The position numbers and the translations under genes were made by a program. A DNA stretch of 64,000 nt, from IMG/VR virus record IMGVR_UViG_3300045049_000270. The stretch is one strand, 5' to 3'. Positions 1-64,000 of this stretch are shown here, one piece after another. The DNA is from a virus. Lineage: Duplodnaviria > Heunggongvirae > Uroviricota > Caudoviricetes. How positions within the stretch are numbered: the stretch's first letter is position 1; every line of letters begins with the position of its first letter. Below the pieces are notes generated by a model. That model saw only the letters and a program-made list of their open reading frames with translations, was not told where the DNA came from and did no database searches.

Positions 1-71
1 AGGACCGATCTTCCATCGTCATCAAGTTGAAGAATGGTTAATCTCCAGAGGCTACACACAAGGATAACAAA

Positions 72-533
72 ATGATAGTAGTGAACAAATTCTTCACCGA
101 AGGCATTGAGGCTCGCAAGAAAGATCAAAACCGTAACACCAACCCTTACAAAACAGGAATAAAGCTCACATTCATCCAGCGCCTGTTTTACACTAAGTAC
201 AGCAAGAAATCCTATGCTGATTTCGCAAAGGAAATGTGGTATGAAGGATGGGACGCAGAAGATCTCGATCAACGGATCACTCTGGAACGAATTAGAACAG
301 CAGAAGCTCAACACGCTGCTCAAGAACTATTCGCAAAAGAATGCCTCCAAGATCACAATCGCCTTACTTTCCTACTTCAACACTTCCTGAAACGAAATGG
401 CGGTTACCTGGATCTACAAGCGCTCGCAGTAGTGAAACTCGAATTCGGCGATCCAAAAGAATTCGATATAGTGAAATTCAAACACTGGTTAGATACTGAA
501 ATGAACAAACAACGAATCACGAATACAGCATGA
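72..533 (+). CDS. hypothetical protein (153 aa)
   Basis: ORF with AAGGA-like RBS upstream of the ATG. Confidence 0.5.
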   Translation: MIVVNKFFTEGIEARKKDQNRNTNPYKTGIKLTFIQRLFYTKYSKKSYADFAKEMWYEGWDAEDLDQRITLERIRTAEAQHAAQELFAKECLQDHNRLTFLLQHFLKRNGGYLDLQALAVVKLEFGDPKEFDIVKFKHWLDTEMNKQRITNTA

Positions 534-781
534 TTAAACTCGATGACCTTAAAAAGAATGCGTGGTACTACGGAGAAGGCTCAAACACACAAGGCATATG
601 GGCTTCCGTAGCATTGTGGGATTCACGCAACTTTTTAACCATCGATATAAAAACTCATACCCTTAAAACATTAACTTACAATACACAGTTTAAACCACTA
701 ACAATAATAGATTCGTCCTTCACACCAGACATACTAGAAACAATTAGCAATATCTTCACAAGTCTTTCAACTAAAGAATAA
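530..781 (+). CDS. hypothetical protein
   Basis: ATGA start/stop overlap with the upstream gene. Confidence 0.4.
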   Translation: MIKLDDLKKNAWYYGEGSNTQGIWASVALWDSRNFLTIDIKTHTLKTLTYNTQFKPLTIIDSSFTPDILETISNIFTSLSTKE

Positions 782-1168
782 CACCACCTAACTGAGAGCT
801 CGTAATGATCATTGTTCACGGACAATTCATGGGGATGAAGAATCGTGTCAGGGCTAAAGCCCTTCATGGACGACATCAAACCCAGGCAGAAGTCCTCAAA
901 TTTGAATTGACTACCAATTCTATCCAAAGCTCGGAAATATACCCGAGCATCTAATCTGACTGTCCACTATTAGTGTTATCCCGAACCGGTGATGAATGGT
1001 TCATCACGGCTGAACGTAATGGTATTAGCAATTAGCATATGAGGACATCCTGACGAAACAAATTGTTGCTGGAAGCAAATATATTTTTGATGAATCAAGC
1101 ACTTGTAATGGTTTACATTTACACTCGTAACTGCCGCAAGCGCGGTCTCACAAGAGGGAGACGACCTG

Positions 1169-1375
1169 ATGTTGACTAAGGATGAACGAACAGAGCTTAT
1201 TGCTTTTCGTCAGGCGGTTGAGGAAGTCGGTGAAGCAGGTTGGACTACCTGCATGATGTATATCAAATGTCGCGTTCGACAGATAACTGAGGGTTTGCCG
1301 GACCAACAGGTCCAATTTGGTAAGCTCTGTAAACTAGAAGACCACCAATCTTTCCAAAAACGATCGTTGACGTAA
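1169..1375 (+). CDS. hypothetical protein (68 aa)
   Basis: GGGAG RBS 7 nt upstream of the ATG. Confidence 0.45.
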   Translation: MLTKDERTELIAFRQAVEEVGEAGWTTCMMYIKCRVRQITEGLPDQQVQFGKLCKLEDHQSFQKRSLT

Positions 1376-1484
1376 TAGATCGCTTTCTTTAGCCCCTCGT
1401 TTTGTTGCTATTTGGCACATATGAACGAGGGGCTTTCATGTGATTGTATAATAAGGTTGTGTCAACTTTCCAAGGGGAAATAAC

Positions 1485-1673
1485 ATGACCGTCAGTCACA
1501 CCGCAGTTCTTGCTCGAATCAAAGAGATTCGTAACAAATACTACGAGGCGATGCGCCGCCAAGACCTGGAAGGATTCTTCCGTGAAATCGCAGTACAACA
1601 GTTGACTTCGGAAGCAGTATCAATTGCTCAAACTGAAGTGCGCGAACCCATCAAGCTGCGGAACGTGGCATAG
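1485..1673 (+). CDS. hypothetical protein (62 aa)
   Basis: GGGGAAATAAC-ATG context; TGTATAAT extended -10 upstream; followed by the terminator at 1693. Confidence 0.45.
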   Translation: MTVSHTAVLARIKEIRNKYYEAMRRQDLEGFFREIAVQQLTSEAVSIAQTEVREPIKLRNVA

Positions 1674-1692
1674 CGAACTTGTTGCCAGTAAT

Positions 1693-1726
1693 AAAAGGTG
1701 CCACAATATGGCACCTTTTATTTTGA
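1693..1726 (+). terminator. rho-independent terminator
   Basis: stem GGTGCC-ACAATAT-GGCACC followed by TTTTATTTT. Confidence 0.6.
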
Positions 1727-1733
1727 GCCCATC

Positions 1734-2042
1734 ATGGCTGAGTGCGTTCACTACAAAATCCGGAACAAGCGAACAGGACTGTATAAGCTCGCTACGAGTC
1801 ATACAAAATGGTCAAAGAACGGAAAAATGTTCACCTCAATGGCTGCTCTAATGTCACATCTAGCACTGTATACTGAACAGCGAGTGGTTGGTAACAACGT
1901 TCATGCTGTATACGTTATTGGTGATGAATGGGAAATAGTACCCTTTGTCATGCAACCAAGTGATGCGACAAATATAGTCGACTTCTTGACAACGCGTCAA
2001 CCAAACCGACCGATCGAAATCAACCCTGCCGAAAATGATTGA
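1734..2042 (+). CDS. hypothetical protein
   Basis: in-frame ATG downstream of the terminator hairpin; the track's upstream start lies inside the hairpin. Confidence 0.4.
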   Translation: MAECVHYKIRNKRTGLYKLATSHTKWSKNGKMFTSMAALMSHLALYTEQRVVGNNVHAVYVIGDEWEIVPFVMQPSDATNIVDFLTTRQPNRPIEINPAEND

Positions 2043-2478
2043 GTATCACAATTCAAAGTCCTTTGTTGAAGCATTTAGTGTGCTTCCGTTGTTGAAAGGA
2101 TTGGATCAACTTTACCCTGACTTTGAATACTGGTATATCAACCAGATGATGCCAGGCCTGATTACAGGCAATGACATTATGTTGTTATCAAAGGATAATG
2201 GTAGGGTGATTGGTGTTGCTCTAGGCAAGCAGACAGCTGAAGAAACAAAGCTGCGGTGTGTTCGAGTTTTACCTGAATATCAAAATAAAGGAACAGGATT
2301 GCATTTGATTGAGCGGATGTTGAAGCTACTTGATAATGACAAACCAAGTTGTACTGTTGCCGAAGAAATGTTTCATATGTATAGTCGAGCATTCATTAAT
2401 CATTTCGACTTCATCTTGAGTAAGGTGGAAAAAGGTTTATACCGACCTGGTAAAATGGAGTATGTATTCAATGTCTGA
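2035..2478 (+). CDS. GNAT-family N-acetyltransferase
   Basis: acetyl-CoA-binding motif VLPEYQNKGTGLHLIE (Q/RxxGxG); ATGA overlap with upstream gene. Confidence 0.6.
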   Translation: MIEYHNSKSFVEAFSVLPLLKGLDQLYPDFEYWYINQMMPGLITGNDIMLLSKDNGRVIGVALGKQTAEETKLRCVRVLPEYQNKGTGLHLIERMLKLLDNDKPSCTVAEEMFHMYSRAFINHFDFILSKVEKGLYRPGKMEYVFNV

Positions 2479-2830
2479 AATCAACGAAAAAACTACCGCA
2501 TTGACCAGGATCATATGGACTGCGCACCTTGCACTTCCAATTATGTGGTTGGGCTTGGATATCGCCTGGGCCGAGGTAGTATGGATTTGGCTGGTAACAA
2601 CTATGCTGGGCATTACGATTATTGGTGTCATTGCTCGTAATTACTATTTGCGTTGGGCAGCAAGTAATGGTGAACAGCCTGATATTTCTTTTGCTCCGGC
2701 CACACCAATTGATTTTTTATTCCATTTAGCTTTCACATTAGTGGAAACATATTTGATGTTGTTTTGCGCGCACCACCCATTACTTGCTGCTATGTTGGTG
2801 GCAACTCAGACGATTTTACTTTTTGAATAA
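2462..2830 (+). CDS. small integral membrane protein
   Basis: several hydrophobic helices (LALPIMWLGLDIAWAEVVWIWLVTTMLGITIIGVIA). Confidence 0.45.
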   Translation: MYSMSEINEKTTALTRIIWTAHLALPIMWLGLDIAWAEVVWIWLVTTMLGITIIGVIARNYYLRWAASNGEQPDISFAPATPIDFLFHLAFTLVETYLMLFCAHHPLLAAMLVATQTILLFE

Positions 2831-2841
2831 GAAGAATAAAC

Positions 2842-3246
2842 ATGGATTTCTATTTGATTGCCAGCATTATAATGGCGCTTACAATTCTTGGGATGATTTT
2901 TGGATATGTGATTGGTCGTCAAGTCGGATATGATTACGCTCAAGATGAAATCGAGCCTGAGCTGGATAAATTGGCTGACGCAGTAACTGAACGTAATAAA
3001 GCCGATTTGGCATTGCGTAATGCCATGCAACCACATTTGGAAAATTCACAACGGTATCAATTGATACGTTACTATCTAGAACACGATAATGGTGATATTG
3101 CATTTGACGCATTCTATGGTGCTGGTGCAATTAGAACGGCTATTGAACTCGATCAGATGCTTGATACTGATCTTGACGAGCGTAATGTGCGTCTTGACCT
3201 AGAATCATTTGATCAACTACAAAACCAACTCAACAAAAAGGTCTGA
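2842..3246 (+). CDS. membrane-anchored protein
   Basis: N-terminal TM helix (FYLIASIIMALTILGMIFGYVIG) then an acidic soluble domain. Confidence 0.45.
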   Translation: MDFYLIASIIMALTILGMIFGYVIGRQVGYDYAQDEIEPELDKLADAVTERNKADLALRNAMQPHLENSQRYQLIRYYLEHDNGDIAFDAFYGAGAIRTAIELDQMLDTDLDERNVRLDLESFDQLQNQLNKKV

Positions 3247-3248
3247 TT

Positions 3249-3422
3249 ATGTTTTTCCTTCTCGATCTAGGCGGTATCGCAATTCTGGCTCTCGGTATCT
3301 ACGTTGGTATGAAATTCGACAAGTGGTTTGGTAGCAATCACCGTAACCTTCATGCCATTTACAAGCATCTTGGTGTTCACAATCAAGAAGATGCTCTAGC
3401 AAAAATCGATGGGAAACCGTAA
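3249..3422 (+). CDS. small TM peptide (57 aa, below the ORF-track cutoff)
   Basis: ATG at 3249; MFFLLDLGGIAILALGIYVGMKF hydrophobic N-terminus; fills the gap between genes. Confidence 0.3.
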   Translation: MFFLLDLGGIAILALGIYVGMKFDKWFGSNHRNLHAIYKHLGVHNQEDALAKIDGKP

Positions 3423-3425
3423 TAA

Positions 3426-4190
3426 GTGAGCGTTTATCTTCGGCACATACCAATCAAAGACATCAGCGTGCCAGTACTGAATGTCAGTGCTGGTAATAAA
3501 AATGTCCTAAGTGTTCCAACGCAGCTTGGTTGTCCGGTCGGTTGTTCATTTTGCGTATCAACTACCAATAAATTTGTTCGTAATCTCACTGCTGATGAGA
3601 TTGTTGATTTGGTGGTCAAAAATGCACCAAATCACCCATTTGTTCTTTCATTTACTGGCGAGGGTGATGTTCTCTTTAACACCGAGAATGTGAGCAATGC
3701 TTTATCAACCCTCTACACTCTTAGCATACCGATCACATCAGTTCGTTATTCGATAAGTGGGGTTGCATCCCGCCGGATACGTTTTCTTGATACTACCACT
3801 TTCCCTGCTGAGTTACAGGTGTCGATGCACACTTTTAATCAGTCGATTCGTGATAAGATGATTCCAAAATCTGATCCGATTTATCGGATTTTGGAATCCG
3901 TATCCATGCATTACGCATCGTTCTCCAAAATTAGAATCAACTATGTATTGCGTGAAGGATTGAATGATACTCCTGGCGATATTACCCACCTTAAGCATTG
4001 GGGACATAATGATTGGGACTTCATTCTTAACCCATTCCTCACGCCTAACGGTGCTATCGTACATCCACGTGTAGATGACATAGCTATGGAAATGTTCTTT
4101 TCGGGTAGAAATGTCTATGTGTTTCGCAATGTAGGCGAAGACATCTGCGATAACGAGATTTACAATAACCTTACGTATCGCCAGCATTGA
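3426..4190 (+). CDS. radical SAM enzyme
   Basis: CxxxCxxC cluster motif in LGCPVGCSFCVST near the N-terminus; GTG start. Confidence 0.6.
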   Translation: MSVYLRHIPIKDISVPVLNVSAGNKNVLSVPTQLGCPVGCSFCVSTTNKFVRNLTADEIVDLVVKNAPNHPFVLSFTGEGDVLFNTENVSNALSTLYTLSIPITSVRYSISGVASRRIRFLDTTTFPAELQVSMHTFNQSIRDKMIPKSDPIYRILESVSMHYASFSKIRINYVLREGLNDTPGDITHLKHWGHNDWDFILNPFLTPNGAIVHPRVDDIAMEMFFSGRNVYVFRNVGEDICDNEIYNNLTYRQH

Positions 4191-4248
4191 CTCCTCGTTC
4201 AACTGGCCGTATCATTTGAAACATGAAAACAGCATAAGGAGTAGCGAT

Positions 4249-4440
4249 ATGGTAACGACAAAAATTTATCTCTTTCCGAATGACCGTGCGCCTGAATTCA
4301 AAGACATTCATTTTGAATGCGAATCTCATCTTGAGCAAATCATGCGACAAATTGTTGCAAACACTAAGTTGATTCGTGTTAGTGATTTGCAATCAATCGC
4401 GGACACTCTTGCTACGCACGTCAAAGCAAATAGGTGTTGA
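4249..4440 (+). CDS. hypothetical protein
   Basis: AAGGAG RBS then ATG (MVTTKIY...). Confidence 0.4.
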   Translation: MVTTKIYLFPNDRAPEFKDIHFECESHLEQIMRQIVANTKLIRVSDLQSIADTLATHVKANRC

Positions 4441-4480
4441 CATCATGTTCAAGTGAAACTATCATTTGAATATGATGAAC
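4437..4480 (+). promoter_or_regulatory. family-P sigma70-like promoter cassette
   Basis: -35 TTGACA 4437-4442, N17 containing CATGTTCA, -10 TATCAT 4460-4465, TTGAA downstream. Confidence 0.55.
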
Positions 4481-4498
4481 ATCACGGAGCGTTCGAAA

Positions 4499-4747
4499 AT
4501 GGCCACAAAACTTGAGCATAACATCGAAGTTCTGGGTGAAGAAGTAGTGCGTGAGTTTTATCGAGTTATTGTAACCGAACCTCGCCCGATTATTGGTACT
4601 CACACTTACGATCACATCATATGGATTGGTGAAGCGAAACCTGAAAAATTGAATTATCTTAAACGCAAAGCACGTGAAAATGGTGCAAGCTTCCGTGATG
4701 TAAAAGTTGAAGTGAAGCGCTACGATTGGTCCCCAGAACTCGACTAA
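4499..4747 (+). CDS. hypothetical protein
   Basis: family-P promoter at 4437; GGAG RBS; ATG MATKLEH; terminator at 4746. Confidence 0.5.
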   Translation: MATKLEHNIEVLGEEVVREFYRVIVTEPRPIIGTHTYDHIIWIGEAKPEKLNYLKRKARENGASFRDVKVEVKRYDWSPELD

Positions 4748-4781
4748 AGATTAAGGGGCTAAATGGCCCCTTAATCTTTTC
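4746..4781 (+). terminator. rho-independent terminator
   Basis: AAGATTAAGGGGC-TAAAT-GGCCCCTTAATCTTTT. Confidence 0.7.
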
Positions 4782-4833
4782 ATAAATAGTTCCGAACGGT
4801 ATTAACACATTCCTTAACTCGGACGGGATTATT

Positions 4834-5202
4834 ATGGATAACAAATTCTGGGGTTATCACCTCATGCTGGACTGTGCAGGTTGTAAAGTTGACGGTGGCA
4901 TTGGTAGCAAGGAAGCAATCTACAACTTCATCAAGGAACTAGTCGTCGCTATCGATATGGAAGCGCACGGCGAGCCTATCATCGAATATCTGTTGCCAGG
5001 CGATCCAAAGCAGGGCTATAGCCTGATGCAGCTCATCACGACCTCCAACATTTGCGGGCATTTTATGGACCTCGATGGCACTGCTTACTTCGACGTATTT
5101 TCCTGTCGAGAATATGATCAGCAAACAGTGATCGACATGGTTAACAAGTATTTTGCTCCACAACGTACTCGAATTAATTTCGTTACACGTCACGCAGGCT
5201 AA
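4834..5202 (+). CDS. S-adenosylmethionine decarboxylase-like protein (SpeH/class 1 AdoMetDC fold)
   Basis: matches small pyruvoyl AdoMetDC: GYHLMLDCAGC ... QGYSLMQLITTSNICGHF ... AYFDVFSC; the canonical ESH cleavage site reads TSN here. Confidence 0.5.
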   Translation: MDNKFWGYHLMLDCAGCKVDGGIGSKEAIYNFIKELVVAIDMEAHGEPIIEYLLPGDPKQGYSLMQLITTSNICGHFMDLDGTAYFDVFSCREYDQQTVIDMVNKYFAPQRTRINFVTRHAG

Positions 5203-5221
5203 TTCTTCGCCGCCACAATAA

Positions 5222-5249
5222 ATATCCCCTACTAGTTAGGGGATTTTTC
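5222..5249 (+). terminator. rho-independent terminator
   Basis: ATCCCCTA-CTAGT-TAGGGGAT followed by TTTTC. Confidence 0.65.
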
Positions 5250-5666
5250 ATGGGTGCTCACCGTACACCTCCAAAGCCACCATATTTCGATACAGTGCCA
5301 GAAGGCACTTGTCGTTGGTGCAATCAAGAAGTTGGTCTAACGCCTAAGGGCAAGCAAAGCAAATCACGCTGGCATCCTGCCTGTCTAGCTGAATACAAAC
5401 TGTTGTTCTGGCCCGCCACTACCCGTCGCGCAGTGTACAAACGCGATCGAGCAAAGTGTAATCAATGTGGTGCCAAGTGCGACCGTTACCAGAATCCTTG
5501 GCACATGGATCACATCAAACCACTCGTGGAAGCTCAAGGAAACTTGGACTACTGGCGACTACCAAACTTGCAGACGCTATGCGAACCATGTCATACTGCC
5601 AAAACTTCCCATGAAGCAACTGAACGCGCAGCCAAACGTAGAGCAGCAAAAGACAAAAACGCTTGA
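5250..5666 (+). CDS. HNH endonuclease
   Basis: CNQCG...WHMDHIKP...NLQTLCEPCHTAKT (HNH/zinc-finger nuclease motifs). Confidence 0.75.
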   Translation: MGAHRTPPKPPYFDTVPEGTCRWCNQEVGLTPKGKQSKSRWHPACLAEYKLLFWPATTRRAVYKRDRAKCNQCGAKCDRYQNPWHMDHIKPLVEAQGNLDYWRLPNLQTLCEPCHTAKTSHEATERAAKRRAAKDKNA

Positions 5667-5720
5667 TACTTGGTTCATATGAACGTATCATCTTTGTATG
5701 GTGAACAGCAAAGGAGATTC
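5664..5720 (+). promoter_or_regulatory. family-P promoter cassette
   Basis: TTGATA-N16-TATCAT with GGTTCATATGAACG spacer; leader GGTGAACAGCAAAGGAG. Confidence 0.55.
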
Positions 5721-5722
5721 AA

Positions 5723-5929
5723 ATGAGCTACACGGTGGTCGTTGAAATTAAAGTTGTCAACACTGAAGGTGAAGTGGTAGACCACAAAGGCTATCCGCAC
5801 ATGAACCCGCAGCGCAATTTCCATCCGCTGCAAACGGAACAGCGCTTTGTTACGTTCGAAGATGTCGAAAAGGCACACAACACGCTGAATGTGCTGCACG
5901 GTGTTGTCAAGCAGATGCAACAGCTTTAA
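5723..5929 (+). CDS. hypothetical protein (68 aa)
   Basis: family-P promoter at 5664; AAGGAG RBS. Confidence 0.45.
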   Translation: MSYTVVVEIKVVNTEGEVVDHKGYPHMNPQRNFHPLQTEQRFVTFEDVEKAHNTLNVLHGVVKQMQQL

Positions 5930-5945
5930 TTAACGGGAGCAGAAC

Positions 5946-6176
5946 ATGACTGCTATTGTCAAGAAGATCAAGCTGGAAATGGAAGTGTGGTGCGACGATT
6001 CGCGCGAATTTCACAACCTCATGCAGCTCATCAAGCAAGCACGTGTGATGGAAGGCGAGAATGGGCGGCACTGTGGGTATGGTTTTGCGATTCGAGTCGA
6101 TGAAGTGCCCGAGAAGGCTGTCCGTAAGGCGCTGGGCTTCCGTGTCGCTGACGTCGATTTCTGCGATTGTGACTAA
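5946..6176 (+). CDS. hypothetical protein (76 aa)
   Basis: GGGAG RBS then ATG. Confidence 0.45.
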   Translation: MTAIVKKIKLEMEVWCDDSREFHNLMQLIKQARVMEGENGRHCGYGFAIRVDEVPEKAVRKALGFRVADVDFCDCD

Positions 6177-6182
6177 AATCTC

Positions 6183-6240
6183 TTGATTCATGTTTAATAT
6201 GAACTTACCATCTGAACATGGTTAAACAATTGCAAGGAGT
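6183..6240 (+). promoter_or_regulatory. family-P promoter cassette
   Basis: TTGATT-N17-TACCAT; CTGAACATGGTTAAACAA leader; AAGGAG. Confidence 0.55.
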
Positions 6241-6245
6241 TCACG

Positions 6246-6545
6246 ATGTACATCGGCATGACGAAGACGGCATATGGGACACAACGCATTTATGTTCGCG
6301 CCCGCGACGTTGAACTGGAAAAGCTGTACGATCATTTCCAGACCTTCAAGAAGTTCCTGGATCTGGTGTGCTGCTGGGGTGGCGCCGACAAGTCCGATCG
6401 TGACCGCGACGGTGAAGGTGGCTTCATCTCGTGGGAGATCAGCGAAGAAGATGCATATTCCGTCTACAATGCTTTGCCGGTCATGCTGCGTCGTATGGGC
6501 GTGTCCTTCGAAGAAGACATTCTGAAGGCAACCGACTGCTCCTAA
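6246..6545 (+). CDS. hypothetical protein (99 aa)
   Basis: family-P promoter at 6183; AAGGAG RBS. Confidence 0.45.
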   Translation: MYIGMTKTAYGTQRIYVRARDVELEKLYDHFQTFKKFLDLVCCWGGADKSDRDRDGEGGFISWEISEEDAYSVYNALPVMLRRMGVSFEEDILKATDCS

Positions 6546-6646
6546 GGTGTTCACGTGAAAGTCATCAAGATTGAATTGCTCGATGCCAACGAGCGCGAAG
6601 TGGGACAATGACGTGTGGAAAGAATACTACGTCGAGTGAAAAACAC

Positions 6647-6704
6647 TTGATACCATGTTCAGATGAACATATCATGCGAAACATGGTAGACAGACAGGAG
6701 AAGG
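6647..6704 (+). promoter_or_regulatory. family-P promoter cassette
   Basis: TTGATA-N17-TATCAT; perfect palindrome ATGTTCAGATGAACAT in the spacer; leader AACATGGTAGACAGACAGGAG. Confidence 0.6.
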
Positions 6705-6706
6705 AG

Positions 6707-6925
6707 ATGAACAGCGCAGAACGTTACAAGGCACGTCAACAAGAACGTCGTGTTGAAACTGAACGTGCTCTCCTTGAATTTCAAGAATATGGTTTCGAGA
6801 TCTTCGAAACCAGTGAGCAAACGGCAAAGATTCACATGGAACAAGCTGCTGCTCTTCTTGCACGTTACCAATCTAAAGAACGCGTTCAGATGATGATCGT
6901 GGCCTTACAAAAAGCAATCTCATGA
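6707..6925 (+). CDS. hypothetical protein
   Basis: family-P promoter at 6647; GGAGAAGGAG RBS; ATG MNSAERYK; the track start lies inside the leader. Confidence 0.45.
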   Translation: MNSAERYKARQQERRVETERALLEFQEYGFEIFETSEQTAKIHMEQAAALLARYQSKERVQMMIVALQKAIS

Positions 6926-7212
6926 GTGTTATTGAAGAGCTCGACGAAGGTTCGCTAAATACATTCCTTTCAACATTTTATGTTGAAAGGGGAGTCATCA
7001 AAGCAAGCTTGCGTTCGTTTAAGAAACCAATATATCTTGTTGATCTGGATATAAGAAATTGGACGACAAGCAATCAAGATGAAGTAATATCTTGGTTGAA
7101 AGAAAATACAAAGGACGACTATGTTTCCGACATTGCCGTTGGCATGTTTTTCTTTCAAAGCCACGTCGATGCTATGCAGTTTTACCTAACGTGGGGAGAT
7201 CGCTTTGTCTAG
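6922..7212 (+). CDS. LTWG-family paralog (C-terminal FF..DA..FYLTWG motif)
   Basis: C-terminus FFFQSHVDAMQFYLTWG; ATGA overlap. Confidence 0.5.
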   Translation: MSVIEELDEGSLNTFLSTFYVERGVIKASLRSFKKPIYLVDLDIRNWTTSNQDEVISWLKENTKDDYVSDIAVGMFFFQSHVDAMQFYLTWGDRFV

Positions 7213-7531
7213 CATTGTCGAAATAACTGATGTCGAAGCGTTTTTGAACCAGTTCGACAAAGACATCAAGAAAGCAGTACGCCAGCGCATCAATACCCTT
7301 GACGAAGTCCCCTTTTATCTAGTGACTATCACGGGCAACGATGTGACAAAGAACGCTGCGGTTTATACCATGTTCGAGTGGCTGCTAGACAATGTTCAGC
7401 ATAAAGTGGTAAAGCAATACCCCCATGCACGCTTAGGATATACTGCGGTGAGCGCTATGGGTTATTACTTCTTCAAACAACACGCAGATGCACTTGCATT
7501 CTATTTCAGGTTTGGTAATGAATATGAGTAG
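7205..7531 (+). CDS. LTWG-family paralog
   Basis: C-terminus YYFFKQHADALAFYFRFG; TTG start overlapping the upstream stop. Confidence 0.45.
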   Translation: MSSIVEITDVEAFLNQFDKDIKKAVRQRINTLDEVPFYLVTITGNDVTKNAAVYTMFEWLLDNVQHKVVKQYPHARLGYTAVSAMGYYFFKQHADALAFYFRFGNEYE

Positions 7532-7533
7532 GT

Positions 7534-7911
7534 TTAAAACAACCTAGCTATCCACAAACCGGATCGATATGCGATTGTACCAAATAGCGTCAACGGCCAC
7601 AACATAATCAAGCAAAAATCAAGCTCATCATCCCCGCTGAGAGTACCATCCCCAGTCACTAAGTGTCGGAACACTCCAAACGTTGCACCAATACCAAATA
7701 CGTACAGCACAACGATAAGCACACCGAGCCAAATCGGTAAGTATGCGACGCATACGGCCGCAAGCGTAATCACAAGAAACAAAATCAAAAATCCGATCAT
7801 ATCGATCCTCACATAATAGGTTGCCATTTTACACTGACAATCTCTTGTCAAAGTGGTTTTCCGCCATGTTGCATCAAAGCAACGAATCAAAAAGTTGAAA
7901 AATTTGTTCAT
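7534..7911 (-). CDS. small membrane protein (start uncertain)
   Basis: two TM helices (IGFLILFLVITLAAVCVAYLPIWLGVLIVVLYVFGIGATFGVF); one of few minus-strand genes. Confidence 0.4.
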   Translation of the reverse strand: MNKFFNFLIRCFDATWRKTTLTRDCQCKMATYYVRIDMIGFLILFLVITLAAVCVAYLPIWLGVLIVVLYVFGIGATFGVFRHLVTGDGTLSGDDELDFCLIMLWPLTLFGTIAYRSGLWIARLF

Positions 7912-7917
7912 TTAGCT

Positions 7918-8010
7918 GTTGACTCAAGTATCAAATGAACACAGAATGTGATACATGGTAGACGCGCAGTGCAAAGAAAGCACTGCAAAATGGTAAAAAC
8001 TTTAAAGGAG
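7918..8010 (+). promoter_or_regulatory. family-P-like promoter (longer leader) upstream of WGR paralog 1
   Basis: TTGACT-N17-CAGAAT; TCAAATGAACA spacer; GATACATGGTAGAC leader; AAGGAG. Confidence 0.45.
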
Positions 8011-8017
8011 ATTACAA

Positions 8018-8515
8018 ATGGCAAAGGTTGAAATTCTGCGTGTTGGTCATGCACTGATCGCTGGCAAGCGTGGTGATAACGGTGGTGCTCCGTCGAAGGA
8101 CAGCGTGTTCGGTGTGGCAAAGGTACAAGGCAACCTCGTGACGTTCGGTGGCCGCCGTGGTGGCATGCTGCGTTTCAAGACATACAAGAAAGATGCACTC
8201 GAAAGCGTACTCGCATTTTACGCGAAGAAGCTGACGGGCAAGGACAAGGGTTTTGCGTATAAGGATCTCGATGCTGCGGCTCAGGTCGAAACGCTCGGTG
8301 CCGATTTTGAAGCAAACCTCGGCAAGATGTTCTACAAGGCGATGGGCAACGGCAAGCTGAACACGCGTTCGACGAAGCCGCAAGCTCCGAAGTACAAGGC
8401 ACCGAACCCGAAGAAGGTGTTCGCGTTCCCGACGCAAGCTTCGGTGGCGGCTGCCGCTGCGGCAGCCGAAAAGGCAGCCAAGAAGGCGGCAAAGGCCGAT
8501 AAGGCTGCTGCGTAA
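8018..8515 (+). CDS. WGR-domain-like small basic protein, paralog 1, with Ala/Lys-rich tail
   Basis: SKDSVFGVAKV...GRRGGMLRFKT...KKLTGK resembles the WGR core (FWEIE..G..V.V.WGRIG..G); H1-like tail AEKAAKKAAKADKAAA. Confidence 0.6.
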   Translation: MAKVEILRVGHALIAGKRGDNGGAPSKDSVFGVAKVQGNLVTFGGRRGGMLRFKTYKKDALESVLAFYAKKLTGKDKGFAYKDLDAAAQVETLGADFEANLGKMFYKAMGNGKLNTRSTKPQAPKYKAPNPKKVFAFPTQASVAAAAAAAEKAAKKAAKADKAAA

Positions 8516-8532
8516 GCAGTAACGCGTAATAC

Positions 8533-8565
8533 AATGGCTAGGTTTTACCCTAGCCATCGTCATTT
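8533..8565 (+). terminator. probable terminator hairpin (weak U-tract)
   Basis: ATGGCTAGG-TTTTAC-CCTAGCCAT. Confidence 0.45.
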
Positions 8566-8571
8566 CTGGTG

Positions 8572-8628
8572 TTGATGTTTTGTTCATTTGAACTTACCAT
8601 ATGATTATGGTTAACAACAGGAGCAAAC
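8572..8628 (+). promoter_or_regulatory. family-P promoter cassette
   Basis: TTGATG-N17-TACCAT; TTGTTCATTTGAAC spacer; ATGGTTAACAACAGGAG leader. Confidence 0.55.
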
Positions 8629-8630
8629 AA

Positions 8631-9101
8631 ATGCGTATCGCCGACATCAACGCAACCAAAGATCAGTTCGAAGCCGCACTGGGTATCGAGACTTTCGATA
8701 ATCTCTGCACGGTGCTCAGCTATTTGTCCGAGAACGACGAGCTCATTCGCCAGCTTTGCCAAGCATACAAGGAAGTCTTGCCTGACGCTCCTTTTTGTTC
8801 GATGTTCAACCATGTTTTCCTGGATTCCGAAAAGGCGTTCGGAAAGCTCTACAGCAAAGAAGAAATCGACGAACTTCTGCTGCGTATGCGCCAATACATC
8901 GTGCCACAATCGCAAGTGCATGGCTTCGATGATTTCGACATCAATTTCTCGGCAATCAAACGTCTCGCGGGAATTGGTGTGAACGTTGCTATCGACTTCA
9001 TCGGCGATGCGGAAACGGAGAAGGAGGCAGAAACGCGCACTTCTGTTCGTGTCACGTTTGTGGTTGTGCAGTACGGTGCATCATTCGAGGTCAAGTGCTA
9101 A
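8631..9101 (+). CDS. hypothetical protein
   Basis: family-P promoter at 8572; AGGAG RBS; ATG MRIADINATK. Confidence 0.5.
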   Translation: MRIADINATKDQFEAALGIETFDNLCTVLSYLSENDELIRQLCQAYKEVLPDAPFCSMFNHVFLDSEKAFGKLYSKEEIDELLLRMRQYIVPQSQVHGFDDFDINFSAIKRLAGIGVNVAIDFIGDAETEKEAETRTSVRVTFVVVQYGASFEVKC

Positions 9102-9108
9102 AAAGTGC

Positions 9109-9165
9109 TTGTAACCATGTTCAGGTGAATGTACCATCTGAACATGGTAAAACAAACACGGAGTC
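9109..9165 (+). promoter_or_regulatory. family-P promoter cassette
   Basis: TTGTAA-N17-TACCAT; CCATGTTCAGGTGAATG spacer; CTGAACATGGTAAAACAAACACGGAG. Confidence 0.6.
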
Positions 9166-9169
9166 TAGT

Positions 9170-9490
9170 ATGAACCGGCAAGAACTTGGCGCAATTGATG
9201 ATGAACTGAATGCAGTTAACCAACAGATCCGAGATCTGGAGCAACGGCGTGGTGAACTGCGTGAAGCTTACGCCCAAGGACACGCCGAGCTTTCCGGTTA
9301 TTCTGCTGGCTGCACAGTGCGATATAAGGCTTCCAATAAGGTCGTCAAAGAAGGGGTGGTTGCTTTTGTCAGGGCTCACCATACGCATGATTACGCGTAT
9401 GAAGTGGTGATCGATTGCACAGATGGTAACCGTATGTGGGTAAGGGGAAATTCGAAGAACCTCTGGTCTGTTAAGAAGGCAGGAGAATAA
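9170..9490 (+). CDS. hypothetical protein
   Basis: family-P promoter at 9109; ACGGAG RBS; ATG MNRQELGAID. Confidence 0.5.
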   Translation: MNRQELGAIDDELNAVNQQIRDLEQRRGELREAYAQGHAELSGYSAGCTVRYKASNKVVKEGVVAFVRAHHTHDYAYEVVIDCTDGNRMWVRGNSKNLWSVKKAGE

Positions 9491-9611
9491 GCGCAAAAGT
9501 GTTTGACGCCATAGTGTACTTGCAATACAATATGGCTTAGTAGTTGCAGTAAACCTTAAGGTGGCGTTGATGGGACTCGAAAACTATCTCATCACTTTTA
9601 AGGAGCAGTTC

Positions 9612-10181
9612 ATGAAGAAAATCATGTCGTTGTTTCAACGTAACTACGAAGGGGATCGTAAGGTTCGTGACGAAGTTACTCCGGGTGCTGAATGGGTTGT
9701 TCAGGGTGAAGGTTACGCTACTCGTAAATGGGATGGCGTGGCTGTGTTGGTAAAGGATGGTCAAGTCTTTAAGCGTTACGACGCTAAGACTGGGAGAACA
9801 CCTCCCATTGACTTCATTCCTGCCCAACCTAACCCTGATCCGAAAAGCGGGCACTGGCCTGGTTGGGTTCCCGCTGAAGGCCCGGAATCGAAGTACATTC
9901 GAGAAGCTGTCGAATGGGCGCAGAAGAACAAGTTTGCCGGTGGAATCCCTGATGGCACATATGAAGCGTGTGGTCCCAAAATTGGGACACGTCACGGTGC
10001 TAATCCTGAAGGTTTGACCGAACACATTCTTGTTCCTCACGGTAAGGATATCTTAGAAGATTGCCCGCGCACGTTTGATGGCATCAAAGAATGGTTGCGC
10101 GACAAGCCTATCGAAGGCATTGTTTGGCATCACGAAGATGGTCGCCTTGTGAAAATCAAGAAAGCTGACTTTCCGTACTAA
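9612..10181 (+). CDS. ligase-family nucleotidyltransferase (small ATP-dependent RNA/DNA ligase-like)
   Basis: motif I RKWDG (KxDG); motif IV PIEGIVWHH (EGhV); motif V RLVKIKK; AAGGAG RBS before MKKIMSLF. Confidence 0.6.
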   Translation: MKKIMSLFQRNYEGDRKVRDEVTPGAEWVVQGEGYATRKWDGVAVLVKDGQVFKRYDAKTGRTPPIDFIPAQPNPDPKSGHWPGWVPAEGPESKYIREAVEWAQKNKFAGGIPDGTYEACGPKIGTRHGANPEGLTEHILVPHGKDILEDCPRTFDGIKEWLRDKPIEGIVWHHEDGRLVKIKKADFPY

Positions 10182-10186
10182 GCTGT

Positions 10187-10220
10187 AAAAGATGGCCCCA
10201 TATGGGGCCATCTGCCATTT
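10187..10220 (+). terminator. probable terminator hairpin
   Basis: AGATGGCCCCA-TAT-GGGGCCATCT then GCCATTT. Confidence 0.5.
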
Positions 10221-10311
10221 GGCGGCTTTACATTTGGTATGATTTGTCATACAATGAATAAATGAATGGCTTATGGTAGCTTGATCATCAAAAACGAATA
10301 AAGGAGCATCA

Positions 10312-11547
10312 ATGCGGATCGCGATTACCGGTAACATTGGCTGTGGAAAATCCACATTCACGAAACTATTGGTGAAACATCTTACACCAAATTACACTCA
10401 AGCAAGCATCGATGAGATGGTTCACGAGCTTTATAAGAACACCGAATTTGCTAAGGAGCTGAAGGAACAATTCAGAACGGATGATCGCAAGCAAATATCG
10501 GATATCGTATTCAACGACCCAGAGCAACGTAAATGGCTTGAAGATTTGGTGAAAACGCACATGCGGTTGCGAATGATAAAAATCGACAGTCAGAATCACA
10601 TCGTAGTTGAATTTCCGCTGTTGTTTGAAATGTGCAATAATGACAAATACGATTTCATCATCACGTGTATGTGCGACGATGAGACGCAAGAAAAACGTGT
10701 GACTGCACGTGATGGCTTCACTGCCGAAAAAATCGCAAAGATTCGTGGTGCGCAACTCAGTACTATTGTGAAGTCGGCAATGTCGGATGAAACAATTGAC
10801 ACTAATGTTTCGCTTGAAGAGCTTGAAACTGAAGCTAAACGCATTGCTGGTAACATTGCTCGAAAAGATCTACGTTTATTCTTCCAAAGCGCCTTTTACA
10901 AAAAAGAAAAGGAAGCTGGTGAATTGTTCGACAATGCGATGAAACAATATCACGGTTTTGATCGGCACTGGCATAATGCAGATCACCCACTTGCTATGTA
11001 TCGATGGTTTATGTCGAATCTTGACAAATTCAACTATCCTGGCATTGCCGGTATTGCGATCATCTATCATGATGTGGTCTACAGTACGTATAAGACTCTG
11101 TATCCACATAATGAATCTCAAAGCGTTAAGTTCATGATTGATCAATTCAAAGCAATTATGCCAGAAGCATTGCGATTTGAAATTGAAGATGGTATCCCAT
11201 CACTCGCAGTTGCTGCTGAATACATCATGAGTACGAAAACGCATTCGGCTTCTTCGCATTTCTTGAAAGCCAATCCTAAGTTGAAAAACGATTGTGAATT
11301 GTTTCTTGATGTGGACTTGATGATGTTGGGTGGAACTCCCGAGGAGGCTGAAGCATTTGATGACGCAGTATATCAGGAGTTCAAAAATGAGTATGAAATT
11401 CGAACATTTGCTAGAGGCCGGGTTTCTGTATTGAAGACATTTTTGCGTCGACCAAAAGTTTTTCAATCATCGCACTTTGCACATCTCGAAGATAATGCAC
11501 GTGCAAACTTGGACACACTTATCAAGAAATGGGAGCGTTGGGTCTAA
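10312..11547 (+). CDS. coaE: dephospho-CoA kinase (CoaE) fused to a C-terminal HD-like domain
   Basis: N-terminal ~190 aa aligns with CoaE: MRIAITGNIGCGKST (P-loop), FNDPEQRKWLEDLV, PLLFE...; C-terminus has H..H / HD / H / D pattern (HWHNADH...IIYHD). Confidence 0.7.
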   Translation: MRIAITGNIGCGKSTFTKLLVKHLTPNYTQASIDEMVHELYKNTEFAKELKEQFRTDDRKQISDIVFNDPEQRKWLEDLVKTHMRLRMIKIDSQNHIVVEFPLLFEMCNNDKYDFIITCMCDDETQEKRVTARDGFTAEKIAKIRGAQLSTIVKSAMSDETIDTNVSLEELETEAKRIAGNIARKDLRLFFQSAFYKKEKEAGELFDNAMKQYHGFDRHWHNADHPLAMYRWFMSNLDKFNYPGIAGIAIIYHDVVYSTYKTLYPHNESQSVKFMIDQFKAIMPEALRFEIEDGIPSLAVAAEYIMSTKTHSASSHFLKANPKLKNDCELFLDVDLMMLGGTPEEAEAFDDAVYQEFKNEYEIRTFARGRVSVLKTFLRRPKVFQSSHFAHLEDNARANLDTLIKKWERWV

Positions 11548-12059
11548 TGTATACGATCGGTATGGTTACTGGATCGTTCGATCCAATCACACGAGGACAT
11601 GAATGGATGGTCGAACGTGCTTGTCGTACGTTCGATGAAGTCTACTTTGCGATTGCTTACAATCCAGCAAAGAAGGGAATGTTCAATTCGATCGAACGTG
11701 AGGAACTGGCACGGCGAGTGTTGGCTGACTCACTCACATCTGAGCTGTTCGAAAAGTTGAAGTTTGTAGTGATAGAAAATGAATTCACGGTCAGTGTGGC
11801 GAAGCGTCTAGGGGTGACCACAATCATGCGTGGCATTCGCAATGCTGTTGACTTTGGTTACGAGAAAGATATTCAAGGCTTCAACACCGATATCGAAAAT
11901 AGCATCGACCATGTCTTTGTAATTCCTCCCGAAGATATCACGCGTATCAGCTCATCAGCTGTGCGCGGGTTTGTCGGAATTAACAACTGGGAAGAAAAAG
12001 TGGCAAAATATATTCACCCATTTGTTCTGCAGGCGTTAGCAGATCGGGCGAATGTATGA
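11547..12059 (+). CDS. coaD: phosphopantetheine adenylyltransferase (PPAT/CoaD)
   Basis: GSFDPITRGH (T/HxGH motif), NPAKKGMFNSIEREEL, ISSSAVRG closely track E. coli CoaD; ATG overlaps the coaE stop (TAATG). Confidence 0.75.
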   Translation: MYTIGMVTGSFDPITRGHEWMVERACRTFDEVYFAIAYNPAKKGMFNSIEREELARRVLADSLTSELFEKLKFVVIENEFTVSVAKRLGVTTIMRGIRNAVDFGYEKDIQGFNTDIENSIDHVFVIPPEDITRISSSAVRGFVGINNWEEKVAKYIHPFVLQALADRANV

Positions 12060-12334
12060 TTGCTTGGACTCTTGAAGAATATCTCGATCCCACACTTGCC
12101 TTTCTGGGTCGTCAACAGAAGATTCATGACTTTGAACTAGAGCATGGTTTCAAACCTGAAGTCATTGTTCGTTTGACTTTCAGCGAAGGTTTTAGGTTCG
12201 ATAACCATGCTTTTCACCTTTTATATCGAGGATTGCGCGGCGATGTGATCTGTGAGCGATCTAATGATAGAAGACCATATCAAGTGTATTTCAAAAGCTT
12301 TATAGATTATCTTACGGTTCATTTGGCCGCATAG
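12056..12334 (+). CDS. hypothetical protein
   Basis: ATGA overlap with coaD. Confidence 0.45.
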   Translation: MIAWTLEEYLDPTLAFLGRQQKIHDFELEHGFKPEVIVRLTFSEGFRFDNHAFHLLYRGLRGDVICERSNDRRPYQVYFKSFIDYLTVHLAA

Positions 12335-12337
12335 CTC

Positions 12338-12390
12338 TTGATATCATGCTCATATGAACGTACCATATGAGCATGATTACTTCAGGAGAT
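12338..12390 (+). promoter_or_regulatory. family-P promoter cassette
   Basis: TTGATA-N17-TACCAT; CATGCTCATATGAACG / ATGAGCATG inverted repeat. Confidence 0.55.
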
Positions 12391-12391
12391 T

Positions 12392-12634
12392 ATGATGACT
12401 ACTCGAGTCGAATTGCAACGCTGGTTGGATCAATTTCCTGAAGACGCCCAGATCGAAGTAATTACAACAGCCGAAAATGATCGGTACGGTTATCAACCGT
12501 ACACCTCGGTCTATGAAACCGAAATGAAGCTTGAAGTTCCCGCCGACTACATAAGTTATTTTCAGGGAGAAACTTTCGAGATTGAAAAGTTTGGTGATCG
12601 CTTTGTCATACGACTTGGTAAGAAAGGTGATTGA
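12392..12634 (+). CDS. hypothetical protein (80 aa)
   Basis: family-P promoter at 12338; AGGAG RBS. Confidence 0.45.
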   Translation: MMTTRVELQRWLDQFPEDAQIEVITTAENDRYGYQPYTSVYETEMKLEVPADYISYFQGETFEIEKFGDRFVIRLGKKGD

Positions 12635-12906
12635 TGCAGTTACTCTCATTCGCAGCCTTCCAAGCCAGATATGGCGAAGATCGAGTTCGAAACTGGATGT
12701 CTCGAACAATGGGAAATGTTCGTTTCCTTCCTGGCTCAGTATTACTGCCTGATAAACACGATCACTTCTATGAAGTGGATCCTGATTGGCACACTGAAAA
12801 TGTGAAGGGGAAGATCGGTTTCAACCCAGCAGTAGATTTCATACCACCAGCAATTTATTTTCAGCATGAAACTGATGCGGTTGCCTGGTTGCTGGCTTGG
12901 GGTTGA
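12631..12906 (+). CDS. LTWG-family paralog
   Basis: C-terminus IYFQHETDAVAWLLAWG; ATGA overlap. Confidence 0.45.
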   Translation: MMQLLSFAAFQARYGEDRVRNWMSRTMGNVRFLPGSVLLPDKHDHFYEVDPDWHTENVKGKIGFNPAVDFIPPAIYFQHETDAVAWLLAWG

Positions 12907-12962
12907 CTTACGGTTCATATGAACGTATCATGTGAGTTCTTGTACTACGAAAGTCGGAGAAT
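12903..12962 (+). promoter_or_regulatory. family-P promoter cassette
   Basis: TTGACT-N17-TATCAT; GGTTCATATGAACG spacer. Confidence 0.55.
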
Positions 12963-12965
12963 CAC

Positions 12966-13163
12966 ATGAGCACGCATGGCATTATGGTCCAGAATCAGAA
13001 GGGCGAAACTCTGTATTACACAGGTAAGGCAGGTGAAAAATGGCTCAGCCCAAATTCGGAGGAAGCATTCATCGGATATAGCGAACAGGGAGCATTGTAC
13101 AGGGCTGGTAAGTTAAACAAACAACATGAGGGGTTATGGTTTAGCCCATATCCAGCAAAATGA
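12966..13163 (+). CDS. hypothetical protein (65 aa)
   Basis: family-P promoter at 12903; CGGAG RBS. Confidence 0.4.
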   Translation: MSTHGIMVQNQKGETLYYTGKAGEKWLSPNSEEAFIGYSEQGALYRAGKLNKQHEGLWFSPYPAK

Positions 13164-13483
13164 ATGCACAAATATTCAAACCACACGTCTTCAACGAGCT
13201 GAGTAAGCTCGATAAGCTATACGGTGACTTACACGAGGCCGGTAGCTGGTTCAAGAATGGTATCGAATCAGCTGAATTTCACATCGCGTGTGCAATGATC
13301 ATCATGTTCGACTCCAAACGTCGTTGGACATGGATCGAGCTATGCGAATGGCTTGAATCCGAGTGCGAGGGAGACCAACTTCCAATAATGCGTACGAAGA
13401 ACGGTAGCGGCGTTATGGCCGTGTTTTTCGAACGCGAAATTGACGCAATCAAGTTTTACATGACACACGGCGACAAAGTGTGA
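13160..13483 (+). CDS. LTWG-family paralog
   Basis: C-terminus VFFEREIDAIKFYMTHG; ATGA overlap. Confidence 0.5.
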   Translation: MNAQIFKPHVFNELSKLDKLYGDLHEAGSWFKNGIESAEFHIACAMIIMFDSKRRWTWIELCEWLESECEGDQLPIMRTKNGSGVMAVFFEREIDAIKFYMTHGDKV

Positions 13484-13493
13484 TGGTGTCAGC

Positions 13494-13766
13494 ATGGCTA
13501 AATTACAAACAACAAAAGAATGGTTGGATATTGAAGGGCCCGAACAGGGCAAGCGTGCCAATCTATTAATAGAACACTATCGCTCTTCAAAGAAGAACCA
13601 TCCATATGTTGTTACATTTGATTTGCCAAACAGCTTTACACATATAATCGATACCGTCAAAAATGAATATGACGGTTGTTTCACGCTCGATGGCAAGCTA
13701 AATGTGATGATGTGTTTCTTCACTGACTACAAAAATGCTTTGGCATTCTACCTTACGTGGTGCTGA
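13494..13766 (+). CDS. LTWG-family paralog
   Basis: C-terminus MCFFTDYKNALAFYLTWC. Confidence 0.5.
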   Translation: MAKLQTTKEWLDIEGPEQGKRANLLIEHYRSSKKNHPYVVTFDLPNSFTHIIDTVKNEYDGCFTLDGKLNVMMCFFTDYKNALAFYLTWC

Positions 13767-13767
13767 T

Positions 13768-14058
13768 ATGCCACTTCGAACAGTTCAAGATTGGATCAAG
13801 AATGGCAGTGAGGAGCATATAAGTGGCTCACATGAACTGTATCGTCAACACATAGTTGATGATCGCGAAGCCATTGAATTCCATATGTATCTATATGCTG
13901 TAGACATTGCCATTACCAATAGTAATATAATGGCATCTCGCCGTTGGGCAAAGCTCAATATTGAGTATGATTATTCAATAATACTGCTCAAAACAACCGT
14001 ACTTGGTTTATTCTCGAACTACCAAGACGCGCTGAACTATTTCCTGACTTGGGGTTAA
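13768..14058 (+). CDS. LTWG-family paralog
   Basis: C-terminus GLFSNYQDALNYFLTWG; ATG 2 nt after the upstream stop. Confidence 0.5.
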   Translation: MPLRTVQDWIKNGSEEHISGSHELYRQHIVDDREAIEFHMYLYAVDIAITNSNIMASRRWAKLNIEYDYSIILLKTTVLGLFSNYQDALNYFLTWG

Positions 14059-14061
14059 GGG

Positions 14062-14361
14062 ATGGCTATTATTCGTGAAATGGAAAGATGGTTCGCCATG
14101 AAAGATGATGAATTGCACAGTGCTGTCGAATATGTGATTCGACAGTCATTAAAGGCGGACTTCGAAGAAGTTAACAAACTACCGTCAGGGTATATAGTCA
14201 TGTCTGACGGTCTCGTTAAGTCTGAGCGAGATCAGGCTGTAAGGCTTTGGCACAAGGAACAAAAAATCAAATTGAACTGGCGACAGTTCGGTATGGTCGT
14301 TGTCACTATGTATGAAAAATACAACGATGCTTTGGCGTTCTATCTAACATTCGGCCAATAA
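14062..14361 (+). CDS. LTWG-family paralog
   Basis: C-terminus VTMYEKYNDALAFYLTFG. Confidence 0.5.
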   Translation: MAIIREMERWFAMKDDELHSAVEYVIRQSLKADFEEVNKLPSGYIVMSDGLVKSERDQAVRLWHKEQKIKLNWRQFGMVVVTMYEKYNDALAFYLTFGQ

Positions 14362-14362
14362 A

Positions 14363-14623
14363 ATGATATACAGTTGCAAAAATACAACAGACAAAATAGC
14401 AAAACGTGCAGCCTATATGGCCACAAAAATTGGTAATTTGTCGTTAGATGAATGCAATTTTATGGTCTTGATAGGCAATCAGACTATTGAAGAGCTCAGA
14501 GCCAATCTAGTTGAGCAGTGTGTAGGTAAGTTTTGGACTCATCACATTCCTACTGACAATATGTTAGTTGTGGTTTTTGAAGAGGTGCGAGATGCTCTCC
14601 TGTTCGACTTTACGTACAATTAA
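14363..14623 (+). CDS. LTWG-family paralog (divergent)
   Basis: C-terminus VVFEEVRDALLFDFTYN. Confidence 0.45.
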   Translation: MIYSCKNTTDKIAKRAAYMATKIGNLSLDECNFMVLIGNQTIEELRANLVEQCVGKFWTHHIPTDNMLVVVFEEVRDALLFDFTYN

Positions 14624-14681
14624 CCATACCTTCACCAGTTCTGATTCCTAGCTACTCACGTTCAAAAAGTTAGAAAAACTG

Positions 14682-14770
14682 TTGACGCCACATTTAAGTG
14701 ATCCTATCATTTGACATGTGGTGAGCAGTAACTGACAGACAACGCAACGTAGTAACTTTTCAAGGAGAAA
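14682..14770 (+). promoter_or_regulatory. family-P-like promoter (long leader) upstream of WGR paralog 2
   Basis: TTGACG-N17-TATCAT; TTGACATGTGGTGAGCAG leader; AAGGAG. Confidence 0.5.
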
Positions 14771-14773
14771 CAC

Positions 14774-15169
14774 ATGGCAAAGGTCGAAATCATCAAGCTG
14801 GGTCACGCACTGATCGAAGGCGAACGCGGCGAAAAGGGTGGCAAGCCGTCGAAGGACAGCGTCTGGGGTATCGCATACGTCGGCAACGCACTCGTCAAGT
14901 TCTACGGCCGTCGTGGTGGCAAGCTGCGCTTCAAGACGGAAAAGAAGGCCGCACTCGACGAAGCGCTGGCACTGTTCGAAGAAAAGCTGGCCGGCAAGGA
15001 CGTGAAGGGCATCAAGTACGTCGACGTGTCGAGCGCGAAGGGGATCAAGGAAACGTGTCCGTCGATCGTCGAAGATGTCAGCAAGGGCTACTACGCGGCT
15101 GTGCGTGAAGGCAAGGTAAACACGCGTTCGACGAAGGGCGCCCGCAAGGCTGCTGAAGCTGAAGCATAA
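14774..15169 (+). CDS. WGR-domain-like small basic protein, paralog 2
   Basis: MAKVEIIKLGHALIEGERGEKGGKPSKDSVWGIAYVGNALVKFYGRRGGKLRFKT...EEKLAGKDVKGIKY. Confidence 0.6.
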   Translation: MAKVEIIKLGHALIEGERGEKGGKPSKDSVWGIAYVGNALVKFYGRRGGKLRFKTEKKAALDEALALFEEKLAGKDVKGIKYVDVSSAKGIKETCPSIVEDVSKGYYAAVREGKVNTRSTKGARKAAEAEA

Positions 15170-15184
15170 GCCATGATTGGCGCA

Positions 15185-15218
15185 AAAGGCGGGGTGAGCG
15201 ATCCCCCGCTCTTTTGCT
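15185..15218 (+). terminator. rho-independent terminator
   Basis: AGGCGGGG-TGAGCGAT-CCCCCGCT followed by CTTTTGCT. Confidence 0.6.
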
Positions 15219-15228
15219 GAATGGCTGC

Positions 15229-15282
15229 TTGACTTCAAGTTCATACGAACGAACAATATGAATGTGAAGACAACAAGGAGAG
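15229..15282 (+). promoter_or_regulatory. family-P promoter cassette (weak -10)
   Basis: TTGACT-N17-AACAAT; TTCATACGAACG spacer. Confidence 0.45.
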
Positions 15283-15285
15283 GAA

Positions 15286-15501
15286 ATGTTCTACGAAGAT
15301 CCCACACTATACATGTTCAACGATCATCAACTAGATGAGGATGATTTTCGTGCCATGGATGACGAAATCGAGGCTTATAAAGCCGATGCAGCAGAACGAG
15401 AACGCTCCAGACGCGAAATCGAGCGCCGTGGTGATCGATTTGCAGTTACCAACATGGGTGACGCATTCCGGAATGCGTTAATGCGTCACAATCGGAAATG
15501 A
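15286..15501 (+). CDS. hypothetical protein (71 aa)
   Basis: family-P promoter at 15229; AAGGAGAGG RBS. Confidence 0.4.
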   Translation: MFYEDPTLYMFNDHQLDEDDFRAMDDEIEAYKADAAERERSRREIERRGDRFAVTNMGDAFRNALMRHNRK

Positions 15502-15752
15502 ACGATTACCAATTCGTTGGTTCGATCGAAGTACGTAACATCAGGACCAACCATACATTCACCGATGATGAACTGCTCCGACTGCTAAGAATAGCAGGGT
15601 TGGCATACGATGGATCGCGCCTCAAGCTGACGGCAAAAGAGATCGAGTATGTATGCTTACTCGTTAGATTCAATCATGCCAAACAATGCAAGGCTGATGA
15701 TCGATCATTCGATCGCGCAGCGTTCAACCATCTACAAATCTTGAGGAGATGA
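15498..15752 (+). CDS. hypothetical protein
   Basis: ATGA overlap with the upstream gene. Confidence 0.4.
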   Translation: MNDYQFVGSIEVRNIRTNHTFTDDELLRLLRIAGLAYDGSRLKLTAKEIEYVCLLVRFNHAKQCKADDRSFDRAAFNHLQILRR

Positions 15753-15755
15753 CAT

Positions 15756-16865
15756 ATGGGCGGCCGACTTCATAGCCTTGAAGGCTTGCGCGGGTTTGCC
15801 GCTTTAATTGTTGTCTTCCTTCATGTTTATATGTCATTGCAAGCTGTACCAAATTCTGGTGCTGCCGCAAGTTTCTTTTCTTTTTCAAAGAACGGTTATT
15901 TGGCTGTTGATTTGTTCTTCGTATTGAGTGGTTTTGTAATATATGATTCATATAAATCGAAGCTGAGAAATAATTCTGATTTTGGTGCTTTTATATTGCG
16001 TCGAATTGGGAGATTGTGGCCAGCATTCATGATTGCGAATTTCATTTATTTTTTCTTACAATATCTCGCAAGCTTTCATGAATATCGATTACCAAGCATT
16101 ATTCAACTATTAGGTGTTGCGACGTTTCTTCAAGGTTTGGCTATCACGAATGTAATTGGTATTGCAGTAAGTTGGAGTGCCAGTGTTGAATTTTGGATCT
16201 ACTGTATATTCGCACTACTCTGTATTTCCCTACATGGAAAAATTAGAACGGCTGCGTTTATCGCATTTTCTCTTTTTGGTTATTCGATTGCTTTATGGCA
16301 GTCGATAATTGTTAGTTCATGTTTGACTAAGGGCGGATGTTTTGAACAAACCTATTACTTTGGATGGGGACGCGGTCTAGTTGGCTTCTTCATTGGTGCT
16401 CTGCTTGCCGAATATCGCAATCATCGATTTGTGATCAGTCTTTGTAAACCAAATATACAATTAGCGATATTTACCGGTACATTACTCTTTATTCTAATCG
16501 CTGATAGCATTCCAGGCTTAGCATGTGTTGCGCCATTATTGTTTGCATTATTCATAGCGACACTAACTATGAATAACGGACCAGTGACACTTTTACTCAA
16601 TAGTCGCTTTGCTCAATATTTGGGTAGAATTTCTTATTCATTGTATTTGAGCCATGCTGCCATAGTTATGGTTTTTGCTGCATTCATTGCTGTAACGACA
16701 GGTACTATTGAACGTGTAACCGCTGCTTCACTGTATATCACATTATCGATTGTCCTGGCGCATATTCTCAATATGCGAGTAGAGACACCAATACGTAAAC
16801 GAATCAATTCTTGGGTTGATTCAAAGTTCAATCAGAAAAGTTTGATAGTCACTCCAAGTGAATGA
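15756..16865 (+). CDS. acyltransferase family 3 (OafA/OatA-like) integral membrane protein
   Basis: N-terminal LEGLRGFAALIVVFLHV signature; about 10 predicted TM helices. Confidence 0.7.
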   Translation: MGGRLHSLEGLRGFAALIVVFLHVYMSLQAVPNSGAAASFFSFSKNGYLAVDLFFVLSGFVIYDSYKSKLRNNSDFGAFILRRIGRLWPAFMIANFIYFFLQYLASFHEYRLPSIIQLLGVATFLQGLAITNVIGIAVSWSASVEFWIYCIFALLCISLHGKIRTAAFIAFSLFGYSIALWQSIIVSSCLTKGGCFEQTYYFGWGRGLVGFFIGALLAEYRNHRFVISLCKPNIQLAIFTGTLLFILIADSIPGLACVAPLLFALFIATLTMNNGPVTLLLNSRFAQYLGRISYSLYLSHAAIVMVFAAFIAVTTGTIERVTAASLYITLSIVLAHILNMRVETPIRKRINSWVDSKFNQKSLIVTPSE

Positions 16866-16868
16866 GTC

Positions 16869-16920
16869 TTGATGTTCTATTCAAGTGAATTTACCATAAG
16901 GACATGGTAAACATTAGGAG
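16869..16920 (+). promoter_or_regulatory. family-P promoter cassette
   Basis: TTGATG-N17-TACCAT; AAGGACATGGTAAACATTAGGAG. Confidence 0.55.
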
Positions 16921-16926
16921 TGATTG

Positions 16927-17154
16927 ATGACTACAGAACAATTCCTGCTACCTGAAGAAATATCGTGGGAAGAGGAAAATGTTATCAAACCGCGTGAAGC
17001 GTTGGCATTGCGAAAGCTCAACAGCATATTGCGCCATGGTTCCCACAAACAAAAAGTCATGGCTCGGCGTATGAGCAAGGCATTCTCCGCCAGTATCACC
17101 TTACATCATACCAAAGTTGGCATCGACCTCACACGTAAGCTCAAAACGATCTAA
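16927..17154 (+). CDS. hypothetical protein
   Basis: family-P promoter at 16869; AGGAG RBS. Confidence 0.4.
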   Translation: MTTEQFLLPEEISWEEENVIKPREALALRKLNSILRHGSHKQKVMARRMSKAFSASITLHHTKVGIDLTRKLKTI

Positions 17155-17159
17155 AAAGC

Positions 17160-17216
17160 TTGCGGCTATATTCAAATGAATATATTATTTGAATATGGTA
17201 AATGACAAAGGAGAAC
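17160..17216 (+). promoter_or_regulatory. family-P promoter cassette
   Basis: TTGCGG-N17-TATTAT; TTCAAATGAATA / TTGAATATGGTAAATGACAAAGGAG. Confidence 0.55.
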
Positions 17217-17219
17217 GTT

Positions 17220-17687
17220 GTGAGTAGATCTGTTCTAGAACAATTGGCAACGCTTGGGCTTCCGGCCAACAAAGAAGAGCTGAAAGTGATTTCTTTATTG
17301 TTACCTAAGAGAGGAGAATTCACGGTTACTGCTGGTAAACGTTCTGACAACGTTTACGGCGGAAGTTATGAGGCTGCACCTATCTTTCATTATCGATATG
17401 AGTACATTTACAATGCTACCAAATACTGGATGATAATAGAATTTCGATTTTTTCATGAATCATGGTCGCCCCGTTACAGCCAAAATGCAGGTATCTCACT
17501 TGAATTGAAAGAATACGGTAAAGTCGGCCATCAGCAATCCTTCCAGAAAAAGCCGTATGAATGTCGGGAACACATTGTTACTCAATTTGGTGACACCAAT
17601 TTGGAAAGTGAAGTTGTTGCCCAGCTTTACAAGTGGGAAGGTATGTGCGCTCGCAGTTCAAATGCGCGCACTTCACGCAGTAAATAA
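17220..17687 (+). CDS. hypothetical protein
   Basis: family-P promoter at 17160; AAGGAGAACGTT then GTG. Confidence 0.45.
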   Translation: MSRSVLEQLATLGLPANKEELKVISLLLPKRGEFTVTAGKRSDNVYGGSYEAAPIFHYRYEYIYNATKYWMIIEFRFFHESWSPRYSQNAGISLELKEYGKVGHQQSFQKKPYECREHIVTQFGDTNLESEVVAQLYKWEGMCARSSNARTSRSK

Positions 17688-17692
17688 ACTCT

Positions 17693-17750
17693 CGCAATCA
17701 TGTTCAACTGATACATTCATTTTAACATGGTAAACAACCACAAGGAGATA
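17693..17750 (+). promoter_or_regulatory. family-P promoter cassette (weak -35)
   Basis: TCGCAA-N17-ATTCAT; CATGTTCAACTGA spacer; AACATGGTAAACAACCACAAGGAG. Confidence 0.5.
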
Positions 17751-17753
17751 AAG

Positions 17754-18086
17754 ATGAGTCGCAATGGTGTTGCTCTGCTTCCCGCTACGAGCTGCCTGTT
17801 CAATGCAAACAAGATTCCGCTGTCTCGCCTCAATGAAGTGTGGGACAAGAACACCGTATACGTTGGCCGGAACGATCAAGACAAGGTTGTGTTTTTCGTA
17901 AGCTCTGGGCGCCTTAGTAATAAATTCAAGGTTGGCACAAATCACCGTATTCAGCATGATCAAACTGGTGCCAGCTATGGTTATTACGAGATCGTCAACA
18001 TCATCGACGTAGAAAACGGCCAGGTAATCAACAAAGAAAATCATCTGTACCTTAGCTCTAAAGCACCCGTCTGGGTCTTTAAGTGA
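17754..18086 (+). CDS. hypothetical protein
   Basis: family-P promoter at 17693; AAGGAGATAAAG then ATG MSRNGVAL. Confidence 0.45.
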   Translation: MSRNGVALLPATSCLFNANKIPLSRLNEVWDKNTVYVGRNDQDKVVFFVSSGRLSNKFKVGTNHRIQHDQTGASYGYYEIVNIIDVENGQVINKENHLYLSSKAPVWVFK

Positions 18087-18103
18087 GCATTTAACGGAAC
18101 GTA

Positions 18104-18137
18104 CACGGCCACCGAAAGGTGGCCGTTGCTCATTTGG
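18104..18137 (+). terminator. probable terminator hairpin
   Basis: ACGGCCACC-GAAA-GGTGGCCGT then TGCTCATTT. Confidence 0.5.
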
Positions 18138-18140
18138 TCC

Positions 18141-18196
18141 TTTACTGTTGATGTATTTGAGTATACCATATGAACATGACAAACGAAGGGAGATTG
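18141..18196 (+). promoter_or_regulatory. family-P variant promoter
   Basis: TTTACT-N17-TACCAT; ATGAACATGACAAACGAAGGGAG. Confidence 0.4.
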
Positions 18197-18198
18197 TG

Positions 18199-18411
18199 AT
18201 GAAGACAATAGATGGTTATGAAATTGTGACCGAAGACACAACTGCTATTCTTGAAGAATGTGATAAGGCTTATCTACTGCGTTCATGCACTCCTTACACC
18301 AATACTAGCCTAGTAATGTGGTTCAGGGTGAGCAACAAGAAGGGTGACGATTACGGAGTTTTCAAGACTGAAGCAGAAGCACGTGACGCCTACAATCGTA
18401 TAACTGCATAA
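18199..18411 (+). CDS. hypothetical protein
   Basis: variant promoter at 18141; GGGAG RBS; ATG MKTIDGYEIV. Confidence 0.45.
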   Translation: MKTIDGYEIVTEDTTAILEECDKAYLLRSCTPYTNTSLVMWFRVSNKKGDDYGVFKTEAEARDAYNRITA

Positions 18412-18523
18412 GGAGAAGCAATGAGCACGTGAAAAGTTGATGCAACTTATTGCCAAATACATCAAGTAACACTTGATGCCAAAATTGGCAAGTACTATTA
18501 TGAGGGACATGGCAATTCCTTAG

Positions 18524-18814
18524 GTGAAAAACGTGTCCCTCAATCTCAATGCTTGCCCCAACTGCAAGAATACCCAAACGATTCATATACATCAAATTGG
18601 CAAATTCTTTGCCAAGTGCCATTATTGCGGGCATCAAGCGGCTCCTCACGAAACTCAGATTGGTGCTGCTGCAAATTGGAACGGTGTCGAATACAAAAAC
18701 TCTCCTCTCGAAGATGCCATCATCACAGTGAAACTGATGCGTGGCTCTGATCAAATGCTTTCGGACGAATTTCTCAAAGCACTCGACGTGATTTTAAACG
18801 AAGTAACCAAATAA
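18524..18814 (+). CDS. zinc-ribbon protein
   Basis: CPNCKN...CHYCGH (two CxxC pairs); GTG start. Confidence 0.45.
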   Translation: MKNVSLNLNACPNCKNTQTIHIHQIGKFFAKCHYCGHQAAPHETQIGAAANWNGVEYKNSPLEDAIITVKLMRGSDQMLSDEFLKALDVILNEVTK

Positions 18815-18831
18815 CCTTGTGGTTATGAAGA

Positions 18832-18865
18832 AAAAGCCGTACCATATGGCTTTTCGATCTTTTTA
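18832..18865 (+). terminator. rho-independent terminator
   Basis: AAAAGCCGTA-CCATA-TGGCTTTT followed by CGATCTTTTT. Confidence 0.65.
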
Positions 18866-18875
18866 AAGAATATTC

Positions 18876-19091
18876 ATGAAACGATTTCTTGCTGTGCTTT
18901 TGAAGCTGTTTGCTACTGTTGCCTTCGCACGAGGGGGTGGCGGAGGTGGAGGTCATGGTGGCGGTGGCCATGCCTCTGCTGAGGGTCATAGCATTAATGG
19001 CGTTGATATTTGTGCTTGGGTGATTGTAATTATTGCAATGATTTCCGCTGTTGTTCTCGTCATTATGTTTTTTGTGATGCTTTTTGGTTGA
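18876..19091 (+). CDS. small secreted/membrane peptide with Gly/His-rich segment
   Basis: signal-like N-terminus; GGGGGGGHGGGGH; C-terminal TM helix. Confidence 0.4.
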   Translation: MKRFLAVLLKLFATVAFARGGGGGGGHGGGGHASAEGHSINGVDICAWVIVIIAMISAVVLVIMFFVMLFG

Positions 19092-19146
19092 CTCCATATT
19101 CATTTGAAGATACAATATGAATATGGCAACTATTTGAGAGGACAGG
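19087..19146 (+). promoter_or_regulatory. family-P promoter cassette
   Basis: TTGACT-N17-TACAAT; CCATATTCATTTGAAGA / ATGAATATGG inverted repeat. Confidence 0.55.
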
Positions 19147-19270
19147 ATGGAAGGTTATGCAAGCAAAGCATTGACTGGTTTGTCGGTGATCGGCGCGACA
19201 GACCATTCAAACTGTTGCACTTATCGTTGCCGGTCATTTTGATCTCCAGATCAAATGTGCAGTCTTTGGC

Positions 19271-19585
19271 ATGAAAGACAAATTTCAATCACCTGCAACT
19301 GAAGCTGATCTCGAAACTCCTGAGGTACTTGCAGGGCTCGAGCGAATCAAAAATCACTTCCGTGGTGTTGTACAAGAAATATTTCGCACGGCTGATGAAG
19401 CAGATCGACAAGCAGATCAGGCTCGGCACCAAGAAATGCTGAATCAGATGCGCAAGAATCAACAACCTCACGAGATGGGAACTGTTGCTGAAATTGCTGC
19501 GAAGTATGGCATCTCCAAGAGTGAAGTTCGACGTCGTAAGGCTGACGGTACGCTTGAAGCGTTAAAGTTGATGGATTCGCAATGA
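19271..19585 (+). CDS. hypothetical protein (104 aa)
   Basis: ORF with charged, helical composition. Confidence 0.45.
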   Translation: MKDKFQSPATEADLETPEVLAGLERIKNHFRGVVQEIFRTADEADRQADQARHQEMLNQMRKNQQPHEMGTVAEIAAKYGISKSEVRRRKADGTLEALKLMDSQ

Positions 19586-19759
19586 AGGTTCGAGTTCGGC
19601 GGCTCTGCTACAAGACAATGTATCTCAACGGTCCATGGGGTTATGGGCGTCGTGTGCTTGGTAAGCACACGATTTTGCAAGCGTTTGATGCAGGGCACGA
19701 CGATCATAGCTGCTTGATTGAATACATGATCGCTAGGTTCAAATAGTAACTGATTGGTC

Positions 19760-19818
19760 TTGACACCAAATTCAGATGAGCACACAATAAGCATACGGTA
19801 AACAACAACAGGAGAACG
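19760..19818 (+). promoter_or_regulatory. family-P promoter cassette upstream of WGR paralog 3
   Basis: TTGACA-N17-CACAAT; AATTCAGATGAGCA spacer; ACGGTAAACAACAACAGGAG. Confidence 0.55.
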
Positions 19819-19821
19819 GAA

Positions 19822-20373
19822 TTGAGTAACTTGGTCATTCTTAAAGTTGGTCATGCCTTCATCAAGGGTAAGTTTGCTAACGACAAGCCGAAAAAGGATT
19901 CTCTCTGGGGGCTGATGCGCACTGATGAGGCAGTCATCAAGTTCTTCGGGCGGCGCGGCGGATCGATTAGGTTCAAACAAGAACCGATCAGCGAGCTCGA
20001 AGCAGCGCTCAAGCTGTACCAGCAGAAGCTAGATGGCACTGATGCAAAGAAGCTGAAGCACGATGATCTCGATGCCGACAAGCAGGCTGAGCTGCTTGGG
20101 GCCAACTTTTCGCAAGAACTTTGCGAAAAGTATGAAGCAGCACTTGCTGAAGGCAAGATCGACTACCGCATTGCGAAGGTCGATGACGAAGCTGATGGCG
20201 AAGTTGCGGAGCCGAAGGCTGAGGAACCGAAAGCAGCTGGCAAAGCTAAGGGAAAACCCAAGGCCGAATCAAAGGCTCCCGAAACGCCACCGGCTCAGAC
20301 TGCGCCAACCAACACGACTCCTTTTAGCTGGCCGTACCCAACGACCACTATTCCCTCCAGCACACAAGAGTAA
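19822..20373 (+). CDS. WGR-domain-like protein, paralog 3, with Glu/Lys/Pro-rich tail
   Basis: KKDSLWGLMRTDEAVIKFFGRRGGSIRFKQ...YQQKLDG; TTG start after AGGAGA RBS; family-P promoter at 19760. Confidence 0.55.
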   Translation: MSNLVILKVGHAFIKGKFANDKPKKDSLWGLMRTDEAVIKFFGRRGGSIRFKQEPISELEAALKLYQQKLDGTDAKKLKHDDLDADKQAELLGANFSQELCEKYEAALAEGKIDYRIAKVDDEADGEVAEPKAEEPKAAGKAKGKPKAESKAPETPPAQTAPTNTTPFSWPYPTTTIPSSTQE

Positions 20374-20383
20374 TAATTCTCAA

Positions 20384-20424
20384 TGATGATAGCCAGGGCA
20401 GATGCCCTGGCTATCATCATTTCC
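20384..20424 (+). terminator. long terminator hairpin (weak U-tract)
   Basis: GATGATAGCCAGGG-CAGAT-GCCCTGGCTATCATC then ATTTCC. Confidence 0.5.
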
Positions 20425-20449
20425 ACTTCATGAAAAAATCATTATTCAT

Positions 20450-20508
20450 TTGATACTTTAACCAAATGAATGTATTATTTGATACATGGTAAACAAACAC
20501 AAGGAGTT
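20450..20508 (+). promoter_or_regulatory. family-P promoter cassette
   Basis: TTGATA-N17-TATTAT; AACCAAATGAATG / TTGATACATGGTAAACAAACACAAGGAG. Confidence 0.6.
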
Positions 20509-20512
20509 GAAA

Positions 20513-20764
20513 ATGGCAAAGACTACGATGCAACAATTGCTCCGTGCTCACATGATCGGCGGCGTTCTTAATGGTAGTTATCCTGGTGCAAGCGATGCCC
20601 AGAACTGGGATCAATACATTGCAGAGCACTTCGATATGAACGATCCCGAAGTGGTGAAATTCCTAACTGAATGGAAGCTCTTTATCGATGCAAGCGAGCG
20701 ATTTAACTCGATATTGAATGAGCAAATGGTTCAAAGCGGGATCAACGTCAACAACCTTTTGTAA
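20513..20764 (+). CDS. hypothetical protein
   Basis: family-P promoter at 20450; AAGGAG RBS; ATG MAKTTMQQ. Confidence 0.45.
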   Translation: MAKTTMQQLLRAHMIGGVLNGSYPGASDAQNWDQYIAEHFDMNDPEVVKFLTEWKLFIDASERFNSILNEQMVQSGINVNNLL

Positions 20765-20780
20765 ACAAACGGAGAGAACA

Positions 20781-21056
20781 ATGAAATTGAACATGATTGC
20801 TGTTATTCGCGATGTCAATCACCGCTTTGACGGTAAAATCAAACACGTTGTTGGTCCCGACTGCGATACGATGCAGGAAGAAGAGTGCTTTGACATGATC
20901 GTGAAGTTTATGATCGAAGTGCTGGGAGTTGATCTCGCTGAGCACGAACTAGCCGATGAGCTTGAAGAAGATGAAGTGACCGTTAGTATTGATGGTGATC
21001 ATGCATATTGCTTCGATGAAATGACTGGCAACATGTACACTTTTTATTTGAGCTAA
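20781..21056 (+). CDS. hypothetical protein
   Basis: ACGGAGAGAACA then ATG MKLNMIAV. Confidence 0.45.
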   Translation: MKLNMIAVIRDVNHRFDGKIKHVVGPDCDTMQEEECFDMIVKFMIEVLGVDLAEHELADELEEDEVTVSIDGDHAYCFDEMTGNMYTFYLS

Positions 21057-21075
21057 AGCAAAAACGCAAATAAAC

Positions 21076-21105
21076 AAAAAGCCACGTGGAGGTGGCTTTT
21101 TGTTT
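21076..21105 (+). terminator. rho-independent terminator
   Basis: AAAAGCCAC-GTGGAG-GTGGCTTTTTGTTT. Confidence 0.7.
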
Positions 21106-21137
21106 ATGGAGGAAGGAATAACCATATCAAATAATGC

Positions 21138-21188
21138 TTGCACTGTAGCCAAATGAATGTATAATTTGATATATGGTAAATGACAAGG
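21138..21188 (+). promoter_or_regulatory. family-P promoter cassette
   Basis: TTGCAC-N16-TATAAT; CCAAATGAATG / TTGATATATGGTAAATGACAAGGAG. Confidence 0.6.
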
Positions 21189-21190
21189 AG

Positions 21191-21910
21191 ATGATCTTGC
21201 AAACGACCGCAGAGATTATGGCACGCTTGATTGAACTTGGTTATACGTATTCTAGCGTTGAAACAACTGCTGCCAATATATTGCTTGCGAAAGGAGCAAT
21301 GTTTGAAATTGATAAGTCGATTTATGTACCGTACACTAGGGCGAATTATGAATTTGAAAACAAGGGCCGTAAGATCAACCTGAAAGTATATTACAAGGTT
21401 TATGGGGGCGGGCTTCGGGCTGCTGAAAACATCTTTCGCATTGAGTTGGTTGGATTTAATGGTGTTGATCCCGACTCGATTAGTCAAAACATGATCTCGC
21501 CATCACACAACCCCAAGCGTTTCAAACTCGCCATTGGCGAAAGCGAATGGAATACGTTTGAAACAAAGCTAATCGAGCGCCTTGCGGATTGGGAAACATA
21601 TGCTACTCGAGTTGTTATCAACAATGAAAATGCTCGAACAAAGTTTATTGCTGAACATGGAACTGACGAAGAACGAGCTGAAAAGGCAAAGCAGGAAAAA
21701 GAACAGCAAAACCGAGAACGCGTGGCTTTCAATGAACAAGTCAAACAGCGCATTTTCGAGAAGACTGGCCTGACGCGACACCGCAAGCGTGAGATGATCT
21801 TTGAAATTGCATGCAATATTCGGCACGCATCTAAGCATCTCTACAAGATCGATGACTACACGGAAAAGCAGCTGATTACGATCATAAAGAAGATGTTGCT
21901 TGTCATGTAA
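21191..21910 (+). CDS. hypothetical protein (239 aa)
   Basis: family-P promoter at 21138 (-10 TATAAT); AAGGAG RBS. Confidence 0.5.
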   Translation: MILQTTAEIMARLIELGYTYSSVETTAANILLAKGAMFEIDKSIYVPYTRANYEFENKGRKINLKVYYKVYGGGLRAAENIFRIELVGFNGVDPDSISQNMISPSHNPKRFKLAIGESEWNTFETKLIERLADWETYATRVVINNENARTKFIAEHGTDEERAEKAKQEKEQQNRERVAFNEQVKQRIFEKTGLTRHRKREMIFEIACNIRHASKHLYKIDDYTEKQLITIIKKMLLVM

Positions 21911-21938
21911 AAGAATGATAACCACATTCAAAAAGTGC

Positions 21939-21995
21939 TTGCGAAGGTGGTTAGGTGAATTTATCATTTGAACATGGTAAACAAACAAGGAGAAT
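21939..21995 (+). promoter_or_regulatory. family-P promoter cassette
   Basis: TTGCGA-N17-TATCAT; TTGAACATGGTAAACAAACAAGGAGAATAAAGATG. Confidence 0.6.
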
Positions 21996-21999
21996 AAAG

Positions 22000-22188
22000 A
22001 TGACAACTGTTTATGTAGTGACTGATTTTTCCGCCGTGCCGAGTGAAGCCCTGCTTGCTGTGATTGATGGAGAGTGCGCAGATCTTGAAACTGTTCGTAA
22101 ACACGTCGAAAATATTAGTGATGATTACAGTGTAGAAGCAATTGACATCGAAAACTTGGATTCGTTCCTTGATCGATTTGAAAAATAA
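22000..22188 (+). CDS. hypothetical protein (62 aa, acidic)
   Basis: family-P promoter at 21939; AAGGAGAATAAAG then ATG. Confidence 0.45.
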   Translation: MTTVYVVTDFSAVPSEALLAVIDGECADLETVRKHVENISDDYSVEAIDIENLDSFLDRFEK

Positions 22189-22194
22189 AAGTGC

Positions 22195-22252
22195 TTGCAA
22201 TCATGTTCAGATGAGCATATCATTTGAACATGGTAAACAAACAAGGAGAATA
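22195..22252 (+). promoter_or_regulatory. family-P promoter cassette (near-consensus copy)
   Basis: TTGCAA-N17-TATCAT; spacer TCATGTTCAGATGAGCA; leader identical to the 21939 copy. Confidence 0.65.
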
Positions 22253-22255
22253 AAG

Positions 22256-22627
22256 ATGGCTATCATTTCTCGTAAGCCAAAGATGAATGATTTTCGTGTT
22301 GCAAGCATGACACGCAATCATCAGATCAGTTATAACGACGCTTATCGTGGCGTTCTCGCCCATACGATGGGGAACAAAGGTTCATACCTGAGCGAAGGCC
22401 GAGACCATGATCACATCTTCGTATATCACATCGAAAAGAAACGAGCAAAATTCGCGCAGAAGAAAACCATTGTCAATCGTCATGGTGGTATCGGCCTTCA
22501 GTCTCGTACCAAAAGCACGAAAGTTCGTGACACCGAATGGACGGTGCGTGTGTTCAAGTTTCCGAAGGCGATTGTGAAGGCAGTCGAACAACACAAACGG
22601 CATTTTGATATTGTCCTTGCGTACTAA
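22256..22627 (+). CDS. hypothetical protein
   Basis: family-P promoter at 22195; leader and RBS identical to the one at 21939. Confidence 0.5.
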   Translation: MAIISRKPKMNDFRVASMTRNHQISYNDAYRGVLAHTMGNKGSYLSEGRDHDHIFVYHIEKKRAKFAQKKTIVNRHGGIGLQSRTKSTKVRDTEWTVRVFKFPKAIVKAVEQHKRHFDIVLAY

Positions 22628-22649
22628 ACAAGGGCAATAAGCAAGAGTG

Positions 22650-22680
22650 AAAATGGCCACCAAGGTGGCCATTTCTTTTG
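22650..22680 (+). terminator. rho-independent terminator
   Basis: AATGGCCACC-AA-GGTGGCCATTTCTTTT. Confidence 0.7.
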
Positions 22681-22710
22681 AAGTTGAATCATAAAATGTT
22701 CATATAACGC

Positions 22711-22768
22711 TTGCAACCAAGTTCAAATGAATGCATAATTTGATACATGGTAAACAACAAAGGAGTTA
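22711..22768 (+). promoter_or_regulatory. family-P promoter cassette
   Basis: TTGCAA-N17-CATAAT; CCAAGTTCAAATGAATG; TTGATACATGGTAAACAACAAAGGAG. Confidence 0.6.
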
Positions 22769-22773
22769 ACAAC

Positions 22774-23319
22774 ATGGCAAACGCAACGAACGTGGTTGAG
22801 ATCGCAAAATCGGAAAAGCAGCTCTCGATGTCACCCAGTGCTGTTCGTAGTCGTGCTCGTCGTGCTGCTACGCAAGCATTGAAGGATGCAAAGACAACAC
22901 CGCAAGTAGGCGAATCGAAGGTAGCAAAGAAGGCAGCAAAGCCGCGGGCACTCCCGACGGCTGCTCCGATCAAGGTGTCGGCTGCCCAGAAGCGAACGAT
23001 CGGCCAGTTTGTTGCTGCAATCGCAAGCGGTTTTCTCCCGATTGCAAGCTTTGTGATTGCTCATCAAGAAGCCGCATCCCAACCGCTTCTCTGGATTTTG
23101 GTAGCTGCCGCGCTTATGTTCTCGGCCCCGTCGGTGGCAAGCTGGGCAAATAAATGGTGCGGTCATCAAATCAAGGCATGGGGCTTCACAGTGTTGCTTG
23201 AAGGTACGCTTGTTTTTGCGCATCATGAAGCACTGAGCCTTGGCGGCCTTGCAATCCTGATCCTAGTGAACGCAAGCAACGCATGGCAGCTTGCAGCACG
23301 TCGTGAAGTGCAAGCGTAA
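22774..23319 (+). CDS. membrane protein with basic N-terminal region
   Basis: family-P promoter at 22711; three hydrophobic helices (FVAAIASGFLPIASFVIAH; LLWILVAAALMFSAP; LGGLAILILV). Confidence 0.5.
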   Translation: MANATNVVEIAKSEKQLSMSPSAVRSRARRAATQALKDAKTTPQVGESKVAKKAAKPRALPTAAPIKVSAAQKRTIGQFVAAIASGFLPIASFVIAHQEAASQPLLWILVAAALMFSAPSVASWANKWCGHQIKAWGFTVLLEGTLVFAHHEALSLGGLAILILVNASNAWQLAARREVQA

Positions 23320-23334
23320 GCAATAACACACAAC

Positions 23335-23368
23335 ATGATGACCGCCCAAAAGCGGTCATCATTCATTT
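23335..23368 (+). terminator. probable terminator hairpin
   Basis: ATGACCGC-CCAAAA-GCGGTCAT then CATTCATTT. Confidence 0.5.
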
Positions 23369-23373
23369 GATGC

Positions 23374-23428
23374 TTGATTTTATATCCATTTGAACATAAT
23401 ATACGAATATAGTAATGAAAAGGAGAAA
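23374..23428 (+). promoter_or_regulatory. family-P promoter cassette (divergent leader)
   Basis: TTGATT-N17-TAATAT; CCATTTGAACA spacer; AAAGGAG. Confidence 0.45.
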
Positions 23429-23431
23429 ATA

Positions 23432-23629
23432 ATGCATGGTTATAAAGGATTTTACAATGGTAAGCAATCTGACATCTATGCTGATAGTCTAGTTGATGCA
23501 AAGAAGCAAGCCATTGCATTGTTCAAAGTGCCCAAAAGTAAACAGCACATGGTTAGTGTTGTTCTGTGTGAAAAAGATGTGCAGGCTGATGGTAATGGTA
23601 CCCAAGTTATCCATCCAGCTGATTTTTAA
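23432..23629 (+). CDS. hypothetical protein
   Basis: promoter at 23374; AAGGAGAAAATA then ATG. Confidence 0.45.
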   Translation: MHGYKGFYNGKQSDIYADSLVDAKKQAIALFKVPKSKQHMVSVVLCEKDVQADGNGTQVIHPADF

Positions 23630-23736
23630 TCAATTTTGAATATTTAAGAGGCTTTTGTGGCCTCTTCATTCTTCTGTCGTAATCATATTCAAATGAACGT
23701 TCCATAGGAACATGGTAAACAAACAAGGAGAACAAA

Positions 23737-24138
23737 ATGTCTACACTTCGGGAACTCGTTGCGCAAGCCGCGTCGGACCTTTCGATGTACAAACACCCAA
23801 ACATTGACGAAGCCAAGAACCGACTTAATAAGATTATAGAAGCGGCTGGCTTGGGCAGCATTGCGCATGACACAGTCGAATCGATCGATTTTTACGGAGA
23901 GAACGTGCGTATCGAAACGAGTTGGTCGGTCCGTGGCTGCGGAAACACGAGCGACTATGTGTTTCCGGTAAACTTGCTCGACGCAGCAGACCCCATCAAA
24001 GCTGCGACGGTCTGGGGCTTGAACGAGAAGATCGCAAATGAAGAACGTGAACTTGGATATGCGCGCCTCCGTGTGAAGGATCATGAAGCGAAACTAGCCC
24101 ACTTCAAAGTGGAACTGGCGAAGGCAGTTGAAGCGTAA
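23737..24138 (+). CDS. hypothetical protein (133 aa)
   Basis: variant promoter at 23677; AAGGAG RBS. Confidence 0.5.
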   Translation: MSTLRELVAQAASDLSMYKHPNIDEAKNRLNKIIEAAGLGSIAHDTVESIDFYGENVRIETSWSVRGCGNTSDYVFPVNLLDAADPIKAATVWGLNEKIANEERELGYARLRVKDHEAKLAHFKVELAKAVEA

Positions 24139-24255
24139 GCAGTAACGCAGTAACACTGGAAACAACGTGCTCTAGCAAAGTCACGCTCTTAAAATATGGC
24201 ACTGTAATCCTGGTAACAAAGCTTACCGCTGAGTAATAAACAGACTAGTCGTGTA

Positions 24256-24288
24256 AAAGGTACCTACAAACAGGTACCTTTTTGCTTT
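24256..24288 (+). terminator. rho-independent terminator
   Basis: AAAGGTACC-TACAAACA-GGTACCTTTTTGCTTT. Confidence 0.7.
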
Positions 24289-24317
24289 AAACTAGCGGTT
24301 TCAACAAAGAGGTCACT

Positions 24318-24530
24318 ATGAAAAAAGTATTTGAACAAACGGTGTCCGCAAGAGACGTTTCAGAGGAAGACGGTGGCTGTGCAAAGATTCTTGACATAGA
24401 TGATGACGGTACAGGAGCGGAGGAAGGTATGTTCGTTCGAGTGCAGAGCTGGTCAGAAGAAGGAGAACATCCGGATTTTGACAACTTGATTGGTAAGCGT
24501 GTGCGAGTAACAATCGAAGTACTTGACTGA
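24318..24530 (+). CDS. hypothetical protein (70 aa, acidic)
   Basis: AGAGG RBS then ATG; preceded by the terminator at 24256. Confidence 0.4.
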   Translation: MKKVFEQTVSARDVSEEDGGCAKILDIDDDGTGAEEGMFVRVQSWSEEGEHPDFDNLIGKRVRVTIEVLD

Positions 24531-24542
24531 TTCATTTACCTG

Positions 24543-24596
24543 TTGATGCCGTACTAATATGAATATACTATATGAGTATGGCATTCGACAGGAGCG
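24543..24596 (+). promoter_or_regulatory. family-P promoter cassette
   Basis: TTGATG-N17-TACTAT; ACTAATATGAATA / ATGAGTATGG inverted repeat. Confidence 0.5.
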
Positions 24597-24599
24597 AAA

Positions 24600-24809
24600 A
24601 TGATCACTGTAGAACAACTAAAAGCACTTCCGGATGGTACTCCCGTTTCATATGGCGCATATAAACGCGTCACTTTCGTGGGAGTGAGAACTCACCGTGA
24701 GAATGGAACTGCATATGACAAACCGCATGTTCTAATGCGGGATAGTCAAGGTGGTGAGAAGCTCGTCTTTCAATCACTGTTCTGCAAATATGCGACTGTG
24801 ATAGAATGA
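24600..24809 (+). CDS. hypothetical protein
   Basis: family-P promoter at 24543; AGGAG RBS. Confidence 0.45.
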   Translation: MITVEQLKALPDGTPVSYGAYKRVTFVGVRTHRENGTAYDKPHVLMRDSQGGEKLVFQSLFCKYATVIE

Positions 24810-24919
24810 ATAAGCCTACTATCAGCCGTTTTGATCGCATTGATGTGGTCGGTTTCGACATTCATGAAGTCATGTTGACGAAATGATGGCTGCGAAAGTG
24901 CTGTAATCATGAAGCAAAT

Positions 24920-25312
24920 ATGAATAATTTAGCTATTCGACCCCCACACGGTTTTCCTATGAACACCAAGACCGATGGGAAAGGTCTTTGGTCCAAGGTT
25001 GCACGTGATGTCAACATCGTTCGACTTGAAGTAGCTTATGTGGATCACGAGTCCAAGTTTGCGTCGGTGAACGCTTACTTTGATCCTAACACCTGGGATA
25101 TTGACGACGGCATCATCTACACTGATGACACGTGGTTAGCAACATTTCGGCGGGCACTCATTGCTCAATGTTATGTTCCGGCTGACGTTGCTGCGGCGAT
25201 TAGCTATTCCGAAATGGGTATGCAAGGCCCAGACTATGTCAACCTCGATTGTGGTGCGGCCTTTTACCATTATCTGTTTGGTGGCAGCATGCTTTCTCAT
25301 GAAGACGCTTAG
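24920..25312 (+). CDS. hypothetical protein
   Basis: ORF of 130 aa. Confidence 0.45.
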   Translation: MNNLAIRPPHGFPMNTKTDGKGLWSKVARDVNIVRLEVAYVDHESKFASVNAYFDPNTWDIDDGIIYTDDTWLATFRRALIAQCYVPADVAAAISYSEMGMQGPDYVNLDCGAAFYHYLFGGSMLSHEDA

Positions 25313-25616
25313 TGAAACATTAAACGAATTTTATGGCTGCAAACCTACACAGTGGAGCAGCCGTGACTACGAAGAGGAAAATTTCTGCAAAGACATCAAG
25401 AACCTTCCCTTCAAGCCAAAAGCATTCGTCGTGTTTTCCGAGACACATCGCAAGCGCCGCTCCGACTACGTTCAGAGCATACATGAATGGTGTGGCAATA
25501 ATGTGCGTGGTGCGTTTGCTGCGTTTTTGACATCGGAAGTCAAGTCTCCAATTTATGAGCTGTGGTGCTTTCAAGATGAAGCAGACGCAGCCATATTCAA
25601 ACTAACATGGTGCTGA
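25299..25616 (+). CDS. LTWG-family paralog
   Basis: C-terminus LWCFQDEADAAIFKLTWC; ATG overlaps the upstream gene's 3' end by 14 nt in another frame. Confidence 0.5.
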   Translation: MKTLSETLNEFYGCKPTQWSSRDYEEENFCKDIKNLPFKPKAFVVFSETHRKRRSDYVQSIHEWCGNNVRGAFAAFLTSEVKSPIYELWCFQDEADAAIFKLTWC

Positions 25617-25861
25617 AGATTTGATCCATATTTAAAATAATCGTACATAGAATGATAGGGGGTTTATATGTACGATTTGTTGATTGGGTTACTGTTCGGT
25701 ACCGGTTTTGTTGTTTTTATGCTAATTCCCTTGATGGTGAAAAACATGAAATATGAGTTTCCTGCCTCAAGAGAACATGAATTTTACGGCCGTTGAAAAC
25801 GCTTTACTTCTTGCTCATTTGAATTTACCATAAGAATATGGTAAATGAATAGGGAGTTCGT

Positions 25862-26155
25862 ATGGTGCTAGTATTCATTAAGGTTTCGGACGGGCAAGTG
25901 GGCCCTGGCGGCGCTCATGACTTTGTGGGTACAGTGAGCAGCATCGACCCTAAAGATGTGCGAAAACTGCTTATTGACTGGCTCGGAAACGATTTCAGAA
26001 TGCAGCAGCAAGGTAGGTATGAAACTTTGTATTTGTCTGCTATTAGCAACGAAGGCGTGCGTTACGGCGCCACCCTGTGGGCTTTCAATGATCGTATCGA
26101 GCATCTTAGTTCAACTGAGCTAGAAGATATTGGTGACTTGAGCGGCCCTTACTAA
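25862..26155 (+). CDS. hypothetical protein
   Basis: variant promoter at 25803; GGGAG RBS. Confidence 0.45.
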   Translation: MVLVFIKVSDGQVGPGGAHDFVGTVSSIDPKDVRKLLIDWLGNDFRMQQQGRYETLYLSAISNEGVRYGATLWAFNDRIEHLSSTELEDIGDLSGPY

Positions 26156-26160
26156 AAACC

Positions 26161-26215
26161 TTGCAACCAGGTTCAGATGATCTTATCATAAGAACATGGT
26201 TAAAACAAGGGAGAA
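26161..26215 (+). promoter_or_regulatory. family-P promoter cassette
   Basis: TTGCAA-N17-TATCAT; CCAGGTTCAGATGATC; AAGAACATGGTTAAAACAAGGGAG. Confidence 0.6.
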
Positions 26216-26219
26216 GCAA

Positions 26220-26507
26220 ATGTCGATTGGCGCACTGATCAAAGACAACGGTTTCAAGTACGATCCATCGAGCAGTGGTTGGAGGGGCTTTTATTCGATT
26301 GCTGGTTACGTGCCGAAAGCTGCACTGGTCAGAAAAGGCGTAGATGGATACTTCGAAGTGCATTGTGATCGTGACTTTGACACGAAAGTGACGACGTACA
26401 CTTGCAAGGGTAGTATCAAGCGCAAGGATGGCACGATCAAACAGATCAACATGACGAGCACGGACGAGACCGTGATAAAAGAGAAGCTGAAAGAATTGTT
26501 TGCGTAA
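26220..26507 (+). CDS. hypothetical protein
   Basis: family-P promoter at 26161; GGGAGAAGCAA then ATG. Confidence 0.45.
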   Translation: MSIGALIKDNGFKYDPSSSGWRGFYSIAGYVPKAALVRKGVDGYFEVHCDRDFDTKVTTYTCKGSIKRKDGTIKQINMTSTDETVIKEKLKELFA

Positions 26508-26522
26508 AACAAAGCAGGAATC

Positions 26523-26548
26523 AAAAGGGCCACAACCGTGGCCCTTTT
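26523..26548 (+). terminator. rho-independent terminator
   Basis: AAAAGGGCCAC-AAC-CGTGGCCCTTTTG. Confidence 0.7.
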
Positions 26549-26604
26549 GCCATTCGCAACACAAAACATGATGCGAAAAAGAATGTCAAAGCCTCATTTA
26601 GTGC

Positions 26605-26683
26605 TTGACGTGAGCATCAAATGAACGTATTATTTGATACATGGTAAGCAGTGAAGACAACGCAACAAACTTTACAGGAGATC
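26605..26683 (+). promoter_or_regulatory. family-P promoter cassette (long leader) upstream of WGR paralog 4
   Basis: TTGACG-N17-TATTAT; CATCAAATGAACG; TTGATACATGGTAAGCAG ... CAGGAG. Confidence 0.55.
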
Positions 26684-26686
26684 GAA

Positions 26687-27046
26687 ATGGCAAATGTCGA
26701 AATCATCAAGTTTGGTCACTTCTACAACGAAGGTGCTCGTGGTGAAGCAGGTGGCGCGGCAAGCAATGATAAGATCTGGGGTGTGGCAAAGATCGACGGC
26801 AAGTTGGTCAACTTCTGGGGCCGCCGCAACGGCAAGCTGAAGTTCAAGACGCGTTATCTCAGCGAGATGGGTAAGGTCATGGAAAAGTGGGCCGAAAAGA
26901 TTGGTGGCCGCACTGATGGTGGCGATGTCTATACTCCGATTCTCTCGGCAACGATGCAAATGACGCTGTGCCCGCGTCTCGTACAAGATGTCACGAAGCA
27001 CTTCTATATCGATCTTGCAAAGGGCAAGGTTAATACGAATCACTAA
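26687..27046 (+). CDS. WGR-domain-like protein, paralog 4
   Basis: MANVEIIKFGHFYNEG...SNDKIWGVAKIDGKLVNFWGRRNGKLKFKT; family-P promoter at 26605. Confidence 0.55.
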   Translation: MANVEIIKFGHFYNEGARGEAGGAASNDKIWGVAKIDGKLVNFWGRRNGKLKFKTRYLSEMGKVMEKWAEKIGGRTDGGDVYTPILSATMQMTLCPRLVQDVTKHFYIDLAKGKVNTNH

Positions 27047-27082
27047 ACCAGAATTGGCATTAACCCACCAAACGGTGCTACA

Positions 27083-27110
27083 ATAAGGGGAACAGCGTTC
27101 CCCTTATTTC
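27083..27110 (+). terminator. rho-independent terminator
   Basis: ATAAGGGGAAC-AGC-GTTCCCCTTATTTC. Confidence 0.7.
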
Positions 27111-27112
27111 AT

Positions 27113-27376
27113 ATGCAATTGATCATCATGACCGTTCACGACTTCATTACTGAGCAAAATCAGGAAGTTCGGCGTCGCGTCTACAACAAACTCAAATTCA
27201 CACCAGCTTGTGTGCTGCGTACCAAAGGAGTGGCGGCTTCTGCCCTGGTGCGCGAAAACCTAGAGTGGTTCATTAAAAATACGGCTGGAGCTTGTTTTCA
27301 ACCAATATTTTGTAATGCCATTTATTTTGAATCTATGGCAGATGCAATTGCTTGTAAATTGGCGCTAGAAAAATGA
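27113..27376 (+). CDS. LTWG-family paralog (divergent)
   Basis: C-terminus AIYFESMADAIACKLALEK. Confidence 0.4.
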   Translation: MQLIIMTVHDFITEQNQEVRRRVYNKLKFTPACVLRTKGVAASALVRENLEWFIKNTAGACFQPIFCNAIYFESMADAIACKLALEK

Positions 27377-27723
27377 AAACACTTCACGACGTTATTAGTG
27401 AGCATTATAATGCTAGGGATGATGTCCAAAAGAAAGAAGCCGATCGAGACCATATTATCAAGTTGTTTGAAACAAAAGTGAATATGTTTGATTATAATCC
27501 AACAGCATTTTTCATTTTTAATTTCAGGCATCTTGAAAAAATCATGTCCGAACGTAAAAAATTCGATGGTTCAATTATGAATTGGCTTCATCAAAACATG
27601 AGTGGTCGGTTTTCAGTATTAAGAATCGAGCAAGCAACAGAACGGATTGGCTCTGGTATTTCAAGGTTGCTGTGTTTCCAGAATGAACATGATGCTGTTT
27701 TATTCAAACTAACTTGGTGCTGA
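27373..27723 (+). CDS. LTWG-family paralog
   Basis: C-terminus LLCFQNEHDAVLFKLTWC; ATGA overlap. Confidence 0.5.
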   Translation: MKTLHDVISEHYNARDDVQKKEADRDHIIKLFETKVNMFDYNPTAFFIFNFRHLEKIMSERKKFDGSIMNWLHQNMSGRFSVLRIEQATERIGSGISRLLCFQNEHDAVLFKLTWC

Positions 27724-27724
27724 T

Positions 27725-28066
27725 ATGAAATATGATGAATTGATGAAAATGGCAATTGATCGGGCGATCAATGAAACTAAAACTAGAGTTGAGCATTCAA
27801 CTGCTCACTCATTTGAGGGACCAAATGTTGAATATTTTGTTATTCAAAGCTATGAAGCGTATGATCGGATGACAGACGAATTGAAAACTGACCAGGCAAA
27901 TGGCTTACGCTATTTTTCGAAACACGATATCGTTCGCTGGTCCGATGATTACGGTGCTATCGTTGAAGTGGCAAATCCTGATATCCTATTCGGTTTAAAG
28001 TGTCGCCTTTGGGGATTTGAACGAGAAACCGACGCTATTGGCTTCAGACTCACCTGGTGTGCTTGA
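27725..28066 (+). CDS. LTWG-family paralog
   Basis: C-terminus LWGFERETDAIGFRLTWC. Confidence 0.5.
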   Translation: MKYDELMKMAIDRAINETKTRVEHSTAHSFEGPNVEYFVIQSYEAYDRMTDELKTDQANGLRYFSKHDIVRWSDDYGAIVEVANPDILFGLKCRLWGFERETDAIGFRLTWCA

Positions 28067-28118
28067 TTTTGCCTTCATATGAAGCTATCATTTGGTTAGA
28101 TAGATGATAGCAGGAGAT
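28064..28118 (+). promoter_or_regulatory. family-P promoter cassette
   Basis: TTGATT-N16-TATCAT; CTTCATATGAAGC spacer. Confidence 0.5.
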
Positions 28119-28122
28119 TAAC

Positions 28123-28440
28123 ATGAAGCGTAGTCAAGTGCAAAAGCTTGAAGCAGTGCTCGAAAACGCGAAAATCCCGAACGCCTTTTGGCCAGGAATC
28201 ATTCGAGGCGTTGACGATCTCGAGTTTGTTCCTGATGGCTACGTGGTGCTTACCAACATTCATCGAGACAACTTCCGCTCGAAAGGCTACAAAACAAAAG
28301 ACTTGGATGAATGGCTTGATAATAATACTAGCGGGCAGTTTGGTGCTATTGTCACTTCAGCACCTGGCATAAATGCAATCTGGTGTTTCGAGGACCTTGG
28401 TGATGCAGCAATGTTCAAGCTCATGTACGGTGTTGAATAA
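28123..28440 (+). CDS. LTWG-family paralog
   Basis: C-terminus IWCFEDLGDAAMFKLMYG; family-P promoter at 28064. Confidence 0.5.
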   Translation: MKRSQVQKLEAVLENAKIPNAFWPGIIRGVDDLEFVPDGYVVLTNIHRDNFRSKGYKTKDLDEWLDNNTSGQFGAIVTSAPGINAIWCFEDLGDAAMFKLMYGVE

Positions 28441-28715
28441 TGAAATACAGTACATGGCTTGCTGAAATGTCGGATGTTGATCGGATGGTCTGGCATTTTC
28501 ATTTTAAAGATTTCAAATGGCCCATCAACTTCGTAGTACAGTGCCGTCCGCCCAAAACGGCTGGTGAAGTATTCGAGCGATATACTTGGTTGGATGAAAA
28601 TGTAGATTCTCCCTATACGTGGGAAGAACAGCTAGTGCCACCGGGCTTGTATTACTTTTTCGAAAATGAGATGGAAGCATTGCAGTTCAAACTAACGTAT
28701 GGATATGAACACTGA
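28440..28715 (+). CDS. LTWG-family paralog
   Basis: C-terminus YYFFENEMEALQFKLTYG; TAATG overlap. Confidence 0.5.
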   Translation: MKYSTWLAEMSDVDRMVWHFHFKDFKWPINFVVQCRPPKTAGEVFERYTWLDENVDSPYTWEEQLVPPGLYYFFENEMEALQFKLTYGYEH

Positions 28716-28987
28716 TGAATGCCATTGAATGGGTTGAATTACTGCAATCGTTGGACAGGAAATCAACCGATAGTAGTGAAGTGATGCTCAAACGATTGTT
28801 TCCGTTCAAGTTCAAACTCATGCGCAATACAACTGAGCAAAAGCAGCTCATAGCTGAAGCTACAGATTGGTTGCTGAACAATGCCACCAGCGATGAATAT
28901 GTGTGGTTGGCATCAACCGTTCACTTCAAAGATGATGTTGTAGCAATGCAGTTTAGGCTAACATTCACCGACATAGTCAGCAGTTGA
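28715..28987 (+). CDS. LTWG-family paralog
   Basis: C-terminus STVHFKDDVVAMQFRLTF; ATGA-type overlap. Confidence 0.45.
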   Translation: MNAIEWVELLQSLDRKSTDSSEVMLKRLFPFKFKLMRNTTEQKQLIAEATDWLLNNATSDEYVWLASTVHFKDDVVAMQFRLTFTDIVSS

Positions 28988-29042
28988 CTGTGAATTCAAA
29001 TGAGCGCATCATAGCATTTTCTATAAACGAAATAAGAAGACA

Positions 29043-29495
29043 ATGAACTTTAAATCACCTAAGTATGCTCGATTGACGACTCTTCCGATTGATTTGGTGA
29101 TTCTTGCTATTAAAGAGCAGGAAGGAGTTCGTTCTAATTCGCGTGTCGAACTAGGCGGTGTAATGGTCAAGCTTTCTAGTTTGCGTCTACGTTGTTTCGC
29201 AAACAAAGGTACAATCTGTGAGTATTGCAAATTGCCAGCCCAATATTTTGCAGTTGAGCGCAGTCTTGCAGATGAAGAAAAAGGCCGACCCTACCATATC
29301 AACCTATGGGGTATTGGTCCTGATGGCGAAGAGGTTCTATTCACGCATGATCATGTTCTAGCCCGTGCTCTTGGTGGGGCTCCAAATGACTTGGAGAATG
29401 CAGTAACTAGCTGTGGTCCATGTAATTGGAGAAAAGGTCTAGAAGAACAAAAACTAGTAGAAAAACTGAGTGAGAATAATGAGCAAACGGATTGA
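29043..29495 (+). CDS. HNH endonuclease
   Basis: CEYCK...FTHDHVLARALGGAPNDLENAVTSCGPCNWRKG (HNH with zinc ligands). Confidence 0.7.
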   Translation: MNFKSPKYARLTTLPIDLVILAIKEQEGVRSNSRVELGGVMVKLSSLRLRCFANKGTICEYCKLPAQYFAVERSLADEEKGRPYHINLWGIGPDGEEVLFTHDHVLARALGGAPNDLENAVTSCGPCNWRKGLEEQKLVEKLSENNEQTD

Positions 29496-29706
29496 AATTT
29501 ACGGTAAGTTTTATCGCAAACGTCGCGGGAAGCTGGTTGAGATTCCTACCGAATGGGTTGGTAAGGTAACGCATCCTCAGACTATTCGAAACCGTCCAAG
29601 CAAACTGATCAACAAACGCAAGCGAGATGCCAACGGTGGTAGTTCCGCAAAGTTTTGGTCAGCCACGGAATTCAAAGATCAACGTGATTTTCCTATTGAG
29701 GATTGA
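29479..29706 (+). CDS. hypothetical basic protein
   Basis: overlaps the HNH gene's 3' end; Lys/Arg-rich. Confidence 0.4.
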   Translation: MSKRIEIYGKFYRKRRGKLVEIPTEWVGKVTHPQTIRNRPSKLINKRKRDANGGSSAKFWSATEFKDQRDFPIED

Positions 29707-29708
29707 AT

Positions 29709-30011
29709 ATGAGCGACATTCAAGAACAGAAGTGGGCACCTCATGAGAAGGTATTGGTGCTTTACTACAATGCCAAAACATCTGGTAAATTCAACAAAAG
29801 GTTTGCAAATGAACTAAATCAACTTCCTCTGCCTGAATGCCAGGAGGCTATTCAAGCAGCATTCAATGTGCTTGGTTTTTCACGTGACATCGAAATGATC
29901 ACTGATGATCGAACACTGTTTGGCTGGGTGATGGCTACTGCTCTTGGTGCAAGCTGGAATCCTGATGCAAACAAATACCAAACGCGAGAAGAACGTCTCG
30001 ATTATTTGTGA
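29709..30011 (+). CDS. hypothetical protein
   Basis: ATG 3 nt after the upstream stop. Confidence 0.45.
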   Translation: MSDIQEQKWAPHEKVLVLYYNAKTSGKFNKRFANELNQLPLPECQEAIQAAFNVLGFSRDIEMITDDRTLFGWVMATALGASWNPDANKYQTREERLDYL

Positions 30012-30018
30012 AAAAATG

Positions 30019-30078
30019 TTGATTCGACCACCAAGTGAACTTACCATCTGAGCATGGTAAGCAAACACAAGGAGAGTT
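30019..30078 (+). promoter_or_regulatory. family-P promoter cassette
   Basis: TTGATT-N17-TACCAT; CTGAGCATGGTAAGCAAACACAAGGAG. Confidence 0.55.
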
Positions 30079-30081
30079 TAA

Positions 30082-30480
30082 ATGGGTCTCAAAGCATTCG
30101 ATTACTACAAAACAGTGCCGATGGCTTACCCGCGCCGTTCAGATTACACGAAGGTTTTCGTATACAGAAAGGGTAAAACGATCGTAAATGGCATCAAACG
30201 CAGTGAAATAGACGGAAATGCGATTAAGGAATATCGCGATACTGGTTGCCTTATCGAAGAAACCTTCGATAAGGATGCCTTCTTCGTAGATACTCGTGCT
30301 TACAGTAATCTGTGTAGTGAACTGGAAAAAGAATTCAAGCGTGATCTGTTCGATCAGCATGGAGTGACAGGCCACCCCAAAGCAGAACGCGCATTTCAAC
30401 TTGCTTGGGATTACGGCCATAGCTCTGGATTCCAAGAAGTAGCGAACTATTTCGACGATCTTGCTGATCTGCTGAAATAA
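30082..30480 (+). CDS. hypothetical protein (132 aa)
   Basis: family-P promoter at 30019; AAGGAG RBS; terminator at 30497. Confidence 0.5.
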   Translation: MGLKAFDYYKTVPMAYPRRSDYTKVFVYRKGKTIVNGIKRSEIDGNAIKEYRDTGCLIEETFDKDAFFVDTRAYSNLCSELEKEFKRDLFDQHGVTGHPKAERAFQLAWDYGHSSGFQEVANYFDDLADLLK

Positions 30481-30496
30481 GCGACAAATGCAATAC

Positions 30497-30535
30497 ACTG
30501 AAGGCCTCACAATTGTGAGGCCTTCAGTCATTTGA
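30497..30535 (+). terminator. rho-independent terminator
   Basis: ACTGAAGGCCTCACAATTGTGAGGCCTTCAGT then CATTTG. Confidence 0.6.
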
Positions 30536-30538
30536 TAC

Positions 30539-30596
30539 TTGATGTCATCACCAAATGAACTTACACTAAGAGCATGGTGAATCAAAACAGGAGGAC
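30539..30596 (+). promoter_or_regulatory. family-P promoter cassette
   Basis: TTGATG-N17-TACACT; CACCAAATGAACT; AGAGCATGGTGAATCAAAACAGGAGG. Confidence 0.5.
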
Positions 30597-30599
30597 AAG

Positions 30600-30791
30600 A
30601 TGACTAAGAGGATTATGGAAGCAGTCAAGCGTAATCAGCTTTACAAATCGGCTGACGGCTATGTGCTCGAGCGAAACCTTGAAGACGATTGGATCCTTCG
30701 TGATGCCAATGGCAAGGAACTAGATCGTGGTGGTTGGCGTAACGATATAGCAGAGCGGCATAACCTAGTACTGAAACCCTATTGCATTTAA
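30600..30791 (+). CDS. hypothetical protein (63 aa)
   Basis: family-P promoter at 30539; AGGAGG RBS. Confidence 0.4.
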   Translation: MTKRIMEAVKRNQLYKSADGYVLERNLEDDWILRDANGKELDRGGWRNDIAERHNLVLKPYCI

Positions 30792-30794
30792 TGC

Positions 30795-30850
30795 TTGCAT
30801 TATGAACCAAATGAATGCAAAATAGGAACATGGTAAACGACAAGGAGCAA
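30795..30850 (+). promoter_or_regulatory. family-P promoter cassette
   Basis: TTGCAT-N17-CAAAAT; AACCAAATGAATG; GGAACATGGTAAACGACAAGGAG. Confidence 0.55.
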
Positions 30851-30853
30851 GCA

Positions 30854-31504
30854 ATGGCACAAACTAATGTAGAACTGTTCGTCGTTGGCGCAGAAATCGA
30901 TCTTAAAGATGCTAGTCAAGCAAAGAAATTTGGTCGTTCGCGCATCATCAACATCGAACGTGCTCCTCGCAGTGCAAATACCACATTCCACTTCGAATCA
31001 GTTGCAACTGGCAAAGCGTGGCACTGGAAATTCCGTGATTACCTGGATGGTGCTTGCAATCGACTTGCGACATATGCCAGTGTTGTAAAAAAAGCTACAG
31101 CTGAAACTGTGAAGAAAGCTGCTGACAAACAACGTGATCTGTACGAGCGTGATTTTGCATCATTCAAAAACGTGATTTTGGAACAGAACGTCCAACCCGG
31201 CGACACGGTTACGGTCACAACTCCTGACAAGAGCTACGACTTCAACGTGTGCGAGATTGATTTCGGCAAAAGTCGATTGAGAGGGTTCAATGTCAACACA
31301 TCGTACACCAGCGTCGGATCACGTATGGGGTGGGTAAGCTTCAAACACCCGGACGTTAAAATCAAGATGAAGAAAAAGAACGCATTCAACGTTAGCTTGG
31401 ATGCTTGCTATAACGCGCACAAGGCTGCGGCCGCTGAAGTTGGTGAAAAGCGGGCTAATACACGTGCTCGCCGAAAGCAGCTACGAGATCGTTTTGGATG
31501 GTAA
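30854..31504 (+). CDS. hypothetical protein (216 aa)
   Basis: family-P promoter at 30795; AAGGAG RBS; terminator at 31515. Confidence 0.5.
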   Translation: MAQTNVELFVVGAEIDLKDASQAKKFGRSRIINIERAPRSANTTFHFESVATGKAWHWKFRDYLDGACNRLATYASVVKKATAETVKKAADKQRDLYERDFASFKNVILEQNVQPGDTVTVTTPDKSYDFNVCEIDFGKSRLRGFNVNTSYTSVGSRMGWVSFKHPDVKIKMKKKNAFNVSLDACYNAHKAAAAEVGEKRANTRARRKQLRDRFGW

Positions 31505-31514
31505 GCGAAAGTTT

Positions 31515-31543
31515 TGAGGAAAAACGGTTCCGTTTTTCCTCAT
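31515..31543 (+). terminator. rho-independent terminator
   Basis: GAGGAAAAACGG-TTC-CGTTTTTCCTC. Confidence 0.65.
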
Positions 31544-31586
31544 CATCATAGTATAATTGGCGCACCAAACAACCTATGGGGGTTAA

Positions 31587-32417
31587 ATGAAACGTACTAT
31601 TGGCTTTATTGTTGCACTCGCTATTGGTGCAATGTTGATGACGAGTGGTTGCACTCGCATTGAATCAGGCAATGTCGGCATTGTCAAACATTGGGGCGGC
31701 AAAATCGATCCTGAAGTGTTGGAACCTGGTTTCCATTTCATGATTTTCGATTCGCTGCTCGCAGAAGTTGATGCAACTCCTACACGAGTGGCAGTGAATA
31801 ATCTCACACCGAAAGATGCTGACGGCGTACCAGTTGACGATCTGGATATCGTTGTAACATATAAACTCAATGCACCATATGTATCAAAGTTCTATACTGG
31901 AACACATGAACTGGATACGTACAAAGATGGTAGTGGGCGTGAATACACTACTATTGGGCTTGAAGCTATCAAGCAATTGGCTCCTGGTGTTATGCAAACC
32001 GCAACGGAAACCGATGACCCTGTTGCTATTGCGAAGAATACGCAATTGTATGATGCGAAAGCTTCTGCTGAATTCAAACGTGTGCTTGATGCACGATATC
32101 CAAATGCGTTCGATTCAGTATCAGTGCTCACATTACATTTCAAATTGCCCGATTCTATTCAACAACAAGTGAATGCAGTAGCGGCATTTAATGCTGAAGC
32201 AGAACGCAACAAGGCTGAATTGGCGTTGATTGCACAACGCAAGGAACTTGCGAGCAAGAAAGCAACCGTAGACGCTGAGGCGCTTCGTGCCGCTGCTGAT
32301 GCTGCCCACCTCACACCCGAAGAGGTGATTGCGTGGCGCAACGCCAATGCCGCTCAGACCCAAGCTGAAAATATCGGTGGTGTTGCAAAAGTGATCGATG
32401 TAAGTACCAAGAAATAA
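31587..32417 (+). CDS. SPFH/band-7 domain lipoprotein
   Basis: lipobox LMTSGC; SPFH-like SGNVGIVKHWGG...LEPGFHF...DLDIVVTYKLN; Ala-rich coiled-coil C-terminus. Confidence 0.6.
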   Translation: MKRTIGFIVALAIGAMLMTSGCTRIESGNVGIVKHWGGKIDPEVLEPGFHFMIFDSLLAEVDATPTRVAVNNLTPKDADGVPVDDLDIVVTYKLNAPYVSKFYTGTHELDTYKDGSGREYTTIGLEAIKQLAPGVMQTATETDDPVAIAKNTQLYDAKASAEFKRVLDARYPNAFDSVSVLTLHFKLPDSIQQQVNAVAAFNAEAERNKAELALIAQRKELASKKATVDAEALRAAADAAHLTPEEVIAWRNANAAQTQAENIGGVAKVIDVSTKK

Positions 32418-32432
32418 CGTAGTAGTCCTGTT

Positions 32433-32470
32433 AGTGGTAGGGTGAGGATCCTCACCCTACCACTCATTTG
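32433..32470 (+). terminator. rho-independent terminator
   Basis: GTGGTAGGGTGAGGATCCTCACCCTACCAC then TCATTTG. Confidence 0.6.
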
Positions 32471-32474
32471 GTCG

Positions 32475-32535
32475 TTGACAATTCATTCATATGAATGCAG
32501 AATACGATACATGGTAGACACAACAGGAGAATAGT
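32475..32535 (+). promoter_or_regulatory. family-P promoter cassette
   Basis: TTGACA-N17-CAGAAT; TTCATTCATATGAATG palindrome; GATACATGGTAGACACAACAGGAG. Confidence 0.55.
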
Positions 32536-32537
32536 TC

Positions 32538-32741
32538 ATGCAATTCACAGACAATGCTGTTGTAAAAATTGCTCGAGACACGAAGAAAGACTATGGTTTG
32601 ATGCTTGGTCGGACGGGTACTATCAAGATGAAATGCATGCGTAAGAACGGTGTTGATTATTACCAAGTTCGCATTGGTAGAGTGCCTTTTATCGATGTGA
32701 TCGAAGTTGCAGCATGTGACTTGGATCCGGCAACACCATAA
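32538..32741 (+). CDS. hypothetical protein (67 aa)
   Basis: family-P promoter at 32475; AGGAGAATAG RBS. Confidence 0.4.
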   Translation: MQFTDNAVVKIARDTKKDYGLMLGRTGTIKMKCMRKNGVDYYQVRIGRVPFIDVIEVAACDLDPATP

Positions 32742-32746
32742 AACAG

Positions 32747-32800
32747 TTGACACCATGTTCAGGTGAATGTATCATTTGAACATGGTAAAGAACAGGAGAT
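32747..32800 (+). promoter_or_regulatory. family-P promoter cassette (consensus copy)
   Basis: TTGACA-N17-TATCAT; CCATGTTCAGGTGAATG; TTGAACATGGTAAAGAACAGGAG. Confidence 0.65.
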
Positions 32801-32804
32801 AAAA

Positions 32805-33902
32805 ATGGTTATTTGGAAGGATATTGCTGTTCCCATCATCGAAAAACAGGTTCACATTCGTGCGCTTACTGGCGCCAAGTCTCGCCGTCGTTTCTCGTTT
32901 ATCAAGACTTTTGGCGATGTTCCTGTTGCCAACATTAACGAAATCACTGGCAAGCTTGAGCCTGTCGTCAACAATCGTGGTCGTGCTTATGCGGCACGCC
33001 TTCTGGAGCTCGACGCACAATTCCATTTTGTTGAGCAGCGTCCTCCCGCGCTGCGCGATGACGGCCCGGCGATCGCGCCTCACGGCCCTACATACCTCCC
33101 CGTCGTCGCGATTGAACGCGTCACTCACATCGGCGAGATGAACCCCGCCGCGCGCGACAGTACCGGGCAAAGCCTCGAAGGACATGCGCTGTCGGTCTCC
33201 ACGACACCCCACGCATGGGAGGAGATCGCCACCATCGGCGGTCGGCCGTGGTTTGAGCTGACGAACCACGATGCGAACTTCGTCGACGTCCTGGCACTGC
33301 TGGCCGACGAAACCCGGACAGCCGCATTACGCTCGTGGGCGCAGTCCGAAGGTCTGCTCCGACCGGAGCAACAATACCGCGCCTGGTATCTCGACACCGA
33401 TAGCGACGAATGGCACTACTTCGTCGCCGACTCGCGCGAAGCCGCATGGAGCGAGATCGATACCGGCGAATTCGATTCGCCCGACGATGCGCCTGGGCCC
33501 GACGGGAAACCGTGCATCGAACCGATCTGCCAATGGGTTGGCACGCCCGCCCTCGAATCGGCCGTCGGTCGAGTCGGTTTGAATCAGACCGAGAGCACGG
33601 ATATGGCCCTGATGATTTTCGTCGAGCGTCATTGTCCCGACATCGATGGCCTGTGGTGGACGGAGCAATACGATCCGCTGGCGCTCTCGGCGCCGCGCGG
33701 CGGAATACTTCCTGATCGGCTTGCTCGCTGGACGGCTACTCCGGTTTCCCGGCACCGGGTCGATGACGAAATCGCTTTGCCAGAAGCGAGCGAGATGCCA
33801 GTCCATCAGCCCGCGTTGAAGCCCGCTCATGAAGCGCAGCCAGTCGACGCAACGGCAAAGGATGCGCCGCATTCCCCACGTCGGCCCCCGCGGGCGCGAT
33901 GA
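32805..33902 (+). CDS. hypothetical protein encoded largely within a high-GC island
   Basis: family-P promoter at 32747; ORF becomes ~65% GC from ~32.9 kb; varied residue composition suggests real coding. Confidence 0.45.
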   Translation: MVIWKDIAVPIIEKQVHIRALTGAKSRRRFSFIKTFGDVPVANINEITGKLEPVVNNRGRAYAARLLELDAQFHFVEQRPPALRDDGPAIAPHGPTYLPVVAIERVTHIGEMNPAARDSTGQSLEGHALSVSTTPHAWEEIATIGGRPWFELTNHDANFVDVLALLADETRTAALRSWAQSEGLLRPEQQYRAWYLDTDSDEWHYFVADSREAAWSEIDTGEFDSPDDAPGPDGKPCIEPICQWVGTPALESAVGRVGLNQTESTDMALMIFVERHCPDIDGLWWTEQYDPLALSAPRGGILPDRLARWTATPVSRHRVDDEIALPEASEMPVHQPALKPAHEAQPVDATAKDAPHSPRRPPRAR

Positions 33903-34176
33903 CCTGATGCCTCGGCGCGGCAATGCCGTGCCGCGCCAGTTCGGCCACGCTGCCCGGCCCGACCACGCCGATCGGCACGGAGTCTGGCCAAGCGAAACCG
34001 GGGACTGCGCCGAGCGCACGTTCGATCGCGTTCGGCGAAACGAAGACGACGAGCGCATAACGCTCCAGCGAGGCGAAGGGAAAGAAACAACATGACAAGC
34101 GAACAGCGGAAAAAGAACGTGAGGGCAAGCGTGAAGTTGAGCGCGCAATGAAAACGAACAAGAGGGATATCTGAAT

Positions 34177-34410
34177 ATGCGAGCACGTGAACATCGTGGT
34201 GGATTGGCCGAATCACTGGCTACGGTCTTCAATTTCGAAACGAAGGAAGACTTGTTGACGGAAATTAACGAACGCATGGGGACACATTTTTGCCATGACG
34301 ACATTGCATTCCTTCATCAAGGAAAAGATGAACGCATTGGTTGGGATACTTACTTGGTGAGTGTGCGTGGCTATGGTGTGTTCGGATATACAGATGGGAT
34401 ACCAAAATAA
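34177..34410 (+). CDS. hypothetical protein (77 aa)
   Basis: AGAGGG RBS then ATG; stop overlaps the tpt1 start (ATAATG). Confidence 0.4.
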   Translation: MRAREHRGGLAESLATVFNFETKEDLLTEINERMGTHFCHDDIAFLHQGKDERIGWDTYLVSVRGYGVFGYTDGIPK

Positions 34411-34958
34411 TGAATGAAGACTTCAATAAAAAGTACAAAAAGCATAGTATTTGGTTGTCGTACTTGCTGCGACATGGTGCGAAAGAACAAAAAGTCAAAA
34501 TTGACAAACAAGCATTCATCCTAGTAGACGATGTGATAGCGGCGGGCAAGAAAGCAGGTTATGAATTTGATCTTGAAATCCTGAAAGGAATTGTTGCTAA
34601 CGATCAGAAGGGCCGTTATTCATTCAATGAAGACTTCACCAAAATTCGGGCAAACCAAGGACATTCCATTAATGTTGATCCTGGGTTGCAAAAAGCAGTG
34701 CCGCCAGTGATCTTGTATCACGGCACTTCAAGCGAAGCTTGGGAGATCATCAAGAAGAAAGGTCTCAATAAGATGACACGCACTCACGTTCATCTCACTG
34801 CTGACATTGAACTGGCTCGGAAACGGTTTCGAAAAACTGTAGTAATCGAAGTTGACTCTAAAGCTATGCTGGCTGATAAAGTTGATTTCTACAAGTCAGC
34901 AAATGATGTGTGGCTGGTTGATGCCGTAGATGCAAAGTATCTGAAGCTTGTGGAATGA
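34410..34958 (+). CDS. kptA: RNA 2'-phosphotransferase (Tpt1/KptA)
   Basis: near-collinear with E. coli KptA: WLSYLLRHG, GRYSF...IRANQGHS, VILYHGTSSEAWEIIKKKGL, RTHVHLTAD, NDVWLVD. Confidence 0.8.
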   Translation: MNEDFNKKYKKHSIWLSYLLRHGAKEQKVKIDKQAFILVDDVIAAGKKAGYEFDLEILKGIVANDQKGRYSFNEDFTKIRANQGHSINVDPGLQKAVPPVILYHGTSSEAWEIIKKKGLNKMTRTHVHLTADIELARKRFRKTVVIEVDSKAMLADKVDFYKSANDVWLVDAVDAKYLKLVE

Positions 34959-34965
34959 AATTCAC

Positions 34966-35025
34966 TTGACGCCACATTCAGGTGAACTTATCATCTGACG
35001 TACGGTAAACAACGTGAGGAGGGAA
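34966..35025 (+). promoter_or_regulatory. family-P promoter cassette
   Basis: TTGACG-N17-TATCAT; CCACATTCAGGTGAACT; CTGACGTACGGTAAACAACGTGAGGAGG. Confidence 0.55.
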
Positions 35026-35030
35026 ACGAG

Positions 35031-35402
35031 ATGTCCACAACGATCAAAGATTTCGGTCGCCACAGCGAACGTTTCGGTGACATCAGCCACTACTACGCAT
35101 TTCCTGTGCGTTTCTGGTTTGGCAACAGCCAGCTCACACCGGAAGATGTGTTGACGTGGCTGCGTGAAAATGCAAAGGGCTACTACAAGGTGGTGTGCTA
35201 CACGCACAAGGATTCCACGCGCGTCAAGGGTCGGCCGAAGGAATTCGAAAACCAGATCATCTACGTCGACAAAGTGTACTTGTCGAGCGAAGAAGACGCT
35301 GCGAAGATCAAGTTGTCGTTCGATGTTCGCGACGTGAAGGTCAAGCGTCCTCGTATCGCGGCGCGCCGCAAGAAAGTCAAGACCTACAAGACGAAGAAGT
35401 AA
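35031..35402 (+). CDS. hypothetical protein with Lys/Arg-rich C-terminal tail
   Basis: family-P promoter at 34966; GAGGAGGG RBS; tail KRPRIAARRKKVKTYKTKK. Confidence 0.45.
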   Translation: MSTTIKDFGRHSERFGDISHYYAFPVRFWFGNSQLTPEDVLTWLRENAKGYYKVVCYTHKDSTRVKGRPKEFENQIIYVDKVYLSSEEDAAKIKLSFDVRDVKVKRPRIAARRKKVKTYKTKK

Positions 35403-35541
35403 GCGGGTGAGGGGCGACAGCCCCTCAAACAGTTCAGTTAGTACTGGAGAATCCATGTAAGAAGTGCGTTTGGGCATTTGAGTATCATCCCATGTAGAGG
35501 CATTGGTTGGGGGCCAGCATTAAATGAACAGTGGAGGAAAT

Positions 35542-35898
35542 ATGGTTTACGATAGCGATTATCCGAATGAACCGATCGGAGGTGATAATCCTTATTATTG
35601 CTGCTCGTCTTGTAAACTTTCGGATCCACAGATCAACGGTGACATCAACAGACACCATTTCTGGTGTCTGTATCGTATTCAGAAGCAAGGTTACAAGCTA
35701 ACGTCAACGCAATATTACGATTTGCTTGATGAACTTGATCGTGAAGATCTACAAGACTACACGGTTGTGGTGATGGCGGCTCGTGATATGGAGAGTAACA
35801 ATATTGTCAGTGCTCTTGCCCGCTTGAAGGTTGATGCTGATAAGCTTCGTATGGTGAGCCCAAAATTGTACGCGATCATCTTGGCACAAAGCGCGTGA
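35542..35898 (+). CDS. hypothetical protein
   Basis: GGAGGAAATA then ATG. Confidence 0.45.
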   Translation: MVYDSDYPNEPIGGDNPYYCCSSCKLSDPQINGDINRHHFWCLYRIQKQGYKLTSTQYYDLLDELDREDLQDYTVVVMAARDMESNNIVSALARLKVDADKLRMVSPKLYAIILAQSA

Positions 35899-35907
35899 AA
35901 ACATCGC

Positions 35908-35963
35908 TTTACATCAAATTCATGCGAACATACTATCTGCGATAGGTAAACGAACAGGAGAAT
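35908..35963 (+). promoter_or_regulatory. family-P variant promoter
   Basis: TTTACA-N17-TACTAT; AATTCATGCGAACA; GATAGGTAAACGAACAGGAG. Confidence 0.45.
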
Positions 35964-35966
35964 CAG

Positions 35967-36305
35967 GTGATGGCCCGCCCGGGGAGCATCGAACAACGAA
36001 TATTGATGAAGCGACGTGCTCGTCGTATGGCCCATCCCTTCGAATCTTCGCCTGTGGCGGTAACGCTATACGGTGGTCAGACAGAACCCGTGCTGAAGGC
36101 AGATAAGGGCAAGATGGCGGGAAGTTGCAATCGTACCGCCTGCCAGGAACCTGGTGCAGTTTGGTGGAACCGTGGTTCGTATGCGTATTACTGCTACGAT
36201 TGCTCGAGGATGCTTAACCGAGCGAACCAGGATTTCCCAGAAGGCGATCTCTGCGTGCTTGATGTTAAGGCTCTTGAACTATTCGAGAAGAGGCAAGCAG
36301 CATGA
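35967..36305 (+). CDS. Cys-rich zinc-finger-like protein
   Basis: promoter at 35908; CNRTAC ... CYDCSRM; AGGAGAATCAG then GTG/ATG. Confidence 0.45.
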   Translation: MMARPGSIEQRILMKRRARRMAHPFESSPVAVTLYGGQTEPVLKADKGKMAGSCNRTACQEPGAVWWNRGSYAYYCYDCSRMLNRANQDFPEGDLCVLDVKALELFEKRQAA

Positions 36306-36979
36306 AGCTCTTTCATGGCACCACGAGTCGGCACCTACCTTCAATTCTGGCTGATGGTCTGACGCCGCGCAATCAAAACGAGATGAGTAACTGGGATCAT
36401 AGTATCCCCAGCAATGCTCAAACAGTATACCTGACTGATGCGTATGCTCTATACTTTGCAGCTCAAGCAAGCAAAGTTGATGAGCAGCTTGTCGTTCTAG
36501 AAATCGACACTAGTAAGATGAATCAGTATAAGTTTGTCGCTGATGAAGACGCGATTGAGCAAGCAACTCGCGGCCAGGACAAACTGCCGAAAGCTTGGGA
36601 TATGCATAAGCGAACCATGTTTTATCGCGAACGTGCTGATCAATACTCTTGGGAAGGAAGCCTAAAAGTGTTGGGCACTTGCGGATATCGCGGGGTAATA
36701 TCGCCACAAGCATTCACGAGAGTGGCTCTAGTTGAACCCAAACAGTTTGCAAGAATGGTTTGGTCTGGTTATGATCCGTCTATTACGGTAATGAATTACA
36801 GGATAGTTGGACATAATTATCGATTTGCTATGCGGTGGCTTTTTGATGAAAATGCTGAGCAAGAAGTTGATAATACAAACCCCTTCTCCGCAATTGGCAT
36901 TTTCAATATTCCCAAGACCCGTGAAGGCATTGAGGTTCTCGGGATTAATGAAGCAAAAATGCGGTTCATTGTAGAATAA
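36302..36979 (+). CDS. Tpt1/ADP-ribosyltransferase-fold paralog (catalytic lobe only)
   Basis: MKLFHGTTSRHLPSILADGL ... VYLTD parallels the Tpt1 LYHGT...GL...VHLTAD segment of the gene at 34410; ATGA overlap. Confidence 0.45.
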   Translation: MKLFHGTTSRHLPSILADGLTPRNQNEMSNWDHSIPSNAQTVYLTDAYALYFAAQASKVDEQLVVLEIDTSKMNQYKFVADEDAIEQATRGQDKLPKAWDMHKRTMFYRERADQYSWEGSLKVLGTCGYRGVISPQAFTRVALVEPKQFARMVWSGYDPSITVMNYRIVGHNYRFAMRWLFDENAEQEVDNTNPFSAIGIFNIPKTREGIEVLGINEAKMRFIVE

Positions 36980-37136
36980 GGCGTAAACCAGATTTAAATG
37001 AAACGTGGTATTCTTTTAAGATGAATAAGCATAAAATGCTTGTATAGGTGAGCAGGTGATGTTAGAGTTCATTTACACAAGCAGTTTTGTGGAAAGATTA
37101 GATCAAAAACTCACTTGAAGTAAAGGAGAATTTCAT

Positions 37137-37967
37137 ATGTCTTCGTTGGTTCTGCAATTCAACGGGGCGGCGGTCGAGCTGCTCCATGGTATCACCCGTC
37201 TTCGTGTCAAGACGATGAAGCGTGGGGGCGTTGAATACCTGGCCCTGCGCCCCAGCTACCGCGTTTCGGGTAAAAACATGCAAGCGCGCACGGCAAAAGC
37301 TGAAAGCGGAGCAACGCTGGTTGAAATTCCCGCAAGTTTCATCAAAGACCTCAAGTATCCTCGCCCCGAGCTCGGCACATCATTCCTGTTCCACAACGAC
37401 GGCTACGGATGGTTCACCTTGCGTGATCTTCCGGACGATGCAGCCGAATCGACCCCCACTTTGATCGTTGCGGACAGCGCGTTGATGAAGACAGCGACCC
37501 TGTCCGATGCAAAGGCTGAAGAACCGGCAAAAGAACCGAAGCAAGCCAAGGCCGACAAACTGCCCAAGCCCGACAAATTACCCAAGGCAGCAAAAGCTGA
37601 CAAGCCGAAAGCTGAACGCAAGGGCAAGTCGAAGCAAGTTGAAGCACAGCCCGAAGCGCCGACTGAGCCAACCAACGCTCAACCCGAAACGAACGCTGGG
37701 GCGACGGGTGGTGTAACGACAGAGCAACCCAGTGCGACGGCTGGTGAAGCACAAGACACGAGCTCGGCAGAGGCACTGATGCAGCACTTCGGCGCTGAAA
37801 GCAACGGCGAGCAAGCAACAGGCGAAACGACGAATGCACCGGCTGGTGATGCACAAGTCGAAGGCCAGACACCCGCTGCGGCAGCCGAAGCAAAAAATAC
37901 AACCGCTGCCGTGAAGAAAGCGTCGACTTCCAAGAAGGGCCAAGACAAGAAGGAAGCGCAAGCGTAA
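37137..37967 (+). CDS. protein with ~110 aa globular N-terminus and long Lys/Ala/Glu/Pro-rich low-complexity tail
   Basis: AAGGAG RBS; tail has KAEEPAKEPKQAKADKLPKPDKLPKAAKADKPKAE repeats; terminator at 37988. Confidence 0.5.
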   Translation: MSSLVLQFNGAAVELLHGITRLRVKTMKRGGVEYLALRPSYRVSGKNMQARTAKAESGATLVEIPASFIKDLKYPRPELGTSFLFHNDGYGWFTLRDLPDDAAESTPTLIVADSALMKTATLSDAKAEEPAKEPKQAKADKLPKPDKLPKAAKADKPKAERKGKSKQVEAQPEAPTEPTNAQPETNAGATGGVTTEQPSATAGEAQDTSSAEALMQHFGAESNGEQATGETTNAPAGDAQVEGQTPAAAAEAKNTTAAVKKASTSKKGQDKKEAQA

Positions 37968-37987
37968 GTTAATGTTACGCAATAATC

Positions 37988-38024
37988 AAGGCTAACCCCT
38001 TAAAGGGGTTAGCCTTTGTTTCAT
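37988..38024 (+). terminator. rho-independent terminator
   Basis: AAGGCTAACCCCTTAAAGGGGTTAGCCTTTGTTTC. Confidence 0.7.
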
Positions 38025-38036
38025 TGAGGTGGTGAG

Positions 38037-38309
38037 TTGGACAGCTATGAATTAGTGTATCCAGCCGCAATACCAGTGAAAGTGCATAAAGGTGGGCGAT
38101 TTGTGTTTGCCCGAAGCGTTGCTATCTTTGTATTGAATATGTTGCAGGAAGATGTAGACGAAGATGAGCAACTTGAATACACCACAATGGATAACGTAGA
38201 ACTAGGTGAATGTCTCCTTGCGGCAGGAGCCATACATGATAGTGTATTCGGTGGAGTTGTCGTTGATGGTGCTCCAAACGGTTTCATTCAAGCAGTTCAA
38301 ATAACATAG
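38037..38309 (+). CDS. hypothetical protein, paralog pair member 1
   Basis: VYPAAIPVKV...GGVVVDGAPNGF parallels the downstream gene. Confidence 0.4.
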   Translation: MDSYELVYPAAIPVKVHKGGRFVFARSVAIFVLNMLQEDVDEDEQLEYTTMDNVELGECLLAAGAIHDSVFGGVVVDGAPNGFIQAVQIT

Positions 38310-38317
38310 GTGATACT

Positions 38318-38602
38318 ATGAATGTTGAAAGACGAGCCGATTTTTTAAACGAACCAGTATATCCTGACTCCATTCCTATGAGTATCCCAGCTGGTTACAA
38401 ATGGGTATTCGCAAGGGAAGTAGCACTATCACTCTTGGGTAAGCAATTGCATTCTGACCCTAAGAGCGTAGGATTACATAGGCTAACCAATGATCAACTC
38501 GGCCAACAACTGGTCGAAATGAAAGTTCTATATCCCGAATATTTGGGAGGAGTTGTTGATGATGGTGAGCCCAATGGAATCATGCCTTTCCCCATTAAGT
38601 AA
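38318..38602 (+). CDS. hypothetical protein, paralog pair member 2
   Basis: VYPDSIPMSIP...GGVVDDGEPNGI. Confidence 0.4.
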   Translation: MNVERRADFLNEPVYPDSIPMSIPAGYKWVFAREVALSLLGKQLHSDPKSVGLHRLTNDQLGQQLVEMKVLYPEYLGGVVDDGEPNGIMPFPIK

Positions 38603-38965
38603 TTAACCACCCCATGGTTGGTGGTCTGCGATAATACAGATCACCTTATTCTCACGAGCCAATTCCATCGCTTTTTCGTTTAGTGGATTATAGTCATCCG
38701 GACAGGGATGACTATCGACCACACAAACGTTAAATCCTGCTTCTTTCAATGCTTTGTGAATCACTGCTATCTCGCAATGGATAGTTGATCCAGGACCACT
38801 AACACGAATATCAATTCTAGATTTCATTTCAAAAATAATTCCGCATAAATCAATAGCAAGATTGCAGGAATAGCAAAACATCCTGCAATCAGTCCAAAGT
38901 AATCTCTTGCCTTTTGTGGGGCTAATTTCTTTAACCAAACTTTCACTTTTTCTTAGCCCGGACAT
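38603..38965 (-). CDS. hypothetical protein (minus strand)
   Basis: 120 aa ORF; overlaps the next minus-strand gene by 23 nt. Confidence 0.4.
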   Translation of the reverse strand: MSGLRKSESLVKEISPTKGKRLLWTDCRMFCYSCNLAIDLCGIIFEMKSRIDIRVSGPGSTIHCEIAVIHKALKEAGFNVCVVDSHPCPDDYNPLNEKAMELARENKVICIIADHQPWGG

Positions 38966-39272
38966 GCGCAGAGCGCAATACAGCCTCTGCGCCCAAAAGA
39001 AGCTTGTGGGCTTCTTTTAAACTCTGGATGGCCGCCAGAACGTCTTCTGGCGTGTTGGTGAGGTCTCGGCGATATATTCCCTGAAATCCATACGCAGCAT
39101 CGCCAACTTTGTGCATAGCATGCGCCGTTCGTTTCAGCAAATTATCAAATTCTTCACTTCCTGGTTGAACTGGACCATACCGACGTAGCATGTTCGATCC
39201 GTTCGGATCATCTTTTGCCGCCATAGCATGAGTCACAGCGTCCCACATTGACGTAGGTTTCTTATCGCTCAT
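38943..39272 (-). CDS. hypothetical protein (minus strand)
   Basis: 109 aa ORF with start near 39272. Confidence 0.4.
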   Translation of the reverse strand: MSDKKPTSMWDAVTHAMAAKDDPNGSNMLRRYGPVQPGSEEFDNLLKRTAHAMHKVGDAAYGFQGIYRRDLTNTPEDVLAAIQSLKEAHKLLLGAEAVLRSAHVRAKKK

Positions 39273-39353
39273 TTCTTTGTGCGCTGTTAATTAGTTTGAC
39301 ACACCACTAAATAACTTTGTGGTGCATGCCAAATTATAACAGGAGCCAGTGAT

Positions 39354-39839
39354 ATGAGCAATCCGCGCGCCGAAAATTCCCTAAGTGCTGGTCTTTTTGC
39401 TGGTCAAACTCAACTCTGTTATGGCTGGGAACTCTCACGATTCACCTGTCGCAACGAAACTATTCTATCTCTGAAACAATGTCAGCAGTTGATTAAAGAA
39501 GTCTGGAAGGAACTCAATATGAAAGGTCCAGCACCAAAAGTGATTGATGGTCGTGGCAGCATTTATGCTCGTAGTGATTGTAAAGAAATTCACCTCCCCA
39601 AATGGTCAAGAAACAATATTATTGTTTTGCATGAATTAGCTCATACTTTGACAAATTTCATAGATGAAACTGATAGTGGTGAACACGGTGGTATCTTTGT
39701 TCACGTCATGATCACGCTTTTGACTAGATTCGCAGGCTATAAATATGGGGAACTTTCGAAATCTGCGCAAGCATTTGGCTTGAAGGTTACGAACATTAAA
39801 TTAGCCACAAAGCTGAAAAACTTCACAAATGCAGCATAA
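39354..39839 (+). CDS. putative zinc metallopeptidase (HExxH; SprT/WLM-like)
   Basis: IVLHELAHTL motif; AGGAGCCAG then ATG. Confidence 0.5.
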   Translation: MSNPRAENSLSAGLFAGQTQLCYGWELSRFTCRNETILSLKQCQQLIKEVWKELNMKGPAPKVIDGRGSIYARSDCKEIHLPKWSRNNIIVLHELAHTLTNFIDETDSGEHGGIFVHVMITLLTRFAGYKYGELSKSAQAFGLKVTNIKLATKLKNFTNAA

Positions 39840-40038
39840 AATTCTAGATCGTATCCGTGATATGGCATACGACCAATCAGTAACATTTGAGGATATCGAC
39901 CAGTTTGTTGATGAATGCATCGAATTTTTGATGCGCGAAGCTACACCAGAACTTAATTTCAAGTCTGATATCTATGAATTAGAGAATGCGCGACAGAATG
40001 CTATTCTCATAAAACTATCGATCACACCACAACGGTAA
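39829..40038 (+). CDS. hypothetical protein (69 aa)
   Basis: overlaps the upstream gene by 11 nt. Confidence 0.35.
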   Translation: MQHKILDRIRDMAYDQSVTFEDIDQFVDECIEFLMREATPELNFKSDIYELENARQNAILIKLSITPQR

Positions 40039-40042
40039 ACAT

Positions 40043-40654
40043 ATGATTTACAATTTAACTCTGCCAAAGCTGTCAGATACACTCACATCAAGCTTGATAA
40101 CTCAAGCAACAAATATGTTCACAGCTGATAATATTACAAGCTTCAATAGTCGTCATCCTTGGCCATATACAAGTGCGCAAATGACCGCTTCTAATATTGT
40201 TGAACGTATGGGGTGTATGATTCCAGATCCCACTGATTTGGCAGCAGCTATTTCGTCTTCACTACCATTTGCTGTGGATTATGAATTCTTTATTATGAAG
40301 AACACCACAGCTAGTACTCCTGCCCTTATGCCACCAAGCCGTGGATTGGCTGGTTCAGTTGCAATCAATTATTACCTTCAACTTGGCGGCAGCACCTTAT
40401 ATAATTTCTTCTTTAACGAAGCCGTCAATCAAGCAAATACCGTATATGATCCAACATTAACACCAACGTCGTCATATACTATGACCGCTGGCTCTTGGTA
40501 TGCATTTGATGCTACCATGGTACGCTCAATTTCTGGGATTACTGATACTTGTATTGTAGTCAGTTTGGCTCCAACTGATACCTCAATTACATTCCCAGAT
40601 TTACTACAACAACATCCTAGTTTGTTTGGACCGTCATATACACCAAACGCATAA
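40043..40654 (+). CDS. hypothetical protein, paralog A of the gene at 41733
   Basis: shared N-terminal pattern LP.LS..LT..LI..A...F....-----RPYPF/WPY-S..I..NIVER and FIM.N; terminator at 40655. Confidence 0.45.
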   Translation: MIYNLTLPKLSDTLTSSLITQATNMFTADNITSFNSRHPWPYTSAQMTASNIVERMGCMIPDPTDLAAAISSSLPFAVDYEFFIMKNTTASTPALMPPSRGLAGSVAINYYLQLGGSTLYNFFFNEAVNQANTVYDPTLTPTSSYTMTAGSWYAFDATMVRSISGITDTCIVVSLAPTDTSITFPDLLQQHPSLFGPSYTPNA

Positions 40655-40687
40655 AGGAAAACCCTGCATTTGCAGGGTTTTCCTTTT
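40655..40687. terminator. bidirectional terminator between convergent genes
   Basis: GGAAAACCCTGCAAATGCAGGGTTTTCC with A/T runs on both sides. Confidence 0.65.
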
Positions 40688-41654
40688 AGATTGTCCACAA
40701 TCGTTGAGTTCCTTTTGGCTGTTTCAAAAATTCAGTAAACTCAAATGCATCCGCATACAGAATATTCTTCCTACCGGCACGTTGTAATTCTATCTGTTTT
40801 TTCCAATAATCATCTTTGGAATATGTTTCAAACCCATGCTGTTTACTTCTATGGAGTAAACCGTCCCAATTCGCTTGACAAACAAGTGGCTTGAAATATG
40901 AAGTGAACATGCGCCATGTCCAATATGGGTTTTTACTATCTTCCTTAAAAGCATCAAACATACTCTTATACGCACCAGCCAAAAATGCATCACAAAATAC
41001 ATTATCAATTTGTGACATATAGAGCTCGGGTGTGTATTTAAAAAAGATTGATGTGCCTTCTACCCCTTCATTGACATAACAACGTTGTAGGTAAGTGGCT
41101 GAGATTTCAATCATAAGTTTACCACCGACCATATCAAATACTGGGTTACCGGCTCCTATTAAAATTGTGTGAGTATCTTTGTAAAGATCCAATAAATGAG
41201 CTTGCACGATTTTACGATAAAAGTGTATGCAATATTTTTGTGCAAGATATGTACCGCGCCCAGCTAAAAACGCTTCTACCGAATACTTGACACAGGTATG
41301 TTTGATATTATGAAGTTTGCAGAATTCAATTGCATAGTTGACGTCATCGGCATTAATGATATTACCGTCGTTATCTAACCAAGCCATAGTTACGGCTTCG
41401 AAGTCCTTCTTTATTTCTTTCAATGCCAAACAAACGATCTGTGAATCTAATCCAGCAGACAACCCAACTATAAATGGTTTCTTCCATTCATTTGCCATTA
41501 ATGTGGCTGCTCGAATTGTTTCTACATGAAAGGAATCGTGTGTGCCAGCACTTGTAAATTGGACTTTGTAAGTTGACTCGGTTGACGTTGGCAAATTATA
41601 CCAACCGTCGTCCCAACCCCAATGATAATGGTCGTTGTGTGTACCTGAATTCAT
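40686..41654 (-). CDS. PP-loop ATP pyrophosphatase (adenine nucleotide alpha-hydrolase superfamily; QueC/AsnB-like)
   Basis: FIVGLSAGLDSQIVCLAL = SGGxDS PP-loop; 322 aa; minus strand, sharing the bidirectional terminator at 40655. Confidence 0.6.
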   Translation of the reverse strand: MNSGTHNDHYHWGWDDGWYNLPTSTESTYKVQFTSAGTHDSFHVETIRAATLMANEWKKPFIVGLSAGLDSQIVCLALKEIKKDFEAVTMAWLDNDGNIINADDVNYAIEFCKLHNIKHTCVKYSVEAFLAGRGTYLAQKYCIHFYRKIVQAHLLDLYKDTHTILIGAGNPVFDMVGGKLMIEISATYLQRCYVNEGVEGTSIFFKYTPELYMSQIDNVFCDAFLAGAYKSMFDAFKEDSKNPYWTWRMFTSYFKPLVCQANWDGLLHRSKQHGFETYSKDDYWKKQIELQRAGRKNILYADAFEFTEFLKQPKGTQRLWTI

Positions 41655-41732
41655 GATATTCTATAAGGTTTAAAGTGGTATTTAACTATATTTTCATAAC
41701 TAAATACCTGCAAAAACGTTCAAGGATATTAT

Positions 41733-42329
41733 ATGTTTCAAGTAGTTCCTTTACCTACGCTTTCACCAGAGTTGACTGATAAGTTAATTAAATTGGCTAA
41801 AGATCTATTTTATGACGAAGAATTACAACGTCAGTGGATAACCACTCGTCCATATCCATTCTCTACTGAAATTCTTGATCATTACAATATTGTCGAACGC
41901 ATCAGTTTCAATATTGGTGACTATATTGATTTGTGTGAATTGAAAGCAATAATGGAACCGGCTTTACCAATTGAGGCCACCTATCAATTGTTTATTATGC
42001 GGAATATTCGGCCAAATAGAAAAGCTATCTTTCCAGCACATACTGATAGAAAACGTGGTGTTGCACTTAACTATCTTCTTCAAAGTGGTGGTGAAAATGT
42101 AAAACTACATTTTCATGAGCCTGCCGCTTCTGTTGCCAATACATTTTTCAACGAAATCAACGCTCCCATAAGAGCAACTTTTGACACACCACTTGGGGCC
42201 TGGGGGGCATTGGACGCAACCGACATTCATAGTGTTACTGGCATCGAAGGTGATCGTATCATATTCACATTGAGTCCTTGCGATCAAACACTTTCCTACC
42301 ATGACTTCTTAGCCAAAATGATGCCTTGA
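41733..42329 (+). CDS. hypothetical protein, paralog A' of the gene at 40043
   Basis: MFQVVPLPTLSPELTDKLIKLA...RPYPFSTEILDHYNIVERI...FIMRN. Confidence 0.45.
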   Translation: MFQVVPLPTLSPELTDKLIKLAKDLFYDEELQRQWITTRPYPFSTEILDHYNIVERISFNIGDYIDLCELKAIMEPALPIEATYQLFIMRNIRPNRKAIFPAHTDRKRGVALNYLLQSGGENVKLHFHEPAASVANTFFNEINAPIRATFDTPLGAWGALDATDIHSVTGIEGDRIIFTLSPCDQTLSYHDFLAKMMP

Positions 42330-42398
42330 GGTATTCATCTGTTGACTCCTTCACCAAATGAACGTAAACTTGGTTTATGGTCAAGAGCGGAGGAAAAG

Positions 42399-43205
42399 AT
42401 GAGCTTGCGCAATCTTGGTATTCACTGTGATATGGCTTGCCTGGAGCAAGGTTCTGGTTCATGGCAACAACAAGATGTTGACTTGCTCAAATCGGAAAAG
42501 GGTTTGGCAAAGATCTATCGCTCGTTCGACAAAACGACGTTCGATTTCAACATCAATATCCTCATGCAAAAGCATGCCGTTTTTGACTCTGACAAATTAA
42601 ACAAAATCATTCCTAGCGAACAATTGGTTGATCCAACTGCCATAAATGTTTGTCATACGACGAATGTTACTACTAACAGCAACTATATCCCCATGAATGC
42701 TTGGATTATGGTGCATCGCATGGCACATGCCAACCAAGCACGTGGTTACGTATCCGAGCAGTCTTTGATCGATACGCTTGCTGAAGCCTATGAGCGATTG
42801 ACTGGTGATAAGGCAAAAGTGTTATCAGGGCGAATCCAAGGCTTTGGTCGGGATCTAGAAGCATTGTTGATGCTTCTCATGACAATGCGGTCTGCTCGTA
42901 TGTGTAATATCAGCAGTGATTTGGATTTTTTGGGTGAACTACTGGCACAATATGTGATAACTGGCAAGATTTCATTGCTACCAGTCGAAGGTTGGGACCA
43001 GCGCATCGATATCATGAATGCAGTTAAGGATCGCCAGCATTTAGTGCGTAGTCATTATCAAGTAATTGATAATCTTTACATGAAGTCACAAGAACGTTAT
43101 ACTGCTCACCAACTTAGCGAAGAGCTTGCATACCTTGAGCGTGATCTGAACATGATCGTGCATGGCATGCTAACACAATGTATGGGCAAGCTTATCCACT
43201 TTTAA
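42399..43205 (+). CDS. hypothetical protein
   Basis: GGAGGAAAAG then ATG MSLRNLGI; the track start is further upstream. Confidence 0.45.
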   Translation: MSLRNLGIHCDMACLEQGSGSWQQQDVDLLKSEKGLAKIYRSFDKTTFDFNINILMQKHAVFDSDKLNKIIPSEQLVDPTAINVCHTTNVTTNSNYIPMNAWIMVHRMAHANQARGYVSEQSLIDTLAEAYERLTGDKAKVLSGRIQGFGRDLEALLMLLMTMRSARMCNISSDLDFLGELLAQYVITGKISLLPVEGWDQRIDIMNAVKDRQHLVRSHYQVIDNLYMKSQERYTAHQLSEELAYLERDLNMIVHGMLTQCMGKLIHF

Positions 43206-43307
43206 AGTGGTTATTCCAGTAGAAATTATTGTTGACTATTGGCACCGTACTAAATAGAATGTGAAACACTTACGGAACACCAGCAAACGTTGTTGTGGAA
43301 AGAATTT

Positions 43308-43382
43308 GCGTCTGTAGCTCAGTGGAAGAGCAGGGCCCTTACAAGGCCAAGGTCGGGAGTTCAACCCTCTCCAGACGCACCA
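43308..43382 (+). tRNA. tRNA-Val (anticodon UAC), CCA encoded
   Basis: hand-folded cloverleaf: acceptor GCGTCTG/CAGACGC, D-arm GCTC-AGTGGAA-GAGC, anticodon loop CTTACAA, T-arm GGGAG-TTCAACC-CTCTC, then A-CCA. Confidence 0.7.
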
Positions 43383-43423
43383 TTTTGGGGAATTAGCTCA
43401 GCTGGCGAAAGCTGGCCCCCGTT

Positions 43424-43500
43424 CTCCGGTTAGTATAGTCTGGTTAGTATACGTGGTTTGGGACCATGGGACGCAAGTTCGAATCTTGCACTGGAGACCA
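43424..43500 (+). tRNA. tRNA-like gene, possibly tRNA-Pro (UGG); D-arm non-canonical
   Basis: acceptor CTCCGGT/ACTGGAG, anticodon arm CGTGG-TTTGGGA-CCATG, T-arm GCAAG-TTCGAAT-CTTGC, A-CCA end; D-region holds a GGTTAGTATA direct repeat I could not fold cleanly. Confidence 0.4.
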
Positions 43501-43531
43501 AATTCATCCTGTTAGCTATGTGCTTTCAGAT

Positions 43532-43568
43532 AATGGCCTCAGTTTTAACTGAGGCCATTTTGTTTTTA
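43532..43568 (+). terminator. rho-independent terminator after the tRNA pair
   Basis: AATGGCCTCAGTTTTAACTGAGGCCATTTTGTTTTT. Confidence 0.7.
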
Positions 43569-44050
43569 TGGGAATGATAATGACGACAACAATCAAAATT
43601 GTAAACTTCACTGGTGCGATGCATGAGTGCGAATATTGTGGCAGTCATAGTTCTGAAAGAACAACCATATTTGTGAATGATGAAGAAGTATGGCAAAAGT
43701 ATGATGACGGCCATATGCATAGTTCGATATCTGAAAGATCATTAGTTGATTGCATTTTAGAAGCTTGGAACAAGCAACAGAACAGTTATATTGAACAGGA
43801 ATATACAGAGACCCGTCGGATTGCTTGGAATAAGCGTCATCCTGGCAATTCAATTGCGGCCACACCTGAAAATTGGTTAGAAGCCAAGGACAGGGTTCTT
43901 GGCTCTCAATTAGAGTACCTAGAGCAGGTGAAGCAGGATTGTAATCACCTCCCATATGAAATCGAACTTCAAGTAAAAATGATTGCATTGTGGATCGAAA
44001 ATGCGTGTGGTGAAAAAATAGTAATTGAAATTGAAGGGGAATTTGAGTAA
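43568..44050 (+). CDS. hypothetical protein (160 aa)
   Basis: CEYCGSH Cys pair near the N-terminus; follows the terminator at 43532. Confidence 0.45.
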   Translation: MGMIMTTTIKIVNFTGAMHECEYCGSHSSERTTIFVNDEEVWQKYDDGHMHSSISERSLVDCILEAWNKQQNSYIEQEYTETRRIAWNKRHPGNSIAATPENWLEAKDRVLGSQLEYLEQVKQDCNHLPYEIELQVKMIALWIENACGEKIVIEIEGEFE

Positions 44051-44142
44051 CGTCTCCCAGCGCTTGCTATGCGGTGCGGTTTGTAATATGATGATAGATG
44101 TGTGCTTCCGGCTTGGCGGGGCACACGGCATAAGACCCTAGT

Positions 44143-44182
44143 TAGAGGCCACGACTTACAGGTCGTGGCCTCTTTTTTCATT
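44143..44182 (+). terminator. rho-independent terminator
   Basis: AGAGGCCACGAC-TTACAG-GTCGTGGCCTCTTTTTTCATTTT. Confidence 0.75.
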
Positions 44183-44265
44183 TTGAATCAAGTCTTGACG
44201 TATAAAAGGTGATCCTATAGTATTGGCGGCTGTGCGTTGACTGGTCTCTCGCACAATTCCCCGTT

Positions 44266-44303
44266 TAGAGCCACTAGGACCCTCGCCTAGTGGCTCTTTT
44301 TTC
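44266..44303 (+). terminator. rho-independent terminator
   Basis: AGAGCCACTAGG-ACCCTCG-CCTAGTGGCTCTTTTTTCG. Confidence 0.75.
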
Positions 44304-44314
44304 GCTTGCTTCAT

Positions 44315-44370
44315 TCATCATCTGAATATACCATCTACTTGTGAAACTCATGAAATGAATAAGGGGAAAG
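44315..44370 (+). promoter_or_regulatory. family-P promoter cassette
   Basis: TTGCTT-N17-TACCAT; CATTCATCATCTGAATA palindromic spacer. Confidence 0.45.
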
Positions 44371-44372
44371 TG

Positions 44373-44615
44373 ATGACAAGCAATGCTAAAGAATCAATGA
44401 AAGTCTCGATTCCTCGTTTGCTCAAATTGCATGCGCAAGTGCAAGTTTTGTATGTTCCTCCAGTCGATTGGTCGATATTCGACAATCACCCAGACCCGGA
44501 CATCATAACATTGGTCCCGGCATGGAAAGAGTACTGTGAGGCGAAGGAACGTCTCGATAAGGTCATCAAGAATTTATCCAGCAAGCGCTCAACCGAAATC
44601 ATGTATAGCAAATAA
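44373..44615 (+). CDS. hypothetical protein
   Basis: family-P promoter at 44315; AAGGGGAAAG then ATG. Confidence 0.45.
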   Translation: MTSNAKESMKVSIPRLLKLHAQVQVLYVPPVDWSIFDNHPDPDIITLVPAWKEYCEAKERLDKVIKNLSSKRSTEIMYSK

Positions 44616-44639
44616 TTTTCATTTATGTCATACATAACC

Positions 44640-44672
44640 ACGCCATTCAGTTAAAATGGCGTTTTCTTTTTG
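44640..44672 (+). terminator. rho-independent terminator
   Basis: ACGCCATT-CAGTTAAA-ATGGCGTTTTCTTTTT. Confidence 0.65.
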
Positions 44673-44683
44673 GGGAGTGTGTG

Positions 44684-45298
44684 ATGGAAATTAAAGAACA
44701 ATTCCTTATCGTTCAAGCTATTCTGAATGAAGTTGCAGGGCGTGAAGGTTGCTATCCGGATGGTGATATTGCCGAACAAATCATTAAGATGGTACGAGAT
44801 CGAACTGGTAATGACAGCTTTTGTCGTGATATTCCACCGCTTAGTACCATAGATGTGGCTGATACGTTCGAACTGTGTATCGAAACGTGGGAAAATGACA
44901 CTGATCACTACAGAACGAAAGTGCTCAGGAATCTCACCGAGAATGATCTCGACTTTTATATCGAGCTTACTAGCATATTCACCAGCGCAAATTCACACCA
45001 AGATCCTGGCATGGGTAACGAAGAGCATGACTTCAAAGCATATGAAAAAGTAATGCGCAATCTCTTTGATCGTCACTTGGAGAAGCTGTCGCCTGATACC
45101 AAGACACTGTGGGCTCTGACGCCTGAGCAAAACATGAATGTGGAATCGCGCGGCAACGCTTACTATGAATTGCTGACCGAACATGTGCTAGGTTATCCCG
45201 TTGAATACGATTGGGGTTTTGCTCGGGTAGTCGACAACCTCAAAGTATTCACCATTAAAGACGGACGTCTAATTGAAGTAACTGATCGCTTCAAATAA
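44684..45298 (+). CDS. hypothetical protein (205 aa)
   Basis: GGGGAG RBS; follows the terminator at 44640. Confidence 0.5.
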   Translation: MEIKEQFLIVQAILNEVAGREGCYPDGDIAEQIIKMVRDRTGNDSFCRDIPPLSTIDVADTFELCIETWENDTDHYRTKVLRNLTENDLDFYIELTSIFTSANSHQDPGMGNEEHDFKAYEKVMRNLFDRHLEKLSPDTKTLWALTPEQNMNVESRGNAYYELLTEHVLGYPVEYDWGFARVVDNLKVFTIKDGRLIEVTDRFK

Positions 45299-45301
45299 GT
45301 G

Positions 45302-45357
45302 TTGCAACCATGTTCAGGTGAATGTATCATTTGGCTATTGGTAAACAACAGGAGAAC
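45302..45357 (+). promoter_or_regulatory. family-P promoter cassette (consensus copy)
   Basis: TTGCAA-N17-TATCAT; CCATGTTCAGGTGAATG; GGTAAACAACAGGAG. Confidence 0.6.
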
Positions 45358-45360
45358 ACA

Positions 45361-45618
45361 ATGGCAAAGCAAATGCTGAACAAAGATCTGATCGCTCAAC
45401 TGGAAGCTGCGCTTGCCATCCTCAAGACGCTTCCACCGGATATGGAAGTGAAAGGTCGGTCGGGAGTGGGTGACGACTCGGGCATCTACGGAACGCTGCT
45501 CGAAGTGAGCGTTGAAGCACCTGACTACGATGGTGACGAATGCGTCCTTAACGCTCTCGTTCGTGACGAAAACGATGAAGATGGAGACGAGGGCGAAGAA
45601 GAAGACGAGGACGAATAA
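45361..45618 (+). CDS. hypothetical protein with poly-Asp/Glu C-terminal tail
   Basis: family-P promoter at 45302; tail DENDEDGDEGEEEDEDE. Confidence 0.45.
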   Translation: MAKQMLNKDLIAQLEAALAILKTLPPDMEVKGRSGVGDDSGIYGTLLEVSVEAPDYDGDECVLNALVRDENDEDGDEGEEEDEDE

Positions 45619-45623
45619 AACAC

Positions 45624-45680
45624 TTGCAACCATGTTCAGATGAATGTATCATTTGAACATGGTAAGCAAATGTGGAGGTG
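45624..45680 (+). promoter_or_regulatory. family-P promoter cassette (consensus copy)
   Basis: TTGCAA-N17-TATCAT; CCATGTTCAGATGAATG; TTGAACATGGTAAGCAAATGTGGAGG. Confidence 0.65.
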
Positions 45681-45683
45681 AAA

Positions 45684-45866
45684 ATGTTTGGTCTGCTATC
45701 GGTGAACATGAAGCAAATGTCGAAATTCAAGGTAGATGCTGACAATATTCGTGTTTACGATCACATCATGAAAAACAAGGGCAAAGTATCAACGCTTGAT
45801 GCTCGTTCGTATATCGAACAGTTGAATGAATTTGGCATCTTCTACACATTCAAGGAATATGCATGA
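45684..45866 (+). CDS. hypothetical protein
   Basis: family-P promoter at 45624; GGAGG RBS. Confidence 0.4.
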   Translation: MFGLLSVNMKQMSKFKVDADNIRVYDHIMKNKGKVSTLDARSYIEQLNEFGIFYTFKEYA

Positions 45867-46039
45867 TCAACTCAGCAAACGATGACAAGAAGGGCACTGG
45901 CGAAGAGTGCGAGCATTGTGGTAACAACACAGTGTATTCGTACCCTCGAATGGGATGTCTGTTGTGTGGTGCGCCAGTCTGTTGCTCTTTCTGCTGTTCT
46001 GAAACTTATAATGCGTTGAAACAATATAAGGAGGAATAA
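45863..46039 (+). CDS. Cys-rich zinc-ribbon micro-protein (58 aa, below the ORF-track cutoff)
   Basis: ATGA overlap at the start and TAATG overlap at the end; CEHCG...CLLCG..CCSFCCS. Confidence 0.3.
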   Translation: MINSANDDKKGTGEECEHCGNNTVYSYPRMGCLLCGAPVCCSFCCSETYNALKQYKEE

Positions 46040-46395
46040 TGATTGACTCGTTTTTTGAGAAGTACGCAGACTTGATCATTGAGCGTTTTGCCTTTACACC
46101 CACAAACGTTGTAACATCTGTTGATGCTTGTTGTGATCTAAAGATCCTAATTCGGCGACATCTGTTCAACTATCTACAAGCACGCAAACATGGCAATCAG
46201 GAAATGCTGATTACCGTTTCGCAGGAAGGATGCCTTCTCGAAGGTAAGATTGCAGTTTATTACAGTACGTTACCATTCAAAGATGGTCTTACTTCCGAAC
46301 AGAAGGAAGAAGCGATGTTGGCTTGTGCCAGAACCTCGGTTGCAGTAAATGGCATGATCAACAACTATCGCAATCAAGTATTGCAGTCGTTTTAA
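46039..46395 (+). CDS. hypothetical protein
   Basis: AAGGAGGAATA then ATG; terminator at 46411. Confidence 0.45.
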   Translation: MIDSFFEKYADLIIERFAFTPTNVVTSVDACCDLKILIRRHLFNYLQARKHGNQEMLITVSQEGCLLEGKIAVYYSTLPFKDGLTSEQKEEAMLACARTSVAVNGMINNYRNQVLQSF

Positions 46396-46410
46396 CCAGA
46401 TTTCTTTAAT

Positions 46411-46445
46411 ATGATGGCCTCCAGTTGGAGGCCATCATATTATCA
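46411..46445 (+). terminator. terminator hairpin
   Basis: ATGATGGCCTCCAGTTGGAGGCCATCAT then ATTAT. Confidence 0.55.
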
Positions 46446-46539
46446 GAGTTCTGCCTGGGTTTGATAGCTTTCATTAATAGGATCACAGAGTTCCTTAGTT
46501 AAAGTTAATAACCTCCATGAATTGTCCATGAACAATCTG

Positions 46540-46598
46540 TTTGCGGAATGGTTCATATGAACATAAAATAATGATATGGTATACCACAAGGGGGTGTG
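46540..46598 (+). promoter_or_regulatory. family-P promoter cassette
   Basis: TTGCGG-N17-TAAAAT; GGTTCATATGAACA palindrome. Confidence 0.5.
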
Positions 46599-46600
46599 TG

Positions 46601-47230
46601 ATGATAGTAGGAGGTCTTCCTCATAATTTGGGTGTTATTGAATGTGATGCGTCTGAGATGATGTTTATTCAATATATGCCTATTCAAATGCCTGGATGTG
46701 GTCTTCGTATTCCGGATAACCTGATGTGTTTCAAGCCGTTGATTGATCGAGTCATTCGTGATGCTGAGGAGACTTATTTCTCTTTTAATGATGAGTATTA
46801 CATTTATATCACAGCCAAGCATTTGTATGTTACTCCTGAGAATTTGGGTAATCGACCTGGGTGGCATATTGATGGTTTTGGGACGGATGATATAAATTAT
46901 ATTTGGTCTGATGGTGCTCCTGAAAACAGTACTGAGTTCTGCGATCAGGCATTTGATATTTCAGAAGATGAGCATCAGTCGATGGTTGACATGACTGCGC
47001 AAGCTGATGAAGGTAACATTGTCACCTATCTACCCAAGACGTTACTAAGACTTGATAACAAGATCGTTCACAGAACCTCCACAAGAGCCGTGGCGGGGTA
47101 CCGGACATTTGTTAAGTTGTCTTTGTCGAAACAGATTTACAATCTCAAGGGTAACGCGCACAATTATTTGTTCGACTATGCTTGGAACATGATTGAGCGT
47201 GATGCCGAACGAAATGTGACTTCAAAATAG
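46601..47230 (+). CDS. hypothetical protein
   Basis: family-P promoter at 46540; AGGGGGTGTGTG then ATG. Confidence 0.5.
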   Translation: MIVGGLPHNLGVIECDASEMMFIQYMPIQMPGCGLRIPDNLMCFKPLIDRVIRDAEETYFSFNDEYYIYITAKHLYVTPENLGNRPGWHIDGFGTDDINYIWSDGAPENSTEFCDQAFDISEDEHQSMVDMTAQADEGNIVTYLPKTLLRLDNKIVHRTSTRAVAGYRTFVKLSLSKQIYNLKGNAHNYLFDYAWNMIERDAERNVTSK

Positions 47231-47233
47231 TGT

Positions 47234-47290
47234 TTGCTACTATGGTTAAATGAACGTATCATTTTGTGCATGGTAGACAACAGGGAGGTG
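47234..47290 (+). promoter_or_regulatory. family-P promoter cassette
   Basis: TTGCTA-N17-TATCAT; GGTTAAATGAACG; GTGCATGGTAGACAACAGGGAGG. Confidence 0.55.
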
Positions 47291-47551
47291 ATGATGGCTA
47301 TTAAGCTAGACGCTGAGTTTTTGGGTAAGATTCGTAGTCCTATCCAATCAGTGTGGGGTATGATTGCTCCTGATGTTGACGAATGTGATTCGAACGATGA
47401 AGCTGTCGAGCTGGTTTTGGATGCCAATCGTTTGTCTATGTTTTTGGGGGAGCGGGGTAGGGAGGTTGAGAACCTTATTGCTCAAGCAGAACGGGAACAT
47501 GGTTTTAGCCAGGTAGATACGTTCATTTGCAATAACATTCAGCTTATCTAA
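47291..47551 (+). CDS. hypothetical protein
   Basis: family-P promoter at 47234; GGGAGGTG then ATGATG. Confidence 0.45.
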   Translation: MMAIKLDAEFLGKIRSPIQSVWGMIAPDVDECDSNDEAVELVLDANRLSMFLGERGREVENLIAQAEREHGFSQVDTFICNNIQLI

Positions 47552-47561
47552 AGGGGGTGGT

Positions 47562-47756
47562 ATGAACATCAAACAAGCATATGATTATGTTGATGCGTAC
47601 CACCCTGCCATGGAAGTTTGGGAGATCTATGATGAGGATCCTGACTTTCGGACTGCCATGTCAGTATTGTTTCCTAACTTCGAGTATCCAGACTTTTCTG
47701 GGTTGAAGATGTGTGAGGTTCTTGCCAAATACAAGAGGGAGGCTGGTGATGTATAA
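47562..47756 (+). CDS. hypothetical protein (64 aa)
   Basis: GGGGGTGGT then ATG. Confidence 0.4.
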   Translation: MNIKQAYDYVDAYHPAMEVWEIYDEDPDFRTAMSVLFPNFEYPDFSGLKMCEVLAKYKREAGDV

Positions 47757-48039
47757 CCTGCTTGTCGTTATTCAATATGTGATGGTTGGATTGATGATCA
47801 TTTGCTACGTTATGTATTACCGATATCACATTCGGGAAGAATTTACAATCATCACCACTACTGTAAATCGAATTGTTGACGGTGTATGGGAAGAGGAAAT
47901 TGACGTCAAGCTTGAACGGTCGATTCTCCCAAAAGATGCTGAAAAACGCGCGATATGGGGTTGGTCTTTTATTGGATTTACCATTGCTGCTTTTGTGGTG
48001 ATGGGGATCCTCATCCACATTACACCGTCGATTAAGTAA
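47749..48039 (+). CDS. small membrane protein
   Basis: two TM helices (LLVVIQYVMVGLMIICYVMYY; GWSFIGFTIAAFVVMGILI); 8-nt overlap with the upstream gene. Confidence 0.4.
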   Translation: MYNLLVVIQYVMVGLMIICYVMYYRYHIREEFTIITTTVNRIVDGVWEEEIDVKLERSILPKDAEKRAIWGWSFIGFTIAAFVVMGILIHITPSIK

Positions 48040-48344
48040 AATTTACTTGGTTACAAAAATTTCTGTAAAAAGTGCTTGCGGTGGAGCATAATCAGTTTTA
48101 ATCTACGTTTTGTTGTTAGTACGTGACTTAATGGAGACCGTAGATGTCACTTGCTGCTGAAGATGTAGTAGAGTTAATCCACCTTTGGTCAACGGCAAAA
48201 TGCGCAAATCTGCGTGCCACATATGAAAATCAATTAAAACGAGTGGCAAGAAATATCATTGCTTCGAGTGTTATTAGCCAACTATCGGGATGTTGAATCG
48301 GTAGTTTTAAAGCTCAGGATAAATAAACGCAAAGGAGAATTCCA

Positions 48345-48785
48345 ATGCGTTTTGATGAATTTTATAAAATCCTGCAAGAAGACATCGGATACCAGCCAAA
48401 TAGCGTAAACGACAACGAAAAAGAACTTGATGAAGCGAATTGGGATCGTATGTCTCGAGGCTGGATTATCCTTCCAGCTACTATGGCATTGTATGGCAAG
48501 CGTGTGGTGACGCTGCAAGAAGCGGTGTCAGAGTGGGGTGACGGTACAATCTACATTTGTGCTAAAGACGAGAATGGTCGCCAGCGCATATTGTTTGTAT
48601 ATTCCTCAGGTCAAGAAGGCGATGACAAAGTAGGCAAGACTTACGAAGCATTCCATGATCAGACTCATGCGTCAAAGGGTTTTTACACAGTTCTGAATGT
48701 TGCTCACTTTGAGAACAATGAGCTAGTTCGATCAGTGAATAACATTGGCTTGAATGTTAAAGCATCACTTGCTGTATTCAAGTAA
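48345..48785 (+). CDS. hypothetical protein (146 aa)
   Basis: AAGGAGAATTCCA then ATG. Confidence 0.5.
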   Translation: MRFDEFYKILQEDIGYQPNSVNDNEKELDEANWDRMSRGWIILPATMALYGKRVVTLQEAVSEWGDGTIYICAKDENGRQRILFVYSSGQEGDDKVGKTYEAFHDQTHASKGFYTVLNVAHFENNELVRSVNNIGLNVKASLAVFK

Positions 48786-48841
48786 TACTTCATCTGAAAA
48801 TATGATGGCTCCCAAATTGGGAGCCATCGTTCATTCTACGC

Positions 48842-48896
48842 TTGCTGTTTCATTCATATGAAGTTACTATTGTTCTAAGTTAAATAACAGGAGCGA
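48842..48896 (+). promoter_or_regulatory. family-P promoter cassette
   Basis: TTGCTG-N17-TACTAT; CATTCATATGAAGT; AACAGGAG. Confidence 0.5.
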
Positions 48897-48898
48897 AC

Positions 48899-49411
48899 AT
48901 GAAAGTTGAATACGGGCAGATGCTGCTTAACGGTAAGCGTGCCGATGAAGTAGCGCATGACGTTTGGTTTTATAATGAAACACAACTTCAAGAATTATCG
49001 ATGATGCTAATTGATCTTGGTATCGAAAGTGACTTCGATACTGAAGATGGTTTCGAGGAATTGTGGTTTCTTATCGGTATACGCTCTGAATATTTCGAAG
49101 CAGAAAGGAGTCGTGAAATAGATGAGAGAATTGCTGAACGTGGTGGTTTTCGACATGGTAAGGATTTGAATCAGCAAATATTTCTGTCAAATGACGTTGT
49201 GACCCAAGCTGCAAAAGTAATCTTCGGTGATATTGCGGTAGCTGGTTATGTTCGTGTCGCCGCTTGTGAAAAGAAAGGAGTGAGCGTCTTCGAAAATGAA
49301 GAAAGCTATCAACTCAATTGCGATGCCGAAGATGTGGTGATTGAATTTTCGAACGGACGACGTGTTGAATTTTCAAATTCAGAATGGGGCGCAATCACAT
49401 TGTTGAAGTGA
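48899..49411 (+). CDS. hypothetical protein (170 aa)
   Basis: family-P promoter at 48842; AGGAGCGAAC then ATG; terminator at 49422. Confidence 0.5.
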   Translation: MKVEYGQMLLNGKRADEVAHDVWFYNETQLQELSMMLIDLGIESDFDTEDGFEELWFLIGIRSEYFEAERSREIDERIAERGGFRHGKDLNQQIFLSNDVVTQAAKVIFGDIAVAGYVRVAACEKKGVSVFENEESYQLNCDAEDVVIEFSNGRRVEFSNSEWGAITLLK

Positions 49412-49421
49412 ATGTAATAAA

Positions 49422-49460
49422 TGATTGATGGCCTCCAAAATGGAGGCCATCAATCATTCA
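49422..49460 (+). terminator. terminator hairpin
   Basis: TGATTGATGGCCTCCAAAATGGAGGCCATCAATCA then TTCAATT. Confidence 0.55.
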
Positions 49461-49540
49461 ATTAAAGCATATGGCATCGCTACCATCAGTTGGGACCTTT
49501 ACGAGCCGGTACGCAAGAAGTAACCATGTTCAGTTAGTGC

Positions 49541-49597
49541 TTGACTGTTATACCAAATGAACGTAATATACGAACATGGTAGACAAACAGGAGAGCA
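49541..49597 (+). promoter_or_regulatory. family-P promoter cassette
   Basis: TTGACT-N17-TAATAT; ACCAAATGAACG; CGAACATGGTAGACAAACAGGAG. Confidence 0.6.
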
Positions 49598-49599
49598 CA

Positions 49600-49962
49600 A
49601 TGAACAAGACGCAAGCGCAGAAGCTGAAGAAAGAGCAGATTCAGTCGTTGCTCGCAAAGGATGATCGTGCTGTTGTCCGTGCTCTCGTTCGTATTTACGA
49701 ACGCCAAACGGCTGATGAGCAACGCAGCGAAGAAACGAAGCACCATAACGAAGTAGGCTTCCGCGCAAACGATGCAAAGTACATGACGATGGCTGCCAAG
49801 TTTGCGTTGCGCAATGGTCGGCTTGATGACTATCATCTGCAGAAGGTGCGCGGTCGAATCATGCATTACTGGCGCCAACTAGCTGAGATTGCTGAAGAAC
49901 AGAATGCGAAACGTGTTGCGATGGGTAAAGAAACGGTTCCCCTCTGCGGCCGCCAAAAGTAA
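49600..49962 (+). CDS. hypothetical protein
   Basis: family-P promoter at 49541; AGGAGAGCACA then ATG MNKTQAQ. Confidence 0.45.
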   Translation: MNKTQAQKLKKEQIQSLLAKDDRAVVRALVRIYERQTADEQRSEETKHHNEVGFRANDAKYMTMAAKFALRNGRLDDYHLQKVRGRIMHYWRQLAEIAEEQNAKRVAMGKETVPLCGRQK

Positions 49963-50016
49963 GCCAGTTTTAGATTATGTTGATGCCATATGTGTTAGCA
50001 TACGGCATCAACGCTA

Positions 50017-50211
50017 TTGGAATTTCAAATGTATTTCGTAACAACGATTTGGCGCAGTGCATTACACATTGATCCTATGCGACTCTTTCCAGAAGAAGAG
50101 CAAGCACAAAACTATGCTCGTGATTTGAAAAATTACGGCGAAGTTCGCATTTACCTACTCAGCTCTGATGCTCCACCAAAACGCATCAAGCTAAAGGAAC
50201 GTGATGAATAA
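50017..50211 (+). CDS. hypothetical protein (64 aa)
   Basis: short ORF with weak RBS. Confidence 0.35.
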   Translation: MEFQMYFVTTIWRSALHIDPMRLFPEEEQAQNYARDLKNYGEVRIYLLSSDAPPKRIKLKERDE

Positions 50212-50244
50212 TCCAAGGTTAGTATCATATACTGGAGTGCAGTA

Positions 50245-50487
50245 ATGCTATTCATCATTCTTTGGATACTTGCCGGTAGCATCGCATTAGTGCTGTTCAT
50301 CGCAACAGGTGGTATGCCTGTAGTATGTAGAAGCGCATATTTACAAGATGGCAAGAACCTTGCAATTTTCCTTTTTGGTTGGTGGCTCATCGGTGGTATC
50401 GGCTTGATATACATGATTGTCGTTCTTACTGGTATGGGAACGATGTATCTGCGTTCTAAGATTATCAAACAATCAAATTCGAGATGA
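50245..50487 (+). CDS. small membrane protein
   Basis: three hydrophobic helices; GGAG RBS. Confidence 0.4.
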   Translation: MLFIILWILAGSIALVLFIATGGMPVVCRSAYLQDGKNLAIFLFGWWLIGGIGLIYMIVVLTGMGTMYLRSKIIKQSNSR

Positions 50488-50498
50488 GGTGTAGTGAT

Positions 50499-50528
50499 AA
50501 AATGGTGGGCTAAGTAGCCCACCATTTT
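50499..50528 (+). terminator. rho-independent terminator
   Basis: AAAATGGTGGGC-TAAGTA-GCCCACCATTTTG. Confidence 0.65.
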
Positions 50529-50562
50529 GACTACTAAAACATGGCTACTGTAACATGGTTGA

Positions 50563-50916
50563 ATGAAGACCATTGTTTCAATTACCCATAAAAATCCACT
50601 ACTAGAAAATATCCAAAATTTGGACGCAGTAAAAACTGATGAATATGCTGGATTCGTTTATATGTGGCGATGTATTCCTGAAGACAAATTTTATATTGGT
50701 AGCCACAAAGGTAAAGTCACTGACGACTATCGTGGATCTGGTAAATTATTCAAACAGATATTCGAGCATTATGGCATCACTCAATTTGAACGCATTATAC
50801 TAGAATATGTTGCTGATGAAGATGTATTGAAAGTACGAGAGCAATTTTGGATGACCAAGTTTAATGCGGTGGTATCTAAACGCTTTTTGAATTCAAAGAA
50901 CGCCAAACGCACATAA
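50563..50916 (+). CDS. GIY-YIG endonuclease domain protein
   Basis: GFVYMW...KFYIGSHKG...REQFWMTKFNA matches the GIY-YIG catalytic motifs (GIY / YIG / R...FW..ELN). Confidence 0.6.
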   Translation: MKTIVSITHKNPLLENIQNLDAVKTDEYAGFVYMWRCIPEDKFYIGSHKGKVTDDYRGSGKLFKQIFEHYGITQFERIILEYVADEDVLKVREQFWMTKFNAVVSKRFLNSKNAKRT

Positions 50917-51071
50917 AATGACTGTATTTGAAATAAGTGCCATTCGTCTGGAACAAATGCTTCAGCGGTCCTTGATTTATTATAAGGAAATCATGACACC
51001 AGAAGATATTTTTCAACTGGATCAAGTACAACGACGAATAAAAGGATACAAACAAGCGTTGAGTGATTTTT

Positions 51072-51590
51072 TCAACGATAAATCCTAACCCCTTTAATTG
51101 GTGATTCCGGTTCTTGCTTGATAACGACACCGTGACGTTTGGCGAGTGATTCTTTATACGCAACCATATACTGACTCTTTGTCATCACACCAGTAATTGG
51201 TAAATCTGCTAGGCGATGATCCACGGTCCTGCAGAATGTACTTTCAATCCAGACACCACCGGTTTCTGGAAACCAGACCAAGGTGTTGGTTTTCAATTCA
51301 ACCGCCATTTTGCTAGATGCTTGAATGAAGATATCACCGCCTGTCCACATTGCAGCTTGACCCATTGAATCAGGTGTGTGACCCATTGTTACACCAAGCA
51401 TTTCAACACCTTGAGCCTTACGGATGTTTTCGTATTTCAGCATCTTTAATGCAGTCTTAAACCATGGCAATGGGGTATCAGCCGCATCAATCTCTTCATC
51501 AGTCATCGAATCTACTTTGGCAACTAATTCAGCAATTGCTGGTTTTACCTTTGCTTCGTATTCCAAATAGCCAAGTAATGGATGTTTCAT
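51072..51590 (-). CDS. hypothetical protein (minus strand); weak resemblance to the C-terminal half of a metallo-beta-lactamase fold
   Basis: GHTPDSMG ... TGGDIF; start near 51590 with GAGGG RBS. Confidence 0.35.
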   Translation of the reverse strand: MKHPLLGYLEYEAKVKPAIAELVAKVDSMTDEEIDAADTPLPWFKTALKMLKYENIRKAQGVEMLGVTMGHTPDSMGQAAMWTGGDIFIQASSKMAVELKTNTLVWFPETGGVWIESTFCRTVDHRLADLPITGVMTKSQYMVAYKESLAKRHGVVIKQEPESPIKGVRIYR

Positions 51591-51618
51591 AAACCCTCAC
51601 TATAAATGTCTGGTATTT

Positions 51619-51981
51619 ATGAGCTTGCGTATGACATATGATGAAAGTATAATTGTTGAAAATGATTATGAGTTCATTATGAAAACACTGATTCGTAGAC
51701 ATAAGCATTATCGGATAAAACTTTGGCTTGATCTTTACGGATGGTGGGATGCCGTAATTCGTGACAATCGTACGAATAGATGGTACACCTTAAAAACAAC
51801 TTACAGAAGCCTTGATGCTGCTCTGGAAGAAGTACAGGAAACGTTCGAATCGATTGAATTAAAACCTTACAGTGTGCGTATGTACAGTACGGGAAAACTC
51901 GGTAATAATCATTCATTCACTATCAAATACAAACCGCTCAAGTCAAGCAAGTCAACACGTTTTCGACTTTATCGCAACTGA
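51619..51981 (+). CDS. hypothetical protein (120 aa)
   Basis: ORF starting immediately after the divergent minus-strand gene. Confidence 0.4.
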   Translation: MSLRMTYDESIIVENDYEFIMKTLIRRHKHYRIKLWLDLYGWWDAVIRDNRTNRWYTLKTTYRSLDAALEEVQETFESIELKPYSVRMYSTGKLGNNHSFTIKYKPLKSSKSTRFRLYRN

Positions 51982-52059
51982 TCTGGCAAGATTCACTTGC
52001 AAATTGGCCACCTTGAAGCTATCATTCGCCATATCTAGAATGATTTCGAGGAGCCAACG

Positions 52060-52731
52060 ATGGCAACCCACCAGAAGCTCGTAACACCTGAAGTCCTTCA
52101 TTACGAAAAGTTGAAGATGGCTCTTCGTTATCAGTTGATGGGACGAGCTTCTCGTGATTCTGTTTGGTACGTTGCAATCAAGGCACTAGACCTTGGCCTC
52201 ATGTATCATACGGGTTTTCGCAAAGACGGCAAAACACCGGAATTCCAGCACCAGATCGAAATTGCGCTGTATCTCCTGACCATGGAGAAACTGTTGATCG
52301 ATGCGCCACGCACGATCGCTGATGCTCTGCTTCATGACCTAGGTGAAGATTACGGTCATCAAATCAGCTTCGAAGAAATTGGCGAGCAAACTGACAAAAT
52401 CATCGAAATTGATTGTCGTCTACTTGCGAAAGAATACCGTGGTGAAAGGAAAACCACAGATGAATACTTTGAACCACTGGCCGGTAATTTCCGTGTGTCA
52501 GTTGTGAAAGGCAGCGATCGCGTGCATAATATGCGAACGATGGCTGGTGTGTTCAAGCTGGAAAAGCAAATCAGTTACTGCGATGAAACGGAAGAACATT
52601 TCTTCCCGTTCTTGAAAGCTGCACGGCGCAATTTCCCTGAACAAGAACCAGTTTACGAAAACATTAAATTCAACCTTACAACTCAGCTACGAATTTATCG
52701 TAGCGTAAACGCTCAAGGCATTGCAGCATGA
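52060..52731 (+). CDS. small alarmone hydrolase: (p)ppGpp hydrolase HD domain (SpoT/Mesh1-like)
   Basis: HQIEIALYLL, ALLHDLGEDYG, RVSVVKGSDRVHNMRTM parallel the RelA/SpoT hydrolase motifs (LLHDvvED; ADRLHNMRTL); GAGGAGCCAAC then ATG. Confidence 0.7.
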   Translation: MATHQKLVTPEVLHYEKLKMALRYQLMGRASRDSVWYVAIKALDLGLMYHTGFRKDGKTPEFQHQIEIALYLLTMEKLLIDAPRTIADALLHDLGEDYGHQISFEEIGEQTDKIIEIDCRLLAKEYRGERKTTDEYFEPLAGNFRVSVVKGSDRVHNMRTMAGVFKLEKQISYCDETEEHFFPFLKAARRNFPEQEPVYENIKFNLTTQLRIYRSVNAQGIAA

Positions 52732-53450
52732 TTCTTACCGCAGCTGAAGAGAGCCTATTGAAATTGGCTCTTACGATCGACATCAATTGTCTGGAGAAGA
52801 TGCTGGCTGGTGAATTGGCACGGCGTTATCCTGATGGTGAGTTTTACGAATACGATCCGAGCACTGACCGTCAATGGAAGTATAACTCGAGGATGAGTAC
52901 AAGGTGCGGTTTCAAATATAAATTTGAACGTGACGGTCAAAGCTATAAAGCTGAAGTTGTTATCGCAGCTATATCACAAAGCACCAAAAACATCAACACA
53001 CATATGGGCATTAGTTTTTGTGGCTTCAACAAAAGCAACAAACCTTCAATTACCAACATTAGTCAAGGACATACTAGATTTTGGTGTGCTGACGCGTTTT
53101 GGTGTGCTGAAGGATGCTCTGATGACGTGTATGCCATAAAACTTGGTGACACGATAAGAACGGTTTTCACCAAGTTTGAAAAAGCAGAGAATGAAATCCC
53201 AGCTTATTTGGAAAAGCTTGATCAGCAAAGGGCTGAAGCTGAAGAACAACGTGCTAATTTACGGGTTCAACGAAGTTCTGCACGAGATCGAAAGAAACAA
53301 TTGGTGTTTCAGAATCACAATGTCACATCAACACCAGAAACAGAACTACTGTTCAAGGTGTTGAGTAGGCTGAATAATGAAAAAGCAATCAGCAAAGCAT
53401 TCGGTGAGCTATTGCCATTGATTGGGGGTAAAAATGGCCAGCAAAGCTGA
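52728..53450 (+). CDS. family-B tandem paralog 1
   Basis: N-terminus AAEESLLKLAL; C-terminus KAFGELLPLIGGK; ATGA overlap. Confidence 0.5.
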   Translation: MILTAAEESLLKLALTIDINCLEKMLAGELARRYPDGEFYEYDPSTDRQWKYNSRMSTRCGFKYKFERDGQSYKAEVVIAAISQSTKNINTHMGISFCGFNKSNKPSITNISQGHTRFWCADAFWCAEGCSDDVYAIKLGDTIRTVFTKFEKAENEIPAYLEKLDQQRAEAEEQRANLRVQRSSARDRKKQLVFQNHNVTSTPETELLFKVLSRLNNEKAISKAFGELLPLIGGKNGQQS

Positions 53451-54117
53451 AGCCTCACTTGTCAAAGTAATCCTTTCCTATAACCTAAACGACCTTGAGA
53501 AGGCGTTCTGTAAAGCGTTGGCGTCCCGTAATCCTCAAGGATCGTTCAAATTACACAAAATCAAGGGAAGTGGTAAATCGATTTCAAAGGTTGTCGAAGA
53601 AGGTGATTCACAACTCTCTTTCACTTACACGTTTGATGCCCCTAGTGGTAAACAAGTGCGCATCACCGCAGAAGTAGCAGGATTTTCTGGTAGTCTAATA
53701 TTCAGCATCAAGAGATATGGTTATGTTGATGGGCAAGCATTCACGGAAAGCTTGCCACATTACGATTTCCATCTGCAGGTTTGGGAATCAATAATTCCTG
53801 GTACATCTTTGGGTGAATATCAAGGGCTTATTAGCACGATGCTTAATAAAATTCGATTAGCTGAAGAACATGATATAGAAGACGTGATCGCAGTAGCCAG
53901 CAGCAATGCTAAAACACGTAAAATCAAGACCGAGCAACGCAAAAACGCTCGTACACTGAAGTCAATAAATTTGAAGCAACAAGTCTTCGAGAAGTACAAT
54001 ATTCACATCACTAGGCCCCCAGCCAATATTGAAACCTTGTACGAAGCAGTTAGTAAGCTTGGTACCTTTGACAAAATCAGTGAAGCATTTGGCAAGATTT
54101 TACCACTTCTGAAGTAG
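53434..54117 (+). CDS. family-B tandem paralog 2
   Basis: MASKAEASLVKVIL ... EAFGKILPLLK. Confidence 0.5.
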   Translation: MASKAEASLVKVILSYNLNDLEKAFCKALASRNPQGSFKLHKIKGSGKSISKVVEEGDSQLSFTYTFDAPSGKQVRITAEVAGFSGSLIFSIKRYGYVDGQAFTESLPHYDFHLQVWESIIPGTSLGEYQGLISTMLNKIRLAEEHDIEDVIAVASSNAKTRKIKTEQRKNARTLKSINLKQQVFEKYNIHITRPPANIETLYEAVSKLGTFDKISEAFGKILPLLK

Positions 54118-54185
54118 AAGTCTGTTTCTTTGTGTTAGCAAATGTTATACTTGCCGCACAACGCCTGACAACTTAAAAATACAAA

Positions 54186-54818
54186 ATGGCAAAGAAACAT
54201 GAAACAGCATTGCTGGCACTGATTCTATCAGGTGCCGAAAAAGGCAATCAATATCTCTTCCCAGTTCTAAAAGAACTAATCAAGCATCGTGATTTCATAT
54301 TCAGTATAGCCCCCGAAGGGGACGAAACGCCGCTCCACGGATTCGATCAGAATTCTGGGTTTGAAGAAGTGAAATTCAAGTATCAATTCAATTATAATGA
54401 TGCCAAGTACACATTGAATGGTTCATTGCATGCCATCAATTACGACGAATACGAAGCTAAAGTTGAAATGATACTTGATGTACTAAAGATTGGTAAACAG
54501 TCATATCGACCAGTACGTTATAGTAGATCAGTTTACGGCTGTCTAGATGATTTGCTTGAAGCCTCAGAAATAGCCAATGTCAATTATATTGGAATGATTG
54601 ATGAATTTGAGGATAAAACAAAACGCTTTATTGATTATGTTCTCAAGATTGAAGCTGAAGAAATCCAACGCAAACAAACTTGGATTAAGGCATATAATCT
54701 GAAGGATAATGAAGATTTTAAATTAGCATTTGACATAGCCACCAAATACGAACGACAAAAAACCGCGCAGGAAAAGCTCTTTAAGAAGCTTGTGACCTTG
54801 CTAAAAGCCTCAATCTAA
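54186..54818 (+). CDS. family-B tandem paralog 3 (divergent)
   Basis: MAKKHETALLALIL ... KLFKKLVTLLK. Confidence 0.45.
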   Translation: MAKKHETALLALILSGAEKGNQYLFPVLKELIKHRDFIFSIAPEGDETPLHGFDQNSGFEEVKFKYQFNYNDAKYTLNGSLHAINYDEYEAKVEMILDVLKIGKQSYRPVRYSRSVYGCLDDLLEASEIANVNYIGMIDEFEDKTKRFIDYVLKIEAEEIQRKQTWIKAYNLKDNEDFKLAFDIATKYERQKTAQEKLFKKLVTLLKASI

Positions 54819-54826
54819 TAATAACC

Positions 54827-55555
54827 ATGGCATCAAAAACTGAAGGTGATTTGCTCACTGCCGTACTTACTTCTTCTTTCACAATCGACGCTGACTTGAA
54901 GTATTTTGCTCAACAATTGGCGGAAAAACATACTGGTAAATTCAAGTTCATCAATCCCGATCAGGACCAGCCTTGGAATAATAATATTTGTGAAGTATTG
55001 ACGTTCACAACAAAGCTGTCATATTACGATCGCAAAAAGAAAGAGAAAGTTCCGATCAATGTTACTCTAAATGTAAGAGTATCAAATAAACCGTATTGGG
55101 GCCCTGGTAGAAATCCGAACTTTCGCCAATTAATCATAGTAGCAATTCGAGCTGGTTTCAAAGACGGCCAACATTTCTACGAAGGCTCAGATTCATGTTA
55201 TTACGCCGGACATACCAGTGTGTCATACACGTTCAAATCAGAAAAGCGTGACGAAATCGATTTGGATGCTCTGTTTAAAGAACTAACCACCAATGTTGCA
55301 AGAGAAATCAAGGATGCTGAAAAAAGAATAGTTGATAAAAAAATCCGAGAAGAAAAAGAGAAAGAACGCTTGCGAAAGATGAAAGAAGACATCCTAGCAA
55401 GTCATGGTTTCGTTGAAAATGAAATCGTGAACTGGGCATATGATATGATCTTTCGATCATACGGTTGGCATGGTAAGCGAGTGGTTAAACAGCAATTCGA
55501 AACATATGCCAAATTGCTGAAAGGTGATCCGTACAAAGCGGATGAATCAAAATAA
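54827..55555 (+). CDS. family-B tandem paralog 4
   Basis: MASKTEGDLLTAVL ... charged coiled-coil middle. Confidence 0.45.
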   Translation: MASKTEGDLLTAVLTSSFTIDADLKYFAQQLAEKHTGKFKFINPDQDQPWNNNICEVLTFTTKLSYYDRKKKEKVPINVTLNVRVSNKPYWGPGRNPNFRQLIIVAIRAGFKDGQHFYEGSDSCYYAGHTSVSYTFKSEKRDEIDLDALFKELTTNVAREIKDAEKRIVDKKIREEKEKERLRKMKEDILASHGFVENEIVNWAYDMIFRSYGWHGKRVVKQQFETYAKLLKGDPYKADESK

Positions 55556-55556
55556 G

Positions 55557-56189
55557 ATGATAACAACTAAATCGACAAAAGCTGAAAAGAGCTTGCTTAC
55601 TGCCATATTAAAGAATACCGGTAAACCCATGTCTGAAGATCAGAAATGGGTGGTAACTGAAATTGCGAAGATTCGTGATTCTGCTTCATTTAGATTGTCT
55701 CCATCACATCGTGGTGTTGATTGCTATGTCCGTTATACATTCAAACACGAAGACGATACGATTGATGTTGTCCTACGCGTGAATGTATTTGCTAATGGTA
55801 TGATTGAAGTCAAATCAACGCGAGCTGGTTATCGTGGTGGCTACCATTATACAGAATATGATCGTTTCTTTTCTCATTGGAACCTCCAGCGTCGATTCAC
55901 AGTAAAGAATTTAGGTGATTTCCCGCCATTCTTGGAGATATTTGAAAAGAATATCATTCAAGAGCTTAATTCTGCTGAATCTAAAAGAGCGAATGAAGAA
56001 GCACGAAAAGTAAGCAAAGCGGCAAAAATTGCCGAACGACATCAAATTTTGAAAGACTCAATCTTGAAACAATATAACATGGTTGATTCAGTAGAAATTT
56101 CGCAATGCTTTGATACGCTTACATCGTTAGCAATTCCTGATGGCAAGATTAAGAAGGCATTCACGGCATTACTGCCATTAATCAAATAA
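55557..56189 (+). CDS. family-B tandem paralog 5
   Basis: TKAEKSLLTAIL ... KKAFTALLPLIK. Confidence 0.5.
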   Translation: MITTKSTKAEKSLLTAILKNTGKPMSEDQKWVVTEIAKIRDSASFRLSPSHRGVDCYVRYTFKHEDDTIDVVLRVNVFANGMIEVKSTRAGYRGGYHYTEYDRFFSHWNLQRRFTVKNLGDFPPFLEIFEKNIIQELNSAESKRANEEARKVSKAAKIAERHQILKDSILKQYNMVDSVEISQCFDTLTSLAIPDGKIKKAFTALLPLIK

Positions 56190-56299
56190 AGTTTCATTGT
56201 AGTGTGCCAACAACAGGTATGTGGTTTGCCAGTCTTTGAAATTGGCTGGCATCGTGTATCATGCATGGCGTTACAAAGTTAACATTTTTAGGAGGCAAT

Positions 56300-57070
56300 G
56301 TGTCAGCTGAACCAAAACCGACAAAGCTCGCCACTGCTCTCAAGTATGGTCTTGCAATCGGTGCCGTAGCTGTGTTTGAGCCGGTTCTCGTCACCGCCGC
56401 TCAGGGCGTGGTTGCTCTGGGGGTTGCGATTGTCGGCGGCTTGGCCATTGTGAACTTCGCACCGTGGGTTGAGATGAAGTTCAGGAACTTGGGACTTAAG
56501 GCAATCAAGCATGAAGCAAAAAAGAACCCGGTCGAGACCCTTCAAAACCAGTGGATCGACAAGCATAAACAGCTTCAAACGCGTGCCGAAAAGGTAACGC
56601 TTTTCAACACGGCAACTCGTACTTTTGCTGACAAGGTCGCTGGATATATCAAGAAGTACCCAGAAGATGCACAAATGTACACCAATCAGCTCAACCAGAT
56701 GAAATATGCGCTGGGCAAACAGCTGGCGGGTTTGCGACAGGGGGCAAAAGATCTTGATTCGCTGCGTGATTTGATTAGCATCACTGCCGACAAGTGGGAG
56801 ATGGCACAAGCGGCTATTGCTGCAAACGAAGCGACGGCCGAATTCGAACAACTTGATCCAATCGAATTCATGAAGCAGCAAACGGCATTGCAATCAGTAC
56901 AAAATGCGGTCAATCAATCATTCGCGCAGCTTGATACGGCTATCGCGATGGATTACAAGACGATTGATGTTACGGTTGAAGATATGCCAACAATGTTGGC
57001 ACTTGCCGATAATCCAAGCCAAGTTCTTAATCAGCTTGGTCAGATTAACGTTCAACGCACAACCGTTTAA
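56300..57070 (+). CDS. membrane-associated protein (start uncertain)
   Basis: AGGAGG RBS then GTG; two N-terminal TM helices then a long helical region. Confidence 0.45.
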   Translation: MSAEPKPTKLATALKYGLAIGAVAVFEPVLVTAAQGVVALGVAIVGGLAIVNFAPWVEMKFRNLGLKAIKHEAKKNPVETLQNQWIDKHKQLQTRAEKVTLFNTATRTFADKVAGYIKKYPEDAQMYTNQLNQMKYALGKQLAGLRQGAKDLDSLRDLISITADKWEMAQAAIAANEATAEFEQLDPIEFMKQQTALQSVQNAVNQSFAQLDTAIAMDYKTIDVTVEDMPTMLALADNPSQVLNQLGQINVQRTTV

Positions 57071-57081
57071 GGAGTGGCGAG

Positions 57082-57276
57082 ATGAAATTTCGTTTGATTT
57101 TTAGCGCACTTGCCATTATCGTGGCTGTCGGTATGTTCATGCTGAAAGGCGGCCTCTCCTCTAGTTCGGTGACTCCGATTGCACAATCACAGACATCGAC
57201 TGAAACTCAAGCTACCCCTACGCCTGCGCCACAAGATAATGGCATGAGCAATTTTTCGATCAACAACCGCAACTGA
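57082..57276 (+). CDS. small secreted/TM peptide
   Basis: AAGGAGTGGCGAG then ATG; signal-like FRLIFSALAIIVAVGMF; Ser/Thr/Pro-rich tail. Confidence 0.35.
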   Translation: MKFRLIFSALAIIVAVGMFMLKGGLSSSSVTPIAQSQTSTETQATPTPAPQDNGMSNFSINNRN

Positions 57277-57302
57277 TTTACAACTTCAAGGAGAAGATTT
57301 AC

Positions 57303-58220
57303 ATGAAACGTTTCATCGCTAGTCTCGTCGGCTCGCTGACAGCACTGATCCTCTTTTCATCGGTTGCTCAAGCGCAGTCGCTGGTGGTTGCAACGGGCGA
57401 TCCTAAGCTAACATACTCGACGATGTTCAAGGAACTATCGGGCCGATGCCAGAGTGTTTCACTGCGTGAGGTGAATTCTAATGGCTCGAATGCAAACCTC
57501 GACATGCTCGAACAGAACAAAGTGAACGCCGCGATCGTGCAAACTGATGCTCTATTCTGGCGTTCGCGATCGGAAGATGATCTGAACAATGTTCGAACCC
57601 TGTTTACTTTGTATCCAGAAGAAGTCCACTTCGTCGCTCGAGCAGATGGCGTGCATGAAGGTGGGGTGAGCCTCGGTGGTTTCTCGATCGGTGGCAAGCA
57701 AGTGATCTTCAACAATATTGGTGACCTGAATGGTCACAACGTTGGCGCCGTCGGCGGATCAGCATTAACTGCTGAAGTGATCAAAGCGTTGACCAAGATC
57801 AATTACAACATCGTCAAGTTCTCGTCAAACGACGAAGCCTCGAAAGCGCTACAAGCTGGTAATATCGACGCGTTCATTGCTGTCGGTGGAGCACCGCTCT
57901 CGACCGTCGCAAATCTTGATCAACGCTTCAAGCTGCTCATGATCACGCCACAGCAACAAGGTATTCTGGCTAAGGTTTACAAGCCTGCACGTGTCAGCTA
58001 TGGTAACCTTGGGCAGCGTGGTGTACCGACGGTTGCTACGGAAGCTTTGATGGTCTCGCGTGTTTACAGTTCGGCTCAGATGCTCGATGGTCTGAAGCGA
58101 TTCCGCCAGTGCGAAGTACAAGCGCTACCTGATCTTAAGGACACTGTTGGAACGCACCCGAAGTGGCAAGTGGTCGAAGCAGGCAACAAGGGTTTGTGGA
58201 CGTTCTACGACTTCAAGTAA
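57303..58220 (+). CDS. periplasmic substrate-binding protein, TAXI-type TRAP transporter receptor-like
   Basis: signal peptide ...SSVAQAQS; SBP-like sequence; AAGGAG RBS; terminator at 58242. Confidence 0.5.
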   Translation: MKRFIASLVGSLTALILFSSVAQAQSLVVATGDPKLTYSTMFKELSGRCQSVSLREVNSNGSNANLDMLEQNKVNAAIVQTDALFWRSRSEDDLNNVRTLFTLYPEEVHFVARADGVHEGGVSLGGFSIGGKQVIFNNIGDLNGHNVGAVGGSALTAEVIKALTKINYNIVKFSSNDEASKALQAGNIDAFIAVGGAPLSTVANLDQRFKLLMITPQQQGILAKVYKPARVSYGNLGQRGVPTVATEALMVSRVYSSAQMLDGLKRFRQCEVQALPDLKDTVGTHPKWQVVEAGNKGLWTFYDFK

Positions 58221-58241
58221 ACCGTTAGTTTTCAACAACGC

Positions 58242-58265
58242 AAAAGCCCCGAAAGGGGCTTTTGC
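58242..58265 (+). terminator. rho-independent terminator
   Basis: AAAAGCCCC-GAAA-GGGGCTTTTG. Confidence 0.75.
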
Positions 58266-58315
58266 CATATCAGTTATGCTATCATATATTATAGGATCAT
58301 CAATCCGAGGTGAAT

Positions 58316-58759
58316 ATGCTTGAACGATACGCTATCAAAACCATTAAATGGCACCAGAATACGGATTCTAGTCTCGAAGACGATGAAGAATACATTGCAT
58401 TCTTGTCCCAATATTACAACCTACGTAAAGACACGGATGCGTTTATGGGCGGGGCAAACAGCAATTGCTTTTCATTGCACGATGCCATCGTTAAGGATTT
58501 TTCGTCACGACGGATTGTGAATGATTACTTGATAAAGTTCAAAGTAGATGCGTTTCATTACTATGACTGTCATGAAATTGGTTACAAGAGAATGGTTTTC
58601 CAACTAAAAACCAAACAATCAATGCGTGAATTGTCAAGTGTTGAAATATTCGACTTCATGATTGACTGTAACGCCAAACAAGTGTTATTCATGTTTCATC
58701 GTAATCATCGGCTGACATATCTAATTGTTGATTATGAAACTTTCACAATTGAGCAATAA
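58316..58759 (+). CDS. hypothetical protein
   Basis: GAGGTGAAT then ATG. Confidence 0.45.
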   Translation: MLERYAIKTIKWHQNTDSSLEDDEEYIAFLSQYYNLRKDTDAFMGGANSNCFSLHDAIVKDFSSRRIVNDYLIKFKVDAFHYYDCHEIGYKRMVFQLKTKQSMRELSSVEIFDFMIDCNAKQVLFMFHRNHRLTYLIVDYETFTIEQ

Positions 58760-58797
58760 TATGACAACGATTGACGATAGAATACGAATGATATTGC

Positions 58798-58857
58798 TTG
58801 ACTTGTTACCAAATGAATGTATTATTTGATATATGGTGAACAACACAACGGAGGTTT
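58798..58857 (+). promoter_or_regulatory. family-P promoter cassette
   Basis: TTGACT-N16-TATTAT; ACCAAATGAATG; TTGATATATGGTGAACAACACAACGGAGG. Confidence 0.6.
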
Positions 58858-58859
58858 AA

Positions 58860-59099
58860 ATGGCTGCTCAATATGAAAGTAGTATTGACTTCACAGAAGA
58901 TTTCGCTGATGCATATAAGAAACTAACCGATGCAGTGAAGTTGTTGAACAAGCCAGAGATGCTTGAATGGATGAAAGCAACGGACCAGAATTACGGTACG
59001 GCTTGCGAAGGTAAGTTGATTTCTCTCATTCGCTATGAATTGCCACATATTGTGTACCATTTCGATATTCTTTCAAACGAAATCGATAGCGCAGTCTAA
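58860..59099 (+). CDS. hypothetical protein (79 aa)
   Basis: family-P promoter at 58798; CGGAGG RBS; terminator at 59121. Confidence 0.45.
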   Translation: MAAQYESSIDFTEDFADAYKKLTDAVKLLNKPEMLEWMKATDQNYGTACEGKLISLIRYELPHIVYHFDILSNEIDSAV

Positions 59100-59120
59100 A
59101 CTGATTACAAGCTATGATAG

Positions 59121-59144
59121 AAAGGGCTAAATGAGCCTTTTCTG
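59121..59144 (+). terminator. rho-independent terminator
   Basis: AAAGGGCT-AAATG-AGCCTTTTCTG. Confidence 0.6.
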
Positions 59145-59178
59145 CCATACCATTGTGCTATAATACGAAATCTCTCAT

Positions 59179-59373
59179 GTGGTTATAATAATGAACAAAG
59201 AAAAATTATTCACGATTCTATATACTCTGATCTGGTGTCCTATCATGTGCGTGATTTATGGCCTTGCTCTAGCTTATGATAAGATTCCAACGAATTTCCT
59301 GTTTCTTGTGTGGTCTGGATGGTTCTTCGCATTGTGGCTACCATTGATTGCGAAAATGATTTTGGAAATCTAG
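59179..59373 (+). CDS. small membrane peptide
   Basis: two hydrophobic helices. Confidence 0.3.
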   Translation: MVIIMNKEKLFTILYTLIWCPIMCVIYGLALAYDKIPTNFLFLVWSGWFFALWLPLIAKMILEI

Positions 59374-59481
59374 ACGTTGTTAAAGCAATCCCAGATGAAA
59401 TAAATATTTCAAAACAAAATTGGCACGGGCATTGTATAATAGATGTCTGTGCCATTTGCCAATTATTTTCTGGAGATTGTC

Positions 59482-60342
59482 GTGCAACATATCGAAGTTA
59501 CTTTAGCAGCAATCGGCGAAGGCGCCCAGATCATGGAGTGCAAATCAGGGCCTCTTGCACTCCGAGAACATATTTCAAAGCTTCCTATTCCCCTTCAATG
59601 GGGATCTTTTATAACCAGTGATGCTTCTTTGCTGGAACACGGTAAATTGGCGGTGGTCGAAGAATATATGCCAAGACTTGCCAATGCCGTACATTCTACA
59701 CTCTCAAAAGAACGTTTCCCTCTCGTAATTGGCGGTGATCATTCCTGTGCAATTGGCACTTGGAGTGCAATAGCTAATTTCTATCGAACAATGGGTGATA
59801 TTGGTCTAATCTGGATTGATGCTCATCTTGACAGTCATACTCCACAAACATCTGAAAGCGGAGCTCCTCATGGTATGCCTCTAGCTTGCCTTCTAGGATA
59901 TGGCAGCCGCAATCTCACCACCATACACGATGTTGTTCGAAAGCTACGTCCTCAAAATGTAGTGGTGATCGGAGCACGGAGCAGTGAAAAGGGTGAAGAA
60001 GATCTACTAGAAAGCCTTGGCGTTCGCGTTATGCGAATTGAAGAAGTGCATGACCGTGGTTTCGATGTTTGCTTAGACGAAGCTATTGAAATAGTTTCAA
60101 AAGAAACTGTTGGTTATGGCATCACATTTGACATTGATAGTCTGGATCCTATTGATGCACCAGGAGTTGGTTCACCAGAAGATGGTGGGTTGTGGCTATC
60201 TGATGTAGTAAGGACATTTGAAAGTATGAACAAACGCAAGTTGATTGGCTTCGAATTGGTCGAATATAATCCAGAGCGTGATTCTGGCGACCTTCGCACT
60301 GCCAAAGCTTGTGTTGCTATTCTTGATGCAATTTTGCCATAA
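59482..60342 (+). CDS. arginase/agmatinase-family ureohydrolase
   Basis: binuclear-Mn motifs GGDHS, DAHLDSHT, DIDSLDP; GGAG RBS then GTG. Confidence 0.65.
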   Translation: MQHIEVTLAAIGEGAQIMECKSGPLALREHISKLPIPLQWGSFITSDASLLEHGKLAVVEEYMPRLANAVHSTLSKERFPLVIGGDHSCAIGTWSAIANFYRTMGDIGLIWIDAHLDSHTPQTSESGAPHGMPLACLLGYGSRNLTTIHDVVRKLRPQNVVVIGARSSEKGEEDLLESLGVRVMRIEEVHDRGFDVCLDEAIEIVSKETVGYGITFDIDSLDPIDAPGVGSPEDGGLWLSDVVRTFESMNKRKLIGFELVEYNPERDSGDLRTAKACVAILDAILP

Positions 60343-60344
60343 CG

Positions 60345-60400
60345 TTGACAAATACTTCTAGTGAATTTACCATACATTTGGTAAATTCATTAAGAGGCAT
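60345..60400 (+). promoter_or_regulatory. family-P variant promoter
   Basis: TTGACA-N17-TACCAT; divergent leader CATTTGGTAAATTCATTAAGAGG. Confidence 0.45.
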
Positions 60401-60402
60401 TG

Positions 60403-60711
60403 ATGTCTTGGTTGCAACGCCCGACTATTGGAAGCCGTCGATATTACGTGATGTGCTTTGCTCCAGTCGCTATATTTCTGATCGCATATCCTACATTTCT
60501 GTACTTACTGCAGAAACCTGCTATCAACACCTTCATTCAATTTGCTTTGGCTGCGTTGTTTTGGGTATGGTGGTACCGTTTCGTTGATTGGGCTCAAGGC
60601 TATCGAGAAACAATATTTTCCTCATACGATCTTGATCAACCATATGTTATTCGATGGCCATCGAATAGTTCTGCCCCACCGCATCCTAATCCACCCGCCC
60701 CGAAGCCTTGA
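60403..60711 (+). CDS. small membrane protein
   Basis: promoter at 60345; TM helices; Pro-rich C-terminus. Confidence 0.4.
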   Translation: MSWLQRPTIGSRRYYVMCFAPVAIFLIAYPTFLYLLQKPAINTFIQFALAALFWVWWYRFVDWAQGYRETIFSSYDLDQPYVIRWPSNSSAPPHPNPPAPKP

Positions 60712-60762
60712 CATCATGTTCATATGAACATACCATATCTTTATGGTAAATGTTACGGAGAT
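60708..60762 (+). promoter_or_regulatory. family-P promoter cassette
   Basis: TTGACA-N17-TACCAT; perfect palindrome CATGTTCATATGAACATA in the spacer. Confidence 0.6.
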
Positions 60763-60766
60763 GATT

Positions 60767-61084
60767 ATGATTAAGAAACAAGAATCTATCGATATTTTCG
60801 AACTGGCGAAGCAAGCCGGTTTTGATGTATCCAAAAATGACAAAGTCATCGACGCCAATGGTGAAGAACAAGGCGTGAAAGAACGCATCATGATTCAACA
60901 TGAGCTCCGTAAGTTTAGTGAGCTATTGCTCGAAGAAGCAGCAAAGCTTGCTCAAGAGCGTGGGCACGAATTTAGAAGCGGCCAACGAGGCGGTGGCAAA
61001 CTTGATATGCAAGAACGAAACGCTCGTGAAGCTGGATGCAATTCAATCGCGCAGATGTTGCGCAAGATGAAAACCCAACTGTAA
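60767..61084 (+). CDS. hypothetical protein
   Basis: family-P promoter at 60708; ACGGAG RBS. Confidence 0.45.
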   Translation: MIKKQESIDIFELAKQAGFDVSKNDKVIDANGEEQGVKERIMIQHELRKFSELLLEEAAKLAQERGHEFRSGQRGGGKLDMQERNAREAGCNSIAQMLRKMKTQL

Positions 61085-61090
61085 AAACGC

Positions 61091-61150
61091 TTGACGCTAC
61101 GTTCAAGTGAACTTATCATTTGAACATGGTAAACAACGGCGGAGTGCAAA
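61091..61150 (+). promoter_or_regulatory. family-P promoter cassette (consensus copy)
   Basis: TTGACG-N17-TATCAT; CGTTCAAGTGAACT; TTGAACATGGTAAACAACGGCGGAG. Confidence 0.65.
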
Positions 61151-61152
61151 AC

Positions 61153-61722
61153 ATGCAGATCACTTTCGAACAAGGCGTTGCAGCAGTTTTGGAATACCTG
61201 ATGGACGAAGTGCGAGACTCGCATGAATTGATCGACTATCTCGCCGACTATATCGACTGCGAGTCGATCCCCGTCCTGAATTACCTGAACGACAAGGACT
61301 ACAAAAAGCTGGAACGCATTTCTCATTCACAGTGGGAGAAGAAGTTCAAAGAGCACTTCGGCTTCACTGATCACCAGTACATCGATCAAGCGCAGATGGC
61401 GATCCGAGTTTCGCTTACGGAAAAAGAACGTGAGTTGCTGAAGGAGATGGAAAGCATTTGCACTGTGCGGTTTACCTTTGACCCGCAGACTGGCTTGCTG
61501 GGCGGCACGTATTACCAGCGCACTCCGAAAAAACTTGCGTGGCGACCGAATGAACGTAACGGGGGAAACTGGTGCTCTGGGGTTTCCTTTAATACGGACG
61601 GCTGGACTGGCGAGATGGGCTGGACGTTTGACGAGGTGGAAGCGTTCCTGGTGCGCTTGGGCGCAACGAAGAAAAAGCGCCCCGTCCACAAGCGCATCCA
61701 CAGCTATAGCCTCTACGACTAA
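61153..61722 (+). CDS. hypothetical protein (189 aa)
   Basis: family-P promoter at 61091; GGCGGAG RBS. Confidence 0.5.
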   Translation: MQITFEQGVAAVLEYLMDEVRDSHELIDYLADYIDCESIPVLNYLNDKDYKKLERISHSQWEKKFKEHFGFTDHQYIDQAQMAIRVSLTEKERELLKEMESICTVRFTFDPQTGLLGGTYYQRTPKKLAWRPNERNGGNWCSGVSFNTDGWTGEMGWTFDEVEAFLVRLGATKKKRPVHKRIHSYSLYD

Positions 61723-61728
61723 AAGTGC

Positions 61729-61790
61729 TTGAACGTTCACTCAGGTGAACGTATCATTTGAACATGGTAAACAAACAAGGAGATGACAAA
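61729..61790 (+). promoter_or_regulatory. family-P promoter cassette (consensus copy)
   Basis: TTGAAC-N17-TATCAT; GTTCACTCAGGTGAACG palindrome; TTGAACATGGTAAACAAACAAGGAG. Confidence 0.65.
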
Positions 61791-61791
61791 A

Positions 61792-61974
61792 GTGATCACG
61801 ACGGCGGCCCGCAAGCACTACGAAACGGTTGCAAAGATGACAGACTTGGAGCTTGCAAAGATCGAGGCCAACGAGATGCATCCGTTATATGATGTTGCTT
61901 GTGCTGAAATTGATGCACGTCTCAAAGGTTTGCATGCAATCGATACGGAACCATCGTTTTACGACCTTGCATAA
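61792..61974 (+). CDS. hypothetical protein (start ambiguous: ATG 61783 or GTG 61792)
   Basis: family-P promoter at 61729; AAGGAG lies immediately next to the ATG, so the GTG start is favoured. Confidence 0.35.
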   Translation: MITTAARKHYETVAKMTDLELAKIEANEMHPLYDVACAEIDARLKGLHAIDTEPSFYDLA

Positions 61975-61985
61975 GGAGAGTATAA

Positions 61986-62888
61986 ATGTCTTTCACCGAA
62001 AGTTTGTTCCGTATCGATGACACTGTCATATTCAAGCGTGGCCAAGATTACTATCCGACTCCAGGTGATCCGCCGATGGATCGTGCGAAAGGTGTTGTCG
62101 TCGGCAAAAATCGAGTGACCAGAATCGAAGAACGTTACGGCTTCGTATCAAGAGAGCCTGGTATCTGGGTGAGGGATGGTTCATGCCAAGTTAAATGGGA
62201 TCATGACGGCTCAGTGACGACTCCAAATGCATATAAGTTGGAGATGGTCAATCGAAAAGAATTCGAACGGCGAGCACAACAACGTCGCGAAGAAACGGCA
62301 CTGATCGGCTATACGGCATGTGACGACAAATACGAAAATGCCGAGAGAATTGGTGATCTACCTGTCACGAAGGGATGGGAGCTCGACTATATTCGGATGC
62401 CTGGTCGTTGGCGTGATCATTATAAATTCGGTCGTATTAGTCGTATTGATTATAATATCGGCGATTCGGAACGTGAGGTGGCATATTATGTTGATCTAGT
62501 CGACGAGTATCGCCAGACTGGGCACGGATCAACTTACGTCAATGAAGCAGAGTTGGAGGTGGTCGAACGGGGCAATGTTTATAAATTCTTCAACAATCAG
62601 CCTTTGGTTTTTGTTGACTTGAAGGATGAAGCATCGTTCTTTACTAATATCGGGCATTCAGCAGAAGTACGGCACCCAGAAAATGGTAACTACGGATGGG
62701 GCCTCGAAGATGTGCTGCGAGCGATTAGTGATGACATTGTTGACGGTTTCGCTGCCGACAATGATCTATTCTCGTTTGGGCACGGATCGCTTCGTGCAAT
62801 GCGCTGGCGTAATCGCGAACTTGGCAAGCGCATTCAACAAGCGACATTGAACGGCTTCGGAAGTCTCGATAAACCTGCTATCACATAA
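61986..62888 (+). CDS. hypothetical protein (300 aa)
   Basis: AAGGAGAG RBS then ATG. Confidence 0.5.
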   Translation: MSFTESLFRIDDTVIFKRGQDYYPTPGDPPMDRAKGVVVGKNRVTRIEERYGFVSREPGIWVRDGSCQVKWDHDGSVTTPNAYKLEMVNRKEFERRAQQRREETALIGYTACDDKYENAERIGDLPVTKGWELDYIRMPGRWRDHYKFGRISRIDYNIGDSEREVAYYVDLVDEYRQTGHGSTYVNEAELEVVERGNVYKFFNNQPLVFVDLKDEASFFTNIGHSAEVRHPENGNYGWGLEDVLRAISDDIVDGFAADNDLFSFGHGSLRAMRWRNRELGKRIQQATLNGFGSLDKPAIT

Positions 62889-62900
62889 CAAGGTGAAATA

Positions 62901-63059
62901 ATGATTTACATTGGAATTGCTTTAGTAGTATGGTTATTCGTTGGTTTCATTTGGATTCTTTCAAACTTTCAACTGCCGAAGTGGCTCGATTATGTTATCA
63001 CCGGCCCGTTTCGTATGATCGCTTATGTGATTGGGCTTCTATATTCGAAGTACGGTTGA
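62901..63059 (+). CDS. small TM peptide (52 aa, below the ORF-track cutoff)
   Basis: AAGGTGAAATA then ATG; IGIALVVWLFVGFIWIL helix. Confidence 0.3.
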   Translation: MIYIGIALVVWLFVGFIWILSNFQLPKWLDYVITGPFRMIAYVIGLLYSKYG

Positions 63060-63062
63060 TAC

Positions 63063-63365
63063 ATGGGTTGGGCAACAATTTACATTGGCAAATTGCTTCA
63101 GGGTGAGACTATTCAGTTTCGACCTAGAGGTCATTCAATGACTGGGCTAGTAAATGATGGAGACCTTGTTACAGTTGAGCCCAGAGGTACACGAATACCT
63201 GAGAAAGGGGACATTGTACTTTGTAAAGTGATGGGAGCGCAGTATCTACACCTCGTCAAAGCCGTTGATGGTAAACGTGTGCTGATAGGTAACAATCGTG
63301 GCGGGACAAATGGTTGGACATCACTATCACAGATATATGGTTTCTGCGTGAATGTTGAAAAGTAA
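63063..63365 (+). CDS. hypothetical protein (100 aa)
   Basis: ATG 4 nt after the upstream stop. Confidence 0.45.
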   Translation: MGWATIYIGKLLQGETIQFRPRGHSMTGLVNDGDLVTVEPRGTRIPEKGDIVLCKVMGAQYLHLVKAVDGKRVLIGNNRGGTNGWTSLSQIYGFCVNVEK

Positions 63366-63430
63366 GATAAGCATTGATGAAATAGCCAGATGGTTGTAAC
63401 ATCTGGCTATCATTCATTCTTGAGGTAACC

Positions 63431-63769
63431 ATGGCAGAACAGGATCAAAAGCAGAAGCAACCCAAACAACAAAAGCACAATATGCTTGATGCTAAGAAGG
63501 ATGAACCGACAATCAAGTTTGAACGTCGTGTATGCCATGGTTGGCATGCTGTAGTTTTTCCGACCGTACATGATCAAAACACAGTGCTTGAATTGTGGTT
63601 GTACGATGTCTTCGAATGGATGAAGATGCGTGGATTCACAGATTACTTTTGGTGTTACGCTCACGGTATCGAAAAGAAAGACCAAAACCGGCTGTCACCT
63701 GCTTTCTTCTTCAAAGATGAAATGCATGCTTGCAATATGATGTGGCGATTCAAGGGTGAAATTGTTTGA
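63431..63769 (+). CDS. hypothetical protein, distant LTWG-family-like C-terminus
   Basis: C-terminus FFFKDEMHACNMMWRFKG. Confidence 0.4.
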   Translation: MAEQDQKQKQPKQQKHNMLDAKKDEPTIKFERRVCHGWHAVVFPTVHDQNTVLELWLYDVFEWMKMRGFTDYFWCYAHGIEKKDQNRLSPAFFFKDEMHACNMMWRFKGEIV

Positions 63770-63822
63770 CGCGCGACTCAGGTGAGTTTATCATTTGGTT
63801 ACTGATTACATGGAGGGCGATT
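63766..63822 (+). promoter_or_regulatory. family-P promoter cassette
   Basis: TTGACG-N17-TATCAT; CTCAGGTGAGTT spacer; leader to GGAGGG. Confidence 0.55.
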
Positions 63823-63824
63823 AG

Positions 63825-64000
63825 ATGAAAACACTGTACAACGTTGCTGAACGTGACTATTGTCTGGACCGTAGCTATGGCATGTTTGATAACGAAGCAG
63901 TGGCTGAAGCATTCGCGGAACGTGTAAATCAGTTCAACGGACGAACTGATGAGAGTGATGACACTCGCGCCATGGTGTACAAACAATATGTGGTTGAAGC
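63825..64000 (+). CDS. hypothetical protein (5' partial; continues beyond the window)
   Basis: family-P promoter at 63766; GGAGGG RBS then ATG. Confidence 0.4.
   Translation, partial: MKTLYNVAERDYCLDRSYGMFDNEAVAEAFAERVNQFNGRTDESDDTRAMVYKQYVVE

Follow-up and report, generated by a model that had tools for sequence, protein, structure and literature searches.

Organization of the locus

The DNA analysed here is a 64-kb stretch, referred to below as the window. It carries two overlapping genes predicted to encode the last two enzymes of coenzyme A (CoA) biosynthesis, namely dephospho-CoA kinase (CoaE) and phosphopantetheine adenylyltransferase (PPAT, CoaD). The kinase is fused to a C-terminal domain of the HD superfamily. 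The features of this cassette and its surroundings are as follows.

9561-10181, plus strand: RLIG1-like RNA ligase gene (phrog_14301, 1.7e-86; partial match to Pfam RLIG1)
10190-10213, plus strand: perfect 10-bp hairpin, AGATGGCCCC-ATAT-GGGGCCATCT, read from the sequence
10227-10255, plus strand: match to a sigma-70-like promoter, TTTACA-17-TACAAT (10/12), found by scan in the 130-bp gap before the cassette
10301-10306, plus strand: Shine-Dalgarno sequence AAGGAG, read from the sequence, 5 nt before the ATG at 10312
10312-11547, plus strand: CoaE-HD fusion gene from the open reading frame (ORF) list, 411-aa product
10312-10866, plus strand: predicted CoaE domain, aa 1-185 (sequence models, predicted fold, alignment with E. 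coli)
10936-11544, plus strand: putative HD-superfamily, phosphodiesterase-like domain, aa 209-411 (invariant His and Asp residues)
11547-12059, plus strand: coaD, predicted PPAT of 170 aa (TIGR01510, PDB matches, invariant residues)
12056-12334, plus strand: ORF of 92 aa (ATGA, 4-nt overlap with the coaD stop)
34341-34958: Tpt1/KptA gene (family match)

The ATG of coaD at 11547 shares one nucleotide with the TAA stop codon of the CoaE-HD gene (TAATG), and coaD is, as read from this sequence, translationally coupled to the fusion gene. An in-frame ATG lies upstream of the coaD start at 11529; it is unused in the gene call of a sister contig, an IMG/VR viral genome of 523,836 bp. The hairpin at 10190-10213 is terminator-like and probably parts the cassette from the upstream RNA ligase gene. 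The scan also flagged an overlapping, weaker site at 10212-10225. Sigma-70-like sites in the region do not exceed the expectation from shuffled sequence. The site at 10227-10255 thus counts as no more than a match to the consensus, and sites of this kind also stand before the neighbouring genes that begin at 9503 and 12903.

The 92-aa ORF is probably co-transcribed with coaD. It had no family match in Pfam, NCBIfam and PHROG searches, and was rejected as a member of the module, as the sister contig has a dissimilar gene in its place. For the RNA ligase, the sister contig has a syntenic counterpart with 88% identity. The ligase lies directly upstream of the cassette only there and in the window, is 5 kb away in two other cassette-bearing contigs (L003 and L006), and is absent from the cassette flanks in three more (L004, L007 and L008). 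The ligase is probably context rather than a conserved member of the module.

The window consists mostly of small same-strand ORFs and includes HNH and SegE-like homing endonucleases, Lar, PHROG hits and two tRNAs. A protein 100% identical to the CoaE-HD product is encoded on a 523,572-bp contig, where the JGI annotation is dephospho-CoA kinase. The phage label of this DNA is reasonable, and the resemblance of the two genes to coaE and coaD is not due to chance. Genes for acetyl-CoA-using enzymes are present in the window (an Acyl_transf_3 at 15756-16865 and a GNAT), and within its 64 kb no CoA or acyl carrier protein (ACP) gene was found besides the cassette.

Predicted kinase and adenylyltransferase

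The N-terminal domain of the fusion protein matches Pfam CoaE (PF01121) at aa 3-169 (E 3.4e-22, 79.4 bits against a cut-off of 27) and the NCBIfam equivalog model TIGR00152 (86.5 bits against 65.55). The P-loop GNIGCGKST at aa 7-15 (G7-T15) is invariant in 21 homologues. So is D34, the equivalent of Asp33 in E. coli CoaE, which from published structures we take to be the proposed base for the 3'-OH. In the alignment, aa 67-80 (FNDPEQRKWLEDLV) correspond to FANPEEKNWLNALL of the E. coli enzyme. Thirteen CoaE entries were matched in a sequence search of the PDB (E 4e-13 to 3e-6). An AlphaFold2 model of the 411-aa protein (pLDDT 93.9, pTM 0.86) contains the three-domain CoaE fold of core, CoA-binding domain and lid. 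When this model was compared with the PDB using Foldseek, ranks 1-30 were all dephospho-CoA kinase or CoA synthase (target-normalised TM <=0.84), including mouse CoA synthase 2f6r. From sequence and model, the domain is predicted to have dephospho-CoA kinase activity.

CoaD scores 133.3 bits with TIGR01510 (cut-off 103.3), whereas NadD and NMNAT models give <=45 bits, under their own cut-offs, and all 34 matches in a PDB sequence search are PPATs. In an alignment of nine cassette or HD-linked CoaDs with E. coli CoaD, residues G9, D12, T15, G17, H18, K42, R95, G96, R98, E106, N113 and S135-137 are invariant throughout, the E. coli protein included. These comprise the T/HxGH motif, K42, R88-G-x-R91, E99, N106 and S128-S130 in E. 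coli numbering. The product of 11547-12059 is thus a likely PPAT by sequence.

The first-pass annotation had read this locus as encoding the last two steps of CoA synthesis, with a CoaE-HD fusion at 10312 followed by a CoaD overlapping it by 1 nt, and had called for profile searches. The reading is borne out. Both proteins pass curated equivalog thresholds and keep their catalytic residues, the fold matches of the kinase are to CoaE, and the two pieces of sequence on which the kinase assignment had been based, the P-loop and the pairing of FNDPEQRKWLEDLV with FANPEEKNWLNALL, lie where they had been placed.

Both enzymes resemble bacterial housekeeping CoaD (EC 2.7.7.3) and CoaE (EC 2.7.1.24) in equivalog-level scores and catalytic motifs, at 26-33% identity to the E. 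coli proteins. The coaD and coaE genes of E. coli are unlinked, whereas the phage pair is adjacent and translationally coupled. The phage CoaE has a shorter CoaE insert region and the extra domain of 200 aa, and the CoaD subfamily of the phage, unlike E. coli CoaD, shares a conserved GW(E) insertion close to its C-terminus. Physical coupling of the two steps is also seen in the eukaryotic PPAT-dephospho-CoA kinase fusion COASY. Unlike in COASY, the two enzymes of the window are separate polypeptides from overlapping genes, and the kinase is joined to an HD domain that is not present in COASY. Mycobacterial CoaE is also a dephospho-CoA kinase of about 400 aa with an extra, perhaps regulatory C-terminal domain, in that case a UPF0157/GrpB domain (PMC2765170; NCBIfam NF002879). 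The N-terminal halves match (6n39), but the GrpB-like domain is unrelated to the HD/phosphodiesterase-like domain of the phage, and NF002879 gives 45.7 bits with the phage protein against a cut-off of 215.

The gene order also recalls RNA end-healing and sealing. In the HD-Pnk repair cluster of Runella slithyformis, a polypeptide with HD and P-loop kinase domains is encoded right downstream of a ligase ORF, with Tpt1 nearby (PMC6097658). By analogy, the kinase of the window would phosphorylate RNA ends and the HD domain would remove 2',3'-cyclic or 3'-phosphates, together with the upstream RNA ligase. The window does have the ligase directly upstream as well as Tpt1, and in L003 and L006 genes for RNA ligase, RtcB and metallophosphoesterase occur no more than about 7 kb from the cassette. 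However, the kinase is of the CoaE type rather than Pnk (79-86 bits, against 14.1 bits and E 0.06 for AAA_33) and has CoaE fold matches. The domain order is opposite to that of HD-Pnk, the HD subfamily is a different one, and what is conserved beside the fusion is a genuine PPAT rather than a ligase. An RNA repair function would also make no sense of the CoaD-HD and CoaD-CoaE fusions described below, and we consider it highly improbable.

The HD domain

The C-terminal domain contains the H...HD...D pattern of metal ligands (H225, H253-D254 and D333, with H221, H311 and D335). All of these residues, together with N267 and E268, are invariant in the 21 homologues. In the predicted structure the domain has an all-helical HD fold, and its best fold matches are class I cyclic-nucleotide phosphodiesterases (PDEs), whose catalytic-domain fold it shares. 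Identity to the PDE1-PDE9 catalytic domains is 11-16%, however, the HD domain is about 100 residues smaller, and Pfam PDEase_I (PF00233) matches none of 19 family members at E<=10. The sole profile match (approximately aa 209-408) is phrog_19425, 'phosphohydrolase' (1e-16). Searches of Pfam, NCBIfam and PDB sequences with single sequences, the 19 members and a profile gave nothing usable. Pfam HD (PF01966) left the domain of the window unmatched and reached one of 19 homologues at E 0.15, Pfam ACP_PD (PF04336) matched no family member, and the family profile had no match among PDB sequences. In the BFVD library of viral folds just two good matches were found, both without a name.

By exhaustive search the family comprises about 14,900 clusters, mostly chromosomal. 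A word-index search with only the HD half gave no match, probably through the limits of that method, as the exhaustive search found thousands of relatives. It has no Pfam model and no solved structure, and 'NMDA receptor subunit' occurs in it as a misannotation. Judged by its conserved residues and modelled fold, the domain is a putative metal-dependent, phosphodiesterase-like member of this uncharacterised HD family. The HD label of the first-pass annotation is therefore correct at the superfamily level, by the His/Asp pattern and the fold; phosphodiesterase-like is the more precise term, and PF01966 does not match.

With such fold matches, the domain could be a phosphodiesterase for the cyclic (oligo)nucleotide immune signals of CBASS, Pycsar, Thoeris or type III CRISPR, joined to CoaE by chance and serving in anti-defence. 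The phage accessory region contains counter-defence-like genes such as Lar. Against this, the repeated and independent fusion or adjacency of the domain to CoaD and CoaE argues for coupling within a pathway. The CoaD-HD clusters belong to non-phage Patescibacteria, other loci are chromosomal in bacteria, and the family as a whole is huge and mostly chromosomal. A role in anti-defence is scarcely probable.

Recurrence of the CoaE, CoaD and HD link

The CoaE-HD and CoaD pair is the sole conserved unit across seven contexts that otherwise differ (the window, L001, L003, L004, L006, L007 and L008), and it is found too in the IMG/VR contig L093. Efflux-pump genes adjoin the cassette in L003 and L004, which may be of bacterial rather than phage origin and are counted here as metagenomic contigs. 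Of the 167 proteins retrieved, 65 are CoaE-HD fusions, which fall into about 50 clusters at 50% identity; where these fusions adjoin CoaD, the contigs are metagenomic or from IMG/VR and span 292-524 kb. In four species of Patescibacteria/Saccharibacteria the HD domain is instead fused to CoaD, with CoaE just before it. Such CoaD-HD fusions form about 90 or more clusters at 90% identity and are annotated simply as PPAT. A standalone HD gene lies directly beside CoaD in five loci (L061, L088 and L104-106), and in the viral contig L096 a standalone HD gene is followed by a COASY-like CoaD-CoaE fusion. The tie of the HD domain to CoaD and CoaE through several independent architectures, which the first-pass annotation had missed, is the more informative aspect of the locus. 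Since there are four such architectures, the HD domain would be expected to act in the same pathway as CoaD and CoaE. The neighbours in one locus (L020) resemble NAD-salvage genes, being similar to NMN adenylyltransferase and Nudix genes as judged by reading their translations only; these would make it a cofactor-salvage cluster.

The link is not obligatory. Two huge-phage contigs (L094 and L095) have CoaE and CoaD with no HD domain within 6 kb, and the HD domain is therefore accessory to the pair. Most standalone members of the HD family are not near CoaD or CoaE, and a close standalone relative (P0030) has no CoaD alongside. In bacterial genomes, the 90 operon-like neighbours surveyed around standalone HD genes form a heterogeneous set with no ACP or phosphopantetheinyl-transferase genes. 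CoA-dependent enzymes occur among them as a weak scatter (three ECH, three GNAT and one CoA-transferase).

No close CoaE-HD fusion was found among the matches listed for GTDB species representatives. A megablast search of 50,697 phage records with positions 9500-12400 gave no match, and tblastn against the 50,697 GenBank phage records gave no CoaE-HD fusion and only matches to the CoaE half, at <=32% identity. Several of the records with CoaE-half matches are evidently host DNA deposited under a phage name, among them very short contigs labelled 'Listeria phage' and Salmonella WGS records. A phage CoaD-CoaE pair had been called unusual at first reading. For the fusion this stands, with none in 50,697 GenBank phage records, but pairs of CoaE and CoaD recur in the huge-phage contigs L092-L096, and LR756500 has both genes. 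PPAT has previously been listed as a phage auxiliary gene (PMC8093824).

The first-pass annotation had offered two functional options, a boost to CoA pools and the supply of dephospho-CoA (dpCoA) for RNA caps. In the second, the cassette would raise dephospho-CoA or a related adenylylated compound as a non-canonical initiating nucleotide, phage or host RNA would become dpCoA-capped, and the HD domain would process caps or turn CoA back into dephospho-CoA. The product of CoaD is indeed dephospho-CoA, RNA-metabolism genes are near (the RLIG1-like ligase directly upstream and Tpt1/KptA), and a PDE-like HD domain could in principle take off a 3'-phosphate or a cap. However, CoaD is invariably accompanied by CoaE, which consumes dephospho-CoA, both in the cassette contexts and in L092-L096, and L096 even fuses the two like eukaryotic CoA synthase. 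The same three-domain link is found in Patescibacteria, in what appears from the neighbour translations to be a cofactor-salvage cluster, and adjacency to the RNA ligase is kept only in the sister phage. Because CoaD is always paired with the enzyme that uses up its product, boosting or maintaining CoA fits better, and a capping function is very unlikely.

Proposed function

We propose, with a probability of roughly 0.6, that the two coupled genes form a three-activity CoA module of a phage of about 524 kb, in which the HD domain acts on a phosphoester of the CoA family. CoaD would convert 4'-phosphopantetheine and ATP to dephospho-CoA, and the CoaE domain would phosphorylate dephospho-CoA at its 3'-OH, yielding CoA. 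The phage would thereby supply both steps after 4'-phosphopantetheine. According to Jackowski and Rock, E. coli CoaD is reportedly a secondary control point, and 4'-phosphopantetheine is otherwise said to be lost. With its own enzymes, the phage may keep or raise the pool of CoA and acyl-CoA in infection, independently of host regulation. The metal-dependent HD domain, as its fusions and neighbourhoods suggest, would work on a CoA-family phosphoester in the same pathway.

A more specific role for the HD domain is speculative and drawn by analogy. It may be a phosphodiesterase that frees 4'-phosphopantetheine from a phosphodiester-linked carrier, either holo-ACP or a CoA derivative. AcpH of E. 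coli is a metal-dependent, non-canonical HD diesterase whose product, 4'-phosphopantetheine, is the substrate of CoaD. The likeness to AcpH lies in the proposed reaction; the two differ in that there is no detectable sequence relation and no ACP_PD match. In hhalign, the HD family profile aligned to E. coli AcpH with a probability of 0.2%, a weak test with a single sequence as the template. PptH of M. tuberculosis is a metallophosphoesterase and has a fold other than that of the phage HD domain (PMC8557913). Metallophosphoesterases that recur as neighbours of the cassette were also considered as PptH-like hydrolases and dropped, the proteins of L003 and L007 having no PDB sequence match.

If 4'-phosphopantetheine is freed in this way it would feed CoaD, giving a linear salvage route from HD through CoaD to CoaE in entities that do not have the upstream CoA pathway, such as huge phages and Patescibacteria. 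In its fullest form, the HD domain would found a new family of phosphopantetheinyl hydrolases and, with CoaD and CoaE, complete a self-contained 'carrier-to-CoA' salvage module of three steps. Huge phages might then drain the prosthetic group of host ACP into CoA, turning off host fatty-acid synthesis, while Patescibacteria might live without the upstream pathway by means of the module. Fatty-acid synthesis is believed to be missing from many Patescibacteria, and the case for an ACP-specific role is for that reason weaker in them. We regard this full form as rather unlikely.

Alternatively, the cassette makes CoA and the HD domain is a 3'-phosphatase instead of a diesterase that releases 4'-phosphopantetheine. 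Acting on CoA, it would reverse CoaE and set the ratio of CoA to dephospho-CoA, in the way that MESH1, also an HD enzyme, undoes the reaction of NAD kinase. Acting on 3',5'-ADP (pAp), it would remove a by-product of phosphopantetheinyl transfer and CoA cleavage. The class I PDEs, its best fold matches, cut the 3'-O-P bond of a 5'-phosphorylated purine nucleotide, which is the bond of the 3'-phosphate in CoA or pAp, and the direct fusion partner of the HD domain is the kinase that installs the 3'-phosphate of CoA. Yet a kinase joined to its own reversing phosphatase would run a futile cycle unless regulated. Moreover, the HD domain is fused to CoaD in Patescibacteria and lies beside CoaD without CoaE in bacteria, which points to the PPAT step. 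A 3'-phosphatase is an unlikely reading, if one to be taken seriously.

Other cofactor pathways offer parallels to the proposed CoA module. In NadD-YqeK, a NaMN adenylyltransferase is adjacent or fused to an HD-type Ap4A hydrolase; the cofactor pathway and the HD subfamily are different, and the fold similarity of the phage domain to this HD is much weaker than to PDEs. Phage-encoded cofactor pathways include NAD+ salvage by NadV/NatV of KVP40 and NAD+ reconstitution by NARP1/2. These share with the cassette the concept of a phage encoding the final steps by which an essential adenine-containing cofactor is remade from one of its breakdown products, although the cofactor is another one. We know of no CoA-depleting defence system, and a counter-defence role of the cassette is for this reason a conjecture.

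Implications

Phage rebuilding of NAD+ matters for infection and counter-defence, and to our knowledge an equivalent phage module for CoA has not been studied so far. The locus described here would be a compact, two-gene cassette for the rebuilding of CoA by a phage. Should the HD domain turn out to have nothing to do with CoA, what remains is an ordinary pair of auxiliary metabolic genes. The recurrent joining of the domain to CoaD and CoaE in giant phages and in tiny parasitic bacteria suggests a three-part CoA salvage module. The fusion pattern is a concrete functional lead for a very large family of PDE-like HD proteins, pointing to the node of 4'-phosphopantetheine and dephospho-CoA. A phosphopantetheinyl hydrolase, if confirmed, would be the first function for an HD family of about 15,000 clusters. 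Release of 4'-phosphopantetheine by the HD domain would fill a gap in the turnover of the ACP prosthetic group beyond the narrow AcpH and PptH families, and would explain the source of substrate in organisms and phages where only CoaD and CoaE are present.

Organization of the CoA cassette

The genes for the dephospho-CoA kinase (CoaE)-HD fusion and the phosphopantetheine adenylyltransferase (CoaD) overlap on the plus strand. CoaD most likely starts at ATG 11547 rather than at the 11529 of its ORF: the first base of this ATG is also the last of the fusion gene's TAA codon (TAATG), and the same start is found in the gene call of the sister contig, L001.

Features of the window and their sources
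9561-10181, +, RLIG1-like RNA ligase, directly 5' of the cassette (phrog_14301, 1.7e-86)
10190-10213, perfect 10-bp hairpin (read from the sequence)
10227-10255, after the hairpin, promoter-like site TTTACA-17-TACAAT (consensus match only)
5' of ATG 10312, ribosome-binding site AAGGAG
10312-11547, +, CoaE-HD fusion gene, 411 aa (ORF list)
11529-12059, +, CoaD ORF, 170-aa protein, likely start ATG 11547 (ORF list)
34341-34958, +, Tpt1/KptA RNA 2'-phosphotransferase, 22 kb downstream of the cassette (Pfam, 6.9e-43)
43308-43500, +, two adjacent tRNA genes, Val-TAC and Pro-TGG
59443-60342, +, arginase/agmatinase-family protein, polyamine-type (Pfam, 2.1e-56)

Given the hairpin, the promoter-like site and the AAGGAG, the pair looks like a transcription unit of its own downstream of the RNA ligase gene. 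This region (10312-12059) has not diverged evenly from L001 (7292-9742). Identity reaches 88% for the RNA ligase and 87% for CoaD but just 64% for the CoaE-HD protein encoded between them (halves, 62% and 67%). Its lower identity could be due to quicker evolution or to a swap for a different allele.

The kinase and adenylyltransferase

Against the NCBIfam equivalog TIGR00152 (cut-off, 65.55), the N-terminal 185 aa of the fusion reach 86.5 bits; with Pfam CoaE they reach 79 bits. Thirteen solved CoaE sequences match the fusion with E values of 4e-13 to 3e-6. The AlphaFold2 model of the whole fusion is confident (pLDDT 93.9, pTM 0.86), and every one of its best 30 Foldseek PDB matches is a dephospho-CoA kinase or CoA synthase (target-normalised TM scores of up to 0.84). 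The P-loop and the Asp matching E. coli Asp33 are invariant in the alignment of 21 full-length homologues with E. coli CoaE. The predicted dephospho-CoA kinase is solid short of an enzyme assay.

The same strength applies to the predicted phosphopantetheine adenylyltransferase (PPAT). The 170-aa protein reaches 133.3 bits on TIGR01510 (cut-off, 103.3) and stays far under the cut-offs of the NadD and NMNAT models. Its PDB sequence matches are PPATs in 34 of 34 cases, and the counterparts of E. coli H18, K42, R88, R91, E99, N106 and S128-130 are invariant in the CoaD alignment. Both identities proposed in the first-pass annotation were thus borne out by profile searches. Every motif it quoted is present, including GNIGCGKST in the fusion and GSFDPITRGH and NPAKKGMF in CoaD, and FNDPEQRKWLEDLV of the fusion aligns with FANPEEKNWLNALL of E. 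coli.

The HD domain

Residues ~209-411 of the fusion match only phrog_19425, 'phosphohydrolase'; searches of Pfam, NCBIfam and PDB sequences gave no match, even with a 19-sequence profile. The HD-like His/Asp pattern noticed earlier is real: H221, H225, H253-D254, N267-E268, H311 and D333/D335 are invariant across the 21 homologues, and the predicted HD-type metal site is intact. Ordinary HD hydrolases (2pq7, 12.3; YpgQ, 9.9; YedJ, 9.7; YqeK, 7.8; MESH1, 6.8) score lower than the best fold matches, class I cyclic-nucleotide phosphodiesterases. Homology to AcpH was not supported, as sequence comparison showed no relation.

An exhaustive profile search returned 14,911 cluster representatives, of which 10,685 reach E<=1e-10. 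Members are mostly standalone proteins of 200-230 aa. Some carry the JGI label 'predicted metal-dependent HD superfamily phosphohydrolase', and one NCBI record reads 'N-methyl-D-aspartate receptor subunit'. Our literature search found no paper on this family.

Association of the HD domain with CoaD and CoaE

Full-length CoaE-HD homologues (n=21) share 32-64% identity, and 65 of the 167 retrieved proteins have this architecture. CoaD adjoins the fusion gene in all contexts examined (L001/L002, L003, L004/L005, L006, L007 and L008), lying upstream in L007, and is the sole constant; the remaining neighbours differ. Part of these contexts may be non-phage; L003 and L004, for instance, carry efflux-pump genes. 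L003, a phage, plasmid or chromosome contig, carries an OEP/MFS/TetR efflux set upstream of three phospholipid-synthesis-type genes directly 5' of the cassette (5741-7893; CDP-alcohol phosphatidyltransferase, PlsC-like acyltransferase and CdsA-like).

Among IMG/VR viral contigs, L092 (523,836 bp) and L093 (291,967 bp) carry the CoaE-HD/CoaD pair. In L094 (424,529 bp) and L095 (350,089 bp), CoaE without the HD domain adjoins CoaD. L096 (112,741 bp) encodes HD as a standalone gene, with a 389-aa CoaD-CoaE fusion next in order. A CoaE gene followed by a ~370-aa CoaD-HD fusion occurs in fixed order in L020 (fusion at 8585-9718), L032, L034 and L070, which represent at least four Patescibacteria/Saccharibacteria species among the matches listed (GTDB scan, then HMM searches). 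At 90% identity, this fusion family forms ~90 clusters or more. Annotation missed the second domain, naming these proteins merely as PPAT and once as 'NMDA receptor subunit'. Neighbours in L020 resemble NAD-salvage genes (NMN adenylyltransferase- and Nudix-like) in translations read by eye. Finally, a standalone HD gene directly adjoins CoaD in L061, L088 and L104-106. The HD domain is therefore joined to the PPAT/kinase pair in four architectures (CoaE-HD, CoaD-HD, HD beside CoaD and HD beside CoaD-CoaE); fusions and gene neighbourhoods of this sort are a classic sign of a common pathway.

This evidence has its limits. Within 8 kb of standalone members, CoaD and CoaE are mostly absent. Association frequencies are not unbiased, the sampled loci having been retrieved with patterns derived from the fusion family. 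P0030, a close standalone relative, also lacks an adjoining CoaD. The 90 operon-like neighbours of standalone HD genes are heterogeneous (enoyl-CoA hydratase, 3; GNAT, 3; CoA-transferase, 1) and include no ACP or PPTase gene.

RNA-related alternatives

The cassette could instead be an RNA end-healing system. The Runella ligase/HD-Pnk/Tpt1 cluster is a real precedent (PMC6097658), and the window has an RNA ligase upstream of the cassette and a Tpt1. However, this reading is contradicted: the kinase belongs to the CoaE family, not Pnk, the conserved partner is a PPAT, and the Patescibacteria and COASY-like fusions would be senseless for RNA repair. Both L003 and L006 encode an RNA ligase (PF09414) together with a metallophosphoesterase a few kb from the cassette; RtcB and an R2K ATP-grasp gene are further features of L003. 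In L008, a 421-aa protein 5 kb from the cassette (14108-15373), with weak HD and AAA_33 kinase matches, is possibly an HD-Pnk-like end-healing enzyme, so that both kinds of HD-kinase fusion can share one element. Service in dephospho-CoA capping of RNA is not favoured, since CoaD is always accompanied by CoaE, sometimes as a fusion, and CoaE uses up dephospho-CoA.

Other genes in the window

The window covers 64 kb of a ~524-kb genome. Directly 3' of the cassette, six tandem genes of 86-107 aa (12631-14623, +) resemble paralogues of one another. Their C-terminal regions have a motif in common, ...A(L/I)xF(Y)LTWG (for instance ALAFYLTWC, ALNYFLTWG, ALAFYLTFGQ, AVAWLLAWG), and no family match was seen. 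Another two genes, paralogous to each other (8018-8515 and 14774-15169, both +), start with MAKVEI(L/I)(R/K)(V/L)GHALI..G.RG..GG.PSKDSV, lie in locally GC-rich stretches (~50% vs ~43%) and carry long antisense ORFs; the 8018-8515 protein has no Pfam match. A polyamine-type S-adenosylmethionine decarboxylase-like gene (AdoMet_dc) is also present. Its counterpart in L001 (3712-4077) has a radical SAM gene before it, an order also found in the window (3426-4190). An Acyl_transf_3 O-acetyltransferase (15756-16865, +; phrog_3333, 5e-43; Pfam, 9e-27), 4 kb 3' of the cassette, and a GNAT acetyltransferase would be acetyl-CoA consumers.

Novelty and proposed function

The first-pass annotation called a phage CoaD-CoaE pair unusual. 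This stands for the fusion, which is absent from the GenBank phage records of the collection searched, but not for the pair, given L094/L095 and the occasional naming of CoaD among phage auxiliary genes (PMC8093824). Many CoaE/CoaD-matching 'phage' records of that collection (H5-H14, H16-H31) resemble host DNA (1-9 kb 'Listeria phage'/'Enterococcus phage' contigs, Salmonella WGS, 220-kb 'Acinetobacter phage MD-2021a' contigs), and its counts of phage CoaD/CoaE are therefore inflated. Our literature search turned up no study of phage CoA modules. The JGI label 'dephospho-CoA kinase' on the fusions was pre-existing. Both enzymes are known, as is the idea that phages rebuild cofactors; what is new is the third domain and its link to CoaD/CoaE.

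In E. coli, 4'-phosphopantetheine is excreted, CoaD is under feedback, and the ACP prosthetic group turns over. By predicted activity, the phage enzymes jointly convert 4'-phosphopantetheine and two ATP to CoA. The cassette would keep up or raise CoA in infection, sidestep host control at CoaD and recapture 4'-phosphopantetheine.

The fold of the HD domain suggests a phosphoester substrate, most likely a diester, and its gene associations suggest a role at the CoA node. The chief alternative is a 3'-phosphatase on CoA or 3',5'-ADP. An immune-signal phosphodiesterase would leave the chromosomal CoaD fusions unexplained. We favour, speculatively, a diesterase that would act on holo-ACP or a CoA derivative to free 4'-phosphopantetheine, the reaction of AcpH, to which the domain shows no sequence relation. 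HD, CoaD and CoaE would then form a linear salvage route in entities that hold just the last two CoA steps.

Follow-up and report, generated by a model that had tools for sequence, protein, structure and literature searches.

What are the six small open reading frames that fill positions 27113 to 28987 of this phage DNA, and what might so many related genes do for a phage? We analysed them within a stretch of 64,000 nucleotides (the window; IMG/VR virus record IMGVR_UViG_3300045049_000270). A sequence-only reading had described six genes with overlapping starts, and all six (array B, copies B1 to B6) were found on the + strand with the C-termini it had quoted (Table 1). Stop and start codons overlap by four nucleotides in the ATGA of the B1/B2 junction (27376/27373) and by one nucleotide in the TAATG of B4/B5 (28440) and the TGATG of B5/B6 (28715), while a single nucleotide lies between them at B2/B3 (TGA-T-ATG, 27723 to 27725). 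B3 and B4 are separated by a 56-nt spacer that contains AGGAG (28066 to 28123), and there is no recognisable ribosome-binding site before B1. We read array B as two putative short operons, B1-B3 and B4-B6, each behind one promoter/leader cassette, in which the genes would be translationally coupled through their overlapping or abutting stop and start codons.

Table 1. Family copies, neighbouring genes and predicted control elements in the window. "Related phage" is the 523,837-bp genome used for comparison.
Feature	Position	Strand	Description
Pair of copies	6922-7531	+	6922-7212 and 7205-7531
WGR-like paralogue	8018-8515		After the 6922/7205 pair
Array A, six copies	12631-14623	+	12631-12906, 13160-13483, 13494-13766, 13735-14058, 14062-14361, 14363-14623
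WGR-like paralogue	14774-15169	+	Directly after array A
WGR-like paralogue	19822-20373		
Solo copy W25299	25299-25616	+	105 aa from ATG 25299; longest ORF from 25161; C-terminus LWCFQDEADAAIFKLTWC
Promoter/leader cassette 1 (predicted)	26605-26650	+	-35 TTGACG, 17 nt, -10 TATTAT
WGR-like gene	26687-27046	+	Directly upstream of array B; ATG 26687 with AGGAG upstream; longest ORF from GTG 26651
Hairpin	27087-27102	+	GC-rich hairpin GGGGAACAGCGTTCCC, then T-rich tail; separates WGR-like gene from B1; possible attenuator
Copy B1	27113-27376	+	87 aa; C-terminus YFESMADAIACKLALEK; orthologue in related phage 59% identical
Copy B2	27373-27723	+	116 aa; C-terminus LLCFQNEHDAVLFKLTWC; no orthologue in related phage; structure-modelled copy
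Copy B3	27725-28066	+	113 aa; C-terminus LWGFERETDAIGFRLTWCA; no orthologue in related phage
Promoter/leader cassette 2 (predicted)	28063-28122	+	TTGATT, 17 nt, TATCAT; AGGAG; before B4
Copy B4	28123-28440	+	105 aa; C-terminus IWCFEDLGDAAMFKLMYGVE; orthologue in related phage 66% identical
Copy B5	28440-28715	+	91 aa; C-terminus YFFENEMEALQFKLTYGYEH; no orthologue in related phage
Copy B6	28715-28987	+	90 aa; C-terminus HFKDDVVAMQFRLTFTDIVSS; nearest copy in related phage 35% identical
Promoter cassette 3 (predicted)	28984-29042	+	TTGACT, 17 nt, CATCAT; before HNH gene
HNH endonuclease gene	29043-29495	+	Pfam HNH 22.9 bits (cut-off 21.4)
Divergent 16th copy	35031-35402	+	W-L-x-E-N-x-x-G and E-D-A-x-x-I-K-L motifs; basic C-terminal tail

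Array B is a second array of the family found in array A, as had been claimed. A profile HMM (A2) of 112 proteins from outside the window plus the 27373 copy matched 15 of 15 clear window copies with E-values of 1e-16 to 4e-7, the six array-B copies among them at 2e-16 to 4e-7; judged from sequence, their similarity to the family is well past chance. The divergent copy at 35031 was matched at 2e-4, the best unrelated ORF reaching only 0.1. The profile search therefore counts 16 copies in the window, in agreement with the roughly 16 proposed: the pair, array A, the solo copy, array B and the divergent copy. An HMM of array A alone found all six array-B copies (E 2e-8 to 7e-3; top non-member, 0.26). 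With an HMM of array B alone, six of the eight A-side copies outranked all other ORFs (E 3e-9 to 2e-3), while those at 13494 (0.029) and 14363 (0.28) fell under the significance cut-off. The two arrays were aligned by hhalign over 71 columns with 96.4% probability (E 1.4e-9), and they cluster as one family in profile-profile comparison, the point on which the sequence-only reading had staked its claim. The solo copy, 1.5 kb upstream of array B, is the nearest paralogue of B2 and B4. A 65-aa ORF within array A (12966-13163) is unrelated to the family.

Family members carry the C-terminal signature [YF]-x-V ... W-[CL]-x-[ED]-N-x-x-G-x-[YWF] ... F-E-[ND]-E-x-D-A-x-x-F-K-L-[TR]-W-[GCS]. Conservation falls on W, N, G, F, D, A, F, L and W, and among 174 aligned members it was 97% for W, 84% for N, 98% for F, 91% for D, 97% for A, 94% for F and 87% for L. 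The domain is C-terminal, finishing within about 0-10 residues of the L-T-W position, and degeneration goes furthest in B1 and B6 (KLALEK and RLTFTD). An AlphaFold2 model of B2 (pLDDT 85, pTM 0.75) has an N-terminal helical hairpin followed by a beta-alpha-beta-beta-alpha core, so that the domain is predicted to be a compact three-stranded beta-sheet against two helices. The predicted fold is generic and contains no catalytic signature or residues. Most of the invariant residues are hydrophobic or at would-be helix-capping positions, so the conserved part appears to be a scaffold made of apparently structural residues; variation is unrestricted in the N-terminal extension and in the beta2-beta3 loop. 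A metal site was considered for the frequent cysteines and rejected, as cysteine alternates with L, I and V in those columns. The family proteins have a median pI of 5.3, which makes the family neither DNA-mimic-like nor basic, and a net charge of -7.2 to +2.6 per ~100 aa. The array-B copies range in pI from 4.8 to 8.8, two of them being basic (7.9 and 8.8), and no DNA-binding motif was found in the family proteins. Longer relatives are either tandem two-domain fusions or proteins with N-terminal transmembrane helices; no enzyme-domain fusions were seen, and Pfam scans of ten longer members gave no informative domain.

None of the 15 window copies had a match above threshold in Pfam-A, PHROGs v4, NCBIfam 20, PADLOC 2.0 or the PDB sequences. 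With 113 family members as queries, the curated databases yielded isolated chance-level matches only; the one PHROG match was to an unannotated family, and the weak BFVD matches were all to uncharacterised proteins. A literature search on the motif and on family descriptions returned nothing relevant, and as far as these searches reach the family is uncatalogued in databases. A word-indexed protein search gave only self or near-self matches, and it was an exhaustive HMMER profile search that revealed the family, with at least 439 clusters at 50% identity. Among 50,697 GenBank phage records, neither megablast of 27000-29100 nor tblastn of B2 found a match. The sole tblastn match of the family consensus was to Sinorhizobium phage Phosso, a cultured jumbo phage (PV764938) with at least 11 copies, all labelled "hypothetical protein". 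Among them are gp475, 476, 478 and 479, and several others fall between 105 and 129 kb.

The family is abundant in environmental phages. We collected 80 loci from IMG/VR with a degenerate DNA motif; they hold 303 copies, 60 of the 80 are multi-copy, and 69% of the copies have a same-strand neighbour copy no more than 150 nt away. One 416,714-bp phage contig has at least 39 copies. Six occur on a contig with T4 gp13 (L005), 14 are packed into 3.7 kb at L007, and L009 has 16. Tandem arrays reach 15 genes in large environmental phages, and arrays recur across unrelated phages. The degenerate motif was found in 109 stretches in IMG/VR, whereas 596 Gb of genomes from bacteria and archaea gave only 13; about five of the 13 are true and one looks prophage-like. 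The family is almost entirely phage-borne. No conserved neighbour gene was found over the 80 loci, the commonest neighbour cluster occurring in only 12 of them.

The gene directly upstream of array B is WGR-like, and the window has four such paralogues in all. Against the Pfam WGR domain (PF05406) the best score, 16.2 bits for one paralogue only, is below the cut-off of 22, and none of 105 homologues has a precomputed Pfam domain. The gene lies beside arrays in the window, in the related phage and at another array locus (L010), and is missing from all 80 IMG/VR loci; on this distribution it is a lineage-specific neighbour. In a Pfam scan of eight array-B neighbours (the HNH gene, the WGR-like gene and six small genes in 24920-26507 and 29703-30480), the HNH gene alone had a recognisable domain, and there was no Imm match.

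The proposal that the copies arise by recurrent duplication, as an ongoing local process, found no support in comparison of the copies. Core-domain identity between window copies is 11-38%, identity within arrays (20.4%) is no higher than that between arrays (21.0%; permutation p 0.71), and no DNA-level repeats were found between copies except for one 52-nt motif-coding stretch. Recent local duplication was rejected on the last two grounds. For several window copies, the nearest relatives are proteins from other phages rather than window paralogues. By their divergence, the copies are ancient.

The suggested comparison of copy number with a related phage was carried out. The 523,837-bp relative has five copies, versus six in the window, at the corresponding site, which the same genes flank in both phages. 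The three window copies at 27373, 27725 and 28440 have no orthologue there, the relative has one additional copy, and the orthologue of the solo copy (54%) sits within its array B. Array-locus orthologues are 35-68% identical between the two phages, with a median for family orthologues of 56% versus 73% for neighbouring genes (Mann-Whitney p 0.003). At L010 the array copies are 26-31% identical versus 65-67% for the flanking genes. The family diverges and turns over faster than neighbouring genes; the faster divergence could be caused by relaxed constraint rather than an arms race. Not all copies evolve fast, given that the 16th copy is 96% identical to its orthologue in the related phage and that array B is nearly invariant in close strains, with differences at 13 nucleotides and four amino acids over the six genes. 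Nine of the 13 substitutions are synonymous, and the family is under purifying selection. The description of array B as an actively shuffled accessory locus is therefore apt for the comparison with the related phage, in which content differs and orthologues are less conserved, but not for the close strains.

The motif CAWATGAAYGTAYNAT occurs at 40 sites in the window, with 1.8 expected, and 37 of these are on the + strand. The corresponding cassettes are about 65 nt long with the consensus CTTGA-N17-TAtcAT-...ATGGTAAAC...GGAG, consisting of a -35 box, a 17-nt spacer, a -10 box, the ATGGTAAAC box and a Shine-Dalgarno sequence, and they contain inverted repeats such as CCATGTTCA...TGAACATGG. They are predicted promoters, sigma-70-like and phage-specific; late and structural genes, with which they might be contrasted, are absent from the window. 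In the array-B region, cassettes are placed at 26618, 28076 and 28997. Cassette 1 has motif CAAATGAACGTATTAT (0 mismatches) and downstream box ACATGGTAAGC; transcription of the WGR-like gene probably starts from it and continues by read-through into B1-B3. Cassette 2 holds the 12-nt palindrome CTTCATATGAAG, and the final codons of B3, GCT TGA, form its -35 box. Two mosaic segments were delimited. An indel between close relatives (26172-26602, with the cassette gene 26196-26507) and a divergent block at ~30000-32490 both have cassettes at both bounds. In these two segments, mosaic breakpoints coincide with promoter cassettes and not with the HNH gene.

This organisation resembles the hyperplastic regions of T4-type phages with their promoter-early stem-loop (PeSL) cassettes (Arbiol et al. 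2010, PMC2839356; Comeau et al. 2014, PMC4122927). Both have one-strand clusters of small genes of unknown function, modules headed by a repeated conserved promoter cassette with an inverted repeat on the coding strand, insertion, deletion or replacement breakpoints in the cassettes (here in two segments), and interspersed free-standing homing endonuclease genes. The cassette sequence here is peculiar to its own phage lineage, however, its inverted repeat straddles the -10 box whereas that of PeSL is an upstream terminator, and the genome is a contig of ~524 kb rather than that of a 170-250-kb T4-like phage. The two PeSL papers describe no single family amplified into arrays. Such an amplification is described for Bacillus phage G, in which a zinc ribbon has about 35 copies as a lineage-specific expansion of a jumbo phage (Iyer et al. 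2021, PMC7824862). As far as that account goes, the two cases share one small domain, dozens of diverged copies per giant genome and the lack of an established function, but the domain here has no metal ligands, is unrelated in sequence and is common to many unrelated phages, whereas the zinc ribbon expansion belongs to one genome. The passages of that paper on paralogues, expansions and tandem genes do not mention our family.

Two other kinds of locus bear on function. Poly-immunity loci of polymorphic toxin systems, with SUKH and other Imm families (Zhang et al. 2011, PMC3113570; Zhang et al. 2012, PMC3482391), are likewise tandem arrays in which one small non-enzymatic alpha/beta domain has diverged strongly from copy to copy, and viruses have also recruited SUKH/Imm-type domains (PMC3113570, PMC3482391). 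By analogy they offer a working model in which one scaffold may serve many targets. Array B differs in having no adjacent toxin gene and no Imm or SUKH Pfam match, and its family is nearly all phage-borne, so that the resemblance is one of architecture, not family membership. The variable regions of large T4-like phages are reportedly enriched in anti-defence genes, as in the anti-defence islands of Schizotequatrovirus (PMC12028318). Array B is like these islands and anti-CRISPR loci in its small, fast-evolving genes, variable setting, turnover and counter-defence-type company. Known anti-defence loci hold unrelated genes and not the paralogues of one family, and no Aca-type regulator, as in anti-CRISPR loci, was seen here.

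We tentatively prefer, with a probability of about 0.45, to regard array B as operons of ancient paralogues encoding putative early non-enzymatic binders in phage-host conflict, exchanged at cassettes. We infer the early expression, the binding function and the conflict role; early timing is suggested solely by the sigma-70-like shape of the cassette. Each paralogue would bind a separate target of the host or of a rival element, and the outcome would be a diversified counter-defence, immunity-like or host-takeover repertoire. Large phages would hold this repertoire in arrays whose membership changes as the phages evolve, through gain, loss and exchange of copies; the exchange would come about by recombination at the promoter cassettes that recur at the borders of gene modules. 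It is rather unlikely, but worth considering, that the family constitutes viral "poly-immunity" inhibitors in a stricter sense, each member neutralising its own defence effector or toxin through the variable N-terminal region and loops on the conserved scaffold. If so, giant phages would widen their host range by collecting and exchanging members at shared cassettes, and hundreds of new anti-defence specificities would lie inside one recognisable family.

The sequence-only reading had instead a locus duplicating now, with a homing endonuclease driving duplication and shuffling. The HNH gene at 29043 is real (PHROG HNH families match it down to 1e-8) and abuts array B, a second one (5250-5666) is found 1.3 kb ahead of the 6922/7205 pair, and copy content does differ between the window and the related phage. 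Both genes are lineage-specific insertions missing from these sites in the related phage, however; 29043-29495 forms with 29470-30011 a ~1.1-kb insertion that is missing between the flanking genes at the orthologous site. The 29043 gene is also missing from the L010 array, and there is no homologue of either gene in the 80 IMG/VR array loci. Together with the low identity of the paralogues, the lack of clustering by array and of DNA repeats, the near identity of array B in three close strains and the breakpoints at cassettes, this largely refutes endonuclease-driven duplication, which we consider improbable, and makes the link to homing endonucleases incidental.

A different possibility, which we think unlikely, is that the proteins are development factors, such as adaptors, chaperone-like factors or regulators of phage proteins in replication, transcription or assembly, their number reflecting the many client proteins of giant phages. 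The generic fold without catalytic residues would suit this, as would the apparently high copy number in very large genomes (at least 39 in the 417-kb contig, 16 in the 64-kb window), the several loci that place arrays beside T4-type core genes (a UvsW-like helicase, gp13), and the paralogue lineages kept across divergent phages at 54-68% identity, in one case 96%. Variable copy content between close phages and orthologues that outpace their neighbours in divergence would be unusual for housekeeping factors, though, and the proteins are not basic, have no DNA-binding motif and have no conserved client gene nearby in the 80 loci. Small, numerous and mildly acidic proteins could also be associated with the virion, as internal head, decoration or ejected proteins; a tail fibre gene adjoins one Phosso array and gp13 adjoins the L005 array, and internal proteins of T4 are known anti-restriction factors. 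This is quite improbable, since signal and cleavage motifs are absent, the promoters are sigma-70-like and not late-type, most arrays lie amid small accessory genes and not in structural modules, and there is no match to a virion protein of known function. Least credible are acidic DNA mimics of the Ocr, ArdA or Arn anti-restriction type. The acidic median pI and a weak Lar-like gene in the region would fit them, but the net charge stays between -7 and +3 per ~100 aa, two array-B copies are basic and there is no sequence match; we rejected this hypothesis on charge.

For most giant-phage genes no function has been assigned. A profile of this family would give an annotation to an appreciable fraction of the small genes still unassigned in jumbo and mega-phages, and would also flag variable, probably host-interaction, regions of their genomes. 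With a carrier in culture, Sinorhizobium phage Phosso, timing, partners and effect on host range are directly testable. The cassettes carry the PeSL model of modular shuffling beyond T4-type phages to a phage of ~524 kb. Some other genes of the window are of RNA-repair or restriction-alleviation type: one resembles RNA ligase, another is Tpt1 and a third matches Lar weakly.

We confirmed the six plus-strand ORFs of array B (B1 to B6), together with the C-termini that the sequence-only reading had quoted for them. B1 and B2 have an ATGA in common, B2 and B3 are separated by a single base, and the B4/B5 and B5/B6 junctions are one-base overlaps (TAATG and TGATG, respectively); the 56-nt spacer between B3 and B4 contains AGGAG. 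An iterated profile built from the copies and run on all window ORFs converged at 15 members, with the next-best ORF trailing by many orders of magnitude, and a profile made almost wholly from foreign proteins retrieved the same 15 (E 1e-16 to 4e-7). A 16th copy, divergent and with a basic tail, was found at E 2e-4 with this second profile. The proposal that arrays A and B are one family withstood the profile comparison suggested as its refutation: an A-only profile matched every array-B copy, a B-only profile placed six of the eight copies on the A side ahead of every other ORF (the remaining two fell below significance), and hhalign of array A against array B gave 96.4% probability (E 1.4e-9).

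Positions of the features discussed (window coordinates)
Feature	Coordinates	Remark
Family pair	6922-7531	
Array A	12631-14623	six copies
Solo family copy	25299-25616	
B1	27113-27376	array B
B2	27373-27723	array B
B3	27725-28066	array B
B4	28123-28440	array B
B5	28440-28715	array B
B6	28715-28987	array B
Divergent family copy	35031-35402	
HNH gene	29043-29495	
Second HNH gene	5250-5666	
Cassette	26618	ahead of WGR-like gene
Cassette	28076	ahead of B4
Cassette	28997	ahead of HNH gene
Other example cassettes	5676, 12351, 12916, 20463, 21150, 30032, 32488, 58810	
RNA ligase-like gene	9561-10181	RLIG1, weak match
Tpt1	34341-34958	RNA 2'-phosphotransferase
Lar	18524-18814	weak restriction-alleviation match
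tRNA-Val, tRNA-Pro	43308-43500	
CoaE and adenylyltransferase-like genes	10312-12059	
305-aa protein	57303-58220	
Paralogue pairs	52728-54117; 38037-38602; 40043-40654 with 41733-42329; 17727-18086 with 48345-48785	27-36% identity

None of the window copies and virtually none of 113 relatives matched Pfam, PHROGs, NCBIfam, PADLOC or PDB sequences, and none of the ten longest family members showed a known domain when scanned against Pfam. When 1.84 billion cluster representatives were searched exhaustively with a profile, 439 matched the family at E <= 1e-3. Most representatives are 60-110 aa long; some members are tandem two-domain fusions, and others have N-terminal transmembrane helices. The family is large and, it appears, has been neither described nor catalogued before; we place its existence, array habit and mode of evolution at a probability above 0.9. 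Small-domain tandem expansions in giant phages were already known (PMC7824862), as were hyperplastic regions shuffled at promoter cassettes (PMC2839356).

Each of the unrelated contigs opened was multi-copy, with copies mostly adjacent: six in 8.7 kb adjoining T4 gp13 (L005), 14 in 3.7 kb of a 369-kb contig (L007), 16 in L009 and five in L010. In Phosso, a cultured jumbo phage of Sinorhizobium (469 kb), the two stretches examined contain at least 11 copies, every one annotated "hypothetical protein", and the sampled parts of a 416,714-bp contig contain at least 39. In IMG/VR, 109 stretches matched a degenerate motif, and HMM comparison confirmed all 80 of the fetched loci as true positives. 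These hold 303 copies within 673 kb, 69% of which have another copy on the same strand no more than 150 nt away; 60 of the loci are multi-copy, and the biggest array packs 15 copies into 6 kb. In 596 Gb of genomes from bacteria and archaea this motif turned up at just 13 stretches, of which about five are true matches (Allosphingosinicella, Novosphingobium, Rhizobium, a MAG and Paraburkholderia sp. IW21). The family is nearly restricted to phages. In Paraburkholderia sp. IW21 contig4 (NZ_JBGGWA010000004.1), the region 4158-5846 carries four copies arranged as two divergent pairs, with an HNH-type endonuclease gene count of two in the flanks; a WGR-like homologue (P0236) lies on the same contig. 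The region probably represents a prophage or what remains of a related phage.

Recurrent duplication had been suggested for the arrays. The window copies are instead old, since their core identity is 11-38%, identity within arrays (20.4%) does not exceed that between arrays (21.0%; permutation p 0.71), and the sole DNA-level similarity between copies is a 52-nt stretch coding the C-terminal motif. The nearest relative of several copies lies in other phages rather than in a window paralogue (68% for the copy starting at 13160, 66% for B4, 54% for the solo copy and 44% for the copy starting at 6922). Copy number at the array B site is five in a related 523,837-bp phage against six in the window. 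The order there is the WGR-like gene (84% identical), a copy without a window counterpart, orthologues of B1 (59%), the solo copy (54%) and B4 (66%), a B6 relative (35%) and, directly after it, the orthologue of 30082-30480; B2, B3 and B5 have no orthologue in that phage. In array A and the 6922 pair, likewise, some members are retained and some replaced. Neighbouring genes are mostly 58-88% identical, and the median identity of family orthologues is 56% against 73% for neighbours (p 0.003). In L010, flanking genes are 65-67% identical, but the four array copies only 26-31%. The description of an actively shuffled locus stands for gain, loss and replacement of copies relative to the related phage but not among the close strains L001 and L002; there array B differs by 13 nt and 4 aa over its six genes, which indicates purifying selection and that no rearrangement is under way.

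Differences between the window and these strains are bounded by cassettes, in agreement with the PeSL modular-shuffling model for T4-type phages (PMC2839356, PMC4122927). A gene cassette (promoter plus 103-aa ORF, 26196-26507) is missing from L001 and L002, which are otherwise about 99% identical and carry in its place non-coding DNA of about 170 nt along with a hairpin (window 26172-26602 against L001 9110-9230); both breakpoints, 26172 and about 26602, lie inside promoter cassettes. A block at about 30000-32490, 65-90% identical with flanks at 99-100%, has a cassette at each end (30032 and 32488), a pattern that suggests recombinational replacement. The proposed link between HNH genes and shuffling was not supported. 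The HNH gene beside array B is genuine; both window HNH genes are lineage-specific insertions absent from the related phage, which has none at its array B site, and have no homologues in the 80 array loci. The second, unrelated to the first, is missing in that phage at the orthologous position, which lies between the gene for AdoMet decarboxylase and the one next to it.

The promoter/leader cassette, about 65 nt long, strand-specific and common to intergenic regions across the window, has the consensus gCTTGA(c), 17 nt, TAtcAT, tTGAacATGGTAAAC, aaGGAG. In it a -35 box (CTTGAc), a 17-nt spacer and a -10 box (TAtcAT) are followed by TGAacATGGTAAAC and AGGAG. Its core motif occurs at 40 sites against 1.8 expected, 37 of them on the plus strand. 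The spacer frequently holds a 12-nt palindrome (e.g. GTTCATATGAAC), and in many cassettes an inverted repeat spans the -10 box (e.g. CCATGTTCA...TGAACATGG), suggesting a candidate operator for a dimeric regulator. Given the cassettes ahead of the WGR-like, B4 and HNH genes, array B reads as two predicted operons, B1-B3 and B4-B6, of which B1-B3 would be transcribed by read-through past a hairpin at 27087-27102. The final codons of B3 (28052-28066, ...TGG TGT GCT TGA, W-C-A-stop) double as the GCTTGA -35 box of the following cassette.

The window comes from the accessory part of a very large phage's genome. It has no nucleotide match among GenBank phages; identical or near-identical proteins occur on metagenomic contigs of 218,697 and 523,572 bp, and 4062-21991 is 100% identical to locus L006. 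Genes are small, dense and on a single strand, and include two tRNAs, two HNH genes, radical-SAM, AdoMet decarboxylase, RNA ligase-like, CoaE, CoaD-like, acyltransferase, Band_7 and Tpt1. The RNA ligase-like, Tpt1, Lar and tRNA genes form a set with an RNA-repair and counter-defence flavour in this region. Four more paralogue pairs indicate that gene duplication is common throughout the region.

At somewhat less than even odds, we read the family as non-enzymatic binders with a common scaffold and variable recognition surfaces, used in phage-host conflict. Conservation falls on residues that look structural, and the N-termini and loops vary; no enzyme fusions were seen, and charge is moderate. 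The copies are under purifying selection, yet their divergence and turnover exceed those of their neighbours. The near confinement to phages, the RNA-repair and restriction-alleviation-type genes in the same region, and sigma-70-like promoters, which suggest early expression, also argue for conflict binders. Anti-defence genes are reported to be enriched in variable regions of large T4-like phages (PMC12028318). The strongest rival is a phage-internal adaptor role, and a virion component is a weaker one. Architecturally, conflict binders would find their closest precedent in the poly-immunity arrays known from polymorphic toxin systems (PMC3113570, PMC3482391), from which the present arrays differ in that neither a toxin gene nor membership in those families was found.

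The phage dephospho-CoA kinase gene (CoaE) lies side by side with the phosphopantetheine adenylyltransferase-like gene, the two representing the final two steps of coenzyme A synthesis; CoaE has a C-terminal extension of about 240 aa. The 305-aa protein shares 40-44% identity with proteins from Achromobacter phage Motura and from three jumbo phages of Ralstonia (RP12, RP31 and phiRSL1); in some of these records the annotation is TRAP-transporter solute-receptor-like or substrate-binding protein.
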